Assembly: GCA_042562855.1 (NCBI GenBank)
Contig: JBHPNE010000002.1
Span: 7,643 to 71,642 of the forward strand
Reading direction: 5' to 3'
Length of the DNA: 64,000 bases
From: Elusimicrobiota bacterium
Lineage (GTDB): Bacteria > Elusimicrobiota > Endomicrobiia > Endomicrobiales > JAPLKN01
Shown in pieces: positions 1-64,000 of this stretch. The notes beneath the pieces were generated by a model. It made no database searches. It worked only from the letters and a program-made list of their open reading frames with translations, and was not told the origin of the DNA. The translations under genes were made by a program, and so were the position numbers. The stretch's first letter is position 1, and each line of letters opens with the position of its first letter.

Positions 1-109
1 AAAAACAATCTTGTTGTCAGGGAAAAAACTCTTAACAATGTAAATATAAAAGCCGGGAAAAAAACGTTTGTTATAGTTAGAACGGCAATTTAAGAACTTG
101 AGGTGAATT

Positions 110-1144
110 ATGAAAAAAATCGTACTTTCATTTGTATGCGTGTTGTTTTTCAGTGTTTCAGTTTTTTCTGCGAAAATGCCTGGCTGGGTTAAGAAAGGAA
201 AAAGTAAGGAATACCCCCAAGGAAAGTATCTGGTTGGTATAGGCATGGGAGAAAATCTAGATTCTGCCAGGTCCAATGCGATGGCAGAGATTGCTAAAGT
301 GTTTGGCGCACAGATCGAACAAATCTCGGAAGATGTTAACACGAGTAAAATCACGACTAAAGGCAAAAAATCAAAAGAGAGCAGCGAAATGGATTCGGCA
401 ACAAAGACCAACGTTACGGTCGGAGAAAATATTGAGGGAATAGAGATCGTAGATAACTGGTTTAACAAAAAGAAAGAAATCCATTATGCAATGGCTGTTT
501 TAGACAAGCGTAAGATGGTAAAGACCTTGTCAGAAAAAATATCGGATCTTGAAGAGCATATTAAGAACCAAGTAGATCTAGCACATGAAACGCCCTCAAG
601 TATTGACAGGATCAGGGCATTAACCCGCGCTTTGGTATCCACCGCAGAAAAAGAGTATTTTGTAAACAGAAGAAGAGTTATTGATTCTGCTGATGTTCCG
701 GACCTGCCTTCGGGATTCTCAAAGTCGGACATAATAAATGTTAGAGAAAAAGCAATTAAAAACGTTGTTTTTGTTGTAGATTCAGGCGAACACAAAAAAT
801 TAAAAAGTGCCGTTAATGACAGAATTACCGGAATGGGTTTTAAAGTTTCAGACAGTATTCCAGAAAACAAGGCAAGATCTGTTGTTTTAGTAAAATGCAA
901 TACACAAATTTCACCTCTAGATAGAGGCCATCCAAAATGGAAATTCTACAGTTGGAAAATAAATGTGGATATGAAGGAAGTTTCTTCTAAGGAGGGGAGT
1001 TTCGCAGCTATTTCAGAAAAAGGCCAATCGTCGCATTTGAGCGTGGAAGCGGCGAAAAGTAAAGCAGAGGCAGATTCGGAGAGTAAATTAGCATCGGTTG
1101 TTGAAGAAAGGATTAAGCACTATGTTTTTGGCGGAGTAGAATAA
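110..1144 (+). CDS. Secreted LPP20-like protein (hypothetical)
   Basis: 344-aa ORF with an N-terminal signal peptide (MKKIVLSFVCVLFFSVSVFSA). The mature start PGWVKKG...KYLVGIGMG...ARSNAMAEIAKVF has the same pattern as the next ORF and, from memory, the LPP20 lipoprotein family. GAGGTG lies just upstream of the ATG. Confidence 0.6.
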   Translation: MKKIVLSFVCVLFFSVSVFSAKMPGWVKKGKSKEYPQGKYLVGIGMGENLDSARSNAMAEIAKVFGAQIEQISEDVNTSKITTKGKKSKESSEMDSATKTNVTVGENIEGIEIVDNWFNKKKEIHYAMAVLDKRKMVKTLSEKISDLEEHIKNQVDLAHETPSSIDRIRALTRALVSTAEKEYFVNRRRVIDSADVPDLPSGFSKSDIINVREKAIKNVVFVVDSGEHKKLKSAVNDRITGMGFKVSDSIPENKARSVVLVKCNTQISPLDRGHPKWKFYSWKINVDMKEVSSKEGSFAAISEKGQSSHLSVEAAKSKAEADSESKLASVVEERIKHYVFGGVE

Positions 1145-1257
1145 ACTAAATTTTAAAAAGGAGGATTTTCCCAAAGGGACAAATCCTACAAAAAACACCT
1201 AAAGGAGATTTAGTCCCAAGGGACAAATCTTATAAAAAAAGCGTAAAGGAGATTTAG

Positions 1258-1797
1258 ATGAAAAAGATGCACTTAGTTGTTTTTGCAGCTTTGTTTGCGA
1301 TTTTAGCTGGTTGTGCAAGCGCCCCCAAAAGACCGGATTGGATAGCGAAAGGTGCCGGAGCATTCCCGAAAGAGAAAAAGGTTTTGTATGGAGTCGGAAT
1401 TGCAGAAGGCATTAAATCCGAAGCATTAAGAAGAACAACAGCAGACAATCGTGCAATAGCTGAAGTTTCAAAGCAGCTTTCCACAATGTCTACCTCCATG
1501 ATGCGTGACTACATGAGTTCCGCGCTTGCAACTGAAGAAGAAAAGACAAAAGGTGAACAGTATGTAGAAAATACTGTTAAGACTTTTTCTTCAAACACTG
1601 TTTCCGGCATAAAAATATCAGATCGTTGGGATGACGGAAAGGTAACATATTCACTGGCAGAGCTTGATATTGAGGCTTTGAAAAGCATGGCTCAAAATAT
1701 CAGCCAATTAACAGATCAGGTAAGAGATTATATCAAAGCAAATGCTGAAAAAGCTTTTGATAAATTGGAAGAAGAACAGGCAAAAAGAGTAAACTAA
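1258..1797 (+). CDS. LPP20-like lipoprotein
   Basis: 179-aa ORF with lipobox ILAGC|AS. PDWIAKG...LYGVGIAEG...ALRRTTADNRAIAEVSKQL parallels ORF 110-1144. SD AAAGGAG lies 7 nt upstream. Confidence 0.65.
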   Translation: MKKMHLVVFAALFAILAGCASAPKRPDWIAKGAGAFPKEKKVLYGVGIAEGIKSEALRRTTADNRAIAEVSKQLSTMSTSMMRDYMSSALATEEEKTKGEQYVENTVKTFSSNTVSGIKISDRWDDGKVTYSLAELDIEALKSMAQNISQLTDQVRDYIKANAEKAFDKLEEEQAKRVN

Positions 1798-1979
1798 GTT
1801 AAAAGCAGGAAAAGGCAGGTTAAGGCTGAGGTTAAGAAAAATACGTATTTAAAAATTAGTATTACGTATAAATCTTTTCTTAATCTTAACCTGTAGTTGA
1901 CAGTTGCCGCCATCGTCCCCGCCGAAAGCTTTGCATTCAGGCGGGCCCGCCAAACTACAAAGTTGTTGGCGGGTAGGAT

Positions 1980-2270
1980 GTGAAAATGTATTATTATATT
2001 TATGTTTTATATAGTAAATTAGATAATAGGTTTTATGTTGGTTATACTAAGAATTTGAAAGAAAGGATTAAAAGACATTTAACTTCGGAGAACCATACAA
2101 CTAGTAGGTTTAAGAGCATAGAATTGGTTTATAGTGAAGCGTGTAAAAATGGGAAAGATGCAAGGGTACGGGAAAAACAACTAAAGACGGGATTTGGCAG
2201 GGGTTACATAAAAAAGAGAATAAAAAATTATCTTGATAGTAATAGTATACGAAGTGCCGCCATCGTCTAG
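1980..2270 (+). CDS. GIY-YIG nuclease-family small protein (UPF0213-like)
   Basis: Contains YYIYVLYS...RFYVGYTKNLKERIKRHL...ARVREKQLK, the classic GIY-(10)-YVG / R / E layout. The start may be GTG 1980 or ATG 1986. The last 15 nt overlap the 5' end of tRNA-Glu. Confidence 0.75.
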   Translation: MKMYYYIYVLYSKLDNRFYVGYTKNLKERIKRHLTSENHTTSRFKSIELVYSEACKNGKDARVREKQLKTGFGRGYIKKRIKNYLDSNSIRSAAIV

Positions 2271-2330
2271 CTGGTTTAGGACATCGCCTTCTCAAGGCGG
2301 AGATCACGGGTTCGAATCCCGTTGGCGGTA
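2256..2330 (+). tRNA. tRNA-Glu (anticodon CUC)
   Basis: 75-nt cloverleaf read by eye. Acceptor GCCGCCA/TGGCGGT (G1-U72 wobble). Anticodon arm TCGCC-TTCTCAA-GGCGG. T arm ACGGG-TTCGAAT-CCCGT. The ATCGTCTAG...TAGGACA core resembles E. coli tRNA-Glu. No encoded CCA. Confidence 0.9.
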
Positions 2331-2352
2331 GATTTTCTCAAAAGGATATAGA

Positions 2353-3627
2353 ATGCTTGATATCAAATTAATTCGTGAAAATGCAGAAAATATTTCAAAG
2401 GCTCTTGAAAAACGCGGTAAAAAGTTTTCTTTTAATGAGCTTTTGGCTTGGGATAAGGAAAGGCTAACCGTTCTTTCAGAAACGGAAGCATTAAGGGAGA
2501 AGCGCAATAAATCCGCTGAAGAAGTGGGCAAGCTAAAAAAGCTGAAAAAAGAACCTGCAAATAAATTAATTGAAGAAATGAATTCTGTCCGCGAATTGAT
2601 AAAAGAAAAAGAACAGAGTTTGTCGGTACTGGAACAGAAAATTGATAATTTTCTGCTAAACATACCTAATATACCTGATGAAACCACTCCGATAGGAAAG
2701 AATGAAAAGGAAAATAAAGTAATTAAGGAAGTCGGCAAAATAGAAAAGCTGGATTTTAAGGCCAGAACCCACTGGGAAATAGGGGAATATCTTGATATAT
2801 TGGATTTTGAGACAGCTGCCAAGCTTTCGGGGGCAAGATTTTCTCTTCTTAAAGGAGCAGGATGCGTGCTCGAGAGGGCGTTAATCAGTTTCTTTATTGA
2901 TACCCATGCAGAAAACGGTTATACAGAAATACTGGCTCCATATCTTGTGAGTGCAAAATCCATGCAGGGAACGGGCCAGCTTCCGAAATTCAGTGAGGAA
3001 TTATTTAAATGCAGCGACGATGATTTATATCTTATTCCGACAGCTGAAGTATCTATTACGAACATGCATCGTGATGAATTTATGGACGAAAAAGATCTGC
3101 CTAAAAAATATGTTTCGTATTCTGCGTGTTTCAGAAGGGAAGCCGGTTCATACGGCAAAGATACAAAGGGCTTGATAAGAAACCATCAGTTCAATAAGGT
3201 TGAATTGGTAAAGTTCACTAAACCAGGTGAATCTGCAAAAGAGCTTGAATCTTTGACAAAAGACGCTGAGGAGGTCTTGAAAAAACTGGGGTTAACTTAT
3301 CGCATAAATGAACTTTGCAGCGGTGATATCGGTTTTTCTGCATCAAAAACTTATGATTTGGAAGTATGGATGCCCGGCGAGCAGAAATGGAGAGAAATAT
3401 CCTCCTGCTCAAATTTTAAGGATTTTCAGGCCAGAAGAATGGATATCAAGGTGCGCTATAATGATAAGAAAAAAGATTTCGTGCATACCATAAACGGTTC
3501 GGGCGTTGCTGTGGGCAGGACATTTGCTGCGATTTTAGAAAACTATCAACAAAAAGACGGGTCAGTAATTGTTCCTGAAGTTCTAAGGCCTTATACAAAA
3601 TTTGACAAGATTACTGCAGCAAAATAA
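2353..3627 (+). CDS. serS: Seryl-tRNA synthetase
   Basis: 424 aa. [13 protein letters not shown]-terminal coiled-coil arm. Class II motifs [16 protein letters not shown]. Confidence 0.95.
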
Positions 3628-3631
3628 CTAT

Positions 3632-4396
3632 CTATTTCTTTTCTTCTTTTTTACCCTCAATCCAGTTCATAATATCATTTTCTGTTCTTCCGTTAAACAT
3701 GCCTACACCGTGTCCTCTTCTAGTCGTTATAAAGGAAGCTTTCGGATTGTCTTTAATAATTGAGTATAGAATCGCACTGCTTTTAAAAGCATAAATATCC
3801 TCTGCAGCAGCCACTATTGCAACCTTTTTTGTTTTATACGGATCAATATTTTCCAAGGTCTTCAAACCCATGTATTCAAGCCCGGGGGAAAGTAACACTA
3901 TAACGGGTACTTCGTAGTGGGATGCGCCGTAGATCATTGCAACGTTAGCGCCTATACTTGCTCCTATCAAGCCTATTTTATGCCTTTTAATTTCTTTTTC
4001 AGATATTAAGAAATTTATAACACTATTTAAGTCAACAATCATGTTTGTCCATTGGTCGGTTTCTGTGGGGTCTCCAAAAAAATTATAATTAAGTATGTTG
4101 CCGTCATCAACCTTATTGCTTTCCCCATGACCTCTTGCATCATAAGCTAAAACACCGTAACCTTTTCTCGCTAAAATCCCCTGCAGATGTTTCCATTCTT
4201 CCTTAGAGCTTCCAAGCCCATGAAGCAGTACAAAAGTCACCTTATCGGGACTGCCTGGTTTTATGAATGAACCATATATCTTAACACCGTCATTTGTAGA
4301 AAAGCTGATTTTATTCACTCGTATTGTCGCGGCAGCATTTAAAAGAACCGGCAGAAATATAAGTATTGCTAAAACAGTTTTAAATCTTAATTTCAT
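3632..4396 (-). CDS. Secreted alpha/beta-hydrolase
   Basis: 254 aa with a signal peptide. HGLGSSKEEW oxyanion region, nucleophile elbow GASIGA, C-terminal RRGHGVG His. Convergent with serS, with only 4 nt between the stops. Confidence 0.75.
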   Translation of the reverse strand: MKLRFKTVLAILIFLPVLLNAAATIRVNKISFSTNDGVKIYGSFIKPGSPDKVTFVLLHGLGSSKEEWKHLQGILARKGYGVLAYDARGHGESNKVDDGNILNYNFFGDPTETDQWTNMIVDLNSVINFLISEKEIKRHKIGLIGASIGANVAMIYGASHYEVPVIVLLSPGLEYMGLKTLENIDPYKTKKVAIVAAAEDIYAFKSSAILYSIIKDNPKASFITTRRGHGVGMFNGRTENDIMNWIEGKKEEKK

Positions 4397-4443
4397 AATT
4401 AATCTCCTTTAAAATAAAACCCTGGACACTATAATAGCATTTT

Positions 4444-6521
<2,078 letters not shown>

Positions 6522-6747
6522 CTATAAATTGGACACATATTATAACACTATCATTGATTAAATGCAAAAACAAACAGTATAAATCAACGTATTTCGGCAA
6601 AAAACGCTTAAATTACAGTCAGAATTTTTCACATTTTTTTCACATTTTTCTAGTGCATTATTTTTTGGAAATTAATAGAATGTATAAGCATTAATTAAGG
6701 AATTTTGGTGTACTATATCTTTTGTTGAGAAGTGGGGGGTTGGCAGT

Positions 6748-7287
6748 ATGAAGTGCAGTGCCAAAAATAAAAGAATCTTCATTTCATTTTTCATCATCGC
6801 TTTTCTTACGATGAATGCGTTTTTTCCGAAAGGATTAATAGCGTCAATAAACACCACCTCGTTAGATGTTCTTCTTAAAAGCCAGACAACATTGTTATAT
6901 TATTCCAGCTTTGCCATAGCTCCTCTTAAAATCGTAGAAAAATTAATTTCAAGAATTAACACAAACCGCTTGGGCAACAAAACAAGTAAATCGGACAAGC
7001 CAAATAAAAAAGAAACAAACACTGCTTCACAATTTTTCACGTTAAATGGTGTAGAAAACATTAAGTCCGGTACTAGTTATAAAAATAGCAACAACAAAAA
7101 TCATTTAGGAACTTCTTTTACGGAAAAGATACCATTTGTGTCGTTTTTTTCCGGCCACGGTATGGCGTGTATGAACTTTCCCTCGGCGGGGAGTTTTGCC
7201 ATATTTTTATTTATTCTTGTAAGTATCGTATTATTGCCTAGAGGGAGTTTAGACGAATATATAGCATCCAACAAAAATAGAGTTTGA
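6748..7287 (+). CDS. Hypothetical bitopic membrane/secreted protein
   Basis: 179 aa. N-terminal hydrophobic segment (IFISFFIIAFLTMNAFF), N/K/S/T-rich middle, C-terminal hydrophobic segment (GSFAIFLFILVSIVLL) followed by PRGS. G-rich SD upstream and a terminator directly after. No family recognised. Confidence 0.5.
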   Translation: MKCSAKNKRIFISFFIIAFLTMNAFFPKGLIASINTTSLDVLLKSQTTLLYYSSFAIAPLKIVEKLISRINTNRLGNKTSKSDKPNKKETNTASQFFTLNGVENIKSGTSYKNSNNKNHLGTSFTEKIPFVSFFSGHGMACMNFPSAGSFAIFLFILVSIVLLPRGSLDEYIASNKNRV

Positions 7288-7289
7288 AA

Positions 7290-7322
7290 ACACGGTTAGC
7301 TAAAACTAACCGTGTTTTTTTA
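7290..7322 (+). terminator. Rho-independent terminator-like hairpin
   Basis: ACACGGTTAG (7290-7299) / CTAACCGTGT (7306-7315) form a perfect 10-bp stem with a 6-nt loop, followed by a T7 run. It sits about 33 nt upstream of the giant-ORF start codon. Confidence 0.7.
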
Positions 7323-7354
7323 TTTAAAAATAAAAAATCCTGGGGAGGATTGTA

Positions 7355-10300
7355 ATGAGCAAAATAAAAAGAATTTTTGAAAAGGTGAGTGAAAGATACT
7401 TAAAAAAGCTATCCATTCCGGAACCTTTTGTCGAGGTTTTTGTAAATTTTAAAAAAGGGATTGCGGTTACTACAGCATTGGCATTTCTTTTCACTTCAGT
7501 ATTTGCGCAATCAATTTTTGCATTTACCGATACTAAAGACTTTTCAGATAAAAAAGTCCGCGAAACCTTAAACACGTTCACTATTCCTTATACGATAGGC
7601 AGGGTAACAGACGGAAAATATTATGGCAGCAAAAAAATTGTTATAAACATTCAAGATCTGCATTGCCATGCGGAAGTTCAGGGAAATATTAACAAAATAA
7701 TTGGTTTGTTGGACGATGCATACTCCATTTCAAAGGTGTATATAGAAGGTAGTAGCGGAGACCTCGACACCTCTTGGGTAAAAGCCATAAAAAATGAACA
7801 GTTAAGAAACAAAATAGTGGAAACATTCGTAGAATCCGGAAGGCTTACGGGTGCGGAGTACTATTCCATTCAAAAGAATAAACCAAAAATGCTTAAAGGT
7901 GTAGAAAACGAGAGAATTTATAAGAATAATGTGGTCCGTCTTGGTAAAATATTGGATCAACGCGAAGAAATAGCGGCTCAAATCCCCGCAGTAAAACAAG
8001 AGCTAAGTAGACTAAAAGATAAGTATTACAGCAGATATAATAAAAGGTTAGAGAAATTGCTTACTAGGTATGGAAATAATGAAATAAATACAGAAAAATT
8101 TTATAGGTTACTTGAAAAGTTGGCAAAAAAATCGAAGGTTGATTTTTATGAGTTTGATACAATTAAAAAACTTATTAGCTTAATGAAAGAGCAAAAGAGG
8201 TTAAAATATAAAATAATTAGCAAACAGTTGGCTTCTTATGTTAAACACTTAAAAGACAAGATGCCATACGCAACGTATAAGCTTTTGCTTGAAAAAACAA
8301 GTAATTTTTCAAAATTAGATGAAGTATACACCCACTTAAAAAAACTGTCCTATGCTTATAAAATCAACTTAAGCACAAAATATTCGGAACTAAATAAGTT
8401 TTTCGACTTCATTGATGCGAATCAAAAAATTAACCCAATAGACCTTGTTAGTGAAGAAAGAAAACTAATACAAAAAATCCATCAGAAAACATCTCAGAAT
8501 ATTGCGGAAGGTGAAATTGCCTTTATTTCAGATTTCTTCGCATACTTGGAGGAGTATTTAAATAACAAAATTTCAGCAAATGATTACGAATATTTTCAAA
8601 GAAACAGCAAAGATTTTAAAAAATTGTGGGCAAAATATGTATATTCAGAAAAAATTACAAATCTTGCTCCTTATTATGATTTGTTTGATGTTTTCTATAA
8701 GGTTAACATTGAAAGAAATAAATATTTTATCGAAAACACTCTGGGGAATATCCCGGTACTAAATAGTGGGATAAGTCCAGTTGCAGATATTAACCATATT
8801 GATGAAACATTAAAATCGTTAAAGAATGCCAAAGAAATAATTGTTTTGGTAACGGGTGGTTTCCATACTGAAGGATTGGAAAGATTGCTCAGCAGAAGGG
8901 AAGTTTCTTACCTTGTAATCACTCCGAATGTTACGAAGGATACAAAATTTGCTGACACTGTTTATAATAAGTTTGCAAAACAGCAAGCAAAACGGTTTGC
9001 TTCTCAAACGATGGCTTTAGAAGCCTATTCTAAAAGTTTAGCAACGGGTACCATGGACGAAATTAAACTTAAAGTAGTTCGCGACTTTGCGCAAGATCAG
9101 TTAAAAATTGCATTTAAAGGTAAAAAACCAGAAAAGATTGCCGAGGATATAAACAGCGTTTTTCAAAACAAGGAAAATAATTTGGAAGGAAGTTTTTCAT
9201 ATTTTCCGGAAAAATCATCAGAGAAAGGGAATAAGTATTATTTTGAATATAAGTATAAGGACAAAACTGTTTCTTTGCTTTTGTCGGCGGAAGATGAAAT
9301 AACGATATTTGATACAAAATTTCATTATTTTAAATATCTCTTAAATTCCAAAGAAATAGTAAAAAAAGAAGATGAAAAGGCTGTTAGTTGGGATTTAAAT
9401 AAAATAATGCAGTCTGCTCAAGCTAAGAATCTGGTCGATTTAATTAATGAATTAGTCGAATTGGAGGAAGAATCAGGGCAATATTTAACAGAGTTTAATA
9501 AATCCATAAAAGTAGTATTTATTGAGATGGTTAAAAACAAGATAAGAAGCCAACAAACTTTAGAAGACATTGCCGAGGATTTCGGTTTTTCAAGAGACGA
9601 TACCATTCAATTCAGAAAATCACTCGCGAGTACAGGATTAGCCTTCGCTACAAGACAAGAAGAGTCACTTACTTTAAAGTCAACTTATAGAAAATATAAA
9701 AGCCTTTACAATTTCTTTCATAGAAAGAAAAATCATTTACCCGAAGATTGGACTAACAGAGAAAAGTACGGGGATGAATATGTAAAACAGATGAAGAATG
9801 CGGAAATCTGGCTTGCGCCAATAGTTGAATACGCTAAAATCAGGCGTATTTCAAATGCTTGGAACGAGAAGAAAAAAGAGTTAATAAATGAATTTTTTGG
9901 TGGACATGAATGGAACGAAGATCAAGAAAAGAGAAAATATGCAAAAGGAGGAATTAAAGATATAAGTGAATCCATGGAAAAGGGATCAGTGATAGGTACT
10001 ACTTTAGGTATTATAATTGGTTTGACAATTCAAATAACTCTGTGGATGATTTTTAGCATAGAAAAAATGTCGGCATTGGGAGTAGTGACAATGTTGTACA
10101 TAGCCACACCTGTCATTTTTATTATTTTAGCATCATCTTTGGGAGCGTTTATAGGACATGCCGTTAGCCATAGAAAATATGACAAAGAATATGGAACTAA
10201 GACTAAAGCGGAAAAAGAAAAACTTGAAAGAGAGGGAAAAGAAGTCATCGAGGCACCACTGACAACTGATGTTACAACATTTGAATTGCTAGAGTTGTAT

Positions 10301-13300
10301 TTAAAAAAAGAAGCAAAGAAAGTCTTAAAGAGAGAATTAAAAGATAAGGAACTAGATCTAATTTATGACATAATATCCATTAATGCAAGAATGTATCCCG
10401 GTTATATTTCAAAAAACGATATGTTACAAATACTTGCTGAAGAGATTAAAATGATTATTAATAATTTTAATAATGTGTTTGGCAAGCTACCTTCCGAAAA
10501 AGAGTTGAGCTTATTTTTTGAAAATATAAAATTGAGCCCCGATATTCAAGAGACAGAATCGGAAATGAACAAGATAGTAGAAAAAATACTTAAAGTAAAT
10601 GAGATGTATGACAAATATTTCAATCGTGAACCTGATATCGAAGAATTAATGTTTATTATAGGCCAAATAAATAGCAAGAAAAATAAGGATGATATTATTG
10701 CTGGTATAGAAAAAATACTTGAAAGCATAAAAATAATAGTTAAAGAGTATACACATGAAAAAGAACTTACAAGAAACGAAATTATCTATATTTACAAAGA
10801 GGAGCTAAAAGCCAGCAAACCAAACAAGGAAAAAATATATTTGAAAATGTTGTTAATTCAAAATATATTTAGGCAAAATGTTAAAAGACTTCCCAACGCT
10901 AGAGAAATGAAGTTAATTTCATACAAAACAGAAAGTCAGGAGGAGATAATTGAAAGAATAGAACAAATATCTCTGGTAAGAAAATATGTAAAAGACGAAA
11001 TAAATTATTTACATTTAATGGAGCTAACAGAAATATTAGTAAACAATATCTTAGACATAAAAAAAGGTGACAGGAAGCGCAAGATAACTAAAATATTAAA
11101 AAACTTGAAAATACTTAAGGATGTTTATAGGGAAATATTTGGTTTGCCCGTAATTATACGGGATGCGGAATCTTACAGGAGACAAATCGGAGAAGAATTT
11201 AGTGAGCAAACGGTAAGAGAATATTTATTGAACGTAAAATCACAAAAAGATGAAATTAAAAGGGTTATGGAAATACTGGCAATATTATACGACGAGGGAA
11301 TTACCGGAGTAAAAAAACAAGAATTTATCGATGCGATTGCATACCAATACGGTGTAAATATTGCGAATCTGTTCAGAGAATCATTAATTGACGGCATGGA
11401 ATATATGATAGAATCCCCGGTTACAAATAATATTGATTTCAAAGTATCAGATGAGTTAAAAAGTAAATACGGCGATAAGAATAAAGACAATACCGAATTT
11501 ATATTGAAAAGGATAAGTGAAGCGATATATTTGAAACAAATAGATGACATGCTTGAGGATAAACTGGAGATCACAAGCAGTCTCATTTCACAAAGAGATG
11601 ACCATTTGACTTTTAAAATACGAATAAAAAATGAAGTTGACGAAAAAATGATTATATTTCCGATAAGTAAAAGTAAGAAAAAATATTTTGAAATTGAATA
11701 TCAGATGCTTAAAAAACTCGGGAGTCTGCTCGGTACATTGGAAGTATCGGCAGAAACAGAAGAAATATGCATGAGAAGCGGAAAGTTGGAAGCAATAATA
11801 ATGGAAGACAAAATCGATAAGGAGCAATATGAAACCTTACAAATGATATTAGAGTTTCACATAGAACGGGCCTTGCAAATAGCAGCCGGTAATAATGAAA
11901 TTAGCATATTTAATATTGATGAATATAAAGACAATTATGAAGATGTTTCAAAAGATGCTGCAGAAACATTAAAAAATATAATAATCGAGGCAAAAGAAAT
12001 TTTAGGAAGAAACCCTAGTCTTAAGGAAATATTGGGGATCTCAAAAATTTACTTGAAAAAGCCGCATATAACATCAATTGGGGTTTCTGTTAAAACGTAC
12101 GTAGGAGAGATAACGGAAAAGAGAGCAATAAGGCTAGCGTTCGCTGTGGGTATCGTTAGAGCTTGGCTGAATGATGGCGTTGATACAGATGAATTGTGCA
12201 AAACTTTATATTTAAAATTGATAGAAAACATAAAATCGGAGAAAGAAATATTTGACGATATTGAAAATATTGCAGTAGAATACTTTAGCAGTAACCCTAA
12301 TGTCGCTTTCAAAAATGAATTTAAGAAACAGTATAACTTGGAACAAAAAAGTAACGAGGAAATTATTATCGGTATATTGGAAGATGTATTTGGATCGGAA
12401 TATTTACCGTATAAAGCTGAGCTAATAAAGTTGCGAATGGCGGAAATAGAATTTGATAAAAGGGCGCCTCTGGGAAGGAATATTGTAGAAGTATGGATTA
12501 ATGGGTCACAAAAGGGAATGTTTGATGTAATGTCAAAATTAAAATATGCAAATTGGAGAAAGCTGGAATCAAGCCTCATTAGTATTTTAGATATAAATGC
12601 GGTAAAGGAAATAAAAGCTTTGGAAAAATATAATTCAACTTTCGTTGTCGATGAATCGAAGTACAAAAATTTATTAGACAGAGTTACAAGCTATTTGTCA
12701 AAATTCAAATTATCATATAGCAGCAATATTGATAGCGAAAAATCAAAAAAAATAATAGGAGATCTGGAAAACTTAAAACATGGCATCAAAAATGCACTAT
12801 TAGAATATTACAAAAACTTTGGCATAAATCGAGGAGATAATTTAAATAATGATGTATCTAAATGTTTGCGGACTGTAGTTTTACACGGTGAAGATCCGGA
12901 AGAGGTAGTTAAAAGGTTAGGTTTAAAAGTTTTAAGTAATATGGGGCTTGAAGGCGCACAAGGACAAGCACAGCAGGTGGAACTCACTCAACCAAAAACA
13001 ATTGAGGAAGCGGTTAAAGATTTTACTTCCCAAAATGGCAGTCAAAAAGAAATCAAGGCCCAAAATATTGCGGTAAAACTCGGGAAAAGGTATGAAAATG
13101 AAATTACTTTAGAAAAATTAAAAAACCGTGAAATATTTAAGACAATTAAAAATCTTGTGAAAGATGAGTTCTATAAAAGTGACGAAATGATAAGGTTGAT
13201 AGTACTATATGCGGCTCTATACAAGGCTCCTCGCACAGAGGCATTCAAGCTAGCATTCAGATCCAAAAAATTTGTTGATGGGCATAAAAACTTCAACGTA

Positions 13301-16300
13301 AAACAAAAAGGCAAACTGCTAGAAAAAACCAAAGAGATCCAGGAAAAAGGTTATAGTCTGAAAGTGGCACGTGGGCTTGCAATTATTGCAGCAATTGCAG
13401 CATTTGCAGTTACATTTGCAGTATTTGTTATACCGATTGCATTTATAAAATTAGTAATGAGTATGGTTACTGTGACCATAGCCTTTTTTGTGCCCCCGCT
13501 CCCATATTATAAAAAAATAAAAGGGATACATTTTGAAGAGAATTTAGAATTTCTTAAAACTGGAAAAGGCTTACTTCTTATGCAAGAGGATGGAAAAGAA
13601 AGCGCAGAATTAACTCTTGTAGAAAAGCTGAAAAAGAAATTTACTACCCCTAAAACTATAGATTTATCCACATTTGATTTTGATGCAATGGTTAAATTTG
13701 CAAACGAAAATAAAAAAAGTAATATGTCCTCGGATGTAATATTTGTATGCGTAATCCATGCGTCTATAGAAATTTATGGTCGTTACCAAAATAGTATCAA
13801 TGTACAATTAAAAGAAAAAATAAGTGAGAAAATTATTTACACTTCTTCAGGAGAAGACCTTAGAAAATTATTTAGTGAATTATTGAATTATAATCCTGAT
13901 ATTAAAGCTATGTCTGATTTAGAATTAAAAATAGATTCAAAAATAATTCGAGAATTTGTTAATAAAAGTATAGATGATGCCATAGAAAAACATGAACATA
14001 AAGGGTTGGTAATGCAAATAAAAGATGATATTTTAGAACAAATATCTTACAAGCAAAGAATTTTGGAACAAATTCTGGAAATAATACCCGATGAGCTAAA
14101 AAAAGGTATTACTGCAGAAAAAATACAGGAATCAGTTATTACTGATAATATTGATAATCAGTACAGGTTAAAAAACAACCTGCCCCCAACAATAGTTTTT
14201 AGCGGTGACTTATTCAAGGGATCGTTAAAAGAAACTCCTGACTATATTGCTTTCACTATTGATAAAGAATTTGTAGCAGTAAATACTGTTTTTGGAGAAT
14301 TTGGAAAAGGGGGATTAAGATATTATCCGCCTTCTTCAGAAGAATTTTATGACAGCAAGATTAAAGGAGAAGCTGTAAAACAAGTTTTTATAGAAGATAT
14401 TGATCTTGCAAATGCTATGGATTTAAAAAATATATTTGCAGATGTATTTTTCACTGGTGGGAAAACAATTATTTTAGCAAAACCTACCGTTAAAAAGGAG
14501 GAAGCATTAAGAACACATAAAGATGGAATCATTGAACGTTGGGCCGCTTCTTCAATAATGGCAGGTATGCTCTGCACGCATTACATAGCCGGTCCAGATA
14601 TGAATGCAGGTGACAATGATATGCAGAGGTTAGTTGAAATAGCAGATGCTGTTCAACGTGCTTTATATGAAATGGATCCTGAAAAATATGCCCACTTTAG
14701 AGAACCTTTAAGAGCCACAACTAGTACACCAGACGGATTTTCGCATATGAATTGGCAGGTAACAAGTACAACAGTGTTGTTTGCGCTTCTAACATTACTT
14801 CAGGATAAAAAGGTATGCGAAAAATATGATATTAAAAAAGACGAAAATGGAGATATCAGTATTATTATACAGGGCTTCGGAGATGTTGGAAGTGGTATAG
14901 TAAAAATACTGTATGATACTATAAGGTCCGAAAAAGAGATTATTAAAATTGACAATATCGAGTATGATGTTGATATTATTGAAAAAAATAGAATTTCTCC
15001 AAATCAAACAGAAATTAACGGAAGGAAATACAAAACAAAAAAAGTAAATGAAGATTACATACTACGTCCTGATTATGGAATAAAGGTTGTTGGATTGACT
15101 ACCAGTTGGATGAATGATGAGAATAATCCTGAAATTGGTGGTATATACAACGAAAATGGCTTAGATCCGGACGAATTGATACGGTTGAGAGAAAAAATAG
15201 AAAAATATGGTACAACATCGGTAAATCTTCATAAAGATTATAATGATAAAGAAGATACCGGTGTAACAGTAAGAGGGAGTAGCCGTGACGTGCTAACAAA
15301 GCCAGCCAACTTTTTAATTCCTGCAGCAGGGCCGTCGCAATTTACAAGCAGAGAATTAGAGCCTGACCCACAAGCTATAATAGACAACGGTTATGTTCTT
15401 GTTGAGGAGCTCGATGTAGATGGCGTAATTGAAGGAGCCAATGATTCTTTCAAGAAAGGTGTTGCGGAAATATTTCATCATGTTTTGCATAAGTTATTTT
15501 TGCCAGGTCCAATGTGTAATGCAGGCGGAGTACAGACATCTCAAGATGAATGGACGTACATTATTTTGATTGGATTGGAGGAAGTAATAAAAAATATGCT
15601 AAGTCTAAGAGAAATAACACGTTCAAAAATTACCACTTTAACCATTTATAATATACGAAGAATTTTAGAGGAGTTGAAAAAATCCGAATACAAAAAAACC
15701 CCATCAGATATTTTAGACGAATTTGTAAATTCTATTAGAGATCAAATGAAAAACATTGATGAATATGATCAGATTATTATTGATCGAATTACTAATACTA
15801 TTATTGATAAATTTCGTAATAGAAAAGATATTGCAAAAATAATTGCAGAATTTACTTATGCAAGAAGAAAAGCAATGAATAATATTGAAGTATCGGACGA
15901 AGCGATAGATGATATTATTCAAAATATTAAGCAAGGAGATCATTTTAAGGCCAGGTCATCAGCATATGAGCTTAGGCTATTGGATCTTAATAGACTATCG
16001 GCTAAGAAAAGATATGCATTAGTTATGAGATTAATAGGAATTGTAAGGGATATAGGATTATCGTATAAAATTCGCGGCGCAGTAGTTGACAGTTTATCTT
16101 CTATTGCAATAAACACTCCTGATACTATTGAGGGGCAAAGATTGTCTGATGCCATAAAGCAAAGTCTGAACTCATTAATTAATAATCCTAAATTCCTTAA
16201 TCTGTATCCATATATTTGGTCGACTAATCTTAGGATCAACCATTTTAAAGTTAAACATGATGAAAAAATTGAGCAGGGAAAACTGCCAAATGTAGAATCA

Positions 16301-19300
16301 TTAGGTTTTCTAAAAAAGCATGGAACATCTGGCTGGCGCAAAGGCTTAAAAGCTTCTTGGGAACAGGATTTAGCTTGGGAACAGGATCTAACAAATCTTG
16401 CTATTGAAATGAAGCTCGAAAAGAATTTTCTTAAAAGATCTCATAAAAGAGCGTTTATCATTGAAGTACAAAAAAAAGTAGAAAAATACTTCTATTCACT
16501 CAACAAAGATAGAAATATACAGAAAATAAAAGATGAAAAAGAACCTGGAATATTCAATACTCCTGTTCTCGCAACTTACAATCGAGAATTTAAAAATGAA
16601 ACAATGAGGTATGCATTGCGCCATGGGCTTTTGTCTAAAGTTCCTACAGTGGGGTATCTTCGTGAAAATATTGAGAAGTATAGAGAGCATTATGAAGCAT
16701 TTGATTATTCCGGTGATAGTGCAAGTGCATCACGGTTGACGGTTGAAAACATGAAAGCGTTGGAAATAGTGGTGGAGATGGCTGAGAATGATGAAATTGA
16801 TAATGATACAAAGGTAGATATTGGTTTTATGAATTGTTCAATGAAAGATGAAAAAAGGATAGTAGTGTATAGGTTTAAGGGAAAACACGTGATAGAAACT
16901 CAGAAATATGAATTAAACAGTGCAGGCGATAGCGTTGTGCAGATTGGGGAAATACTAGAAGTATACACTTTAGATAAGTTTAGAAATATTAACGACGCTG
17001 AGATTAAAGAAAAGTTAGTTCATTTGTACAACAATGGAGTATTGATGTATTACCTAGAAAAATTTGTAAAACTAGAAGGCAATGAAAACAATATTCAAAT
17101 TCTTAATAACATTAAGAGAGTGTTAGAAAAGTTCAAATGGTCTAAAGCCAAAGAAGGCTTTGAGCCTGGCGATGTTGCACTAGCATTTCATAGCCAAGGA
17201 TATAGAATAGGTAAAATATTTGGTGATGCTAATTTGTCACTTATTACAGACACTCGTCAAAAAAAGGACAAGTTGCCCTTTGTAAATGAATCGAGTATTA
17301 AAAAGGCCATTGAATTCTTTAAAGAGCCTAACAAATCCGAGCAAGAAGAAATAAGCAACTTTTTTGATAATTTCGAAGAAAATTATGGATATAAATGGGA
17401 CGAAGCCCTCGGCAGTACCATAGTTCAGCAAATTGCAGGTGCAGGGGAATATGTAAGCATTCCGTATGACCACTTTGTAAAAATATATCTTTGGGCAGCA
17501 TACAAAATAGCTCCGTATAAGGAAGACATAAGAGATAAATCGTTTGCCAAGGGGCATATACACTATACTCCGGATCAAATAAAGGAAGTAGATAACGATG
17601 TTGAAAAAAGTATTGCAAAAATTGAAAGTATAGATGATCTTGTTATGGACCTCATAATTTCTTTCGTTGACTATTCTCTGATTCCAGAAATTCAGAAAGA
17701 AGCTACAAAATTAGCGGAAAGCATTTCAAAAAACATTAAAGATGGAATGGAGTCCATACTTCATCTTAAACACAATATAGAGACAGTGCCAGGTGAAGGA
17801 TTGCCTTGGGTGCAAGATGAAGATAGTGAAAATCTAGAACAACTAAAACAAGGTATTTTTGATAAAATAATGAAAGCAGAGGAATCTTCTCTCAAACCAC
17901 ACAAACCATATTATGATGAAGATGAATCAAAAAAACAGGCAAAAGATCTTTCTGAGGCAATAATTAAAAAAGACACTGATGATATTCGTTTTTATGTGAA
18001 AAAAATAGTGTTAAGATATGCTGGAGCGGATTCTGAGCATTTTCAAAGTACCTATTTTGACATAGTCAGGTACTGCAAAAAACTTGCTTGGTATCTTGGA
18101 GAATTGAAAGAAATAGAGGAATATTCACCGTATTTTGAAGTGATAACAGTAGCAATGGTGCAGTCATATGAAATGATAATCCCAATTATTGAACAATCTA
18201 TCATAACATTAAACGAAGAAAAAAATGATAATTACTGGACTAAGGGAAATGCAAAGGCAATAACGGAAGGATTAGGGGGGGTTACAGAAGGAGTCAATAA
18301 TTTATTAACAGACTTTAATAAAAAATTTGTTACCTCAAATATGGTTAAAATTTGTAAGGATTTGAAAGGAAAAGCTGATAAACTCGAAAAAAGTACAAAG
18401 GAATTCTTGAAACACATGGATGCAGTGATTGAACTTATGGAACTTATTAAAATAGTGATAGTGGATGAAAAAAATGTTCCGTTTGATAAGCTTAAGCTTG
18501 GTGAGGATTTGAAAGGTAAGTATATCATGAAAGTTGGTTTGGTAGAGATTATATGGGGTACCGATAAGGATAAAGTCCTTGGCATGCTCCGTGAGTTTGT
18601 GACACATGATTCTCGTAAATATGTAAAGCATGAGTTAATTTATATTTTAATAGAATACATAGGAAATACATTTAAACTTGATGCAGCCTTTTTTAATCAT
18701 GATGATGTGAAAGCGTTTATTCCTGAGCTTGTGCGTAAAAAAATAATTAAAAATATCAAAGAGGGAGAAAAATGGTATAAACAGACAATACATGACCCGC
18801 TTATTGTGGAAATATTGGAAGAAAGTTATAAAATAAAAGGTACGGCAAATAGACATGCACTAAACAATTTAGTCGAAGGAATATTTCTAAATGATAAAGA
18901 TGCAATCATTTATGGTATCAGAGAGTTAACAGCGGACAACATAAAGAAATCTGAATCGTTTGAAGAAAAATATGGCGATGCAATACAGTTTTGTAATGAT
19001 TATATTTATTTTATGGGTAAATTGAAAGGCAGAGTTGAATTTGAATCACATTTTAAGGCAATAACAGTGGCTATGGCTCAGGCGTATAGAAACATAGCTT
19101 CAATTGCGACCGAAGCGATAAAAAAGTTGGAAGAAAATGAATATGAAGAGCAATCAGTTGCAGCAAACAGGAATGCGATTTTGAAAGTATTGGAAGAATT
19201 GGACAAGAATTCTAAGGAGCTTCTGACTGGATTTTCGCCTGAATATATTAATGATGAAATGGTTAAAATTAAGAAGGAACTTGAGAATGAAGTATGGCAG

Positions 19301-22300
19301 CTTATGGTGTCAGATATTCAAATTGATAATGAACTTAAAAGGTATGCGGAAAAGCTTAAATTTGATCCCGAAGAATTTATTTATCTCAAAGGGTTATATA
19401 AGCAATTTATAGAAAGCGTTGGGAAGAAGGAGGTTGCAAAGATATATCTCGGAGACAATTTCAAAAGTGCATCGCAAATGTCAGAAACAGAGAGGAGAAA
19501 ATGGTTTGGTCCCGAATATAATGATATTAAAAAAGATCATAAAAAAAATGTTAAAGCTGCCAAGACAGTAAATGTTATAGAAAAACGTATGAATGGAGGA
19601 ATTTGGACATCTGCTCTGGAAAAAATGGAATATTTAAAGAGAATATTGAACGATTTGTCTGATAGGGGAGGAAGGTTTACAAAAGATGGAAAATGTTTCA
19701 TTGGCCCAAAATCTACGGATCTTTTCTTTGATGTCGAAGGAGTTATCTATATTGATAGCGAAGGCAAGGAAGGATTGCGTACAGTAAAAGTAAATATATC
19801 AGAAGCAAGAATATTGCAGTTGCTAGAGTCAGTTGAGAGAAAAGAATATGCTAGTGTTTCCATACAACAATTGGCAAGTCAAAAAACAATAGATGCTATA
19901 AATGACCTATACGATACAATCTATTTGTACGACAGGATGGATGATAGGATCCCCAGTGATAAGAAGCGCGCTTATAAGGAAATACTGGAAGAATATGAAA
20001 TGTATAGGGAGCCGTTAATCCAGGGAACCCTTCCGACCATTGATCCCAAAACAAATAGATTATCAGAAAAATTTCTTGCACCCGGAGGACATGGATATTG
20101 GGCTTTTAAAGAGTTCTTAACCATTCTAGGGGTAGAAAAAGAGGAAGCTGAAAATATTATTGTTGTTATAGCTAATGAGGACGGGCTTAATAATTTATAC
20201 GATCAGAATTTAATAGGGTATATGAAACGCACTGACCTTCCGGTTATGTTACTCTCGACAACAAGAACAGCTTTAGATAATAAAGGAGGTTTATTTGGAA
20301 TATTAGAACGTATTCTTGCAATGCTAGAGGCAAAGGAAGCAGAATTATCAGGCAGAGATAAACTTGGAATGTTTTATAAAATGGGACTTATACCGGGTTT
20401 TGGAGAATTGGGCAAAGAACGATTCAATCTTAATACGTCATTGTTTAATGTTGAAAAACTTTCTCCGCTTCTGAAAGAGCTTGTTGATGATATAATTGGC
20501 AAAGAGCGGTTTTATGAAATTATAAAACCTCCATTATTGCAAAATATTAAAAAAGGAGAAGTTGGAAATCCTAATGATCCACCAAGAATTCAGATGGAGG
20601 GATTGTTGGCATCAGTTATTTTAGAACTTAACAGTTATTTTTTATTATTAGGAGATAGTCCAGAAGATAGTAGAGTAAAAAATTTGCTTAGAACAAAAGG
20701 AATATTAAGAAAAAATGATAAGGGGGAAGAGATTGTTCGTTTTGTTGAAGTTATCAATATAGACACTGAAGATAGGACAGATTTCTTTACTCCTATAAAA
20801 ACACCGATTGATTTTTGCTTACAATACAATAGTGATTTATTTGGAGTTAATGCAAAGACATGGAAATTAAAATATCAGAAAAAGGGTGCATTGCCTGCCT
20901 TTCAGCTACATCCTTTCTATAACAGTCTAGACCAAATGGAAATAGCATTTGGTAATACAAGTACAGTTGGTCTTAAAGCACTCACAATAAATGGCAAAGT
21001 ATATTTTCCTGACACAATATTGGAAGGAAATGTATTAATGGCGTGTTTTACCGATGAACCATTTGATTTAACGCTTCAAGAGAACAGAGAACAATTGATA
21101 GAAGTTTTTGATTTGGCACTTCAAGAGAACATGATAGAAGTTGGTGGAGGATCTGGGATAAGCGAGGTAGATGGAAAACTTAAATTAAAAAATATTGCGA
21201 TAACAATCGACAAAGATGGAAGAATTTCTGTTAATGGAATGGGTAAACTTTCTGAAGAAAAAATGCTGATTTTGCCCATAACAAAGAAAATTTCTGCAAG
21301 AATAATTAGATTGTTTGGAGGAGATCCCGCAAAGCATCAGAAAGTCTATAAAGCTTTGGCTTTCATTCTGGCACCTATAATAGAAACGGTTCTATTAATA
21401 TTTTATTACCTCCCATCTGTTTTTTCAAAATCTACTGAAGACCATCCAACGGGCCTTTCAAAATTCGCTGAAGACCATGACCCTGCGACACAAGAAGAGA
21501 GAGGTCAGCTTAAAAAAGGGGTAAAAGCTGTTGTAAAAACGGGCCTTCTTTTTGCATTTGCTGCAGGGATTTATTTCTTATCTTTATTCATATTGAACCC
21601 TTCATTAGCTTTGATAGCATCTAATTGGTTATCGAACGCTCTAGAAATATTAGTTTTGTTTGTTGTAGGATTAGTTGCGGGACACGCCGGAGTAAACATT
21701 GTAATTTGGAGGAAGCAGAAGCATTTAATTATTAAAAGAGATAATGACACTATAATACAGGTTGATTCTCCTGACGACGGAGCAAAATTCGCTGTTGATA
21801 AACTTGCGAGAACTATCAGGGAAAATGATATTATAGGCAAGGAAACAGTGGTAATGTTAGCTACTGGTGGTACTATGGAGCCGTTTTATAACGAACTTGT
21901 ACGCAGAAACAAATTGAGCTCAAAACATAAAAATTATCTTAATCTCTCTAACTTGATTATTTTTAATTTAGACGAATATGAAGGAATTGAAATTTTCAGA
22001 AATGAGATTTTTGAAAATTTAATAGAAGAAACAAATGTAAATCCTGATAATTTCTATTTCTGGTATGGTAAAAATCCGATAAAAGAACAAATAGAACGAA
22101 TGGAAAAACTGATTTCAAACTACGGCGGGATTGATTTTGCTTTCGTAGGTATAGGCGCAAACGGCCATGTAGGGAAAAATGAGCCTGGGACAAATCCGGA
22201 AGTTTCTGGAGCAGTTGTGATAAGTCCGCAAACAAGGCGTGACAACGCCAGGGCGTTTGATAATAAAGAAGAATTAGTCCCGGAAAAGTGGTTCGGTTTT

Positions 22301-24922
22301 GGCTTGGAGCAGATTTTTGCAGCCAAAGAAATTTATTTAATGGTATACGGTCATAGCAAAGCAGGGGCAATATTAAAAACTCTAAATGGGCCGGTTACGG
22401 ACAATGTCCCGGCAACCTACTTTAGAAATCATCCGAACATGCACTATGTTTTGGATAAAAAAGCTTCATCTTATCATTTAATATTTGAACAAGTGGTAAA
22501 AATGCTGGAGGATCAAAAAAAGACAAATGTAGGCATGTTATATGGCGGATCAATAAGGGGCATTATTGTAGGGTATCTAGAATCTCGTTGTCCAATAAAT
22601 GAAATTGCCCCGGATCTTGGAAAAGATTTTGGCATAGCTGTTTCAAAGCAATATGGGAAAGACGATTACCTAAATTCATCTGAAATTGAACATGCAAGAG
22701 ATTTGGCGAATCTTGGCGGTGCAAGAGTTGTTGTTGCTATGCCCTTGCCCGAAGGAATAAACAAGAGAAACTTTAAAGAGCATTCCCTAATAAATATGTG
22801 TGATACAACCGAGAAACTATTAGGGTTTCGTATTGTTGGCAAAGGAAGATCAAACGTGTATGCTACCGAAATCAAGACAAATAAAGGCAAAGTAGCGGTA
22901 TTTTTCTATAACAAAGCAAAAGTGGAACATGGTTTTGAGATAATGCATTGGATAACAGAAATGCCTGTTACGTTAGAGGTTTTGCATAGGTCCTTTAAAA
23001 ATTTTAACTTAAAAGTAATTGAAACTGATAGACCAATATCCTTGGAAGATTTTGATATCAGTAAAAATTTTGAAAATTCTATCATAGTGTTTAACAAAAT
23101 TGGAGACCTCAAAAAAGATAGAGTCAAAACTGGTTATGATATGACGCTAACAGAAAAAACCGATATATACGATTATTTTATTCTTCTAAATAATTTTGCA
23201 AACAGAAAGAAAGAAGAATTTACTGCTTCCGATCCTATTATTTCTGAAACTATAAATATTAACGAAAATATTGAAGAATTGGAATCTTCTTTATCGGAAG
23301 AAAGCCTGGATAACATGCAAAAAAGGAGTGTCGATACTATAGTGCTCAGGTCTTTGCCTGAACAATTATCATCAGAATGGTTAGAAAAATTGAGCAACGC
23401 AATAAATTTGGCCCATAACAAAAAATTGAAAGTGGTAATTGACTATACAGTCAATAAAAAGTTCACGCAAAATAACTACATGGAAAATTTTTCTGCCGAC
23501 ATGAAAGTTATTCTTAAAAAATCAAACGCGGACGGCGTAAGATTGGATTTCTCAAGCTTGAAGTTAGGTTTAGATAATTATCCAAGATTAGGAATGCTTG
23601 CTATTAAAAAATTCAAAAGCACCATAATAAAATTGAGAACCATAATAATTAAAACAAAACCGGGGGCAATAGTTGGTAGTATTTTGCCTGAGATTTTATT
23701 CCCTGAGACAATGAAGCCTAAGATTCCAATTAAAATCACTCCTGAATCTTCTAAGATGACTGATGGTGAAAAATTAGTGCGGAAGATATATCTTGAAGAT
23801 TTAGACAGGCATTATTTTGAAAAATACAAGAATAGTTATCTTGAAGAAACGGATTTGGAAATTTCGAAACTCTTTAAGAATCTTAATATTAAAAAGGTTG
23901 TAAGAGTTTTATTCGGAAACAATATTCCAGAAAATACATCCAATTCCTGGCTTGAAATCTGCTTAAATGACAACAAGGGCTTAAAAGTGCCTTTAGGCGG
24001 CTTTGGTGTTGATATCAAGGAATTAGAAACCAAATTGTCAAAAGATTTAATAAAGGATGTGGAGATTTTAGGATTGCCGGCTGAACTGGCCAAAGAGATT
24101 TTTGAGACATATGAAGCTCGTTCACTAATAAGCAATATAACTCAACTGTTTAAAAATAAGATTGAAAGCAGAAAAAATAGTCCTGATTATAGATTTCAAA
24201 AGGGAAGACACAGAGCTCTTAATATTAAGAAAAGATACATAGTGCCATACACAGGCAGTGAAAAAATAGCAACTATTGTTCAAGTTTTAAGTGAATATCT
24301 AAGCTTAGATGATGAAAATGTGGAATCGTGGTATAAGAAAAACGAAGCAGTATTGAAAGCATTATTAGAAAAGCATGATTTGAAAATCTTGAATAACTCT
24401 GCAGATGTGAAAAAACAATCACAGATTCATGAAGCAGCCGGATATTTGCTCGGATCCGCCGAAAGAGTTCTTGCTGAAGACCTGATAAAAAAGGAAAACT
24501 TTACAAAGAAGCACGCCGAGTTATACGCAATGGCGCACGTTAAAACTCTTTTACAACCTCATCTTATTCATGCTGATTCCATGAAGAGTGATTTTTCAGG
24601 TTTAAATCCTGAGACAGTACATAAAGCATCAAATTATTTTGATCAGTATAAAAAAGCGATGGCCCTGGCAAATGAAGCTATACGTTTACATGGCGAAAGC
24701 GGGAAATATACTGCTGAAGAAGTATACGATATTGCGGATGAAGCAATAAACCTATTGGCTGATTTACTTGAAAACACGACACCAGCAGGTCAAGCTGCGA
24801 CTACGCTTCAGGAGCTCCTTGATGTTTTTGGAGACAGAGAATCAGGATCCTTAGCTGAAAAAATCGGCAAAGAAGCCATGATCAGTATCGAAGCGGTGCA
24901 AAGCATAACCACTGCTGCATAA
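7355..24922 (+). CDS. Giant multidomain membrane protein (5,855 aa), function unknown
   Basis: Single open frame of 17,568 nt. GGAGG lies 6 nt upstream of ATG 7355, and a terminator lies about 25 nt after the TAA. No other frame in the same span stays open beyond ~205 codons. Contains TM segments and three enzyme-like domains (listed as sub-features). Confidence 0.85.
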   Translation: MSKIKRIFEKVSERYLKKLSIPEPFVEVFVNFKKGIAVTTALAFLFTSVFAQSIFAFTDTKDFSDKKVRETLNTFTIPYTIGRVTDGKYYGSKKIVINIQDLHCHAEVQGNINKIIGLLDDAYSISKVYIEGSSGDLDTSWVKAIKNEQLRNKIVETFVESGRLTGAEYYSIQKNKPKMLKGVENERIYKNNVVRLGKILDQREEIAAQIPAVKQELSRLKDKYYSRYNKRLEKLLTRYGNNEINTEKFYRLLEKLAKKSKVDFYEFDTIKKLISLMKEQKRLKYKIISKQLASYVKHLKDKMPYATYKLLLEKTSNFSKLDEVYTHLKKLSYAYKINLSTKYSELNKFFDFIDANQKINPIDLVSEERKLIQKIHQKTSQNIAEGEIAFISDFFAYLEEYLNNKISANDYEYFQRNSKDFKKLWAKYVYSEKITNLAPYYDLFDVFYKVNIERNKYFIENTLGNIPVLNSGISPVADINHIDETLKSLKNAKEIIVLVTGGFHTEGLERLLSRREVSYLVITPNVTKDTKFADTVYNKFAKQQAKRFASQTMALEAYSKSLATGTMDEIKLKVVRDFAQDQLKIAFKGKKPEKIAEDINSVFQNKENNLEGSFSYFPEKSSEKGNKYYFEYKYKDKTVSLLLSAEDEITIFDTKFHYFKYLLNSKEIVKKEDEKAVSWDLNKIMQSAQAKNLVDLINELVELEEESGQYLTEFNKSIKVVFIEMVKNKIRSQQTLEDIAEDFGFSRDDTIQFRKSLASTGLAFATRQEESLTLKSTYRKYKSLYNFFHRKKNHLPEDWTNREKYGDEYVKQMKNAEIWLAPIVEYAKIRRISNAWNEKKKELINEFFGGHEWNEDQEKRKYAKGGIKDISESMEKGSVIGTTLGIIIGLTIQITLWMIFSIEKMSALGVVTMLYIATPVIFIILASSLGAFIGHAVSHRKYDKEYGTKTKAEKEKLEREGKEVIEAPLTTDVTTFELLELYLKKEAKKVLKRELKDKELDLIYDIISINARMYPGYISKNDMLQILAEEIKMIINNFNNVFGKLPSEKELSLFFENIKLSPDIQETESEMNKIVEKILKVNEMYDKYFNREPDIEELMFIIGQINSKKNKDDIIAGIEKILESIKIIVKEYTHEKELTRNEIIYIYKEELKASKPNKEKIYLKMLLIQNIFRQNVKRLPNAREMKLISYKTESQEEIIERIEQISLVRKYVKDEINYLHLMELTEILVNNILDIKKGDRKRKITKILKNLKILKDVYREIFGLPVIIRDAESYRRQIGEEFSEQTVREYLLNVKSQKDEIKRVMEILAILYDEGITGVKKQEFIDAIAYQYGVNIANLFRESLIDGMEYMIESPVTNNIDFKVSDELKSKYGDKNKDNTEFILKRISEAIYLKQIDDMLEDKLEITSSLISQRDDHLTFKIRIKNEVDEKMIIFPISKSKKKYFEIEYQMLKKLGSLLGTLEVSAETEEICMRSGKLEAIIMEDKIDKEQYETLQMILEFHIERALQIAAGNNEISIFNIDEYKDNYEDVSKDAAETLKNIIIEAKEILGRNPSLKEILGISKIYLKKPHITSIGVSVKTYVGEITEKRAIRLAFAVGIVRAWLNDGVDTDELCKTLYLKLIENIKSEKEIFDDIENIAVEYFSSNPNVAFKNEFKKQYNLEQKSNEEIIIGILEDVFGSEYLPYKAELIKLRMAEIEFDKRAPLGRNIVEVWINGSQKGMFDVMSKLKYANWRKLESSLISILDINAVKEIKALEKYNSTFVVDESKYKNLLDRVTSYLSKFKLSYSSNIDSEKSKKIIGDLENLKHGIKNALLEYYKNFGINRGDNLNNDVSKCLRTVVLHGEDPEEVVKRLGLKVLSNMGLEGAQGQAQQVELTQPKTIEEAVKDFTSQNGSQKEIKAQNIAVKLGKRYENEITLEKLKNREIFKTIKNLVKDEFYKSDEMIRLIVLYAALYKAPRTEAFKLAFRSKKFVDGHKNFNVKQKGKLLEKTKEIQEKGYSLKVARGLAIIAAIAAFAVTFAVFVIPIAFIKLVMSMVTVTIAFFVPPLPYYKKIKGIHFEENLEFLKTGKGLLLMQEDGKESAELTLVEKLKKKFTTPKTIDLSTFDFDAMVKFANENKKSNMSSDVIFVCVIHASIEIYGRYQNSINVQLKEKISEKIIYTSSGEDLRKLFSELLNYNPDIKAMSDLELKIDSKIIREFVNKSIDDAIEKHEHKGLVMQIKDDILEQISYKQRILEQILEIIPDELKKGITAEKIQESVITDNIDNQYRLKNNLPPTIVFSGDLFKGSLKETPDYIAFTIDKEFVAVNTVFGEFGKGGLRYYPPSSEEFYDSKIKGEAVKQVFIEDIDLANAMDLKNIFADVFFTGGKTIILAKPTVKKEEALRTHKDGIIERWAASSIMAGMLCTHYIAGPDMNAGDNDMQRLVEIADAVQRALYEMDPEKYAHFREPLRATTSTPDGFSHMNWQVTSTTVLFALLTLLQDKKVCEKYDIKKDENGDISIIIQGFGDVGSGIVKILYDTIRSEKEIIKIDNIEYDVDIIEKNRISPNQTEINGRKYKTKKVNEDYILRPDYGIKVVGLTTSWMNDENNPEIGGIYNENGLDPDELIRLREKIEKYGTTSVNLHKDYNDKEDTGVTVRGSSRDVLTKPANFLIPAAGPSQFTSRELEPDPQAIIDNGYVLVEELDVDGVIEGANDSFKKGVAEIFHHVLHKLFLPGPMCNAGGVQTSQDEWTYIILIGLEEVIKNMLSLREITRSKITTLTIYNIRRILEELKKSEYKKTPSDILDEFVNSIRDQMKNIDEYDQIIIDRITNTIIDKFRNRKDIAKIIAEFTYARRKAMNNIEVSDEAIDDIIQNIKQGDHFKARSSAYELRLLDLNRLSAKKRYALVMRLIGIVRDIGLSYKIRGAVVDSLSSIAINTPDTIEGQRLSDAIKQSLNSLINNPKFLNLYPYIWSTNLRINHFKVKHDEKIEQGKLPNVESLGFLKKHGTSGWRKGLKASWEQDLAWEQDLTNLAIEMKLEKNFLKRSHKRAFIIEVQKKVEKYFYSLNKDRNIQKIKDEKEPGIFNTPVLATYNREFKNETMRYALRHGLLSKVPTVGYLRENIEKYREHYEAFDYSGDSASASRLTVENMKALEIVVEMAENDEIDNDTKVDIGFMNCSMKDEKRIVVYRFKGKHVIETQKYELNSAGDSVVQIGEILEVYTLDKFRNINDAEIKEKLVHLYNNGVLMYYLEKFVKLEGNENNIQILNNIKRVLEKFKWSKAKEGFEPGDVALAFHSQGYRIGKIFGDANLSLITDTRQKKDKLPFVNESSIKKAIEFFKEPNKSEQEEISNFFDNFEENYGYKWDEALGSTIVQQIAGAGEYVSIPYDHFVKIYLWAAYKIAPYKEDIRDKSFAKGHIHYTPDQIKEVDNDVEKSIAKIESIDDLVMDLIISFVDYSLIPEIQKEATKLAESISKNIKDGMESILHLKHNIETVPGEGLPWVQDEDSENLEQLKQGIFDKIMKAEESSLKPHKPYYDEDESKKQAKDLSEAIIKKDTDDIRFYVKKIVLRYAGADSEHFQSTYFDIVRYCKKLAWYLGELKEIEEYSPYFEVITVAMVQSYEMIIPIIEQSIITLNEEKNDNYWTKGNAKAITEGLGGVTEGVNNLLTDFNKKFVTSNMVKICKDLKGKADKLEKSTKEFLKHMDAVIELMELIKIVIVDEKNVPFDKLKLGEDLKGKYIMKVGLVEIIWGTDKDKVLGMLREFVTHDSRKYVKHELIYILIEYIGNTFKLDAAFFNHDDVKAFIPELVRKKIIKNIKEGEKWYKQTIHDPLIVEILEESYKIKGTANRHALNNLVEGIFLNDKDAIIYGIRELTADNIKKSESFEEKYGDAIQFCNDYIYFMGKLKGRVEFESHFKAITVAMAQAYRNIASIATEAIKKLEENEYEEQSVAANRNAILKVLEELDKNSKELLTGFSPEYINDEMVKIKKELENEVWQLMVSDIQIDNELKRYAEKLKFDPEEFIYLKGLYKQFIESVGKKEVAKIYLGDNFKSASQMSETERRKWFGPEYNDIKKDHKKNVKAAKTVNVIEKRMNGGIWTSALEKMEYLKRILNDLSDRGGRFTKDGKCFIGPKSTDLFFDVEGVIYIDSEGKEGLRTVKVNISEARILQLLESVERKEYASVSIQQLASQKTIDAINDLYDTIYLYDRMDDRIPSDKKRAYKEILEEYEMYREPLIQGTLPTIDPKTNRLSEKFLAPGGHGYWAFKEFLTILGVEKEEAENIIVVIANEDGLNNLYDQNLIGYMKRTDLPVMLLSTTRTALDNKGGLFGILERILAMLEAKEAELSGRDKLGMFYKMGLIPGFGELGKERFNLNTSLFNVEKLSPLLKELVDDIIGKERFYEIIKPPLLQNIKKGEVGNPNDPPRIQMEGLLASVILELNSYFLLLGDSPEDSRVKNLLRTKGILRKNDKGEEIVRFVEVINIDTEDRTDFFTPIKTPIDFCLQYNSDLFGVNAKTWKLKYQKKGALPAFQLHPFYNSLDQMEIAFGNTSTVGLKALTINGKVYFPDTILEGNVLMACFTDEPFDLTLQENREQLIEVFDLALQENMIEVGGGSGISEVDGKLKLKNIAITIDKDGRISVNGMGKLSEEKMLILPITKKISARIIRLFGGDPAKHQKVYKALAFILAPIIETVLLIFYYLPSVFSKSTEDHPTGLSKFAEDHDPATQEERGQLKKGVKAVVKTGLLFAFAAGIYFLSLFILNPSLALIASNWLSNALEILVLFVVGLVAGHAGVNIVIWRKQKHLIIKRDNDTIIQVDSPDDGAKFAVDKLARTIRENDIIGKETVVMLATGGTMEPFYNELVRRNKLSSKHKNYLNLSNLIIFNLDEYEGIEIFRNEIFENLIEETNVNPDNFYFWYGKNPIKEQIERMEKLISNYGGIDFAFVGIGANGHVGKNEPGTNPEVSGAVVISPQTRRDNARAFDNKEELVPEKWFGFGLEQIFAAKEIYLMVYGHSKAGAILKTLNGPVTDNVPATYFRNHPNMHYVLDKKASSYHLIFEQVVKMLEDQKKTNVGMLYGGSIRGIIVGYLESRCPINEIAPDLGKDFGIAVSKQYGKDDYLNSSEIEHARDLANLGGARVVVAMPLPEGINKRNFKEHSLINMCDTTEKLLGFRIVGKGRSNVYATEIKTNKGKVAVFFYNKAKVEHGFEIMHWITEMPVTLEVLHRSFKNFNLKVIETDRPISLEDFDISKNFENSIIVFNKIGDLKKDRVKTGYDMTLTEKTDIYDYFILLNNFANRKKEEFTASDPIISETININENIEELESSLSEESLDNMQKRSVDTIVLRSLPEQLSSEWLEKLSNAINLAHNKKLKVVIDYTVNKKFTQNNYMENFSADMKVILKKSNADGVRLDFSSLKLGLDNYPRLGMLAIKKFKSTIIKLRTIIIKTKPGAIVGSILPEILFPETMKPKIPIKITPESSKMTDGEKLVRKIYLEDLDRHYFEKYKNSYLEETDLEISKLFKNLNIKKVVRVLFGNNIPENTSNSWLEICLNDNKGLKVPLGGFGVDIKELETKLSKDLIKDVEILGLPAELAKEIFETYEARSLISNITQLFKNKIESRKNSPDYRFQKGRHRALNIKKRYIVPYTGSEKIATIVQVLSEYLSLDDENVESWYKKNEAVLKALLEKHDLKILNNSADVKKQSQIHEAAGYLLGSAERVLAEDLIKKENFTKKHAELYAMAHVKTLLQPHLIHADSMKSDFSGLNPETVHKASNYFDQYKKAMALANEAIRLHGESGKYTAEEVYDIADEAINLLADLLENTTPAGQAATTLQELLDVFGDRESGSLAEKIGKEAMISIEAVQSITTAA
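7600..8940 (+). other. Giant ORF sub-region: possible Tiki/ChaN/TraB-superfamily-like bilobed domain with a long helical insert
   Basis: VINIQDLHCHAEVQ...VYIEGSSG near 7640-7750 and IIVLVTGGFHTEGL near 8841-8880 resemble the H/E ... GxxH signature of that superfamily. Motif-level only. Confidence 0.25.
9800..10190 (+). other. Giant ORF membrane module copy 1
   Basis: AEIWLAPIVEY ... FFGGHEWNEDQEKRKYAKGG ... two hydrophobic helices (VIGTTLGIIIGLTIQITLWMIF; ALGVVTMLYIATPVIFIILASSLGAFIGHAV). Confidence 0.6.
13185..13550 (+). other. Giant ORF membrane module copy 2
   Basis: LIVLYAALYKAPRTE ... KFVDGHKNFNVKQKGKLLEK ... two hydrophobic helices (GLAIIAAIAAFAVTFAVFVIPIAFI; LVMSMVTVTIAFFVPPLPYY). 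Confidence 0.6.
14180..15700 (+). other. Giant ORF domain: Glu/Leu/Phe/Val-dehydrogenase-like (GDH-like)
   Basis: GKGGLRYYP; LANAMDLKNIFADVFFTGGKTIILAKP; IAGPDMNAGDNDM; IIIQGFGDVGSG; GIYNENGLDPDEL; LIPAAGPSQ; VIEGANDSF; LPGPMCNAGGVQTSQDEW. These are collinear with the canonical GDH motif order. Confidence 0.7.
17938..19303 (+). repeat. Giant ORF internal duplication of a ~150-aa helical module (copies ~17938-18385 and ~18857-19303)
   Basis: FEVITVAMVQSYEMI vs FKAITVAMAQAYRNI; KKDTDDIRFYVKKI vs LNDKDAIIYGIREL; NNLLTDFNKKFVTSNMVKICKDL vs KELLTGFSPEYINDEMVKIKKEL. Confidence 0.7.
19480..21250 (+). other. Giant ORF domain: UDP-sugar pyrophosphorylase-like (UDPGP family)
   Basis: KRMNGGIWTS (compare KLNGGLGTSMG); LAPGGHGYWAF (compare PPGHGD); VVIANEDGLNN (compare VSNIDNLG); TTRTALDNKGGLFG (compare KTRADVKGG); FNLNTSLF; IQMEGLLASV; RTDFFTPIKTPIDFCLQYNSDLF (compare RSRFLPVKTTSDLLLVMSNLY); LTINGKVYFPDTILEGNV C-terminal beta-helix-like tail. 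Confidence 0.72.
21340..21725 (+). other. Giant ORF membrane module copy 3
   Basis: ALAFILAPIIETVLLIFYYL ... KFAEDHDPATQEERGQLKKG ... hydrophobic helices (GLLFAFAAGIYFLSLFILNP; ALEILVLFVVGLVAGHAGVNIVIW). Confidence 0.6.
21765..22480 (+). other. Giant ORF domain: glucosamine-6-phosphate deaminase / 6-phosphogluconolactonase-like (NagB fold)
   Basis: VVMLATGGTMEPFYNEL; IIFNLDEY; FAFVGIGANGHVGKNEPG; RRDNARAF; IYLMVYGHSKAGAILKTLNGPV; VPATYFRNHPNMHYVLD. Collinear with E. coli NagB, with the Asp/His/Glu catalytic positions present. Confidence 0.8.
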
Positions 24923-24945
24923 AGGCAATAGAGTTTATAAAAAAA

Positions 24946-24978
24946 CAGGTATACAAAAATCGTATACCTGTTTTTTTG
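24946..24978 (+). terminator. Rho-independent terminator of the giant ORF
   Basis: CAGGTATAC (24946-24954) / GTATACCTG (24962-24970) form a perfect 9-bp stem with a 7-nt loop and a T7 run. It is preceded by an A-run, so it could act bidirectionally. Confidence 0.8.
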
Positions 24979-25059
24979 TTTACTCAAATACAAGATAAAT
25001 AATGTAAATAGAAATGATGTAATGCTAAAATATGGAAAAATATTTTTTTCAGCAAATAC

Positions 25060-25088
25060 TTGACAAAATATAGCACATAATGTACAAT
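25060..25088 (+). promoter_or_regulatory. Sigma70-type promoter candidate
   Basis: TTGACA (25060-25065), 17-nt spacer, TACAAT (25083-25088). It lies 42 nt upstream of ATG 25130. Confidence 0.55.
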
Positions 25089-25129
25089 AACAACGCAATA
25101 TAGAAAAACTAAGTACGGCATGGCAAAAT

Positions 25130-25387
25130 ATGGAAAATAATGTTGGCCAAAAAGACACTAAGCAGGTAATGGATATCAGGGAGCTTTCTGAATATCTCGG
25201 TATCGGTAAATCAAAGATTTACAACCTAATACGCAACAAAAAAATTCCTGCATCCCGCATTGGGCGGCAGTATAGATTTTCAAAAGAAGTTGTTGATGCT
25301 TGGCTTAAAGAAAGAATAATAACAACAAAAGAAGACGCAAATTTGTCCTTGTTCAAAAAAGAAAAAATAAATGAGAATAAAGGATAG
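25130..25387 (+). CDS. Excisionase-family / MerR-like helix-turn-helix DNA-binding protein
   Basis: 85 aa. MDIRELSEYLGIGKSKIYNLIRNKKIPASRIGRQYRFSKEVVDAWL is the typical HTH_17 pattern. Confidence 0.8.
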   Translation: MENNVGQKDTKQVMDIRELSEYLGIGKSKIYNLIRNKKIPASRIGRQYRFSKEVVDAWLKERIITTKEDANLSLFKKEKINENKG

Positions 25388-25462
25388 CAATTTGCGTTTT
25401 TTTTTGGTATAAGTTTAGGCGTTCATTAATTGACGCACAAAATAAAAAGGAGGTGACACACA

Positions 25463-25726
25463 ATGGCAGAAAAAGTTGCTAAAGCAGGAGTAAAAAGAGT
25501 AGACGGGTATCTCTACTTCATTGACAAAGCTGGAGATATCTCTCGTGCAAAAATGGCTCGCGGAGGTAAGAAAGGCGGTCAAAAAGAAAAAGTAAAAAAA
25601 GTTGGAGTAAAGAAAGCATCAGGGTATCTTTACTTCATGGATAAAGCCGGTGATGTTTCCCGTGCGAAAATGGTTCGTCGCGGCGGCGGAAAGAAAAAGA
25701 AAAAAGCAAAGAAAAAGAAAAAATAG
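25463..25726 (+). CDS. Lysine-rich tandem-repeat miniprotein (hypothetical)
   Basis: 87 aa with a strong SD (AAGGAGGTG). Two copies of GVK+xxGYLYF(I/M)DKAGD(I/V)SRAKM(A/V)R. Poly-Lys C-terminal tail. Confidence 0.7.
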   Translation: MAEKVAKAGVKRVDGYLYFIDKAGDISRAKMARGGKKGGQKEKVKKVGVKKASGYLYFMDKAGDVSRAKMVRRGGGKKKKKAKKKKK

Positions 25727-25865
25727 ATTTCTTTTTAAAATAGTGGTCGCTTGAGGGACCTGATAATTTAGGGTTTGAACCTCGGACTAAGCTATAAGCC
25801 AATATATAAGGGCCTTTGCATATCTCGTCTTTATGAGATGGAGGGCTCTTTTATATTTTTGTGTG

Positions 25866-25895
25866 TTGACACAAATTTTACAAATTTGCTAGAAT
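25866..25895 (+). promoter_or_regulatory. Sigma70-type promoter candidate for tRNA-Val
   Basis: TTGACA (25866-25871), 18-nt spacer, TAGAAT (25890-25895). It lies about 28 nt upstream of the tRNA. Confidence 0.5.
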
Positions 25896-25922
25896 TATCG
25901 ACCAATATTTCAAATATATGTT

Positions 25923-25995
25923 GGGCAGTTAGCTCAGCTGGAAGAGCACTTCCCTTACAAGGAAGGGGTCGTAGGTTCGAACCCTACACTGCCCA
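25923..25995 (+). tRNA. tRNA-Val (anticodon UAC)
   Basis: 73-nt cloverleaf. GGGCAGT/ACTGCCC acceptor; GCTC..GAGC D arm; CTTCC-CTTACAA-GGAAG anticodon arm; GTAGG-TTCGAAC-CCTAC T arm. No CCA. Confidence 0.9.
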
Positions 25996-26034
25996 TTTTA
26001 TTTTTTAGTCAACAATAATTCACCGGAGGGAACA

Positions 26035-27960
26035 ATGCTTTCCAGAAAACTTTTATTTTTATCAGTTTTATTTTTTGCAGGAAATTTTTCTTACTTATCT
26101 GCCGAGTCATTTCCGCTTTTCGACAAAGGGACAGAAAAAATTGTTAAATACGGCGAGTATGGAGAATTCACCAATGTGGGGAAACCAAATTATAAATATG
26201 TAATCAAAAATAAGGCTGCATTAAGACAAGCTGTAGGCGAAGGTATTTACCCCAATGTAAAAAGTGTGTTGCGCGACCCGGCTTATAAAAAAGCCAACAA
26301 AGAAGGAAAGTTAAGCGGAAATATCTGGGACTACATTAACACCGATAATCATGGTTTAAATTTTTATAAATGGGCTACTTCAGCGCAGGAACCGGGCACA
26401 AAACTTTATTACACGGCACTTGCCCTGGAAAGGGGCGGAAATATCGCTCATGCGATAAAGGCTTATTATGCAACCGTTGTCCATTGGCCGAAGTCAACTG
26501 GTTCAACATACTGGGGTACGGTTTGGTATATTGCTCCTGTGTCCATAGACAGGATAAGATACCTGACAAAAAAATATCCAAATTTAGGCATGAAACTTGT
26601 TGGCTGTTCTATACGGGTAAAAAATGGTTTTGATAACGACAAAAATAACGACGAGTTTATAATTCACCCTGGTAAAATGATAGAGGCCACGCCGGAAGAC
26701 TTCGTACAGAAAAGAGAGCCCATCGAAAAAATGAAGGTCCTGGAAACCGTTGGTGAAGGAAAAGTAAAATTAAAAAAATATGAAAACAGGCATTGGCAGT
26801 TGTTTGTGAGCGGCGTGCCTTACATTATCCGCGGCATGGCGTATTCTCCTAACAAAGTCGGTTTGAGCCCGGACAACGGTACATTAAATGTTTCAAGAGA
26901 CTGGCAATTTGCCGATTATAACAACAACGGAATTATTGACGCTCCGTTTGAATCATATCTTGATAGAAATGGTAATAATAAAAGGGATAATGACGAAAAA
27001 ATAGTCGGTGATTTTACGCTTATGAAGAACATGGGTGTAAATACACTAAGGCTTTATCATCATCCGGATTTCAATAAAGAACTATTACGCAAGGGTTATG
27101 AAGATTATGGCTTCATGTATTTGATGGGGGATTTTATCGGTATGTATACCGCAGGATCCAATGCGGACTGGTATTATGGTACCGATTATACAAATCCGGA
27201 AGATATAGATAATATGCTTGAAAGCGTGAGCAAAATGGTCAAGGATTACAGGAATGAGCCTTATATTTTAATGTGGGTTTTGGGAAATGAAAATAATTAT
27301 GGTGGTCCTGGTGAGCCGGGCGTAAGTGCCGGTTCAGGATGTCGGGCAAAGATCCAGCCGGAAGCCTACTACAAATTTGTAAATAAAGCTGTAAAACTTA
27401 TAAAGGCATTAGATTCTCAGAAAAGACCGGTTGCTGTATGTAACGGAGATACCCTCTACTTAGATATTTGTGCAAAAAATGCCCCAAAATTAGATGTCTT
27501 TGGGGCAAATTGCTACAGAGGAGAACAGGGTTTTGGGTCTTTATGGTGGGACGTGAAAGATATTTACGATAAACCCGTTTTGATTACGGAATATGGATGT
27601 TCTGCACATCATTCAAGGTGGCCGAAAAAGCGTTCAGACAATGCTCAAGCAAGATATCATATCGGAAACTGGCTGGATTTAGAGTCTAACTTCGCCGGTT
27701 TTGGAGAGGGTAATGCTTTAGGCGGTATCGTTTTTGAATGGACAGATGAATGGTGGAAAGCCGGCCCACCTCCGCAATTTAGCCCCATTGAACAGGATAA
27801 AGTAGGTAAGTTTGGAGCACCTTTTCTGGATGGTTGGAGTTATGAAGAAGTATTGGGAATAACTACTCAAGGCGATGGAACGGATAGCCCGTTTTTACGT
27901 ACTTTAAGGCCGGCATTTTTTGCTTACGAAAGTCTATGGAGAAAATACAAAAGTAAATAA
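26035..27960 (+). CDS. Secreted glycoside hydrolase, clan GH-A (beta/alpha)8 barrel (GH2/GH5-like)
   Basis: 641 aa with a signal peptide. GVNTLRLYHHP, MWVLGNENNYG (acid/base NE), ITEYGCSAH (nucleophile E), FEWTDEWWK. Confidence 0.7.
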   Translation: MLSRKLLFLSVLFFAGNFSYLSAESFPLFDKGTEKIVKYGEYGEFTNVGKPNYKYVIKNKAALRQAVGEGIYPNVKSVLRDPAYKKANKEGKLSGNIWDYINTDNHGLNFYKWATSAQEPGTKLYYTALALERGGNIAHAIKAYYATVVHWPKSTGSTYWGTVWYIAPVSIDRIRYLTKKYPNLGMKLVGCSIRVKNGFDNDKNNDEFIIHPGKMIEATPEDFVQKREPIEKMKVLETVGEGKVKLKKYENRHWQLFVSGVPYIIRGMAYSPNKVGLSPDNGTLNVSRDWQFADYNNNGIIDAPFESYLDRNGNNKRDNDEKIVGDFTLMKNMGVNTLRLYHHPDFNKELLRKGYEDYGFMYLMGDFIGMYTAGSNADWYYGTDYTNPEDIDNMLESVSKMVKDYRNEPYILMWVLGNENNYGGPGEPGVSAGSGCRAKIQPEAYYKFVNKAVKLIKALDSQKRPVAVCNGDTLYLDICAKNAPKLDVFGANCYRGEQGFGSLWWDVKDIYDKPVLITEYGCSAHHSRWPKKRSDNAQARYHIGNWLDLESNFAGFGEGNALGGIVFEWTDEWWKAGPPPQFSPIEQDKVGKFGAPFLDGWSYEEVLGITTQGDGTDSPFLRTLRPAFFAYESLWRKYKSK

Positions 27961-28073
27961 TATTAAAAATGTGCCCATTTTTCTTGTTATTTTTTGAATT
28001 ATTCAGGCTCATGTTGTCAGTTTTTAAAAAGTGTTTTCGTATTATAAAGTCAATATGAAAATGCGAAAAATAC

Positions 28074-28102
28074 TTGACTTATTTGAAAACATTAGATAAA
28101 AT
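28074..28102 (+). promoter_or_regulatory. Sigma70-type promoter candidate, possibly giving a leaderless mRNA
   Basis: TTGACT (28074-28079), 17-nt spacer, TAAAAT (28097-28102). ATG 28111 lies only 8 nt after the -10 element, with no SD. Confidence 0.45.
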
Positions 28103-28110
28103 AATAAGAA

Positions 28111-30432
28111 ATGCGGATAAAAATTCAGCAGTTACTCTTTTTTTCTTTTTGTTTTCTATGTTTTTACACTTCTTTAGGCCATGCTTATGATAGGCTAGGT
28201 TTAGGGTCTGTCAGAATAAAACCTGAGTTGCGTTTTGATTATTATTCTCATAAGCTTGATGACAAATGGTCTACAACACGTTCTGGTTACAAAGATATAA
28301 ATTACAACTACACGCACGATCCTTCCACAACAACCACAAACGATTGGGAAACAGTCTCTGGACAAACTTTACTATTAGACATGGAGTTTAATCCCTCCAG
28401 GAATTTATCTGCTGATTTAGGATTTAAATTTATCAACGACTACGCGGATAAATTTTGGATGCCTATAAACCTCGAGCATAGAATGAGTGCCGACGGTACC
28501 AGTTTCTATTGGGAACGCGGAAAAGTAAACTATAAAGTAAACAACTGGGCTAACGTTCAGTACTTAAGAGGAAAACCTTTTAACGGCTGGGGTTATGAAG
28601 GGGACATGTTTGGCTTATTTCCTCCTCAGAATGATACTTCACAATATTTAAGAGTATCGGGAAGTCCTGTTCCCGAAATGTGGCAAATAAATATTAATAA
28701 GAGAAAATTTGGAAAATTACAGGTAATATATGGACCGGAAGCGATTTGGGACTATAAAAACGGCGTATACATAAATTACGCTTTTCGAAAATTCAAAGCA
28801 GATTTTAATCTTATTTGGATAGATCATATAATTCCTTACGGGGATCCCGACGAGAGGATGAAAACGGCAGAAATTGCCTCAAGATTTAAATTTTATGGCA
28901 ATCCTTTGGAAATAGGTTTAATGTATCGTCCTTTTAGATTGGACAGAGAATATACTTATGTCGAAAATGTAGCTTTGGGCACGGGTGTGGGCGGCTCCAA
29001 ATATTTAGAAAAAACCGAAACTACCAATGCAAATGATGCCGTTGGCTATAGCGCAAAAATAAGATTTAGGAAAAAGTTGTTGGCTGATGAAGTATCACTG
29101 CGTTATGCGTATCAGGGATTGGTTGCCGGCAATAAACAAGAGACAGAGGTAGATATTTCGCAAAAGATTTCAAAGAAAAATTATATGGGATTAAGTTATA
29201 TCAGGCGTCAACCGCTTTTAGGCCCCGTTCCTTATGTTTGTGACGGTACTATTGCAAATCCCGGCCCGGCATTGTTATTACCACGCGGTCCTGAAAGCCC
29301 CTTTTGGGTAGGATGGGGAGATCCCAATACCGGAGATAACAGAGATGCTCATATTATTTCTTTGGTCCATACTTATGACCCTACTCCCGAATCTTGGTTT
29401 TATCGATATGAACCGAATTTGGTAGAAACGTGGAATTTAAATCCTTTAGAAAAATCCAAGTATTCTTGCGGAGCTGCGCTGACGCTAACCAGCTATCCTG
29501 GAGGAACGGATAGACTTCTTTATAAAGACAGTCTGGGAAGAATGCTTTGGGATGAACCTTACACAACAGGTGCTTGGGCTACGGATAATTTTATTACAGA
29601 GTTCAAAATGATAAACAGGGTGGTTTTAAGGAATTGGCAGATGAATATTGATTTTGCCTTCGGAGATTCCCTTGCAACAAATAGCGTTGCTTATACCACT
29701 TCAACTCTTGAAGGCAAGGCCATCACGAATTATTTTACGGTGGGTGTATCATTAAAAACCGGTCCGTATAACGGCCGCATAAGATACAGCAAAGACTACT
29801 GGGGCCCGGAATTATGGCATCGCCAATACGGAGAAACTTTCGACACTCTTTATCAATTTGATATAAGTCGTGATTTCAATGATATGATAAATTTTGGGAT
29901 AGGTTACACATCTGCTAAAGAGACGGATGATAAATATATTACCACGGAACTAGGCGCCTATGATGAAATACGCTGCTCTTTAACAGTAAAATTCGGAACA
30001 ATTACCGCAGACTTTAAAGAAAAAACCAAGAAAAAAACTTTTGCAAAACTATACGGCATAAGGCCCGGCATGGACGATAAACCTCCGTATGTAAAGCTGG
30101 CTGTATCTGGCATGTCTTTTTCTCCCAACGGCGACGGTATAGACGATAAAATACTCTTGAAACTTTCTGCTGTCGATAATAACAGCGGAATATATGAATG
30201 GAAGGTTCTGGTAAAGGATACGAACGGAAATGTAGTTACGACGATTTCTGGCGAAGGACAGCCGCCGGAATCTGTTTGGTGGAACGGAGCTTATGCCAGA
30301 GGAGATAGAATAATTGCTCAAGGCGATTATACATTGCAGCTAGTGGCCACAGATGGCGCAGGAAATAAAGGAACATCAGACGTATTTGATGTTTACATAA
30401 TAACTGATCAAAGGTGGAATATAGGACGATAG
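28111..30432 (+). CDS. Putative outer-membrane beta-barrel protein with C-terminal FlgD-Ig-like domain
   Basis: 773 aa with a signal peptide. Aromatic-rich alternating beta-strand-like sequence throughout. C-terminus has SFSPNGDGIDD...YEWKVLVKDTNGNVV...WWNG...GDYTLQLVATDGAGN. Confidence 0.5.
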   Translation: MRIKIQQLLFFSFCFLCFYTSLGHAYDRLGLGSVRIKPELRFDYYSHKLDDKWSTTRSGYKDINYNYTHDPSTTTTNDWETVSGQTLLLDMEFNPSRNLSADLGFKFINDYADKFWMPINLEHRMSADGTSFYWERGKVNYKVNNWANVQYLRGKPFNGWGYEGDMFGLFPPQNDTSQYLRVSGSPVPEMWQININKRKFGKLQVIYGPEAIWDYKNGVYINYAFRKFKADFNLIWIDHIIPYGDPDERMKTAEIASRFKFYGNPLEIGLMYRPFRLDREYTYVENVALGTGVGGSKYLEKTETTNANDAVGYSAKIRFRKKLLADEVSLRYAYQGLVAGNKQETEVDISQKISKKNYMGLSYIRRQPLLGPVPYVCDGTIANPGPALLLPRGPESPFWVGWGDPNTGDNRDAHIISLVHTYDPTPESWFYRYEPNLVETWNLNPLEKSKYSCGAALTLTSYPGGTDRLLYKDSLGRMLWDEPYTTGAWATDNFITEFKMINRVVLRNWQMNIDFAFGDSLATNSVAYTTSTLEGKAITNYFTVGVSLKTGPYNGRIRYSKDYWGPELWHRQYGETFDTLYQFDISRDFNDMINFGIGYTSAKETDDKYITTELGAYDEIRCSLTVKFGTITADFKEKTKKKTFAKLYGIRPGMDDKPPYVKLAVSGMSFSPNGDGIDDKILLKLSAVDNNSGIYEWKVLVKDTNGNVVTTISGEGQPPESVWWNGAYARGDRIIAQGDYTLQLVATDGAGNKGTSDVFDVYIITDQRWNIGR

Positions 30433-30463
30433 TAAATAATAGAAAATCACAGAAGAGGAGATT

Positions 30464-31705
30464 ATGATGAAAAAGATTTTTTGTTTGTTAATTGCTGCAT
30501 TTTTTATGCTTGGTAGTGCTGGTTTTGTTTATGCGGAATCAAGTACGAGCAGTGCTGAAGATTCTTCAAGTGTGAATTCAAAGAAGAAAAAATCTTCCAG
30601 GCCAAAAAGATCTTCAAGGAAAAAGAGAACTTATTCGAAAAAGAAATCTACAAAGTCTTCAAGATCTAGAAGATCAAGGACAAAATCCAAGGAAGATAAA
30701 GAAGAACCAAAGAAGAAAGGGAAAAAAACAGTTGAAAAGAAAGAATCCCCTAAACCGCAAAAATCAGCTGTTTCCAAAAAAAAGAAAGAAGAAGAAGCAA
30801 AAGCAAAAAAGGCAGCACAAAAGGCTGCAAAGGAAGCTGAAAAGAAAGCTGCAAAACAGAAAGCGGCGAGAGAAGCGTCTTTGAAAGCAGAAGCAGAAGC
30901 AAAAGCAAAAGCCGATGCAATTGCAAAAGCGAAAGCAAGGGCAGCTGCAAGGAGACGCTCAAAAGAAGAAGCCCGAGCAGAAGCGAAAACTCATGCAGAG
31001 TCGCAGTACAAAAATAAAATTCAGTCCGAAGCAAGAGATGCAGCAAAAGAAGAAATGGAGAGAAAGGCAAGAATCGCAGCTAGAGCAAGAGCAAAAGCCG
31101 AGCAAGAGAGGAAAACAGCTGAAGCTGCAACAGCTGCTGCGTTAGAGCGTGCTAAAGAATCGAAAAGAGGACAACGGAAAGGTAAGGGTAAGTTTACTCC
31201 GTTTCTGGTGTATAGCGACAGAGGGGCGAGAGGGAGCCACTTTTTCCCGACCGGTTGGATGGGAGATTATGGCGACTTAAGGGTAAATCCTGGCTATACA
31301 GCGAAAGTGCATAGCGGACAGACAAGCTTTCAGATACAGTACAATGCTAGAATGGCCCAAAATGCAGGATGGGTTGGAATGTATTGGCAATATCCGGCAA
31401 ACAATTGGGGTAATCGTTCAGGATATAATTTAACTGGTGCACGAAAACTTACCTTCTGGGCTTGCGGAGAAAGAGGCGGAGAAATTTTATCTGAAATTAA
31501 GATGGGTGGTATTAGCGGAGAATTCGGCGATTCAGATTTCTCGTCTATCGGCCCGATTGAACTGTCTGATAAATGGCAAAAGTACACCATAAATCTAGCT
31601 AACAGGGACCTGACAAACGTTATTGGCGGTTTCTGTTTTGCGGCAGCAAAGGATGATAATCCAAACGGTTTTACGATATATTTTGATGATATAATTTATG
31701 AATAA
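30464..31705 (+). CDS. Secreted protein: S/R/K-rich basic tract + A/K/E-rich helix + CBM-like beta-sandwich
   Basis: 413 aa with a signal peptide. KKKKSSRPKRSSRKKRTYSKKKSTKSSRSRRSRTKSK; a long AKAKKAAQKAAKEAEKKAAKQKAAR... TolA-like segment; C-terminal GWVGMYWQYP...KWQKYTINL...FTIYFDDIIYE. Confidence 0.6.
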   Translation: MMKKIFCLLIAAFFMLGSAGFVYAESSTSSAEDSSSVNSKKKKSSRPKRSSRKKRTYSKKKSTKSSRSRRSRTKSKEDKEEPKKKGKKTVEKKESPKPQKSAVSKKKKEEEAKAKKAAQKAAKEAEKKAAKQKAAREASLKAEAEAKAKADAIAKAKARAAARRRSKEEARAEAKTHAESQYKNKIQSEARDAAKEEMERKARIAARARAKAEQERKTAEAATAAALERAKESKRGQRKGKGKFTPFLVYSDRGARGSHFFPTGWMGDYGDLRVNPGYTAKVHSGQTSFQIQYNARMAQNAGWVGMYWQYPANNWGNRSGYNLTGARKLTFWACGERGGEILSEIKMGGISGEFGDSDFSSIGPIELSDKWQKYTINLANRDLTNVIGGFCFAAAKDDNPNGFTIYFDDIIYE

Positions 31706-31727
31706 AGGGTAATACACAGAATAAACG

Positions 31728-32390
31728 ATGCATAAATTAAGGAACTATTTCATTATTTTTAGTCTATTGTTTCTTCCGGTGTTTTTTGGATGCAGTGATA
31801 ATCCTCAAAGCAACCTGGTAAGTCCTCAAGTTTTCCCGGGGAACACAGCTTGGGGAGACTGGGTGTTGTACGACGATGAATTAAAAAATAATGGTGACTT
31901 CATATTTTTGCGGTCTCAGGAAGGCCAGACTATCAATGTCAGTGTTTTCGATAAACCTGGAGTCGGATTCAAATGTATGATGTATTCCTGGGACGGAAGT
32001 GAAGTGACTGATTACACAACAAATACCAGAGAGTTTGACTGGGTGGGGTTCAGGCTGGCTGTGCAGGATTCAAACGATCCGAATTCACCTGCAAATAAGG
32101 ATATTACGCCTGGGGCATACACAAAGATTTCTTTCATGATAAGAGGCGAGCTGTACGATGATGTCGTGGCAAAGCTGAAATTTGAAGCAACTCCATCGAT
32201 TACAAATACATGGACCAGTAACGTCGGTGATCATGTAATAACCGATGATTGGGTAAGATATGAGTTTCCTATAAGCGGAGCGAGTGCCAGCAATATTCAG
32301 GATTATTTAATAGTTGTTTACGAGTATTCCGGCGCAGAGCAAGGCCATGGCGGTACAATTTTTCTTGACGACATAAAATTAACGAAATAA
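31728..32390 (+). CDS. Lipoprotein with CBM-like beta-sandwich domain
   Basis: 220 aa. FFGC|S lipobox-like site. DWVGFRLAV...DDWVRYEFPI...TIFLDDIKLTK, paralogous to the C-termini of 30464-31705 and 32921-33850. Confidence 0.55.
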   Translation: MHKLRNYFIIFSLLFLPVFFGCSDNPQSNLVSPQVFPGNTAWGDWVLYDDELKNNGDFIFLRSQEGQTINVSVFDKPGVGFKCMMYSWDGSEVTDYTTNTREFDWVGFRLAVQDSNDPNSPANKDITPGAYTKISFMIRGELYDDVVAKLKFEATPSITNTWTSNVGDHVITDDWVRYEFPISGASASNIQDYLIVVYEYSGAEQGHGGTIFLDDIKLTK

Positions 32391-32407
32391 TTTGGAGTAA
32401 TTCTTAA

Positions 32408-32899
32408 ATGAAAAAAAAGTTGATTGTATTTATGATATGTATTTTTATTCTGCCCGTTTCTCTAATGGCTGAAAAAGCCACATATCTGGATTTCATTGAA
32501 TACAATAATAAAAATACGGTGGTAAGAGCAGTTCTTTTGCCTGGATGGGGACAGTTTTTTAATAATCAGGATACCAAGGGTTATATAATTGCCGGTGGGT
32601 CATTGTTTTTTTTAGTTTCTTCCATGTATTATGGATTCGAGGCGGACAAAGCCTATGAAAAATATGAAAAAGCGGGGTTAATTAATGATACGAGTAATGA
32701 CTTGTATTCTGATTATGAGTCAAAAAACAATTTGACGCAGATTTCCACATACACAATTGCCCTTCTTTGGATATACGGTATAGTAGATTCATACATAGTG
32801 GCAAAGAAGACAACCTTGGACGGAAAGAAAAACGACGGCATTAGACTGGCCTGCAACAACGGGAAGGATTTAAAATTAATTTTTACTAAGCATTTCTGA
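32408..32899 (+). CDS. DUF5683-like small membrane protein
   Basis: 163 aa. Signal/TM, RAVLLPGWGQFFNNQDTKGYIIAGG motif, further hydrophobic helices. Confidence 0.5.
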   Translation: MKKKLIVFMICIFILPVSLMAEKATYLDFIEYNNKNTVVRAVLLPGWGQFFNNQDTKGYIIAGGSLFFLVSSMYYGFEADKAYEKYEKAGLINDTSNDLYSDYESKNNLTQISTYTIALLWIYGIVDSYIVAKKTTLDGKKNDGIRLACNNGKDLKLIFTKHF

Positions 32900-32920
32900 A
32901 GTAGCGCAGTTTGAGGTTAA

Positions 32921-33850
32921 ATGAAAAAAGCTTTGTTTTTATTATTATCTATAGGAATCGTATTTAACTTTCTTTCTTGTACTTCAAAGAAGAACAGGTT
33001 ATCTGTAGACACATTAAATATCACTATAGATCCGGGCTCCGTGATAGCTAATAAAGGTGCACAAGTTACTTTGAAGGCATTGGCAACAAGCGCACAGAGT
33101 ACTGATCCCGACATATCTCCGACCTGGACAATAGACAATATTAATTTAGGAACAATAAGCCCAGCCACGGGAAAGACAGTTACATTTACAGCAGGTACGA
33201 CCCTTGGTACATCGGTTATTTATGCTCAATACGGGAGCATAAGAGCCTCAGTGGGTGTAACTGTCGGAGACCTCACACCGAATTCTGTGCCTAATGATAT
33301 GTACGGTGTTTTCATTGAACAAATGATGTTATCCTCGGCGCATAAGCTTTTATTTGATGTCTATAATTCTTCAACTGATGTTGCCAACTCAAATCCTGAC
33401 GGTGGGTATGCTGGGCAATTTAATTGGGCAGTTATGAGCGATGCATATGGAGCCGGAGAGTATAGCGAAGGGAGTAAGGGGCTTAAGGTTGTTGTAGCTG
33501 CTAGTGGGGGAGGTTGTGGGTGGGGTGGTATTTATATGCAGTTTGGATATCAAAGCCCGAGTTCAACAAATAAGGTCCCAACTGATATGTCCAGATTTTC
33601 AGGAGGATACCTAAAATTTGACCTGCGCACTACTAAAGAAGTCGGTGTTAAGATTGATGATTTACCGGCGGCTGATGTATATGCGACTACTTATGGAGCT
33701 GTGTTGGACGATAAATGGCATTCGGTCTCAATTCCCTTAACGGTGTTTACAGATATTGATTTAAATGCGATAGAAGCATTATTCATTATACTTAGCGATG
33801 GGGACACTAATTTTACATTTTACGTAGATAATATTCGTTGGGAAAAATAA
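32921..33850 (+). CDS. Lipoprotein: Big_2-like Ig domain + CBM-like beta-sandwich domain
   Basis: 309 aa. FLSC|TS lipobox. ITIDPGSVIANKGAQVTLKALATS...TFTAG...VIYAQYGSIRASVGVTV (Ig-like). GWGGIYMQFGY...DKWHSVSIPL...FTFYVDNIRWEK. Confidence 0.55.
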   Translation: MKKALFLLLSIGIVFNFLSCTSKKNRLSVDTLNITIDPGSVIANKGAQVTLKALATSAQSTDPDISPTWTIDNINLGTISPATGKTVTFTAGTTLGTSVIYAQYGSIRASVGVTVGDLTPNSVPNDMYGVFIEQMMLSSAHKLLFDVYNSSTDVANSNPDGGYAGQFNWAVMSDAYGAGEYSEGSKGLKVVVAASGGGCGWGGIYMQFGYQSPSSTNKVPTDMSRFSGGYLKFDLRTTKEVGVKIDDLPAADVYATTYGAVLDDKWHSVSIPLTVFTDIDLNAIEALFIILSDGDTNFTFYVDNIRWEK

Positions 33851-33944
33851 CTCTTGACGATATAACATATACAGGTTATATAGAAGTTGAAATTAACAGT
33901 GCTTGTTTAGTACTGTTTTATTTTTTATTCAAATCTTTAAAAAA

Positions 33945-35456
33945 ATGATAAACAAAACCCCTGTCCAAAATAATTTTCTCAGATATTTTGTTATTATTTG
34001 TTTGTTAATTAATTTTACCTCAAGAAATGCAGAAATTCTTCTTGGCTCTAATTACATTGACAAAGAGTATAGAAATTCATTTCTTTCTTCAAATCTTCAA
34101 AAAAACTATTATAGTATACAGGTTCAGACGCTCCGTTTTTTCGACCGTCAGCGTTCGGATGTAAACGGTCTTGTGGAAAGTTTTCGCGGAAGCGCAAGAT
34201 ATATGTATGATATTTTTACAAAGTCGTTTGCATATGGGCAGTATGGGGCTTTAGACGCACAATCTTTTACATACGATGGCTCAATTGCGATTTTGTCTTA
34301 TCTTGTCTCTGGCCAAATCCGTAAAGCCAGACAAATGCTTGATGTGTACAGTCACGAGTTTTATCATCTTAAAAATGGAAACATGGGATTATTAAATTGC
34401 TATGCAACAGATAGACCATCAAATGGCGGTTTAGCTATGGGGATTGACTCAAGAATACACCTTGGTCCTAATATGTGGGTTACAATAGCGGGTTTGCAGT
34501 ATACCGCAATAACCGGAGACCTTACTTATCTGGATTTTTTAATTGACGAAATGAAATGGGCACAGTCCTTAGAACACTATGTTTTTCCCGATGGCAGGCG
34601 AGGTGGCGTAAGCATGGGATTCGGCTGGGGGGCGGATTGGAGTAAAGTATTTTCTACCGAGAATAATGTGGATTATTATGCCGCACTCATAATGATGAAA
34701 GAAATATATGAAAAAGGAGGCGATAAAGTAAGGCATATATTTAAAGCGAATGACTATGGACCAAAAGATATGATATCGGAAATAGTGGGCCTTAGGCGTT
34801 GGCTTAAACAAGTAATTTATGATAAGGAAAACGAATATTTAACCGTGGGATTTAATGAGCACGGTGTCGACAGGGTAGCAGCACTAGACACTGTATCTTG
34901 GACCATTGCTGCGTTGGGTCCAAAAACTCTCAAAAAAATGGGTATTGATCCGTTCAAACTAATGGATTTTGCCGAAAGAAATTTTTTAGTAACCGATGAA
35001 ATTAGCGGCGTGAAAGTAAGCGGATTTGATTTCACAAATACCGAAAGCAGAGGCAGAGATTTAAAAATGATGTGGATGGAGGGGACAGGTTTTCATATTG
35101 TTGCTTATCAGGTTATGTCGGATTATGCCGACGAACTCGGATTATATGATTTGGCGAAAAAATACAGGAAAAAAGCCAAGATATTTTCCGATGAGTTGCA
35201 ATATGCCTCGGTTCTTGTCAATTTTAAAGACGGTGCCCTCCCCTATACTTCAAAAAAACCAAAAGAGAAAGAAATAATATTGACATTTAAAGATGAATGG
35301 GAAATACCCCGCGGCAACAAGGGCCAATGGGTGGCTTCATCATCATCCACGGGGTGGAGATTTCTTTCCCTAGCCGCATTTAACCCCCTTTCTTTTAACC
35401 ACAAAACTGTATATTATAAACTGTTCGCTTCTTCCGATACTGCAAGACTTCGATAA
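33945..35456 (+). CDS. Hypothetical membrane-anchored protein, possibly (alpha/alpha)6-toroid glycosidase-like
   Basis: The ORF track starts at TTG 33903, but ATG 33945 (MINKTPVQ...FVIICLLINF anchor) is more plausible. LGPNMWVTIAGLQYTAITGDLTYLD and WMEGTGFHIVAYQ are reminiscent of six-hairpin enzymes. The function call is weak. Confidence 0.35.
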   Translation: MINKTPVQNNFLRYFVIICLLINFTSRNAEILLGSNYIDKEYRNSFLSSNLQKNYYSIQVQTLRFFDRQRSDVNGLVESFRGSARYMYDIFTKSFAYGQYGALDAQSFTYDGSIAILSYLVSGQIRKARQMLDVYSHEFYHLKNGNMGLLNCYATDRPSNGGLAMGIDSRIHLGPNMWVTIAGLQYTAITGDLTYLDFLIDEMKWAQSLEHYVFPDGRRGGVSMGFGWGADWSKVFSTENNVDYYAALIMMKEIYEKGGDKVRHIFKANDYGPKDMISEIVGLRRWLKQVIYDKENEYLTVGFNEHGVDRVAALDTVSWTIAALGPKTLKKMGIDPFKLMDFAERNFLVTDEISGVKVSGFDFTNTESRGRDLKMMWMEGTGFHIVAYQVMSDYADELGLYDLAKKYRKKAKIFSDELQYASVLVNFKDGALPYTSKKPKEKEIILTFKDEWEIPRGNKGQWVASSSSTGWRFLSLAAFNPLSFNHKTVYYKLFASSDTARLR

Positions 35457-35644
35457 TATCCCAATAGACTCACCATTGTACGATGTTTACAACTCAAAAT
35501 TTCTTTGGTATAATACCAGTAACTACAAAAAGCTTTGTAATTACAGAGGAATTATGCAAAAGCTTTCAGTTTCCTTCTTTATTAGTCCAACCAGATCAAG
35601 TTTTAGTTCTTATCTTAAAATCAGTAGCAAATATTGGAGATACT

Positions 35645-36361
35645 ATGCATAAAAAGACGTTGTTTTTTTTCTTAATTATTTCTCTCATATTTATTTCGCA
35701 GTTTTCTTATGCGGCAGTAACTTCTGTATCAAAAAGCACTTCTACGGCAGTAGCATCCCTTACAGGTACAGGCAATGTTAGTATGAGCATTGAATTACTG
35801 AATCTTACAGGCGGATCAACTACTCAAATTTATTGGAATACAGCTGGTATAGATCTTGGTACAACTACCTGGCGAAGATCGGATTCTTATATTTTACTGC
35901 ATGCAACATTTACATCTGCAACCGGTGGCGTCCAAATTTACACGGACAATAAAGATGGGGCTGCGGACCCGCAATATGTTGGGGTAAGCACGGCAGCAGG
36001 ACTGGTTTGTGTAAGTTCTCCCACTGCAAATCCCTTACCGACTTGCTGGCGTATTGTTGCTACGTCTACGGATACGCTAACTATCGAAGAGACAGGTGTT
36101 TCTTCTTTGTACAGTACTGAGATAGGTGCCGGTTACTTGTGTTTTTTGTTTATGAAAGATGTTAGTGTGCCTGGTAATTTTTCTGATGGCGATGATGACG
36201 TTACCGTTGTGGATTGGGCACGGGGCATTCATCATTCCGAAGGCGAATGGGGGCAGGAATCCACCCCGTTTTATATATATATCGGAGCGAATTTTAATGG
36301 TGCGGAAGCGGGGAAAGTTTATAAATGTTCTACACTGCTGATAGAAGCTTTTACAGAATAG
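35645..36361 (+). CDS. Secreted subunit-like protein, paralog 1 of a novel family
   Basis: Start moved to ATG 35645 (GGAG 5 nt upstream), which gives a signal peptide MHKKTLFFFLIISLIFISQFSYA|AVTSVSKST. Motifs GGVQIYTDN, PQYVG, CWRIV, CFLFMKD, HSEGEW, YIYIGANF, LLIEAFTE-stop are shared with 37210-37923 and the C-terminal half of 38674-39912. Confidence 0.7.
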   Translation: MHKKTLFFFLIISLIFISQFSYAAVTSVSKSTSTAVASLTGTGNVSMSIELLNLTGGSTTQIYWNTAGIDLGTTTWRRSDSYILLHATFTSATGGVQIYTDNKDGAADPQYVGVSTAAGLVCVSSPTANPLPTCWRIVATSTDTLTIEETGVSSLYSTEIGAGYLCFLFMKDVSVPGNFSDGDDDVTVVDWARGIHHSEGEWGQESTPFYIYIGANFNGAEAGKVYKCSTLLIEAFTE

Positions 36362-36380
36362 TGTTGTTTGGGGGAAGAAA

Positions 36381-37124
36381 ATGTTAAAGAAAATATTTTT
36401 ATTTATTTTATGTTTATCGATTAGCCCGTACGCTTTTGCGGGCTTGTCTATTGAGCCGTCCCGAACGGAGATTACGCTAAAGCCCGGCGAATCATTCAAT
36501 GGGTTTTATGTAGTAAAAAATGATTACAACACGCCCATTGATGTTGTTGTATCGGCAAAAAACTGGTTTATGCTCCCCGACAATAAGGATGTAGAAGTTA
36601 AAGATTGGCTTAATATTTCCAACAAAACAGTTCATTTGGAACCGGGCCAAAGTTCCGAAGTTCCTTTTGAAGTAAATATTTCTTCGGGGATGGAAGGTGT
36701 TTTGGTTGGCATGTTTTCATTCACGCCCAAGACTAAAATAAAACAAAATATAACGATGGTGGTTAGTGTTTCAGTTTTTGCAACCGTTTCCGGAACAGAA
36801 AAAATAGCTTGGGGAGTTACAGACATAAAGTTTGAAAAAGATAAACTTCAAGTTTCAGCAGAAATAGGAAACAGCGGTAATATCCATGTACGGCCTCAAG
36901 GTTTTGTAAAAATTATGAAGAAAAATAAGGAAATTGCAAAATTTGAATTTATTGAAGGAAGGCCGGTATATCCGGGCTCTGAAAGGGTAATTGTTGCAAG
37001 ACATGATCAGGGATTAAAAAAGGGAAAATACGATGTTTTGGTGAATATATTTGCTTTTGATGAAGAAGTTGAAGCGCAGTTTAAAATGAAAATCGGAAAA
37101 TCCGGAGAAATCAGCGTAAAATGA
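36381..37124 (+). CDS. Periplasmic two-domain Ig-like protein, PapD-like chaperone candidate (copy 1)
   Basis: 247 aa with a signal peptide. GLSIEPSRTEITLKPGES...YVVKNDYNTPIDVVVSAKNW resembles the first-strand/N...P.xVxxW layout of pilus chaperones. Second beta-sandwich: NSGNIHVRPQGFVKI...GKYDVLV. Confidence 0.4.
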   Translation: MLKKIFLFILCLSISPYAFAGLSIEPSRTEITLKPGESFNGFYVVKNDYNTPIDVVVSAKNWFMLPDNKDVEVKDWLNISNKTVHLEPGQSSEVPFEVNISSGMEGVLVGMFSFTPKTKIKQNITMVVSVSVFATVSGTEKIAWGVTDIKFEKDKLQVSAEIGNSGNIHVRPQGFVKIMKKNKEIAKFEFIEGRPVYPGSERVIVARHDQGLKKGKYDVLVNIFAFDEEVEAQFKMKIGKSGEISVK

Positions 37125-37209
37125 AAAGGGTAGTTATTTACTTATCTCGAATCTTTTTATAGAATGGAAATATAGTTAATACTGTAACAAGGGTTATATA
37201 GGAGGAATA

Positions 37210-37923
37210 ATGAGTTTTAAAAAGTTTTTAGTTTTAGTTGTTTTTACTTTATTGACTGCGCCTTCAGCGCATGCGGCATTTTCAAGTGTAGCTAAGTCGA
37301 CTTTTACTGCGGGAGTTTCCTTTGCATCTGCCGGAGAGGTGTCATATAGTATTGCTTTTGAAAATCTTGTTGGCGGGACCACAACGCAGGTCTATTGGAC
37401 CCCCGGAGATATTACTATCGGTTCAACAGATTGGAGAAGAGCAGATTCTCGCGTAGTGCTTTATTCAACAATTACGGCGGCAACAGGAGGCATTCAGATT
37501 TATACTGACAATTCAACTCCAGTCGCAAGCCCTCAATACACCGGTTCAAATGATCCTGCAGGTTTAGTAGCCGTGGAGGATACTTCAGCGGATCCGTTGC
37601 AGATGTGCTGGAGAATAGTAGATGCTTCAACCGATACTCTTACAATTGATCAGAATGGATCTACTCTTTACAGCACGGAGTTAGGGGTTGCATATCCTTG
37701 TTTCTTATGGATGAAAGATGCTTCAGGCCCAAGTGCGATGACAGGCGGAGAGGAATATGTGACGATGCGTGAGTCCGGAGGAAGGTTACAACATGCAGAA
37801 GGCACATGGGCAGATGATGCTGTTTCGCCGGACTATATATATTTTGGCGCAAAATTTACTAATGCATTAACGCCAAGAACTTATCAGACATCAACTTTAA
37901 GAATAGAAGCATTTACGGAGTAA
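37210..37923 (+). CDS. Secreted subunit-like protein, paralog 2
   Basis: 237 aa. Signal peptide ...APSAHA|AFSSVAKSTFT. GGIQIYTDN, PQYTG, CWRIV, CFLWMKD, HAEGTW, YIYFGAKF, LRIEAFTE-stop. Confidence 0.75.
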   Translation: MSFKKFLVLVVFTLLTAPSAHAAFSSVAKSTFTAGVSFASAGEVSYSIAFENLVGGTTTQVYWTPGDITIGSTDWRRADSRVVLYSTITAATGGIQIYTDNSTPVASPQYTGSNDPAGLVAVEDTSADPLQMCWRIVDASTDTLTIDQNGSTLYSTELGVAYPCFLWMKDASGPSAMTGGEEYVTMRESGGRLQHAEGTWADDAVSPDYIYFGAKFTNALTPRTYQTSTLRIEAFTE

Positions 37924-37924
37924 G

Positions 37925-38677
37925 ATGCTCAAAAAATTTTGTTTAACAGGACTTATATTTTTTCTGGGGGCAGGTTTTCTTTCTGCAAGCATAACTGTTA
38001 CTCCTTCAAGGGTTGAGATTTCCTGTAAGCCAGGGCAAGGAACAAAAGGGGTATATGCAGTTACTAGCAGGTATAGTGAGACCGCAAACATTGCCGTCAA
38101 AATAAAAGACTGGTTTGTTTTGCCTGAAAATGAAGGGATTGCTGTTGATAAATGGCTGAATGTAGATACAGATGTATTAATCCTTAAGCCGGGTGAAAGC
38201 AGAGAAATCAAATTCGAAGTATCTGTGCCCAGCAGTGCAGTCGGCGTTTTAGTAGGGATGATATCTTTTTCGCCAGGATTTAAAGAAAATACCAATGTTC
38301 AACTGGTTATCAGCGTGCCGGTTTATGTTCTCATTGAGGGAACAGAAAAAATAGAGTGGCAAATAAAAGACTGTGATTTTAAATTTCATGAAAACGAATT
38401 TCAGGTTTCTTGTGAAGTTGCAAACAGCGGAAATATACACATTAGGCCGAAAGGTTTTGTAAAAATTACGAAGAAAAATAAGGAAATTGCAAAATTTGAA
38501 TTTATTGAAGGAAGGCCGGTATATCCGGGCTCTGAAAGGGCAGTTATAGCGAGATACGGTAAAGAATTAGAAAAGGGAAAATATGATGTTTTGGTAAATA
38601 TATCTGCTTTTGAAAAAAATAGGGAAGAAAAGTTTAAAATGAAGATAAATAAATCCGGAAAACTGAGCGTAAAATGA
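37925..38677 (+). CDS. Periplasmic two-domain Ig-like protein, PapD-like chaperone candidate (copy 2)
   Basis: 250 aa. Paralog of 36381-37124 (SITVTPSRVEISCKPGQG...; NSGNIHIRPKGFVKITKKNKEIAKFEFIEGRPVYPGSER). Starts 1 nt after the stop of the preceding gene. Confidence 0.4.
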   Translation: MLKKFCLTGLIFFLGAGFLSASITVTPSRVEISCKPGQGTKGVYAVTSRYSETANIAVKIKDWFVLPENEGIAVDKWLNVDTDVLILKPGESREIKFEVSVPSSAVGVLVGMISFSPGFKENTNVQLVISVPVYVLIEGTEKIEWQIKDCDFKFHENEFQVSCEVANSGNIHIRPKGFVKITKKNKEIAKFEFIEGRPVYPGSERAVIARYGKELEKGKYDVLVNISAFEKNREEKFKMKINKSGKLSVK

Positions 38678-39912
38678 GAAAAATAGTATTTTCATTATTA
38701 ATTATTTCTGTTTGTGTCGTTTATACTTTTGCTGCAAACATCGGCAACGATGTTTATGCCGTATATTCCGAGACTTATGAAGGCGTAGAATATGATGTGC
38801 TTAATCCTACAACTCCTGCAAATCCTGATGGCGGCTTTATGGGTGCTTGGCAGTCCGATACTGGATCAACGACACTAGAAGCTGATTTTACTGCTGCTGG
38901 ATCAACTGAGGTTTTAGAAGGACTCAAAGTAACAGTTCCAACTGGAAATAAAGGCGGCGGAGTTTGGATGCAGTTTGGATATAGTACGGATACTCCAAGA
39001 GTTGATGAGACTGATCAAATAGCTACAGATATGAGCTATTATTCGGGTGGAACCATTGAATTTTGGGTAAAAGCATCAACTCATATTCAGATAGGAATAA
39101 GAGACGGTGTAGGCGACCATAATAAAAATATAAGTTCTTTTTGTGCATTAGATGGCCAATGGCATTATGTTTCAACTACTATAGCATCTTTTGGTGTAAA
39201 TATGACTCAAATTCGGCAACCTGCAAAGTTTCATTCTTTGTGGAACGCTGGCGGATGGACGGAAGATGTGTTTTTTTGGATTGATAATGTGATATGGAAA
39301 AGTTCTAATACCCAAACGCTTGATATCACTTTAAAAAACATAAGCGACAATAACACAACAAGTCAGATAACATGGAGTAATGTTGAAAATGTTTTAACTA
39401 GTACCAATCCTTGGAAAGCTGCTGACCAGTATGTTGAGATGATGCTCGACTATTACAAGCCCGGATGGGGTATACAGATTTATACCGATAATTTACATGC
39501 AAGTGCCACTCCCCAGTATACAGGTTCAGGCGACCCAGCCGGTTTAATTGATGCTTCTTCAACAACTATACGTATGCCCATGTGCTGGCGTATGGTTGAT
39601 GTCACAACCGATACTTACAACATGGTTGAAGGAACTGATAATAAGATATACGGCACCGCTTTTGGGGGGCAGGATAGTATTTATCCCTGTTTTTTGTGGA
39701 TGAAAGACAGAGGAACGACTGGTGCTGATATATTTGTTGACGGCGAAGACGCTGTTACCGTATGGGATAATAGAGGCATACAGCATGCTGAAGGAACCTG
39801 GGGTGGAGCAGTGTCCCGCAATTATATTTATCTCGGAGCAAAGTTTGAAAATGCCGTTACACCAAGGACATATAAAACGAGCATGCTGATAATAGAATTA
39901 TTTTATGAATAG
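38674..39912 (+). CDS. Fusion protein: CBM-like beta-sandwich (N) + subunit-family domain paralog 3 (C)
   Basis: 412 aa with a signal peptide. N-terminal half GGGVWMQFGY...GQWHYVSTTI...FFWIDNVIWKS. C-terminal half GWGIQIYTDN, PQYTGSGDPAGL, CWRMV, CFLWMKD, HAEGTW, YIYLGAKF, LIIELFYE-stop. ATGA overlap with the upstream gene. Confidence 0.7.
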   Translation: MRKIVFSLLIISVCVVYTFAANIGNDVYAVYSETYEGVEYDVLNPTTPANPDGGFMGAWQSDTGSTTLEADFTAAGSTEVLEGLKVTVPTGNKGGGVWMQFGYSTDTPRVDETDQIATDMSYYSGGTIEFWVKASTHIQIGIRDGVGDHNKNISSFCALDGQWHYVSTTIASFGVNMTQIRQPAKFHSLWNAGGWTEDVFFWIDNVIWKSSNTQTLDITLKNISDNNTTSQITWSNVENVLTSTNPWKAADQYVEMMLDYYKPGWGIQIYTDNLHASATPQYTGSGDPAGLIDASSTTIRMPMCWRMVDVTTDTYNMVEGTDNKIYGTAFGGQDSIYPCFLWMKDRGTTGADIFVDGEDAVTVWDNRGIQHAEGTWGGAVSRNYIYLGAKFENAVTPRTYKTSMLIIELFYE

Positions 39913-41035
39913 AATATTAACTTACTTATTATCCTTTTTGTTTATATTCGCAATGGCGAAAACAGCTGAGGCGGCTTTTGCTTCTGTTTCCATTTCTACT
40001 ATCACGATGTATGTTTCTTTTTCCGGCGTAGCCCCGCCAGAAACAGACTCGCCCGTAATAACGCATAAATCGTTAGAGCGTATTTCTTCACTGACAAGAA
40101 CCGTAGTTACGACCGGTACTGTTACGGATGCAACAGGAATAAACTCTCTTTCTATGCATCATTGGACAGATTCGAACGTAACTTTATCAACGGAAACCGC
40201 AACTATTACAGGATCTCCTACAAGTTATAATTTTCAATTTTCTCTAACGGTGGATAATGCGGCATCAGCATTTTATTATTATTTCAGATCGGCGGACATT
40301 AGTGCAAATTCAGTAAAAACCAGCACCATTACAGTTTCTAACATAGGCGTTTCTCAAATCTCATCAGCCGGCACAAACGGTGGGGAGATAACCTTGCCCA
40401 GCGGCGATCAATCCCACGGAAATACATCTTTAAATCTTCCTGCTGGGGCATTGGCTCAAAATACAAATATTACAATAACCGAGCTTTCTCCTTCAGATAG
40501 TTTGGTTGCTTTGGGAAAAGACGCTACACCTGCGGTTTCAGCATATCGTTTTGACCCTGCAGGGTTACAGTTTGGCGCCAACAGTTTGTTAACGTTGTTA
40601 TATTCAGAGCAGGCATGGACAGGTACACAGGAAGAAAACTTGCGCATTATGTGGTGGGATGGTTTTGAGTGGCGCTTAGTTGGCGGCACAGTTGATATGG
40701 ATGCAAACACTGTTTCTGCATATATCAGACATTTCAGCATTTATGCATTGTTTTCTATACCACTTCTTACCGATGACGATTACAGGGCAAAGGAAAAAAT
40801 TATTACGCCTGCCACAATCGACGGAAAAAATGATTTTGCAACATTTGGAGGCATCGGCTTAGAAGATACTGTTAACATCTATGATATTAAAGGTTCGAGG
40901 GTAAGATCTCTAAACGGAACCTCTATTTGGGATGGAAAAGATGAAGATGGAGATATCGTAGAAAGTGGATTATACGTGTATCAGATTAAAGTAGCGGGGA
41001 AAATTATAAGTGGTACCATTGTAGTAGCAAAATAA
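39905..41035 (+). CDS. Surface protein with subunit-like mature N-terminus and FlgD-Ig / T9SS-CTD-like C-terminal domain
   Basis: 376 aa. Signal ...AKTAEA|AFASVSISTIT. Middle SAYRFDPAGLQF...WWDGFEWRLVGG...HFSIYALF module. C-terminus VNIYDIKGSRVRSL...WDGKDEDGDIVESGLYVYQIKVAGK...IVVAK. Confidence 0.55.
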   Translation: MNRILTYLLSFLFIFAMAKTAEAAFASVSISTITMYVSFSGVAPPETDSPVITHKSLERISSLTRTVVTTGTVTDATGINSLSMHHWTDSNVTLSTETATITGSPTSYNFQFSLTVDNAASAFYYYFRSADISANSVKTSTITVSNIGVSQISSAGTNGGEITLPSGDQSHGNTSLNLPAGALAQNTNITITELSPSDSLVALGKDATPAVSAYRFDPAGLQFGANSLLTLLYSEQAWTGTQEENLRIMWWDGFEWRLVGGTVDMDANTVSAYIRHFSIYALFSIPLLTDDDYRAKEKIITPATIDGKNDFATFGGIGLEDTVNIYDIKGSRVRSLNGTSIWDGKDEDGDIVESGLYVYQIKVAGKIISGTIVVAK

Positions 41036-41036
41036 A

Positions 41037-41960
41037 ATGAAAAAAATATGTATTTTAACCATTCTTTTTCTTTCCTTGACTAGCATGCTTTCCGCAGCTT
41101 TTAAGGATTCTGGTTGGGGAGTTCGCCCTTTAGGTATGGCGGGGGCATTTACTGCCATTGCGGACGATTCCAATGCACCTCTCTTTAATCCGGCCGGTTT
41201 AGCTGTCATGGAAGAGAATGAAATATCATTAATGTCTGCAAAGCTTTTTACAGGGCTTGAAGGCGTGGATATTAGTTTGAATTATTTAACCTATATAAAT
41301 GTGTTTGATGAAAGTGTTGGAAATTTTGGTATTACCTGGGCCGCAATGTCATCCTTAAATTTATACAGAGAGGATACAGTCAATATATCATACGGCCGTA
41401 GTATTTATAGCGACGAATATGATTTAATGGTTGGAGCAAACTTGAAATACCTTTCTCATACATATACTTTAGATGTGAGGACCGCAGACGACCCTGTTTT
41501 TGCAAACGGAACAATAAGAGGCGTCGCAACTGCTGACATTGGATTTTTGTTTATGTTGCCGTATCCTGCAGTCTCCTTTGCCGTTGTAGGGAAGAATTTA
41601 TCAAGCCCTGACATTGGCTTAGAAACTTTAGATAAAGTTCCGAGCGAATATGTATTTGGAGTTTCATATTTCAATGAAAGAATGCCCTATATTACATTTC
41701 CGATGTGTACATTTGCTTTGGATTTGGTAAGCAGAGATAAAACCATGGATTACCGGTTCGGATTTGAAACATGGATATCTGACGAACGATTAGCGATACG
41801 TTCCGGAATATGCTCTCAGTCATTTAACATAGGTGTCGGATATGAGTTTGAGGTTATGTTTGATAAAGCACTTTCCGTTGATTATGCATTTGCTTTTCCT
41901 CTTGAAATTGAGGAGACAACAGGATCTCATCGAATCGGATTAACCTTCCGTTTTCCTTAA
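41037..41960 (+). CDS. PorV/PorQ- or UPF0164-like outer-membrane beta-barrel protein
   Basis: 307 aa with a signal peptide. GWGVRPLGMAGAFTAIADDSNAPLFNPAGLA is the hallmark N-terminal motif of that barrel family. Terminal ...GLTFRFP. Confidence 0.55.
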   Translation: MKKICILTILFLSLTSMLSAAFKDSGWGVRPLGMAGAFTAIADDSNAPLFNPAGLAVMEENEISLMSAKLFTGLEGVDISLNYLTYINVFDESVGNFGITWAAMSSLNLYREDTVNISYGRSIYSDEYDLMVGANLKYLSHTYTLDVRTADDPVFANGTIRGVATADIGFLFMLPYPAVSFAVVGKNLSSPDIGLETLDKVPSEYVFGVSYFNERMPYITFPMCTFALDLVSRDKTMDYRFGFETWISDERLAIRSGICSQSFNIGVGYEFEVMFDKALSVDYAFAFPLEIEETTGSHRIGLTFRFP

Positions 41961-41969
41961 AAAATATGA

Positions 41970-41998
41970 TTGACTTAGAATATATTGTTTTGTAGAAT
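41970..41998 (+). promoter_or_regulatory. Sigma70-type promoter candidate for the trx operon
   Basis: TTGACT (41970-41975), 17-nt spacer, TAGAAT (41993-41998). Confidence 0.5.
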
Positions 41999-42029
41999 TC
42001 TTTAGTATTTTGTTTACAGGGAGGAAGAA

Positions 42030-42350
42030 ATGTCTGACATTATAATAACGGAACAAAATTTTGAATCTGAAATCTTAAATTCGTCCATACCGGTTCTTGT
42101 TGATTTTTGGGCTCCATGGTGCGGTCCTTGCAGGATGCTTGCTCCGGTTATCGAGGAACTAGCAAAAGAGTACGATGGTAAGCTTAAAATAGCGAAATTA
42201 AATACTGATGAATGCGGCAATCTGGCCGGGCAGTACAAAATATCATCTATCCCGACATTGATTTTGTTCAAAGATAAGAACCCTGTTCAGACTATAATAG
42301 GATTTAAAGCAAAAAATGAAATTAAAAAAATTATTGAAAATGAATTGTAA
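42030..42350 (+). CDS. trxA: Thioredoxin
   Basis: 106 aa. [16 protein letters not shown] active site. Confidence 0.95.
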
Positions 42351-42858
42351 AATATTTTATTTACCCTTTTTTTTTATTTCATTTTGCGTGTCAATCGTCT
42401 CAGCGGAAATTTTAATAGATGCTCCCGATTTTACGTTAAAAGATTTAGATAGCAATGAGATAACTTTGTCGGATTACGAAGGAAAAGTTGTATTTTTAGA
42501 TTTTTGGGCCTCGTGGTGTCCTCCTTGCCGCATGTCTATACCTGTAGTAGAAGAACTTTATGAGAAATTCAAAGATGAAGATGTAGTTTTTTTCGGGATC
42601 AATATGGAAAGCGATGTAAATAAAGTAAGCGGATTTGTACAAGCAAACGATATGAAATACAAAATATTGATGAGGGATCAAAAGGTAGGAAGACACTACG
42701 GTATCAGAGGTATCCCGGCGTTTTTTATAATAAATCAAGACGGCCAGATAGTTGATAAATATGTAGGTTATGATCCAAGTATGAGTAAAATATGGGAAGA
42801 AAAAATCCAATCTTTACTTGATGCTTCATCTCCCGCCAAGAAAAAGGCAAAAAAGTAA
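42316..42858 (+). CDS. Exported TlpA/ResA-like thiol:disulfide oxidoreductase (redoxin)
   Basis: [16 protein letters not shown]. Signal peptide. The real start may be ATG 42340 ([12 protein letters not shown]...). Confidence 0.8.
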
Positions 42859-42862
42859 AAAA

Positions 42863-43798
42863 ATGATACAAGCAAATAAATACGATCTCATTATTATTGG
42901 TGGTGGTCCCGCAGGTCTGACCGCCGGTTTATATGCATCCCGTGCCAAATTAAAGACACTTTTGTTGGAGAAAATGGGCTGCGGTGGACAGGTTATGATA
43001 ACAGATCGCATAGAAAACTATCCGGGGTTTCCCGACGGATTAAGCGGTTTTGAATTATCAGCAAAAATTGAAGAGCAGGCTAAAAAATTCGGCCTTGAAG
43101 TGAAATTAGAAGCAGTAAAATCAATACAAGTAAACGATCTCAAAACCGTGATAACTGATTCGACTAAATACGCTGCATCAGCAGTTATTATTGCAACGGG
43201 TGCCAACTACAGGAGAGCTGGTGTTCCGGGTGAAAACGAACTTATCGGCAAAGGTGTATCTTATTGTGCAACTTGTGATGCCGCATTTTTTAAAGAAAAG
43301 GACGTTGTAGTAATCGGCGGAGGAGATTCAGCAATACAGGAAGCGCTATTTTTAACCAAATTTGCAAAAAAAGTAAAAATTGTACATAGAAGAGACCAAT
43401 TGCGCGCAACAAAAATACTTCAGGATAGAGTCCTTGCAAATGACAAAATTGAAGTATTGTGGGGTTCAATAGTTACCAAAATATTGGGGCAGGAAAAGGT
43501 CAGCGGCGTAGAGCTGAAAAATGTCAAAAGCGGAAAAGTGAGTTCCATAAATACTGACGGAGTATTTGTGTTTATCGGTTTTGTGCCGAATACATCCTTT
43601 GTTGAAGATATTTTAAAACTAACCGAAACAAAACATATAACTACCGATTCGAATATGCAAACCCCTATTGAAGGTTTGTATGCTTGCGGAGATGTTAGGG
43701 ATAAACTGCTAAAACAAGTGGTTACAGCCGCAGGCGACGGAGCAACAGCTGCATTTGCTGCGCAGCAATATTTAGACAAAAAGAAAGAAAGCATTTAA
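42863..43798 (+). CDS. trxB: Thioredoxin-disulfide reductase
   Basis: Start moved from 42818 to ATG 42863 (MIQANKYDLIIIGGGPAGL). CATCDAAFF redox site; VIGGGDSAIQEA NADPH site. Confidence 0.92.
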   Translation: MIQANKYDLIIIGGGPAGLTAGLYASRAKLKTLLLEKMGCGGQVMITDRIENYPGFPDGLSGFELSAKIEEQAKKFGLEVKLEAVKSIQVNDLKTVITDSTKYAASAVIIATGANYRRAGVPGENELIGKGVSYCATCDAAFFKEKDVVVIGGGDSAIQEALFLTKFAKKVKIVHRRDQLRATKILQDRVLANDKIEVLWGSIVTKILGQEKVSGVELKNVKSGKVSSINTDGVFVFIGFVPNTSFVEDILKLTETKHITTDSNMQTPIEGLYACGDVRDKLLKQVVTAAGDGATAAFAAQQYLDKKKESI

Positions 43799-43823
43799 TC
43801 TACGTTTGACTTACCTATAAGCT

Positions 43824-46517
43824 ATGGCAAAACTCTTTTTAATCGACGGCAACGCGTATATCCACAGAGCATACCATGCAATACCGCCTCTGACAAATTC
43901 AAAAGGGGAAATGGTAAATGCTGTTTATGGTTTTATACGTATGATGCTAAAGATCCTAAGGTCAGAAAAGCCAGATTATGCAATAGTGTGTTTCGACTAT
44001 CCTGCTCCGACATTTCGCCATAAATCATTTAAAGAATACAAAGCTAATAGAGTAGAAATTGATGATGAGTTAAAAAATCAGATGCCGCTTGCGCGAGAAG
44101 CCGCAAAAGCGCTGAATTTGTTTTCAATAGAAAAGGCAGGTTATGAAGCCGATGATTTAATAGCTACCTTAGCACATCAGGCAAAAAAGGATGATGTAGA
44201 GGTAGTAATAGTAAGCGGTGACAAGGATGTCAGGCAACTTGTTGACAAAGGGATAAAGGTTTGGGATGAAGGCAGAAATATTTTTTACGACAGGGAAAAG
44301 GTAGTTGAAAAATACGGACTTGAGCCCAAGCAGTTAGTTGATATGTTTTCTTTGATGGGCGATGCTTCCGATAATATTCCTGGTATAAGAGGGGTGGGTG
44401 AGAAAACTGCAATAAAGCTTATAAAAGAATACGAAAGTCTCGAAAAACTGCTAAAAAACACAAAATCTTTGACCGGCAAGCTTCAAAGTATGATTTCTGA
44501 CAATTCGGATGATGCTTTAAAAAGTAAAGAATTAGTGACTTTATGTGATGATGCTCCGATTGATATATTATGGAAACATGGCTTGGTTAATGCACCCGAT
44601 AAAAAAGCTTTAGAAGAATTTTTAAACCGCATGGAATTTAAAAGTTTGATAAAAGAAATATCTTCTTCCGGCTGGACTCTGAAGTCGGTTAGCCCCGTTG
44701 ACAAAAAGATTAGTACAAAAATAATATTGGAAACGAAAGCATTGGATAAATTGATTGCAGAAATAAAGTCCAAAGGTTTAGTGTCGGTAGATCTGGAAAC
44801 AACAAGTACCGACCCTTTGAATGCGAAAATGGTAGGGATATCTATTTCGATTAAGGCGACTGAGGCGTACTATATTCCTGTTGGACATAGCTATCTTGGG
44901 GTAGAAAAACAATTGCCGATTAATCAGGTGTTGGAAAAGCTTAAGCCAATTTTGCAAGATAGTAAAATTAAAAAGTATGGACAAAATCTAAAATATGAAA
45001 TTTTAGTATTTAAAAAATATGGTGTTGAAATGGAAGGTATTTATTTTGACTCTATGGTTGCTTCATATTGTCTTAATCCATCAAGATTTTCACATGGCTT
45101 AAAAAGCATTGCGTTGGATTTTGTAGGTTTTAAAATGACTGAAATTGAAGAACTGATAGGAAAAGGAGTTAAACAGACAACTATAGACAATATCGACATA
45201 AAAAGAGTTTCTGATTATGCTGGAGCAGATGCTGTTTCTGTATTGATGCTTGCTAAAGTATTTATCCCAGAGCTCAAAGAAAAAAAACTGGACAAGTTGT
45301 TTTACGAAGTTGAAATGCCTTTAGTAAACATTCTGGCAGAGATGGAGAATCTCGGTATTAAAATAGATATAGAACATTTGAGGGACTTGTCAAAAGAATT
45401 TCAGAACATGTTAAATGCTCATGAAAAAAGCATTTATTCAATAGCAAAACAAGAATTTAATCCAAATTCACCAAAACAGGTTGCTGCTGTTTTATTCGAA
45501 AAACTTAAACTCCCCGTTGTGAAAAAAACAAAAACAGGATATTCTACCGATGAGGAAGTTTTGCTTGAGCTCTCGAAAAAACATGACCTGCCCAAGAAAT
45601 TGCTTGAGTATAGGGAAATACAAAAACTAAAATCAACGTATATTGATGCGCTTATTTCATTGCAAGACAGCAAAACCGGCAGAATTCATACATCATTTAA
45701 CCAGGCCGTAACATCAACGGGACGTTTGTCGTCAACAGAGCCGAACATGCAGAATATCCCCGTAAGAAGTGAGTACGGCAGAAAAATAAGAAGTATTTTT
45801 ATTCCTGAAAAGAATCACATTCTTTTGTCTGCGGATTATTCCCAGATAGATTTGCGTGCGCTTGCCCATATTTCAAACGATGAGGTTCTCATCAAGGCAT
45901 TCAAAAATAACGAGGACATACACAAAACAACGGCAAAAGAAGTATTTGATGTGAGTGACAAAGAAATTGACGATGATTTGAGACGAATCGCAAAATCTAT
46001 AAATTTCGGCATTGTTTACGGTATCTCGCCTTATGGTTTAGCGCAGCAGTTGGATATACCAAACGAGAAAGCAAAGGATTATATAGACAGGTACTTTAAT
46101 AAATATAAGGGCGTAAAGAAATGGATAGATAATTTGCTTAGTGAAACTAGAAAAACTGGATATGTTTCAACTTTACTTGGAAGAATAAGGTATTTACCGG
46201 ATATAAATGCAAAAAACGGACTAAAGAGAGGTTTTGCAGAAAGAATGGCCATGAATACCCCGATTCAAGGTACTTCGGCAGACATTATTAAGGTTGCGAT
46301 GATTAATTTGGTAGATAAAATCGATAAAGAAAATATCGGCATAAGGATGTTGCTCCAGGTTCATGACGAATTGTTGTTTGAGATAAAAAAAAGTGACCTT
46401 GATGAGGCCATAATTTTAATCAAAAATGAAATGGAAAATGCAGTTAAATTAAATGTGCCGGTTCTTGTCGATATCAAAACAGGAAAGAATTGGTCGGATA
46501 TGGATAAAATCAAATGA
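43824..46517 (+). CDS. polA: DNA polymerase I
   Basis: 897 aa. 5'-nuclease LIDGNAYIHRAYHA; 3'-5' exo VSVDLETTS; pol motifs DYSQIDLRALAH, SINFGIVYG, QVHDELLFE. Confidence 0.95.
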   Translation: MAKLFLIDGNAYIHRAYHAIPPLTNSKGEMVNAVYGFIRMMLKILRSEKPDYAIVCFDYPAPTFRHKSFKEYKANRVEIDDELKNQMPLAREAAKALNLFSIEKAGYEADDLIATLAHQAKKDDVEVVIVSGDKDVRQLVDKGIKVWDEGRNIFYDREKVVEKYGLEPKQLVDMFSLMGDASDNIPGIRGVGEKTAIKLIKEYESLEKLLKNTKSLTGKLQSMISDNSDDALKSKELVTLCDDAPIDILWKHGLVNAPDKKALEEFLNRMEFKSLIKEISSSGWTLKSVSPVDKKISTKIILETKALDKLIAEIKSKGLVSVDLETTSTDPLNAKMVGISISIKATEAYYIPVGHSYLGVEKQLPINQVLEKLKPILQDSKIKKYGQNLKYEILVFKKYGVEMEGIYFDSMVASYCLNPSRFSHGLKSIALDFVGFKMTEIEELIGKGVKQTTIDNIDIKRVSDYAGADAVSVLMLAKVFIPELKEKKLDKLFYEVEMPLVNILAEMENLGIKIDIEHLRDLSKEFQNMLNAHEKSIYSIAKQEFNPNSPKQVAAVLFEKLKLPVVKKTKTGYSTDEEVLLELSKKHDLPKKLLEYREIQKLKSTYIDALISLQDSKTGRIHTSFNQAVTSTGRLSSTEPNMQNIPVRSEYGRKIRSIFIPEKNHILLSADYSQIDLRALAHISNDEVLIKAFKNNEDIHKTTAKEVFDVSDKEIDDDLRRIAKSINFGIVYGISPYGLAQQLDIPNEKAKDYIDRYFNKYKGVKKWIDNLLSETRKTGYVSTLLGRIRYLPDINAKNGLKRGFAERMAMNTPIQGTSADIIKVAMINLVDKIDKENIGIRMLLQVHDELLFEIKKSDLDEAIILIKNEMENAVKLNVPVLVDIKTGKNWSDMDKIK

Positions 46518-47137
46518 AAAAAGAAAAAAATCATCTAGTAGTTGGTCTAACCGGAGGTATTGCAAGCGGAAAAACAACCGTCGCAAAAGAATTTGCCCGT
46601 TTAGGTGCGAAAATAGTTGAGGCGGACAAAATAAGCCGCCAATTATTTAAGCCTGGTCAAACAACGTGGAAAAAGGTTATTAAAGCTTTTGGAAAAACTA
46701 TTTTGAAAAAAAATAAAGTAATCGACAGGAAAAAGCTCAGCCGTATTGTATTCGAAGATTTGAAGAAACGGAAAAAATTAGAGAAAATCACACATTCAGA
46801 AATTATTTCTGAAATAAAAAAAAGGGTAAACGCTCTTTATAAAGATAAACGGGTAATAGTGATCGATGCACCTCTTTTGTTCGAAGCGCGCCTAAACTCC
46901 TTAATGGACAAAATAATTGTAGTATGGTGCCTACAGTACGAGCAGATTAAAAGGCTTAAATCCCGGGATAAAGTTCAAAGTGATTTTGCATTAAAGCAAA
47001 TAAAATCGCAGATATCGCTGAATAAGAAAAAAAACATGGCCGATTACGTAATACTGAATTCATCAAGAGGAGAAAAAGCGAACCTGAAAAGGCAAGTCTT
47101 CAATTTGTGGAAAGAGTTGACAAAAAGTTTTAAATAA
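46514..47137 (+). CDS. coaE: Dephospho-CoA kinase
   Basis: 207 aa. VGLTGGIASGKTTV P-loop. ATGA overlap with polA. Confidence 0.9.
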   Translation: MKKEKNHLVVGLTGGIASGKTTVAKEFARLGAKIVEADKISRQLFKPGQTTWKKVIKAFGKTILKKNKVIDRKKLSRIVFEDLKKRKKLEKITHSEIISEIKKRVNALYKDKRVIVIDAPLLFEARLNSLMDKIIVVWCLQYEQIKRLKSRDKVQSDFALKQIKSQISLNKKKNMADYVILNSSRGEKANLKRQVFNLWKELTKSFK

Positions 47138-47426
47138 GTATAATATCCATGTCACTTACACATGCGAGCGAGCTTTCCTCAAACAAAATCAACAAAAATT
47201 ATTTTAAATGTATACACTGAAATTTGTCGAACTTTCCGAAAATGCATAAACTCCTTAGGAACAAATTCCTTTATATTAATATCTTAAATTAATGAAAAAA
47301 CTTTATCTATAAACTTGTACACATCTTTATTATCAAAATATCATAATAAATATGAATTTAATCAGGAGGAGTATCCTACACTATGTTCAGGATCAATCTT
47401 ATTAAATTACTTAAAGGAGATTTGAA

Positions 47427-48701
47427 ATGGAAAAATCAATGGATGTTACGGCTCTGTCGAAAAAAACGATTAATGAGTTAATTTCTCTCGCAAAAGAACT
47501 TAAGCTGGAATACGCTACGGGATTAAGGAAGCAGGAGCTAATTGCAAAGATTCTGGAAGCTCAAACCAAAGAGAACAATCTTGTCTATGATGAGGGTGTA
47601 TTGGAGATTTTGCCGGATGGATTCGGTTTTTTAAGATCACCGGATTACAATTATTTGCCGGGTCCGGATGATATCTATATATCGCCTTCCCAAATAAAGA
47701 AATTTGCGCTCAGAAAAGGGGATACTGTCTCGGGCTATGTACGCCCCCCGAAAGATCAGGAAAGGTTTTTTGCTCTTTTGCAGGTCAAATCCGTTAATGG
47801 CCAGGATCTGGATAATATCAGGGAACGTTCATTATTTGATAATCTCACCCCTTTATATCCGGAATCTAAGATAAAACTGGAGACAAAAAGGACTGAAATT
47901 TCAACAAGAGTGTTGGATTTGATGGTCCCAATCGGAAAAGGACAGAGAATGCTTATCAATGCTGCTCCAAGAACCGGAAAAACGGTTCTTTTGCAGAAAC
48001 TAGCCAATGCCATAACTGAAAACAATCCTGAAATTGTGCTCATGGTGCTACTGATTGATGAGCGTCCCGAAGAAGTTACCGATATGCAGCGCTCAGTTAA
48101 AGGCGAGGTTATATCCTCAACATTCGATGAAGCTTCGGACAGACATACTCAAGTGGCGGAAATGGTTATAGAAAAGGCCAAGAGACTGGTTGAACATGGA
48201 AAGGATGTGGTTATACTACTCGATTCTATTACCCGTCTTGCCCGTGCTTACAATACCGTCACTCCTTCAAGCGGTCGAGTATTATCCGGCGGTTTGGATT
48301 CAAATGCGCTTCAAAGACCGAAAAGATTTTTCGGAGCAGCAAGAAATATTGAAGAAGGCGGAAGTCTTACCATCATCGCTACATCACTGGTCGAAACAGG
48401 AAGCCGCATGGATGATGTTATTTTTGAAGAATTTAAAGGTACAGGTAATTCAGAAGTTTATTTGGATAGAAAACTTGCCGACAGGAGAATATTTCCTGCA
48501 ATAGATATAACACGATCGGGTACCCGAAAAGAAGAACTTCTACTTGAAGAGGATGAACTTAACAAAGTTTGGATACTTAGAAAAGTTATTTCTTCATTAA
48601 ATGCTATTGATGCTATGGATATGCTGAATGAAAAATTATCAGCTACGAAATCTAATAAAGATTTCCTCAAATCCATGGAACTTTCAAGCATGGAGAAATA
48701 A
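47427..48701 (+). CDS. rho: Transcription termination factor Rho
   Basis: 424 aa. Rho N-terminal/CSD GFGFLR; Walker A APRTGKT; [10 protein letters not shown]; a 290-nt leader upstream. Confidence 0.95.
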
Positions 48702-48779
48702 TAAAGAGAAAATGCGCTGGAGATAATTCTATACTTTCTCTGGATTAATCTTAATAGATGTTTAAAGGAGATTTAAAAA

Positions 48780-49637
48780 ATGAAAAAGCAACTAGTGATT
48801 TCAATTGTTTTGGGAGTGTTAGCATCAATATTCGTTGCACTTTATCTTATATCACTGGAATCGACCTACAAAAAAGGTGCACAGAAAGTAAAAGTTTTAA
48901 TCGCAAGTAAATATATTGAAAGCGGAGTTATGGTTGATGATTCTATGGTAAAGGATGTTGCTGTTCCAAAGGATTATATCCAGCCTAAAGTAGCGAGATC
49001 ATTGAAAAATTTATTGAGTTCTGATGGAAAGTATGTTTTTATGACCGTTTGCCCAATTGAGAAGGATGAGCAAATAGTAATGACAAAACTCTCAAAATTG
49101 GGAGTTGATACAGGGATATCCTCCATTATCCCAACAAATACAAGATCAATAACAATTTCCTTTAATTCTGAAATGATTTCCAATATTATTAAACCTGGAA
49201 ATAAAGTGGATATTGTGGGTGTTTTCGACTACAGCAATAAATCATTTGCCGAGGAGAAAATTTCGATCACTTTGTTACAAAATGTACTCATTCTTTCTGT
49301 GGGAGATTCTGTTTTGGGGTCATTAAAAACATCGCTTGACCCGAAAAGTAAAAATGAAATGTTTTCATCATCATATTCAGGAAACATCCCAGTTTCTTTT
49401 GCTCTTTCACCAAAAGAGGCAGAATTACTAGTTCTTGCCACAGAGCTTGGAGAAATTAGGTTATCTTTAAGGCCAATGGGGGATTCTTCAATTTTTGATA
49501 CTAAAGGAACGAAAATTAATGAGGTTTCAAAAAATATTAAGGTAGGCAGTAGCGCTGAATATGATGTAAACTCTAAGAATGTACAAAAACGACAAAAAGA
49601 GATAATGAACATTCTTAACAAATATCAAAGCAAATAG
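48780..49637 (+). CDS. cpaB: Flp/Tad pilus assembly protein CpaB/RcpC
   Basis: 285 aa. N-terminal TM, SAF-like KVLIASKYIESGVMVDDSMV, C-terminal beta-clip region. Immediately precedes the tad ATPase. Confidence 0.75.
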   Translation: MKKQLVISIVLGVLASIFVALYLISLESTYKKGAQKVKVLIASKYIESGVMVDDSMVKDVAVPKDYIQPKVARSLKNLLSSDGKYVFMTVCPIEKDEQIVMTKLSKLGVDTGISSIIPTNTRSITISFNSEMISNIIKPGNKVDIVGVFDYSNKSFAEEKISITLLQNVLILSVGDSVLGSLKTSLDPKSKNEMFSSSYSGNIPVSFALSPKEAELLVLATELGEIRLSLRPMGDSSIFDTKGTKINEVSKNIKVGSSAEYDVNSKNVQKRQKEIMNILNKYQSK

Positions 49638-49648
49638 AATAACTAATT

Positions 49649-51691
49649 ATGGGAAAATTTATATCTTTAATTGATACGAATGATAATTTAAGGGGCAAGG
49701 TTTTAGGGGTTAATCTTGCCATTTCTATTTCCGAACAGACAAATGCCAAGGTTCTACTTATGGACCTAAGTTTCTCCGGGAATAAAACTATCGAGTATTT
49801 GCTGGATTTTGATCCTAAGAAAACAATACTAGATCTATTAAAGATAAGCGATAAACTAGACGGTAGCATAATAAACGGATATATAAATAACCACTCTTCT
49901 GGGGTTGCATTTTTAGAGGGAATCGATTCTTCGCAAAAAAAGTATGTAGTTAGAAAGGATTTGCATAATATTTTAGGCACAATTTCAACAGCCTACGAGT
50001 ATATTGTACTCTTGCTTCCGGATTCGCATGACGATGTTTTAGCGGAACTTGTAGATGTGTCTAATGCTGTTGTTTTATCTTTATACCCCCATTTAGTATC
50101 AATGGAAAAAGCAAAAACGTTTTTAAGTTGGACTCAGGAATGGCATTTTCCTATCAAAAAATGCCAAGGCTTATTAAACGTTCAGAAATCAAAAAATGAA
50201 ATTGAGAAGGAAAAAATTGAGGACTATTTAGGAATAAATATTCAATCAGAAATAGAGTATAATCAAAATCAAATTGAGTTACCGCTTAGCAAAACTTCCC
50301 AAGATGTGAAAATAAAGAAGTATTCCAAACAGGTATTAAATAGTATATCCGAAGAAAAATCTTTTGACTTTAAGCCTGGTATATCTAAGGGAGAGAATAA
50401 ACTTAGTATTGATTATAATGCCATTAAAGAAGATATTCATAGAAAATTAATAGAGCGAATGAGCGAAAGCAAGATAAATTTAAATGAGTTATCCGACACG
50501 AAAAAAAATTCTGATATTTACGATAAGGTTAGGAAAACAATTCAAGAATTGGTTTCAAAAAATGATGACATCAAATCTAAAGAAGAAAGAAAAATATTAG
50601 TAGATGAGATGGTCAATGAGGCACTTGGTTTAGGATGTTTGGAAAAGCAGTTAAAAGATGCTTCGGTGACTGAAATAATGGTCAATGGACCGGATGATAT
50701 ATTTGTTGAAAAAAACGGGAAAATTTATAAAATTGATGAAAAGTTTGTATCAAAAGAACAGCTTTTAACAATAATTGATCGTATAGTTTCACCTATCGGG
50801 AGAAGAATTGATGAGTCATCTCCTATTGTGGATGCAAGACTTATGGACGGATCAAGAGTGAATGCTGTTATACCTCCCTTATCATTAACAGGTCCTACAT
50901 TGACAATAAGGAAATTTTCTCAAAAAAAACTCACCGTTGAGGATCTTATTAATTTCGGAGCTCTTACGCCAAAAATAGCAAAATTCATAGAAGTATGCAT
51001 CAAAATGCGAAAGAATACTATTATTTCCGGTGGTACAGGATCTGGTAAAACAACTTTATTAAATGTCCTTTCATCTTTTATACCTTCTGACGAGAGAATA
51101 GTGACAATAGAGGATTCTGCAGAGTTAAAATTGCCGCAAGAACATGTTGTAAGATTAGAATCTAGACCTCCTTCAATAGAAGGGAAAGGAGAGATTCCAA
51201 TTAGACGACTTGTTATCAATGCTTTAAGAATGAGACCAGATAGAATTGTCGTAGGAGAATGTCGGGGCGGTGAAACATTGGATATGCTTCAGGCAATGAA
51301 TACCGGACACGACGGATCCTTGACTACAATCCATGCGAATTCACCAAAAGACGGGATTTCTCGTATAACAACGATGGTAATTATGGCGGGAACTGAGCTT
51401 CCTGAAAAAGCAATTCGCGATCAAATCGTTTCTGCTGTTAATATAATAGTTCAGTTATCTAGGTTTTCAGATGGATCGAGAAAAATTACAGAAATTGCTG
51501 AAATTAGAGAAGGGAAAAATGATCAAATTGAAATAGTACCAATAATCGAATACGAACAGACCGGAATAAAAGATGGCAAAGTTGTAGGTAAATATGTGGC
51601 TACTGGCAATACTCCTCTATTTATTAAGGAAGCCAAACAAAAAGGTATTCAGGTGGATAAAAGTATTTTTAAGCAAGGAGAATTGGTTTAG
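49649..51691 (+). CDS. cpaF: Tad secretion ATPase CpaF/TadA with N-terminal TadZ/CpaE-like (degenerate ParA/MinD) extension
   Basis: 680 aa. C-terminal ITEIMVNGPDDIFVEKNGK, GGTGSGKTTLLNVL, VGECRGGE, GHDGSLTTIHAN. The N-terminal ~250 aa are MinD-like (VLLMDLS...YIVLLLPD) without a canonical P-loop. Confidence 0.8.
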   Translation: MGKFISLIDTNDNLRGKVLGVNLAISISEQTNAKVLLMDLSFSGNKTIEYLLDFDPKKTILDLLKISDKLDGSIINGYINNHSSGVAFLEGIDSSQKKYVVRKDLHNILGTISTAYEYIVLLLPDSHDDVLAELVDVSNAVVLSLYPHLVSMEKAKTFLSWTQEWHFPIKKCQGLLNVQKSKNEIEKEKIEDYLGINIQSEIEYNQNQIELPLSKTSQDVKIKKYSKQVLNSISEEKSFDFKPGISKGENKLSIDYNAIKEDIHRKLIERMSESKINLNELSDTKKNSDIYDKVRKTIQELVSKNDDIKSKEERKILVDEMVNEALGLGCLEKQLKDASVTEIMVNGPDDIFVEKNGKIYKIDEKFVSKEQLLTIIDRIVSPIGRRIDESSPIVDARLMDGSRVNAVIPPLSLTGPTLTIRKFSQKKLTVEDLINFGALTPKIAKFIEVCIKMRKNTIISGGTGSGKTTLLNVLSSFIPSDERIVTIEDSAELKLPQEHVVRLESRPPSIEGKGEIPIRRLVINALRMRPDRIVVGECRGGETLDMLQAMNTGHDGSLTTIHANSPKDGISRITTMVIMAGTELPEKAIRDQIVSAVNIIVQLSRFSDGSRKITEIAEIREGKNDQIEIVPIIEYEQTGIKDGKVVGKYVATGNTPLFIKEAKQKGIQVDKSIFKQGELV

Positions 51692-52566
51692 TGGAATTAA
51701 TTCAAAACATTTTTATACTTAAGATTTTAGGGGGAATATTTATTACTTGTTTTGCTATTTCTATAGTATTTTTACTATTTTCCCTAAAAAATAACAGTAA
51801 AAGACAGAGCTCATTAGATTTTAGTAAATTAAACTTTACTAAAAATTTAAAAACAATGTCGAAAAGTCAGGATATGAAGGAATTAGGTAAACTAAGAGTT
51901 ATAATTTCGATAGTTGTTTTTGTTATATTTCTGTTTATTCTGGGGAACATTTTATTTTCAATATTAGCGGCTTTGGCCATATTTTTTGGCACAGACATGT
52001 ATTTAAAGAGAAAAAATAAACTTCTGTTGGAATCATTTGATAATCAATTGATAGAAGCACTTGGTATGATCGCTAATTCTGTTAGGGCCGGGCAATCTCT
52101 ATTACAGTCTCTGGAAGCTGTGGCAAAGGAAAATTTAGAGCCTATATCAAAAGAATTCGAAAATGTTGTAAAACAAATACACTTAGGGTCATCCATGAAA
52201 AAGGCTTTGTCCGAGATGACAATGATAAAAAGAAGTAAAAATCTTGAGATCGTGGTTAATTCAATAAATTTGGTGCAAGAAACCGGTGGAAATCTTGGTG
52301 AGATACTGATGAGAATAGCTGAGACCATACGAGAAAGGAAAAAAATAAAGGGGAAGATCGATAGTCTGACTGCTCAGGGGAAGACATCTGGTTTTGTTAT
52401 AGGAGCTGTACCGTTTTTATTATTGGGAATACTATATTTCCTTGAGCCGGATATAATGGGTCTATTATTTACCACATTAGCCGGGAATATTATGCTTTTT
52501 GTTGCAATATGCATGATATTTATGGGTATGTTTTTTATAAATAAAATTGTTGATATCGATATATAA
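51691..52566 (+). CDS. tadB: Tad pilus inner-membrane platform protein TadB (T2SS F family)
   Basis: 291 aa. GTG start overlapping the cpaF stop. T2SSF-like LIEALGMIANSVRAGQSL. 3-4 TM helices. Confidence 0.8.
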   Translation: MELIQNIFILKILGGIFITCFAISIVFLLFSLKNNSKRQSSLDFSKLNFTKNLKTMSKSQDMKELGKLRVIISIVVFVIFLFILGNILFSILAALAIFFGTDMYLKRKNKLLLESFDNQLIEALGMIANSVRAGQSLLQSLEAVAKENLEPISKEFENVVKQIHLGSSMKKALSEMTMIKRSKNLEIVVNSINLVQETGGNLGEILMRIAETIRERKKIKGKIDSLTAQGKTSGFVIGAVPFLLLGILYFLEPDIMGLLFTTLAGNIMLFVAICMIFMGMFFINKIVDIDI

Positions 52567-52568
52567 AC

Positions 52569-53468
52569 ATGGATAAAAATCAATTATTGGTTGCATTTAT
52601 TATTTCAGTCTTAGTTGGAATCGCTGTTTTTTTATTAGTAAATTATTTATTAATAATAATTGGTAAGCTTAGTTATGAGAAGAGATTTAAGGAAAAAACA
52701 GATTCAAAACAAATTAAGTTGAAAATTAAATTGGCGGGCATATTTCTTTTTTTAGCAGAAAAAATAGGGGAATTCATAGGAAAAATTAAGTTAAAAAAGC
52801 TAGATTTTTATTGCAATAACATAAACAATAAACTGAATGTGTTAGGCTCTGAATATAAAAATATAAATCCTTACACTTTTATCGGAATACAGATATTAAT
52901 GGCATTAGGCTCTATCATTGTATCTGCATTATTGCTTGAAATTTATGATATTTTAATTCTAGTAATTTTTTCAGCTGTTTCTTCATATTTGCCGATTCTT
53001 TTTATTGATGAGAAAGTAAAACTAAAGCATAAGGCAATTTTTAGACAAATACCGGATGTGTTAGACCGATTGACACTAATGGTAGATGCAGGCTTAGATT
53101 TTAATAATGCTTTTAATAAAGTACTGGCGGATGAGAAAGGAGAGTTAATACAGGAGTTTTTAATTGTCCAACAAGAGACAAAGCTTGGGAAATCGAGGAT
53201 TGATGCACTTGTAAATATGGCGTCAAGAATAAACTACACACCGCTCAACACGGTTATCAATACAATAACAACTTCGATAAAGACGGGGGGAAGCATTGCC
53301 TCAGCATTGAAAACATTATCAGATCAGTTCAGAACAGAAAGGTCACAGCTTGCCGAAAAACTAGCCAGTCAGGCGCCAATAAAGCTTATGGGGCCGTTAA
53401 TACTTCTTATATTTCCTACAATATTTATAATACTTTTTGGCCCTATCTTATTATCATTTTCCAGGTAA
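52569..53468 (+). CDS. tadC: Tad pilus inner-membrane platform protein TadC (T2SS F family)
   Basis: 299 aa. IPDVLDRLTLMVDAGLDFNNAF T2SSF motif; TM helices at both ends. Confidence 0.8.
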   Translation: MDKNQLLVAFIISVLVGIAVFLLVNYLLIIIGKLSYEKRFKEKTDSKQIKLKIKLAGIFLFLAEKIGEFIGKIKLKKLDFYCNNINNKLNVLGSEYKNINPYTFIGIQILMALGSIIVSALLLEIYDILILVIFSAVSSYLPILFIDEKVKLKHKAIFRQIPDVLDRLTLMVDAGLDFNNAFNKVLADEKGELIQEFLIVQQETKLGKSRIDALVNMASRINYTPLNTVINTITTSIKTGGSIASALKTLSDQFRTERSQLAEKLASQAPIKLMGPLILLIFPTIFIILFGPILLSFSR

Positions 53469-53474
53469 AATATT

Positions 53475-54566
53475 TTAGTTTACAATGAGGATTGTGCCGG
53501 CGATAGTTTTTTCTTTGTTTTCCACCGCAATTATTTCAATTCCATTACCATTAATAGTTTCGTTGTGGGTTTTAAACGGGCTGGATGCAGCAGTTTTGAA
53601 AAGACTTAAAAATTCGGATGGCGCATTTATGTCTAGGATATGCAATGTCTTGCCTTTAATATCATTTTGATTAAGGGACAAAAATTTTAGAGCTTTCTCA
53701 TTAGCAGAAATGATTCGATTATCAAAGTTGAAAATTGCTATACCCTTGTTGAAATGTTTTGTAGCTTCTTGAAAAATACTAATAAGTGAATCAACCCCTG
53801 ATTGCGAATGTTTATTGTCAGTGCCCCCTGACTCACTCAATATTTTATTAATAAGAGCTACTAGTTCTTCAAAATCTCTATTCTTATCAACTGATAATTT
53901 TCCGTTTTTGCTTAATAAAGCTGATTCTATCGAATTTTCAATTTTTATTAAAGGCAAAATAACTACATGATGCATAAGTAATGCGAAAATAAATCCTGTA
54001 ACAAGAAGAATCAAAAGTGAGGCATAAAAATATGCTATCTTCATTCTGTAAGCTTCTTTGCTTATTTTTTCGGAAGACAAATTAATGCAGAGAGTGTAAG
54101 TTGAGTTAACTGGCCGTGAAAAAAGATAAGCTTTTTCGTCTTTGACGTACTGCATATAATACTTTTTTGTTTCAGCCGCTTTTTTAGATAGGGAATCGTC
54201 GTATATCTTGCCCCATTCCGCAGTGTTGTTGTGAGTTAAAACTTTTCCGTTCGTGTCAATTATATAAACATTGCTAACATCACTAATTTTTGCAATATTT
54301 TCAATATGACTTATCAAAGACAAATCATCAGTGTTTTTTATAGCCTGATTTATTTGATCTATGGATACATCAAAAATTGTTTTAGATTTTTCAATAGAAA
54401 TGGCGCTTATTATTTTTTTTTGCTTGGGAATGTACTGAAACTGATACAGGTAAAAAATTAGAAAAGACAGAATAATCAATGAAAGGAAGACTAATTTTAT
54501 ATGTAAGCTCGTTAAATTTTTAAGCATGATAGCGTGTTTTATAACAAAAATTGATTGATTTGTCAA
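53475..54566 (-). CDS. Membrane sensor-like protein (periplasmic Cache-like region, second TM, HAMP-like linker, PAS-like domain), no output domain
   Basis: 363 aa. Two TM helices flank a ~150-aa extracytoplasmic segment. C-terminal GIAIFNFDNRIISANEKALKFL...GKTLHIL is PAS-like. Confidence 0.5.
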   Translation of the reverse strand: MTNQSIFVIKHAIMLKNLTSLHIKLVFLSLIILSFLIFYLYQFQYIPKQKKIISAISIEKSKTIFDVSIDQINQAIKNTDDLSLISHIENIAKISDVSNVYIIDTNGKVLTHNNTAEWGKIYDDSLSKKAAETKKYYMQYVKDEKAYLFSRPVNSTYTLCINLSSEKISKEAYRMKIAYFYASLLILLVTGFIFALLMHHVVILPLIKIENSIESALLSKNGKLSVDKNRDFEELVALINKILSESGGTDNKHSQSGVDSLISIFQEATKHFNKGIAIFNFDNRIISANEKALKFLSLNQNDIKGKTLHILDINAPSEFLSLFKTAASSPFKTHNETINGNGIEIIAVENKEKTIAGTILIVN

Positions 54567-54598
54567 AAAAGCCTAAAAAGACCGCATGTTTTTTAGAT

Positions 54599-54627
54599 TT
54601 GCTATTAAGTAAAAATTTTTGTAAAAT
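54599..54627 (+). promoter_or_regulatory. Sigma70-type promoter candidate for secA
   Basis: TTGCTA (54599-54604), 17-nt spacer, TAAAAT (54622-54627). Confidence 0.4.
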
Positions 54628-54660
54628 CAACTGATATTTCAAATTGAAAGAGGCAAAAAG

Positions 54661-57294
54661 TTGATTCTAAATCTGTTTAAATCCATTTTTGGTTCGCAGA
54701 ACGAACGAAATATGAAAAAGATCCAGCCTATCGTAGATTCTATTAATGCGATGGAGTCGGATCTTGAAAAATTGTCAGGCGATTCACTTAAGGCAAAAAC
54801 TGATGAATTTAGATCTCGTTTGGATAAAGGTGAAAAACTGGATGATATACTTCCTGAAGCTTTTGCCTGCGTAAGGGAAGCTTCTAAACGGACAATAGGC
54901 TTACGACACTTTGATGTACAGCTTATCGGGGGTCATGTTTTACATAGCGGTAAAATTGCTGAAATGAAGACCGGTGAAGGTAAAACGCTTGCTGCGACAT
55001 TAGCTGCGTATCTTAACACACTGGGAGGCAAAGGAGTACATATCGTAACTGTTAATGATTATCTTGCAGAGCGTGATATGAAATGGATGAGCCCTATCTA
55101 TAATGCATTAGGACTTACAACAGGATGTGTATTGAATGATATGTCGCATGAAGAAAGAGTAGCAGGATATAGTTGTGATATTACTTACATAACAAATAAT
55201 GAACTTGGATTTGATTATTTGCGTGATAATATGGTCACATCCAAGGATGAAAGAGTCTTAAGGGAACTAAATTTTGCTGTTGTTGACGAAGTTGACTCAA
55301 TTTTAATAGATGAGGCCCGCACGCCTCTAATCATTTCAGGAGCAGCTGAAGAATCCACTGACAAATATCAGATATGTAACAGGGTTATTCCCAGCTTAAA
55401 GGGAAGAGCTATCACAGAAACAGAAGAAATAGCGGCGAAATATTCCGGGACCGATCTTTCCACAGGGTTTGACTATATTGTAGATGAAAAAAACCATTCC
55501 GCAGTTATGACCGAGCAAGGCTTGCAAAAATCAGAAAATATGCTCGGAGTAAAAAATATTTATGATGATTTACAGGCTGAATGGGTCCACCATTTGACCC
55601 AGGCTTTAAAAGCGCACAATCTTTTTAAAAGAGATGTGGATTATGTTGTAAAAGACGGGGAAGTTATTATTGTGGATGAATTCACGGGTCGTCTTATGCC
55701 CGGCAGACGCTGGTCGGAAGGGCTTCATCAGGCAGTTGAGGCAAAAGAAAATATTAAAGTTGCTCAAGAAAACCAGACGCTTGCCACCATAACTTTCCAG
55801 AATTTTTTCAGGATGTATAAAAAACTATCCGGCATGACAGGTACGGCTCTAACGGAAGCCGCCGAGTTTTGGGAAATATACAAGCTGGATACAATAGAAA
55901 TTCCAACAAATATGCCAATGATCAGGGAAGACAATGCCGATCTGATTTACCGCACTGCCAAGGAAAAATATGATGCGATTACCGGTGAGATAGAAAATCT
56001 TTGGAAAAAAGGCCAACCTGTTTTAGTCGGAACGAAATCGATTGAGCAGTCGGAAAGGATTTCTTCTATCATAAGACGCAAAGGAGTCCCTCACCAGGTT
56101 CTAAATGCAAAATTCCACGAAATGGAAGCACAGATCATCGCTCAGGCAGGCAAAAAGAGCGCGGTTACAATTGCTACGAATATGGCCGGACGAGGTACGG
56201 ACATAGTTTTGGGAGGAAATCCTTCTTCGTCTGATGAGGCAAGTTTTGTTAAAGAAAGCGGCGGACTGCACATATTGGGAACTGAAAGGAATGAATCCCG
56301 GCGAATAGACAACCAGCTTAGGGGCCGTTCCGGCCGTCAGGGAGACCCTGGGTCTTCAAGATTTTTTCTTTCACTGGAAGATGATTTGATGAGGTTATTC
56401 GGATCTGAAAGAATTTCCGGGCTTATGCAGAAAATGGGTATGCAGGATGGCGAGGAAATACAGCATCCCTGGATTTCAAAAGCAATAGAGAATGCCCAGA
56501 GAAAAGTAGAAGCGATGAACTTTGATATGCGTAAACACCTCCTTGATTATGATAATGTAATGAATAAGCAGAGATTATCTGTTTACAGATTACGCAATGA
56601 AATACTGGAAGGTGAAGATTTATCTCTGACCATTAAAGATATGTTGGATGAGTCCGTGGAAGAAAAGCTTGCCATGTGGGCTGATGAAAAAAAATATGCA
56701 GAAGAATGGGATTGGCCAAGCCTTCTTGCCTGGCTGACCCGTACATTTGAAATAAAACTAAAATTTAACGAAGAACAAATGCTTTACATGAAGCATGAAA
56801 CTTTGAGAGATTTATTGAAAGAAGAAGTTGAATCTGCTTACAAAAAAAGAAAAGAACAATTAACAGGTCCGATGCTTCTTCATGTCCAACGCATGATACT
56901 TCTGCAGATGCTTGATACCGCCTGGAAAGATCACTTGTATGATCTTGATCAGATAAAAAAAGGTATAGGCCTAAGAGCCTACGGGCAAAAAGATCCTAAA
57001 ATTGAGTATCAGAAAGAATCATTCAGACTTTTTGAACTTATGATGAACCGCATACGCGAAGGAACAGTGGAATACTTATTCAAAATAAAAATTACCCCAG
57101 AACCTGCAAGAAGGACCCAACCGATACAGTTGGGCAGAGGATCGGATAGTCAGGTCGTTGAAGGTTCCCCGGGGGACGTACCTTTGCAGAGCAGTCAACA
57201 GCCGAGCGCTGTCCAAACTATTAAAAAAATAGGGAGAAATGATCCTTGTCCATGCGGCAGCGGGAAAAAATATAAAAAGTGTTGCGGTAAATAG
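54661..57294 (+). CDS. secA: Preprotein translocase ATPase SecA
   Basis: 877 aa with a TTG start. MKTGEGKTL Walker A, DEVDSILIDEARTPLIISG, TNMAGRGTDI, C-terminal Zn finger CPCGSGKKYKKCCG. Confidence 0.95.
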   Translation: MILNLFKSIFGSQNERNMKKIQPIVDSINAMESDLEKLSGDSLKAKTDEFRSRLDKGEKLDDILPEAFACVREASKRTIGLRHFDVQLIGGHVLHSGKIAEMKTGEGKTLAATLAAYLNTLGGKGVHIVTVNDYLAERDMKWMSPIYNALGLTTGCVLNDMSHEERVAGYSCDITYITNNELGFDYLRDNMVTSKDERVLRELNFAVVDEVDSILIDEARTPLIISGAAEESTDKYQICNRVIPSLKGRAITETEEIAAKYSGTDLSTGFDYIVDEKNHSAVMTEQGLQKSENMLGVKNIYDDLQAEWVHHLTQALKAHNLFKRDVDYVVKDGEVIIVDEFTGRLMPGRRWSEGLHQAVEAKENIKVAQENQTLATITFQNFFRMYKKLSGMTGTALTEAAEFWEIYKLDTIEIPTNMPMIREDNADLIYRTAKEKYDAITGEIENLWKKGQPVLVGTKSIEQSERISSIIRRKGVPHQVLNAKFHEMEAQIIAQAGKKSAVTIATNMAGRGTDIVLGGNPSSSDEASFVKESGGLHILGTERNESRRIDNQLRGRSGRQGDPGSSRFFLSLEDDLMRLFGSERISGLMQKMGMQDGEEIQHPWISKAIENAQRKVEAMNFDMRKHLLDYDNVMNKQRLSVYRLRNEILEGEDLSLTIKDMLDESVEEKLAMWADEKKYAEEWDWPSLLAWLTRTFEIKLKFNEEQMLYMKHETLRDLLKEEVESAYKKRKEQLTGPMLLHVQRMILLQMLDTAWKDHLYDLDQIKKGIGLRAYGQKDPKIEYQKESFRLFELMMNRIREGTVEYLFKIKITPEPARRTQPIQLGRGSDSQVVEGSPGDVPLQSSQQPSAVQTIKKIGRNDPCPCGSGKKYKKCCGK

Positions 57295-57304
57295 GAGCAA
57301 ATGA

Positions 57305-58537
57305 GTGAAAAAAGCTGCTAAAGGCCAGACCATAAATTTAGAAGTAAAAATTTTATATAAAATTATCGAGATAATAGGCATCTCAAAAGACTTAGACAGT
57401 CTTTTGAACCAGATTGCGCATACATTGGCAGTAAATTTAAAAGGTGACAGTTGTTTTATATATCATGCAGATCACAATTCGCATACGTTGAAACTCTCCG
57501 GTGCGTGGCCTCCTCATCCTTATCACGTCGGCAAAATACATCTTGAAGAGGGGGAAGGAATAACGGGATGGGTTGCAAAACATAAGACTACAGTTTGTTT
57601 AAGTAAAAAAGCGTATAAAGATTTAAGATTTAAAATTTATCAGAATATCCCGGAAGATAAATTCGAAGCTTTTTTATCGACACCGATTATCTTGAAAAAA
57701 GAAGTTATCGGCGTAATAAATATTTTTAATAAAAAACCCAAAGCATTCAGTAAAAATGTTATTCAGCTGTTAAACAGTATTGCCAGTCAAATTTCCGGCG
57801 CCATTGAAAAAACCAAACTTGTTGAGACCACAGAAAAAAAAGCTAGACAACTGCAGACCATAGCCAAGCTTTCCAGCAGCATAGTTTCTAACGCTTACTT
57901 AAACGAAATATTACAGCTTATCGTTACAATGACAGCGCAAATGATGGATTCAAAGATTTGTTCGCTGATGCTTTTAGATGACAAGAAACAGGAATTAAAA
58001 ATTGCCGCCACACAAAGCCTTTCTGATGAATACAAAAGGAAGCCCGCCATAAAATCGAACAGTTCCGTCTCTGGAGAAGCGTTAAACAGCAAAAAACCTG
58101 TTGTTGTTGTTGACGTGACGAAAGAGCCTAAGTACGGTTATCCCGAAATAGCTTCAAAAGAAGGACTAAAATCAATGATTGCGGTACCGATGTTAATAAA
58201 AGATAAACCGATCGGCGTAGTTAATTGCTATACAACGAAAGAACACATATTTAGTGAAGAAGAAATTAATTCACTTCAGACCATTGCAAACCAGTCCGCA
58301 ATCGCAATTGAAAACACCAATCTTTTAGAAGAATCAAAGAATACAAAAGAAGCGCTTGAAACAAGGAAAATTGTTGAGCGGGCAAAAGGCGTGTTGATGA
58401 GAAGCAGGCACATCGGAGAAGACGAAGCTTTTAATTTTATTCAAAAACAGGCGATGGATTTGAGGCGTAATATGCGTGAAATATCTGAGGCCATCATACT
58501 GTCTGAAGGTATAAATAAAACGGGTCCCAAGTTGTGA
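57305..58537 (+). CDS. GAF-GAF-ANTAR RNA-binding regulator
   Basis: 410 aa with a GTG start. Two GAF-like blocks (GITGWV...; GEALNSKKPVVV...). C-terminal ANTAR IVERAKGVLMRSRHIGEDEAFNFIQKQAMDLRRNMREI. Confidence 0.75.
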   Translation: MKKAAKGQTINLEVKILYKIIEIIGISKDLDSLLNQIAHTLAVNLKGDSCFIYHADHNSHTLKLSGAWPPHPYHVGKIHLEEGEGITGWVAKHKTTVCLSKKAYKDLRFKIYQNIPEDKFEAFLSTPIILKKEVIGVINIFNKKPKAFSKNVIQLLNSIASQISGAIEKTKLVETTEKKARQLQTIAKLSSSIVSNAYLNEILQLIVTMTAQMMDSKICSLMLLDDKKQELKIAATQSLSDEYKRKPAIKSNSSVSGEALNSKKPVVVVDVTKEPKYGYPEIASKEGLKSMIAVPMLIKDKPIGVVNCYTTKEHIFSEEEINSLQTIANQSAIAIENTNLLEESKNTKEALETRKIVERAKGVLMRSRHIGEDEAFNFIQKQAMDLRRNMREISEAIILSEGINKTGPKL

Positions 58538-58577
58538 TTGCTGGTCCCTCCAAAATATTCTAAAGAATAGGTTTTTA

Positions 58578-60089
58578 ATGTTAAAGAAAAAGTTATCAGG
58601 TTGTTTGATGTCGTTGTTAACCGGCCTTTTACTTATTTTGTCTTTTCCCTCGTCAAATCTATTTTTTCTAGCCTGGTTTGCTTTTATCCCGCTTCTTTTA
58701 GTGGTCGACAATGAAAACATCTCTAATTCACTGTTGTATGGATTTATTGCAGGTTTTGTTTCCAGTGTCGGCACACTGTATTGGATAGTTCCAATGGTGG
58801 AATTAAACACCGGCTCTTGGATCCAGGCGGGAGCCTGTTTGTTGATGCTCGGAATATATTTATCTCTTTTTGTTGTTCTTTGGGTTTTTCTAATAAAAAT
58901 ATTTAAGCCATTTGTTTCAGATTGGGTTTTTGTTATTTTTGTCGGAGCATCCTGGGTGAGCTTGGAATATATAAAGACCTATTTGTTTACCGGATTTCCT
59001 TGGCCCATATTGGGGTATTCTCAATGGAATTTTATTAGCTTTATCCAGCTAGCGGAATATACGGGTGTATTTGGGATATCATTTTTAGTAATAGTTGGAA
59101 ATTTACTAATTTATGAATTCTTAAAGAGCAGAAAAATACTGTTTTACAGAGTCCTTATCGGTATCATTGTATTTATCAGTGTATTTGGGCTAATTTCAGT
59201 AAAAAAACCTCTTGAGCAGAGGCCTTCGGTTTTGGTGGGAGTCATACAGGGAAATATTGATCAGCATAAAAAATGGGATAAAGCTTATAGGGGCGAAATT
59301 ACGCGTACTTACAGCAGTTTAGTGAGTAAAGTATCTGAAAAAAAACCGGGAATAATTATTTGGCCTGAGACGGCGATTCCGGGATATTTGCCGTGGGACA
59401 GGACATTACTTGAATGGACAGGTAATTTAGTAAAGAATACTCGTGCCTTCAATATCGTTGGAACACCTTATTATAACGGAAATGAAGTCTACCATAATGC
59501 ATCAGCAGTGTTTGACCCGGGCGGGAAAATAACCCAATGGCACAAGAAAATCCATTTGGTTCCGTTCGGAGAATTTGTACCTTTAAGAAAAATATTTTCG
59601 CCTGTATTTGCCGTATTAAATACTCTGGGCGATTTTAGCAAGGGAAAAGAAATAAATGCATTGACCGTTGGACAGATAAAACTAGGCGTTACAATTTGTT
59701 CAGAAAACTTGTTCGGAAATTTAGTACGAAAATTTGTTAAAAACGGAGCAGAAATAATTGTAAATCAGACAAATGATGCCTGGTTTTTAAAGACCGCTGC
59801 ACCAAGGCAGCATTTTATTTTTAATATTTTCAGAGCAATAGAAAATAGAAGATTTGTCGTGGTAAGCGCTAATACCGGAATTTCAGGGGTTATTGACCCT
59901 AGGGGTAAGATTATCAGGCAAACTCAAACTTTTAAGCAGGACTATTTTGTCGAAAAATTAATCCCGCAGAAAAGAATAACTTTTTATACATTATTCGGAG
60001 ATGTTTTTGCTTACTTGTGCATATTATTTGTTTTTTTTATAATTGGTTTTAAAATAATTAAAATTAGCAGTAGTGGGAGAACCCTATGA
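58578..60089 (+). CDS. lnt: Apolipoprotein N-acyltransferase
   Basis: 503 aa. Multi-TM N-terminal part. CN-hydrolase domain with WPETAIP, HKKIHLVPFGEFVP, VTICSENLF (E-K-C triad). Confidence 0.9.
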   Translation: MLKKKLSGCLMSLLTGLLLILSFPSSNLFFLAWFAFIPLLLVVDNENISNSLLYGFIAGFVSSVGTLYWIVPMVELNTGSWIQAGACLLMLGIYLSLFVVLWVFLIKIFKPFVSDWVFVIFVGASWVSLEYIKTYLFTGFPWPILGYSQWNFISFIQLAEYTGVFGISFLVIVGNLLIYEFLKSRKILFYRVLIGIIVFISVFGLISVKKPLEQRPSVLVGVIQGNIDQHKKWDKAYRGEITRTYSSLVSKVSEKKPGIIIWPETAIPGYLPWDRTLLEWTGNLVKNTRAFNIVGTPYYNGNEVYHNASAVFDPGGKITQWHKKIHLVPFGEFVPLRKIFSPVFAVLNTLGDFSKGKEINALTVGQIKLGVTICSENLFGNLVRKFVKNGAEIIVNQTNDAWFLKTAAPRQHFIFNIFRAIENRRFVVVSANTGISGVIDPRGKIIRQTQTFKQDYFVEKLIPQKRITFYTLFGDVFAYLCILFVFFIIGFKIIKISSSGRTL

Positions 60090-61181
60090 TTAAAGAATTA
60101 AAGGAAAAAGTAAATGCTTTAAGGAGGTCTCTTTGAAGTAGACCAGAAAAAAAGAGATATAACGAAGCTTGAAGGGGAAATTTCTAAAACTGATTTTTGG
60201 AATAATCAGAATAGCGCCAAAGCGGTAATGTCAAAATTGAACCGTCTAAAAACTTCTGTTAGACATTGGGAAAAACTAAACACAGATCTTGGGGATTGTG
60301 AAGCTCTGCAGCAGCTTGCAGAAGAAGAGCATGATGAAGGAGCAAAAAAAGACACTGACGAAGCAATAAAAAAAATATACACAGAAATACAGCAGTTGGA
60401 AGTAGAGACAAAGCTTTCCGGTGAATATGATATTAATAACGCCATATTGTCCATTCATGCCGGAGCAGGAGGAACAGAGTCCTGCGACTGGGCGGATATG
60501 CTCTTAAGAATGTATAACAGATGGGCCGAAAAAAAAGGTTTTAGAGTAGAAATTGTGGATTATTTAGCAGGAGATGAAGCAGGGGTAAAGAGTGTTACTT
60601 TTATTGTTAAGGGCGAATACGCCTTCGGTTATTTACAGGCTGAACTGGGTGTTCACAGGCTGGTTAGAATATCTCCATTTGATTCCAATAAAAGAAGACA
60701 TACCTCGTTTTGTTCGGTAGATGTTTTACCCGAAATTGACGATGATTTCGACATAAAAGTTGAAGAAAAGGATCTGAGGATAGATACTTATAGGGCATCG
60801 GGCGCCGGAGGCCAGCATGTTAATACAACCGATTCTGCTGTTCGTATAACTCATACACCCTCAGGGATTGTTGTCCAGTCTCAAAGTGAGAGGTCCCAGA
60901 TAAAAAACAGAGCGACGGCAATGAGAGTATTGAAGTCCAAGCTTCATGAGATTGAACAGGAGAAAAAAAGACGCTCAGTTGAAAAACACTACGATGAAAA
61001 GGGCGACATTGCATGGGGAAGCCAGATAAGGTCATACACTTTTATGCCGTATCAATTGGTGAAGGATCATAGGACCGGCCATGAAGTACCGCAGGTGGAT
61101 TTGGTAATGGATGGCGAGATTGATTCATTAATTTCGGCCTATCTAACGTGGAAAGTGGAAAAATCGATTAAAAATGAGTAA
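60086..61181 (+). CDS. prfB: Peptide chain release factor 2 (programmed +1 frameshift at 60131-60136)
   Basis: Frame 0: ATG 60086 ... AGG AGG TCT CTT TGA (stop 60134-60136). The +1 frame continues as EVDQKKRDITKLEGEISKTDFWNNQ... into ORF 60228-61181, which has the SPF and GGQHVNTTDSAVRITH motifs. Confidence 0.92.
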
Positions 61182-61215
61182 AATATCCATTATTACGGTG
61201 TTTTTCCGGAAAGTA

Positions 61216-61244
61216 TTGACAAAATTGAGAAAATCGTATATAAC
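61216..61244 (+). promoter_or_regulatory. Sigma70-type promoter candidate for tRNA-Gly
   Basis: TTGACA (61216-61221), 17-nt spacer, TATAAC (61239-61244). Confidence 0.45.
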
Positions 61245-61279
61245 TTCAATGTGTTTTGATCTTTATATTTTGTACAAAT

Positions 61280-61350
61280 GCGGGCGTAGTCTAATGGTAA
61301 AACCCTAGCTTCCCAAGCTGGTGACGTGGGTTCGATTCCCATCGCCCGCT
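61280..61350 (+). tRNA. tRNA-Gly (anticodon CCC)
   Basis: 71 nt. GCGGGCG/CGCCCGC acceptor; CTAGC-TTCCCAA-GCTGG anticodon arm; GTGGG-TTCGATT-CCCAT T arm; discriminator U. Nearly collinear with E. coli tRNA-Gly(CCC). Confidence 0.92.
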
Positions 61351-61395
61351 CTTTTAATTTTAATTATAAAACAGCTCAATAAAGGATGCTACAGC

Positions 61396-62550
61396 ATGCG
61401 TTTCTTTGATATTTTCAAAAAAACAAAAAGTGAAAAATCCATACCTAAAAAATTTGAACAAAATTCTAAAATAGCGCAAAATATTACTCCTTTCCACAAC
61501 ATCCCTGATTACGCGAGAAACAAAGAATCTGCATTATTTGCTGAAGAATTGTATGCGAAGGCCCTGTCCGAGATAAAGCTAATATCGAATAATACAATAT
61601 CAAACATTTCCTGTGACAAGGAAATTTTTTCCATACCGGAAATTATAAAGCTTGTAAAAAACGGGAACAGCGATATTCTTGCCTTGGCCTATTTGTCCAC
61701 TAAGTACGTCTATTTTTACGGACATTGCGTAAATGTGTGTATATTTTCTATTTTTTTAGGCCATGGTTTGGGCCTCAGTGATGCAAAATTAGAGGTTCTG
61801 GGGCTGTGTGCTATGCTTCATGACATTGGAATGATAAAAGTTATGAACATTGCCCTTAAAAAAAGCAAGCTTAAGCAAAAGGAAAGGGAGGAACTTTCAA
61901 AACATAAACAATATGGGCAGGAGATATTAAAGAGTTTGCTCTTTATTCCCGACGAAACAAGAAAATTCCTAACCGATCTCATGGATGAAATAGAGCTGTA
62001 CAAAAAAGATCCGACGCTGGTCAAATCTTCAAGACAGAGTGACTTATACAAGTTTTCAAGGATCATAGCCATATGCAATATATATGAAGCCATCACTCAT
62101 CCCAGGGTATTTAGAGAACGTTTTTTGCCTTATCATGCTCTAAAAACGTGGCAGGTTACTACTCAATCGCAAATAGAAGATCAGAGTCTTTCTGCGCACA
62201 GCGCTTTGAGAAAGATGATTTCTTCCTCAAAACACGATTTTGATTCCGAAATAGTAAAAGTCTTTATAAATAAAATCTCCCTGTATCCTCCGGGTAGCTA
62301 TGTCAGACTGAATACTGATGAAATAGCTAGAGTGATAGAAACCAATGCCGGAATGCCTACAAGGCCGATTGTCCGTTTAGTTTTAGACAAAAATTCCCAG
62401 CGGCCTCTGGATTTCAGAGTGGATGATTTATCAAATAATAAAATGCTTTTTATAAAAGAAGCAGTGGATGAGACCAATTTGAATGTTTCTGACAGCTGCA
62501 TAATGCAGGAACTGTCAGAAAGCCGTTGGTGGAACAAAAATATCAACTAA
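61396..62550 (+). CDS. HD-domain (HD-GYP-like, GYP motif not evident) signalling phosphohydrolase
   Basis: Start moved to ATG 61396, because the track start 61321 overlaps tRNA-Gly. HCVNVC..., LCAMLHDIGM, LSKHKQYGQEIL, ICNIYEAITHPRVFR. Confidence 0.65.
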   Translation: MRFFDIFKKTKSEKSIPKKFEQNSKIAQNITPFHNIPDYARNKESALFAEELYAKALSEIKLISNNTISNISCDKEIFSIPEIIKLVKNGNSDILALAYLSTKYVYFYGHCVNVCIFSIFLGHGLGLSDAKLEVLGLCAMLHDIGMIKVMNIALKKSKLKQKEREELSKHKQYGQEILKSLLFIPDETRKFLTDLMDEIELYKKDPTLVKSSRQSDLYKFSRIIAICNIYEAITHPRVFRERFLPYHALKTWQVTTQSQIEDQSLSAHSALRKMISSSKHDFDSEIVKVFINKISLYPPGSYVRLNTDEIARVIETNAGMPTRPIVRLVLDKNSQRPLDFRVDDLSNNKMLFIKEAVDETNLNVSDSCIMQELSESRWWNKNIN

Positions 62551-62567
62551 TTTAAGGAGTTTTTCTG

Positions 62568-64000
62568 GTGGATCAAAATGAACCGGATATTTATGATTTT
62601 CTAAAAGTTGTTAAAGAGAAAATATTTCTTATTTTGCTGGTAACGGCACTATCGTTAAGTGTCGTTGTTTTTTTTACTCAAAATCAAAAGCCGATGTATA
62701 AAGCAACGGCGACAGTAAACATAGAGCCCGATATTTTTTCTATGTTCAGGCTTTCCCCCATATATATCCCTACCAAAGAATTCAATACGGAAATAAAATT
62801 ACTAAATAGCACGTTTTTTTGCAAAACAATTGCTGAGAAAATGAATCTTTTGAGCACTGATGTTTCAGACGAAGAAAACTCAAAAATCATTGAACGTATA
62901 AAACCTAAAATATCCGGAGCTTATGTAAAAGGAACAGGGTTAGTTAAAATTTCGGCAGTGTCTACTGATGCGGATCATGCGGCAGAACTTGCCAATGCTG
63001 CGGCTTCGGTTTACATTATAAATGGCACGGCAGGACGCCGTAAGCAGATAAAACAGGCTAGAAATTCGATAGAGGTTCGGATCGATGAAGCAAAACTGAA
63101 TTTAACGGAATCTCAAAATAAACTAAGGGTTTATAATAGAAAATATAAAATTAGCACCCTTGGACAGCATTTAGTATCGGAGCTGGTTGATACAGAAAAT
63201 AAGAAAGAGGAATTACTGACCAGGTACAGGGAAAGGCACCCTGAGGTTAAAAAACTTGATGCGAAAATCAAGAATATTGAACAGAAAGTAAAAAAACTGC
63301 CTGCTTCTGATATAGAATTCACCAAATTGACCAGAGAAGTTAAAACAAACGGTGAGATATTGTCTCTGCTTCTCAAAAGATATAAACATGCCCAAATGCT
63401 GGATTCTGAAAAAACTGTCTGGGCAACTATTGTGTCTCCTGCCGTTAAGCCTCAAGAACCAATAAGCCCTGATAAAGTATTTAATTATTCCGCGGGCGTT
63501 ATTTTGGGTTTTTTCTTTGGAATATTGATCGCCATGATTGTCCAGCGCATGGATACAACTGTTAAAAACATTAAGCATGTAGAAAAGTATTTAGCTCTTC
63601 CGGTTCTCGGAATTATTCCGAAAATTATAACCGACAGTAAGCGAGGCCCATTAACTAAAACGGCATTTAAAAATAGACGTAACATTGGGCCTGAAAGGTC
63701 AAAATTATTGATTTATCACAAAGATAAATCGTTATTTGTTGAAGCTTTCCATAAAATGAGAGCTAGTTTAAACCTCGCTCATTTCAGCAAAGAAACAGAA
63801 AGGGGGAAAATTATTGCATTTACCAGCGCAGGAATCGGTGAAGGCAAATCATTAACGGCGGCAAATTTTGCATTGTCCTTTGCGCAAAGCGGAGCCAAAA
63901 CATTGTTGATAGAAATGAATTTTCGCCATCCTTCCTTGCATGAAATGTTCGGGCAAAAAATAGATCCCGGCATTTCGTCATGCCTGGTCGGAATAAAAAA
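62568..64000 (+). CDS. Polysaccharide co-polymerase (Wzz/GumC-like) fused to BY-kinase domain, 3'-truncated by the window edge
   Basis: Not in the ORF track because there is no stop within the window. My translation from GTG 62568 (GGAG upstream): VDQNEPDIYDFLKVVKEKIFLILLVTALSL...coiled coil...second TM GVILGFFFGILIAMIV...ITSAGIGEGKSLTAANFALSFAQSGAKTLLIEMNFR (Walker A). Confidence 0.75.
   Translation, partial: MDQNEPDIYDFLKVVKEKIFLILLVTALSLSVVVFFTQNQKPMYKATATVNIEPDIFSMFRLSPIYIPTKEFNTEIKLLNSTFFCKTIAEKMNLLSTDVSDEENSKIIERIKPKISGAYVKGTGLVKISAVSTDADHAAELANAAASVYIINGTAGRRKQIKQARNSIEVRIDEAKLNLTESQNKLRVYNRKYKISTLGQHLVSELVDTENKKEELLTRYRERHPEVKKLDAKIKNIEQKVKKLPASDIEFTKLTREVKTNGEILSLLLKRYKHAQMLDSEKTVWATIVSPAVKPQEPISPDKVFNYSAGVILGFFFGILIAMIVQRMDTTVKNIKHVEKYLALPVLGIIPKIITDSKRGPLTKTAFKNRRNIGPERSKLLIYHKDKSLFVEAFHKMRASLNLAHFSKETERGKIIAFTSAGIGEGKSLTAANFALSFAQSGAKTLLIEMNFRHPSLHEMFGQKIDPGISSCLVGIK

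Follow-up and report, generated by a model that had tools for sequence, protein, structure and literature searches.

NagB is a soluble enzyme of amino-sugar catabolism. A stretch of DNA from an Elusimicrobiota bacterium, analyzed here as a window of 64,000 nucleotides, encodes what looks like the same textbook enzyme, apparently intact and yet joined to a membrane anchor inside a protein of 5,855 amino acids. Is this segment a genuine NagB, is it made as part of the giant protein, and what might such an enzyme do at a membrane? The reading that we favor, with modest confidence, is that of a non-allosteric NagB tethered to the membrane in a giant Elusimicrobiota protein, probably active, facing the cytoplasm, and carried as cargo by a protein family. 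Its small size and its ease of expression and assay make the domain a practical handle on the activity and membrane side of the enzyme look-alikes of giant proteins in Omnitrophota, Elusimicrobiota, and related PVC bacteria.

A giant open reading frame

The ORF list shows an uninterrupted reading frame at positions 7355..24922 of the forward (+) strand, on which all features described below also lie, running through the NagB segment. Its GC content is 33%, and the encoded protein is made up of 11% lysine, 10% isoleucine, 9.5% leucine, and 9% glutamate. Pfam domains were sought in six overlapping slices spanning the whole ORF and a seventh over the NagB region. The window also encodes SerRS, PolA, and a SecA whose best matches are Elusimicrobia MAGs at 68, 60, and 59%, which points to Elusimicrobiota and away from an origin in Omnitrophota, assumed initially.

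A K/R-rich head of 34 residues precedes an N-terminal hydrophobic segment (aa 35-57; 7457..7525), apparent from hydropathy and from the sequence itself. With its candidate cleavage site VFA/QS, this may be signal-peptide-like or a signal anchor. A conserved family domain follows (aa 60-600; 7532..9154). Beyond the N-terminal anchor, which it places at aa 36-56, the hydropathy scan finds three hydrophobic modules: a 62-aa stretch (aa 878-939; 9986..10171), a 51-aa stretch (aa 2001-2051; 13355..13507), each of which would read as a helical hairpin, and a third made up of aa 4664-4690 plus 4725-4786. Two very divergent enzyme-like regions lie between the second and third modules. One resembles Glu/Leu/Phe/Val dehydrogenases (aa ~2317-2734; 14303..15556; Pfam ELFV_dehydrog E 2e-12, ELFV_dehydrog_N E 0.002-0.006), with marginal matches only in the PDB, and the other UDP-sugar pyrophosphorylases (aa ~4228-4575; 20036..21079; Pfam UDPGP E 1e-9; yeast UGP1 2i5k E 0.001). 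No other enzyme domain of the giant protein is nearly as well preserved as NagB.

Identity of the domain and its active site

The segment at aa ~4798-5042 (21746..22480) is a genuine NagB homologue, of the glucosamine-6-phosphate (GlcN6P) deaminase/isomerase type, according to family, PDB, homologue, and structure searches. The original prediction, made from the DNA letters, had placed it at 21765-22480 (aa 4804-5042); the end of that range holds, and the fold begins ~20 nt further upstream, at ~21746. All six motifs that it quoted are in the frame of the giant ORF: LATGGTMEPFY at nt 21857, FNLDEY at nt 21962, GIGANGHVGKNEPG at nt 22148, RRDNARAF at nt 22235, GHSKAGAILKTLNGPV at nt 22349, and PATYFRNHPNMHYVLD at nt 22409. 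The Pfam profile suggested as a check, PF01182, recognizes the domain alone with 31.3 bits (E 2.4e-7) against a gathering score of 27 and covers profile positions 5-218 of 225; within a longer slice of 1,355 aa, the score is 26.3 bits, just below the gathering score.

The top-scoring NCBIfam model is NF002557 (152 bits, E 1.6e-44; family cut-off 384), and TIGR00502 (nagB) gives 134.4 bits (E 4.4e-39), short of its equivalog cut-off of 236.9. The other NagB equivalog models score 67-137 bits against cut-offs of 247-528, none of which is reached, and the segment would therefore receive no automatic NagB name by the NCBI rule. Among PDB sequences, 12 GlcN6P deaminases match the domain, with E values from 5e-30 (NagB of Bacillus subtilis) to 1e-11, and exhaustive phmmer finds 1,735 relatives of the domain at E <= 1e-10. 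Chance would not produce similarity on this scale. The domain is 30% identical to B. subtilis NagB, and the best match among 5.8 billion proteins reaches 35-39%. The AlphaFold2 model has pLDDT >90 across most of aa 4798-5042. Foldseek superimposes it on B. subtilis NagB (2bkv) with a TM score of 0.91 and an rmsd of 1.6 Å, and on twelve NagB structures with TM scores of 0.81-0.91, as expected of the Rossmann-like α/β NagB fold. The top 26 Foldseek matches are all NagB-family chains, 20 of them named GlcN6P deaminases and the other six chains of 6nbg. That entry was deposited as "hypothetical protein KP1_5497" and appears as a GlcN6P deaminase in the PDB sequence-search table.

Two neighboring identities were considered and rejected. 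NagB had originally been paired with 6-phosphogluconolactonase, and only the first half of the pairing stands: TIGR01198 (pgl) gives 22.1 bits (E 9e-5), well under its cut-off of 124 and far from the 134 bits of nagB, and Foldseek ranks 6-phosphogluconolactonases beneath every NagB structure (E 3e-14 versus 4e-24; scores ~8 orders of magnitude worse). Galactosamine-6-phosphate isomerase AgaI (NF007291) scores 86.2 bits, below both nagB and its own cut-off of 271. That the segment might belong to a different sugar-phosphate isomerase family is refuted by HMM and structure searches alike, which give NagB, with the residues of its active site present.

Those residues were read from an alignment of 155 NagB sequences and are given in E. 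coli NagB numbering, which was checked. The Asp of DEY, His of GH, and Glu of NEP singled out in the original prediction correspond to D72, H143, and E148, all kept, as are the T41-G-G-T44 loop, R172, and K208 of the phosphate-binding set and E73, Y74, N147, and P149. Position 141 is Asn, likewise in about 90% of relatives. By analogy with characterized enzymes, the Asp would serve as base, the His/Glu pair would open the ring, and TGGT, Arg, and Lys would hold the phosphate. The residues of the allosteric GlcNAc6P site are lost (S151 to T, R158 to G, K160 to V), and the domain stops before Y254, with no C-terminal extension; the absence of the allosteric residues marks it as belonging to the monomeric, non-allosteric B. 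subtilis type. Two features are less orthodox. F146, which is Phe in 149/155 sequences, is replaced by a Lys found in none of the others, and ~7 residues of the near-invariant PxxHPxSY loop after DEY are deleted. Together with the best identity of 35-39% and the sub-equivalog scores, these make the earlier description of the match as nearly textbook too strong.

A pseudoenzyme or a sensor?

The same two changes raise the question of whether the fold has been retained for binding sugar phosphates, or as structure, without turnover. There are precedents: the NagB-like effector domains of the SorC/CggR regulators bind a sugar phosphate without turning it over. The scores below the equivalog cut-offs fit such a loss of function, as does the extreme degeneracy of the protein's other enzyme-like regions, those resembling dehydrogenases and UDPGP. 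CggR-type effector domains do appear among the distant Foldseek matches, but at a TM score of 0.52 versus 0.91 for NagB, and the window's copy retains all residues with a known part in catalysis or phosphate binding.

A relative, P0005, bears on this from both sides. It is the only positional orthologue and keeps the order of membrane module, NagB, and C-terminal cassette, colinear with the giant protein (BLAST, 4814-5842 of the giant versus 4228-5209 of P0005, 26% identity). NagB is the least conserved part of what they share (24% identity versus 27-32% for the regions downstream), and that of P0005 carries Y74E, N147D, and R172E, a pattern that would point to relaxed selection; the cassette evidently tolerates decay of its NagB. 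The window's copy, however, resembles stand-alone enzymes (35-39% identity) more than this degraded orthologue, which suggests continued purifying selection on a canonical site. We consider a pseudoenzyme decidedly unlikely, and the domain most likely still catalyzes GlcN6P + H2O <-> Fru6P + NH4+, judging by the conservation of its residues.

The cassette itself (aa 5043-5855; 22481..24919), delimited by BLAST against P0005, consists of an α/β domain without assignment, a stretch that may form a glycosidase-like TIM barrel, and a helical terminus. The middle part (aa 5312-5400; 23288..23554) matches Pfam MupG_N at E 6e-4 (19.9 bits versus a cut-off of 24) and Cellulase at E 0.02, and contains the motifs VDTIVL ... 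KVVIDY ... DGVRLD in its MupG_N/GH5-like stretch; being sub-threshold, these matches are a lead only. The cassette is known from the giant protein and P0005 only: a profile built from the two finds no match in the 5.8-billion-protein index, PDB sequences, GTDB genome contigs, or JGI metagenome contigs. An AlphaFold2 model from the two-sequence alignment has a mean pLDDT of 40 and is unusable. A word-indexed search with aa 4650-5855 gave three matches, all via NagB, probably because the K/E/I-rich sequence swamps the word filter.

Attachment to the membrane

The NagB domain follows the third hydrophobic module, as had been proposed. In an AlphaFold2 model of aa 4640-5050, module 3 (aa 4658-4785; 21326..21709) has helices at aa 4658-4690, 4713-4747, and 4749-4777, and hydropathy extends the hydrophobic run to W4785. 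A short basic linker, RKQKHLIIKRDN (aa 4786-4797; 21710..21745), modeled with low confidence, separates it from the first core strand of NagB at aa 4798. The ~12 residues that this leaves are close enough to the "about 15 codons" first estimated, and they would hold the active site within a few nanometers of the membrane.

Is the domain really joined to this anchor? Internal initiation or proteolysis of a polyprotein could release NagB as a separate protein, and the fusion could be an assembly artifact. A GGAGG at 21708-21712, upstream of the NagB domain, might suggest a ribosome-binding site, but the DNA from there to the first strand has no in-frame ATG, GTG, or TTG, nor is there a stop between the last membrane helix and that strand. 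The next in-frame starts, GTG at 21848 and ATG at 21854, would remove the first strand and helix of the fold. For giant proteins of Omnitrophota, it has been proposed that peptidase domains of their own process them (10.1101/2023.11.21.568195), but Pfam finds no peptidase domain anywhere in the 5,855-aa protein. As to an artifact, the GC profile passes through the module 3/NagB junction without a step, and a junction of membrane module and NagB recurs in independent assemblies (P0005, P0086/P0154, P0007). An independent public gene call on the 78.6-kb NCBI contig gives the identical 5,855-aa product, and the idea of a separately translated gene, named at the outset as what could undo the prediction, finds no support. 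We regard separation or misassembly as very improbable indeed, and NagB would thus be translated as part of a multi-pass membrane protein of 5,855 residues.

Close association with a membrane recurs among relatives, a TM-like segment lying within 80 aa of NagB in 10/149 of the closest cluster representatives. In a rough NJ tree, the domain falls together with tethered or fused NagBs, P0005 included; as the tree carries no branch support and could reflect long-branch attraction, this is a hint only.

Which side of the membrane?

Counted from the K/R-rich N terminus, the helices tally 1 + 2 + 2 + 3 = 8, which, with the strongly basic linker (RKQKH..KR) after the last of them, would place NagB and the ~810-residue cassette that follows on the cytoplasmic face. 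A hand count of K/R near module 3 gives 12 on the loop-plus-linker side versus 6 on the opposite side. This topology is weak because the helix counts of modules 1 and 2 come from hydropathy alone; the flanks of these modules are all lysine-rich, with no positive-inside signal, and a lysine content of 11% blunts the positive-inside rule. The three spans of module 3 would put the dehydrogenase-like and UDPGP-like regions across the membrane from NagB, leaving at least one cofactor-type fold outside the cytoplasm.

The alternative is that NagB itself is in the periplasm or at the surface, where it would convert or bind a sugar other than the usual cytoplasmic GlcN6P, for example from the envelopes of prey or host. 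The parity could flip should the uncertain helix counts of modules 1 and 2 prove wrong, and several relatives lean the same way. P0018, P0069, P0125, and P0012 have signal-peptide-like N termini (e.g. MKHLSK, a hydrophobic run, then ALA/PSS) immediately ahead of NagB, and in P0018 this segment aligns with the last helix of the giant protein (query 4759 onward). In L115, a member of the same giant family, PGM/PMM comes right after the N-terminal anchor, with a deaminase domain also present and no further TM segment. These sequences suggest that such domains may be exported, against a cytoplasmic placement. West-Roberts et al. describe predicted extracellular sugar-phosphate enzyme domains in Omnitrophota giants, although they caution that missed helices may give wrong localization (10.1101/2023.11.21.568195). 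An intact TGGT loop, R172, and K208 fit a substrate that carries phosphate and is normally found in the cytoplasm, and both the basic linker and the eight-helix parity argue for a C terminus inside. An extracytoplasmic NagB is, in our view, unlikely, and cytoplasmic placement is the one that we prefer.

A metagenomic family of giant proteins

The giant protein belongs to a large metagenomic family with a shared N-terminal domain, a tail ending in -AA, and a variable middle rich in carbohydrate enzymes. For the N-terminal domain (~540 aa), which follows the N-terminal hydrophobic segment, metagenome contigs supply at least 245 relatives, at up to 45% identity (29-45% to 80 metagenome loci), making the family a widespread one; P0007 is among the proteins that share it. 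VINIQDLH ... EG ... GGFH ... P is invariant in the alignment. Neither Pfam nor the PDB holds a relative of the domain, even with a 21-sequence profile, and an initial assignment as a TraB/Tiki-like protease was dropped for want of support in either. The giant ends in ...SITTAA (the tail TTAA at 24908..24919), and -AA closes 25/35 complete family ORFs, typically as (I/M/L)L(S/A/T)AA; P0005 ends in LLSAA. Family ORFs range from 1.8 to >4 kaa. Cargo in other members includes GT2 with HATPase_c; PGM/PMM with cytidine deaminase and DUF218; and GGDEF with GH77. This family of giant envelope proteins carries many interchangeable modules with sugar enzymes, NagB being one of them, and the middle of each protein would be swappable. 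No other NagB was found in the 80 loci, which were covered for up to 10 kb downstream, with many ORFs incomplete at the end. The family seems undescribed in the literature.

A more far-reaching proposal is that these giants, in Elusimicrobiota and related bacteria, are membrane scaffolds for swappable sugar-phosphate and carbohydrate enzymes, some of them, including those of NagB type, extracytoplasmic, with the (L/I/M)xAA tail as a common sorting signal or a ClpX/Tsp-type degradation signal that controls the proteins. We offer this as a speculation with little expectation that it is right; if true, sugar phosphates would be converted in the periplasm or at a cell-cell interface.

What might the enzyme do?

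For a NagB that faces the cytoplasm, a plausible role is the processing of amino sugars at the membrane, with GlcN6P derived from glycan or cell-wall material that the cell imports passed on to glycolysis. The 64-kb window contains no stand-alone nagB or pgl and no amino-sugar transporter, nagA, or kinase.

The reaction is known from established enzymology to be reversible, and it could be used in the other direction, from Fru6P and NH4+ to GlcN6P for UDP-amino-sugar synthesis, as in the cyst-wall pathway of Giardia. It is suggestive that one polypeptide holds NagB together with a UDPGP-family region and a region like ELFV dehydrogenases that might yield the ammonia, and the family cargo (GT2, PGM/PMM, GH77) indicates a theme of sugar nucleotides and polysaccharides. 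The two regions, however, are so divergent that their activity is doubtful, the three spans of module 3 would set NagB and the UDPGP-like region on opposite faces, and Pfam detects no acetyltransferase or mutase domain in the giant protein. We judge an anabolic role to be very unlikely, and catabolism at the membrane is the more natural reading.

Comparison with known systems

The closest structural counterparts are the monomeric NagBs of B. subtilis (2bkv/2bkx) and Streptococcus mutans (2ri0/2ri1), with which the domain shares its fold, catalytic and phosphate-binding residues, and N141, as well as the absence of allosteric-site residues and of a C-terminal extension. Those are free cytosolic enzymes of ~240 aa, whereas the giant's NagB is embedded in a larger chain, 12 residues past a TM helix, and differs in F146K, the lost HPxSY loop, and a score below the TIGR00502 trusted cut-off.

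NagB is often joined to other amino-sugar enzymes. The model that scores the domain best, NF002557, describes NagB-LmbE/PIG-L fusions (P0001, P0002, P0023, P0038), although its cut-off of 384 is far above the 152 bits obtained, and these and the NagA-NagB fusions (P0008, P0010) are among the nearest neighbors in the rough NJ tree. Unlike them, the giant protein has no PIG-L or amidohydrolase domain after its NagB. Position 172 is Glu or Ser in the fusions checked (P0001, P0002), whereas the giant's NagB keeps Arg.

Giant genes are reported to be common in Elusimicrobiota (PMC12057145), and those with products of >=10,000 aa are frequently detected there (10.1101/2023.11.21.568195). Giants with many TM helices and with domains of sugar-phosphate enzymes are described from Omnitrophota: the "Archaeovorins" (West-Roberts et al. 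2023, 10.1101/2023.11.21.568195) and the "multi-enzyme metabolic cluster" giants (Nielsen & Lui 2026, 10.64898/2026.06.07.730766). The window's protein is like these in its very long ORF, scattered TM helices or signal peptide, long unannotated stretches, and interspersed divergent enzymes (in Omnitrophota, TIM, PGI, FBPase, PGM/PMM, aldolase, and GTs), and it shares with them the ambiguity over the membrane side of the enzyme domains. It is unlike them in phylum, Elusimicrobiota by its SecA, and in size (5.9 kaa versus 10-147 kaa), and it is not a giant of the Archaeovorin/dockerin type: Pfam finds no SecA-DEAD, HEAT, dockerin, TSP3, or peptidase C39 domain in the whole ORF, and its 5,855 aa fall short of the >=10 kaa of that class. 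The main texts of the two reports do not mention a NagB domain, and the present family is recognized by an N-terminal domain and an -AA tail that are its own.

Two Omnitrophota proteins, P0086 (MCM8757836.1) and P0154 (MCM8800008.1), which PGAP names "glucosamine-6-phosphate deaminase, partial", are comparable in architecture. Like the giant protein, they carry a NagB with the full catalytic set late in a protein of >1.2-2.5 kaa, after a hydrophobic module. Their detectable similarity to it is confined to NagB, and about 55 aa, rather than about 12, link the TM segment to NagB.

Identity of the NagB domain

The NagB segment is enclosed by a single open reading frame (7355..24922, + strand) that encodes 5,855 residues, with 21765-22480 in frame as residues 4804-5042. 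The six peptide motifs on which the original prediction was based are all found in this frame, each exactly once and in order, at nt 21857, 21962, 22148, 22235, 22349 and 22409. A chance origin for a 17.6-kb frame lacking a stop codon in DNA of 33% GC can be considered impossible, and a public collection of proteins lists the identical 5,855-residue product, encoded on a 78.6-kb NCBI contig. The GC content of the giant reading frame (33.1%, with 28% at third codon positions) is below that of the remaining window (37.3%) and of housekeeping genes (36-41%), and the NagB segment, at 36.9%, is nearer the housekeeping level.

When scanned alone, the segment matches almost the full Pfam Glucosamine_iso profile (PF01182) with 31.3 bits against a gathering score of 27 (E 2.4e-7). 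The NCBIfam models for GlcN6P deaminase return 134-152 bits (E 1e-39 to 1e-44), that for galactosamine-6-P isomerase 86 bits and that for 6-phosphogluconolactonase 22 bits, all of these scores lying under the respective equivalog cut-offs. The best twelve matches in a sequence search of the PDB are all GlcN6P deaminases, with the monomeric enzyme of B. subtilis at the top (2bkv, E 4.8e-30), and lactonases appear only at E > 0.1. An AlphaFold2 model of residues 4640-5050, computed from an alignment of 72 homologues, has pLDDT values above 90 for most of the NagB domain and superimposes on B. subtilis NagB with a TM score of 0.91 and an rmsd of 1.6 Å. The best 26 Foldseek matches are NagB-family chains throughout, with lactonases some 8 orders of magnitude weaker. 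In terms of fold, Pfam score and catalytic residues, the segment is thus a member of the NagB superfamily, as originally proposed.

Active-site residues

The domain and 153 relatives were aligned with E. coli NagB, using a reference copy verified against the literature numbering. The Asp, His and Glu predicted for the active site are all retained as D72, H143 and E148, within a conserved set comprising T41-G-G-T44, D72-E-Y74, H143, N147-E148-P149, R172 and K208. Asn occupies position 141, as it does in around 90% of the relatives and in B. subtilis NagB. Residues that make up the allosteric site of hexameric E. coli NagB are lost (R158 is Gly, K160 is Val and the extension bearing Y254 is missing), and the domain is therefore of the non-allosteric type.

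The catalytic and phosphate-binding set is complete, but the description of the match as “nearly textbook” must be toned down because the domain departs from the family at two near-invariant positions. F146 is replaced by Lys, the only such case among 155 sequences, and some seven residues of the PxxHPxSY loop, conserved in the relatives after DEY, have gone. The closest identity among 5.8 billion proteins is 35-39%. The domain would be predicted still to interconvert GlcN6P and Fru6P plus NH4+.

Membrane tethering and topology

Hydropathy analysis of the giant protein reveals an N-terminal hydrophobic segment (residues 36-56) and three modules, at residues 878-939, 2001-2051, and 4664-4690 plus 4725-4786. 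The third is modeled as three long helices (residues 4658-4690, 4713-4747 and 4749-4777). Its hydrophobic run ends at W4785 and the NagB fold opens with a core strand beginning at residue 4798, leaving a linker of 12 residues, RKQKHLIIKRDN, slightly shorter than the 15 or so codons first estimated. Separate translation of the NagB domain, which would have undermined the proposed tether, is improbable: a search of the linker for in-frame ATG, GTG and TTG codons found none, and initiation at the next in-frame starts (GTG 21848 and ATG 21854) would cut away the strand and helix with which the fold opens. Post-translational cleavage may nevertheless release the segment from the giant.

Beyond NagB, Pfam returns only very divergent matches in this protein, one region resembling ELFV dehydrogenases (14303-15556; Pfam E 2e-12) and one UDP-sugar pyrophosphorylases (UDPGP; 20036-21079; Pfam E 1e-9), each with marginal PDB similarity, and a MupG_N/GH5-like stretch in the C-terminal cassette falls below the Pfam threshold. 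Among the enzyme domains of the giant, none is nearly as well preserved as NagB. An internal duplication of around 150 residues (30% identity, E 4e-17) relates residues ~3531-3677 to ~3838-3984 (~17945-18385 and ~18866-19306).

We infer that the NagB domain faces the cytoplasm, because an N-terminal anchor followed by two hairpins and the three helices of module 3 would add up to eight spans from a K/R-rich N terminus, and because K/R residues are twice as numerous on the loop-plus-linker side of module 3 as on the other. This topology is weakened by the uncertain number of helices in modules 1 and 2 and by the 11% lysine content of the protein. Against it, too, P0018 and other relatives carry NagB behind a signal peptide-like segment, and in the family member at metagenome locus L115 a PGM domain directly follows the N-terminal anchor. 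The three spans of module 3 would place NagB on the opposite face to the UDPGP-like and dehydrogenase-like regions, and therefore at least one cofactor-type fold would be either outside the cytoplasm or non-functional.

Relatives sharing the architecture

Residues 4660-5855, used as the query of an exhaustive phmmer search, retrieved 3,774 proteins, nearly all aligned via the NagB part. Only P0005 (MCX5782634.1, a 5,223-residue “hypothetical protein” from an Elusimicrobia MAG) is colinear beyond it, with 26% BLAST identity between residues 4814-5842 of the giant and 4228-5209 of P0005, where a hydrophobic module also precedes NagB. The window domain thus heads a C-terminal cassette of ~1,070 residues kept in one other Elusimicrobiota protein. 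NagB is the least conserved stretch of this cassette (24% identity versus 27-32% elsewhere), and the P0005 copy, with substitutions Y74E, N147D and R172E, looks degraded. That the window domain is nearer to free-living enzymes than to this positional orthologue suggests ongoing selection for its canonical site, and the comparison also suggests that the cassette can persist without an intact NagB.

Proximity to membrane segments recurs elsewhere, with a TM-like segment within 80 residues of NagB in 10 of the 149 closest cluster representatives. P0007 (2,537 residues) has NagB beside hydrophobic segments together with the N-terminal domain of the giant. The long Omnitrophota proteins P0086 and P0154, named “glucosamine-6-phosphate deaminase, partial” by PGAP, have NagB adjoining hydrophobic segments, and P0018, P0069, P0125 and P0012 have the order signal peptide-like N terminus, NagB, TM segments. 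Another long protein of this kind, P0003, has an aldose epimerase domain in addition to NagB, which here contains an insertion.

The N-terminal family

The N-terminal domain of ~540 residues (7532-9154) has invariant VINIQDLH, EG and GGFH motifs. JGI metagenome contigs contain at least 245 relatives (identity up to 45%), and searches of Pfam and the PDB, including a profile search, found none. It can be regarded as the marker of a large uncharacterized family, whose reading frames range from 1.8 to more than 4 kaa and resemble the window protein only over the N-terminal ~600 residues. The middle cargo varies: GT2 with HATPase_c; PGM/PMM with cytidine deaminase and DUF218; GGDEF with GH77; or unrecognizable sequence. 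No NagB domain was found in 80 loci with the N-terminal domain, within the locus DNA covered. At one locus (L153), an upstream 3,238-residue reading frame carries two UDPGP-like copies with 24% identity to residues 3932-4624 of the giant.

The family also has a common C terminus, ending in -AA in 25 of 35 complete reading frames, usually as (I/M/L)L(S/A/T)AA, with -SA in four and -AG in three. The giant ends in SITTAA (24908-24919), P0005 in LLSAA, and P0018 and P0069 in VDMAA. The tail is reminiscent of LAA, with which the ssrA degradation tag ends.

Genomic context

The giant gene lies among ordinary bacterial chromosome genes (SerRS, BioA/BioD, PolA, Rho, SecA, Lnt, RF2 and a Tad-type pilus), and the SecA is 68, 60 and 59% identical to those of three Elusimicrobia MAGs, ahead of every other phylum. 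The separate pilus cluster encodes RcpC/CpaB, a CpaF-like ATPase and two TadB/C proteins. The RF2 gene (60080-61181) has a classic programmed +1 frameshift site, AGGAGG TCT CTT TGA A at 60131, where ORF0 ends ...ALRRSL* and the main frame resumes in +1. Two weak type IX secretion-like matches, CHU_C (under the Pfam cut-off) and PorP/SprF (just over), occur beside several unannotated reading frames; these matches and the pilus cluster together cover 39905-41960 and 48780-53468.

An 85-residue HTH_17 (excisionase/MerR-like) gene (25130-25387) begins 208 bp downstream of the giant. A small HTH_17 gene (L001 15866-16060) also follows that for P0003, an unrelated large NagB-containing protein, possibly by coincidence. 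At 25463-25726, an 87-residue lysine-rich reading frame with no Pfam match contains two ~35-residue copies of GYLYF(I/M)DKAGD(I/V)SRAKM...GGKK and a poly-K tail.

Comparison with known giant proteins

The observation of a NagB domain just behind a membrane module is confirmed and its reading supported, with the wording of the match moderated. At the membrane, the domain would handle amino sugars as swappable cargo carried by a carbohydrate-themed family of scaffolds. Its value lies mainly in being an assayable probe of whether, and where, the enzyme-like modules of such giant proteins work.

Giant genes are reported to be common in Elusimicrobiota (PMC12057145), and one study notes the frequent detection there of very large genes, with products of 10,000 residues or more (10.1101/2023.11.21.568195). 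The same study describes the “Archaeovorins” of Omnitrophota, giant multi-TM proteins whose TIM, PGI, FBPase, PGM/PMM and aldolase domains are predicted to lie outside the cell, and warns of missed helices (10.1101/2023.11.21.568195). According to another, TM helices or a signal peptide occur in 94% of the Omnitrophota “multi-enzyme metabolic cluster” giants (10.64898/2026.06.07.730766). A search of the main text of these two papers turned up no reference to NagB domains. The window protein is a variation on a known theme, metabolic enzymes carried by a giant membrane protein, in a phylum and a protein family for which this had not been set out explicitly. The Omnitrophota giants are multi-TM proteins carrying interspersed sugar-phosphate enzyme domains, and in the window protein the enzyme cargo is NagB.
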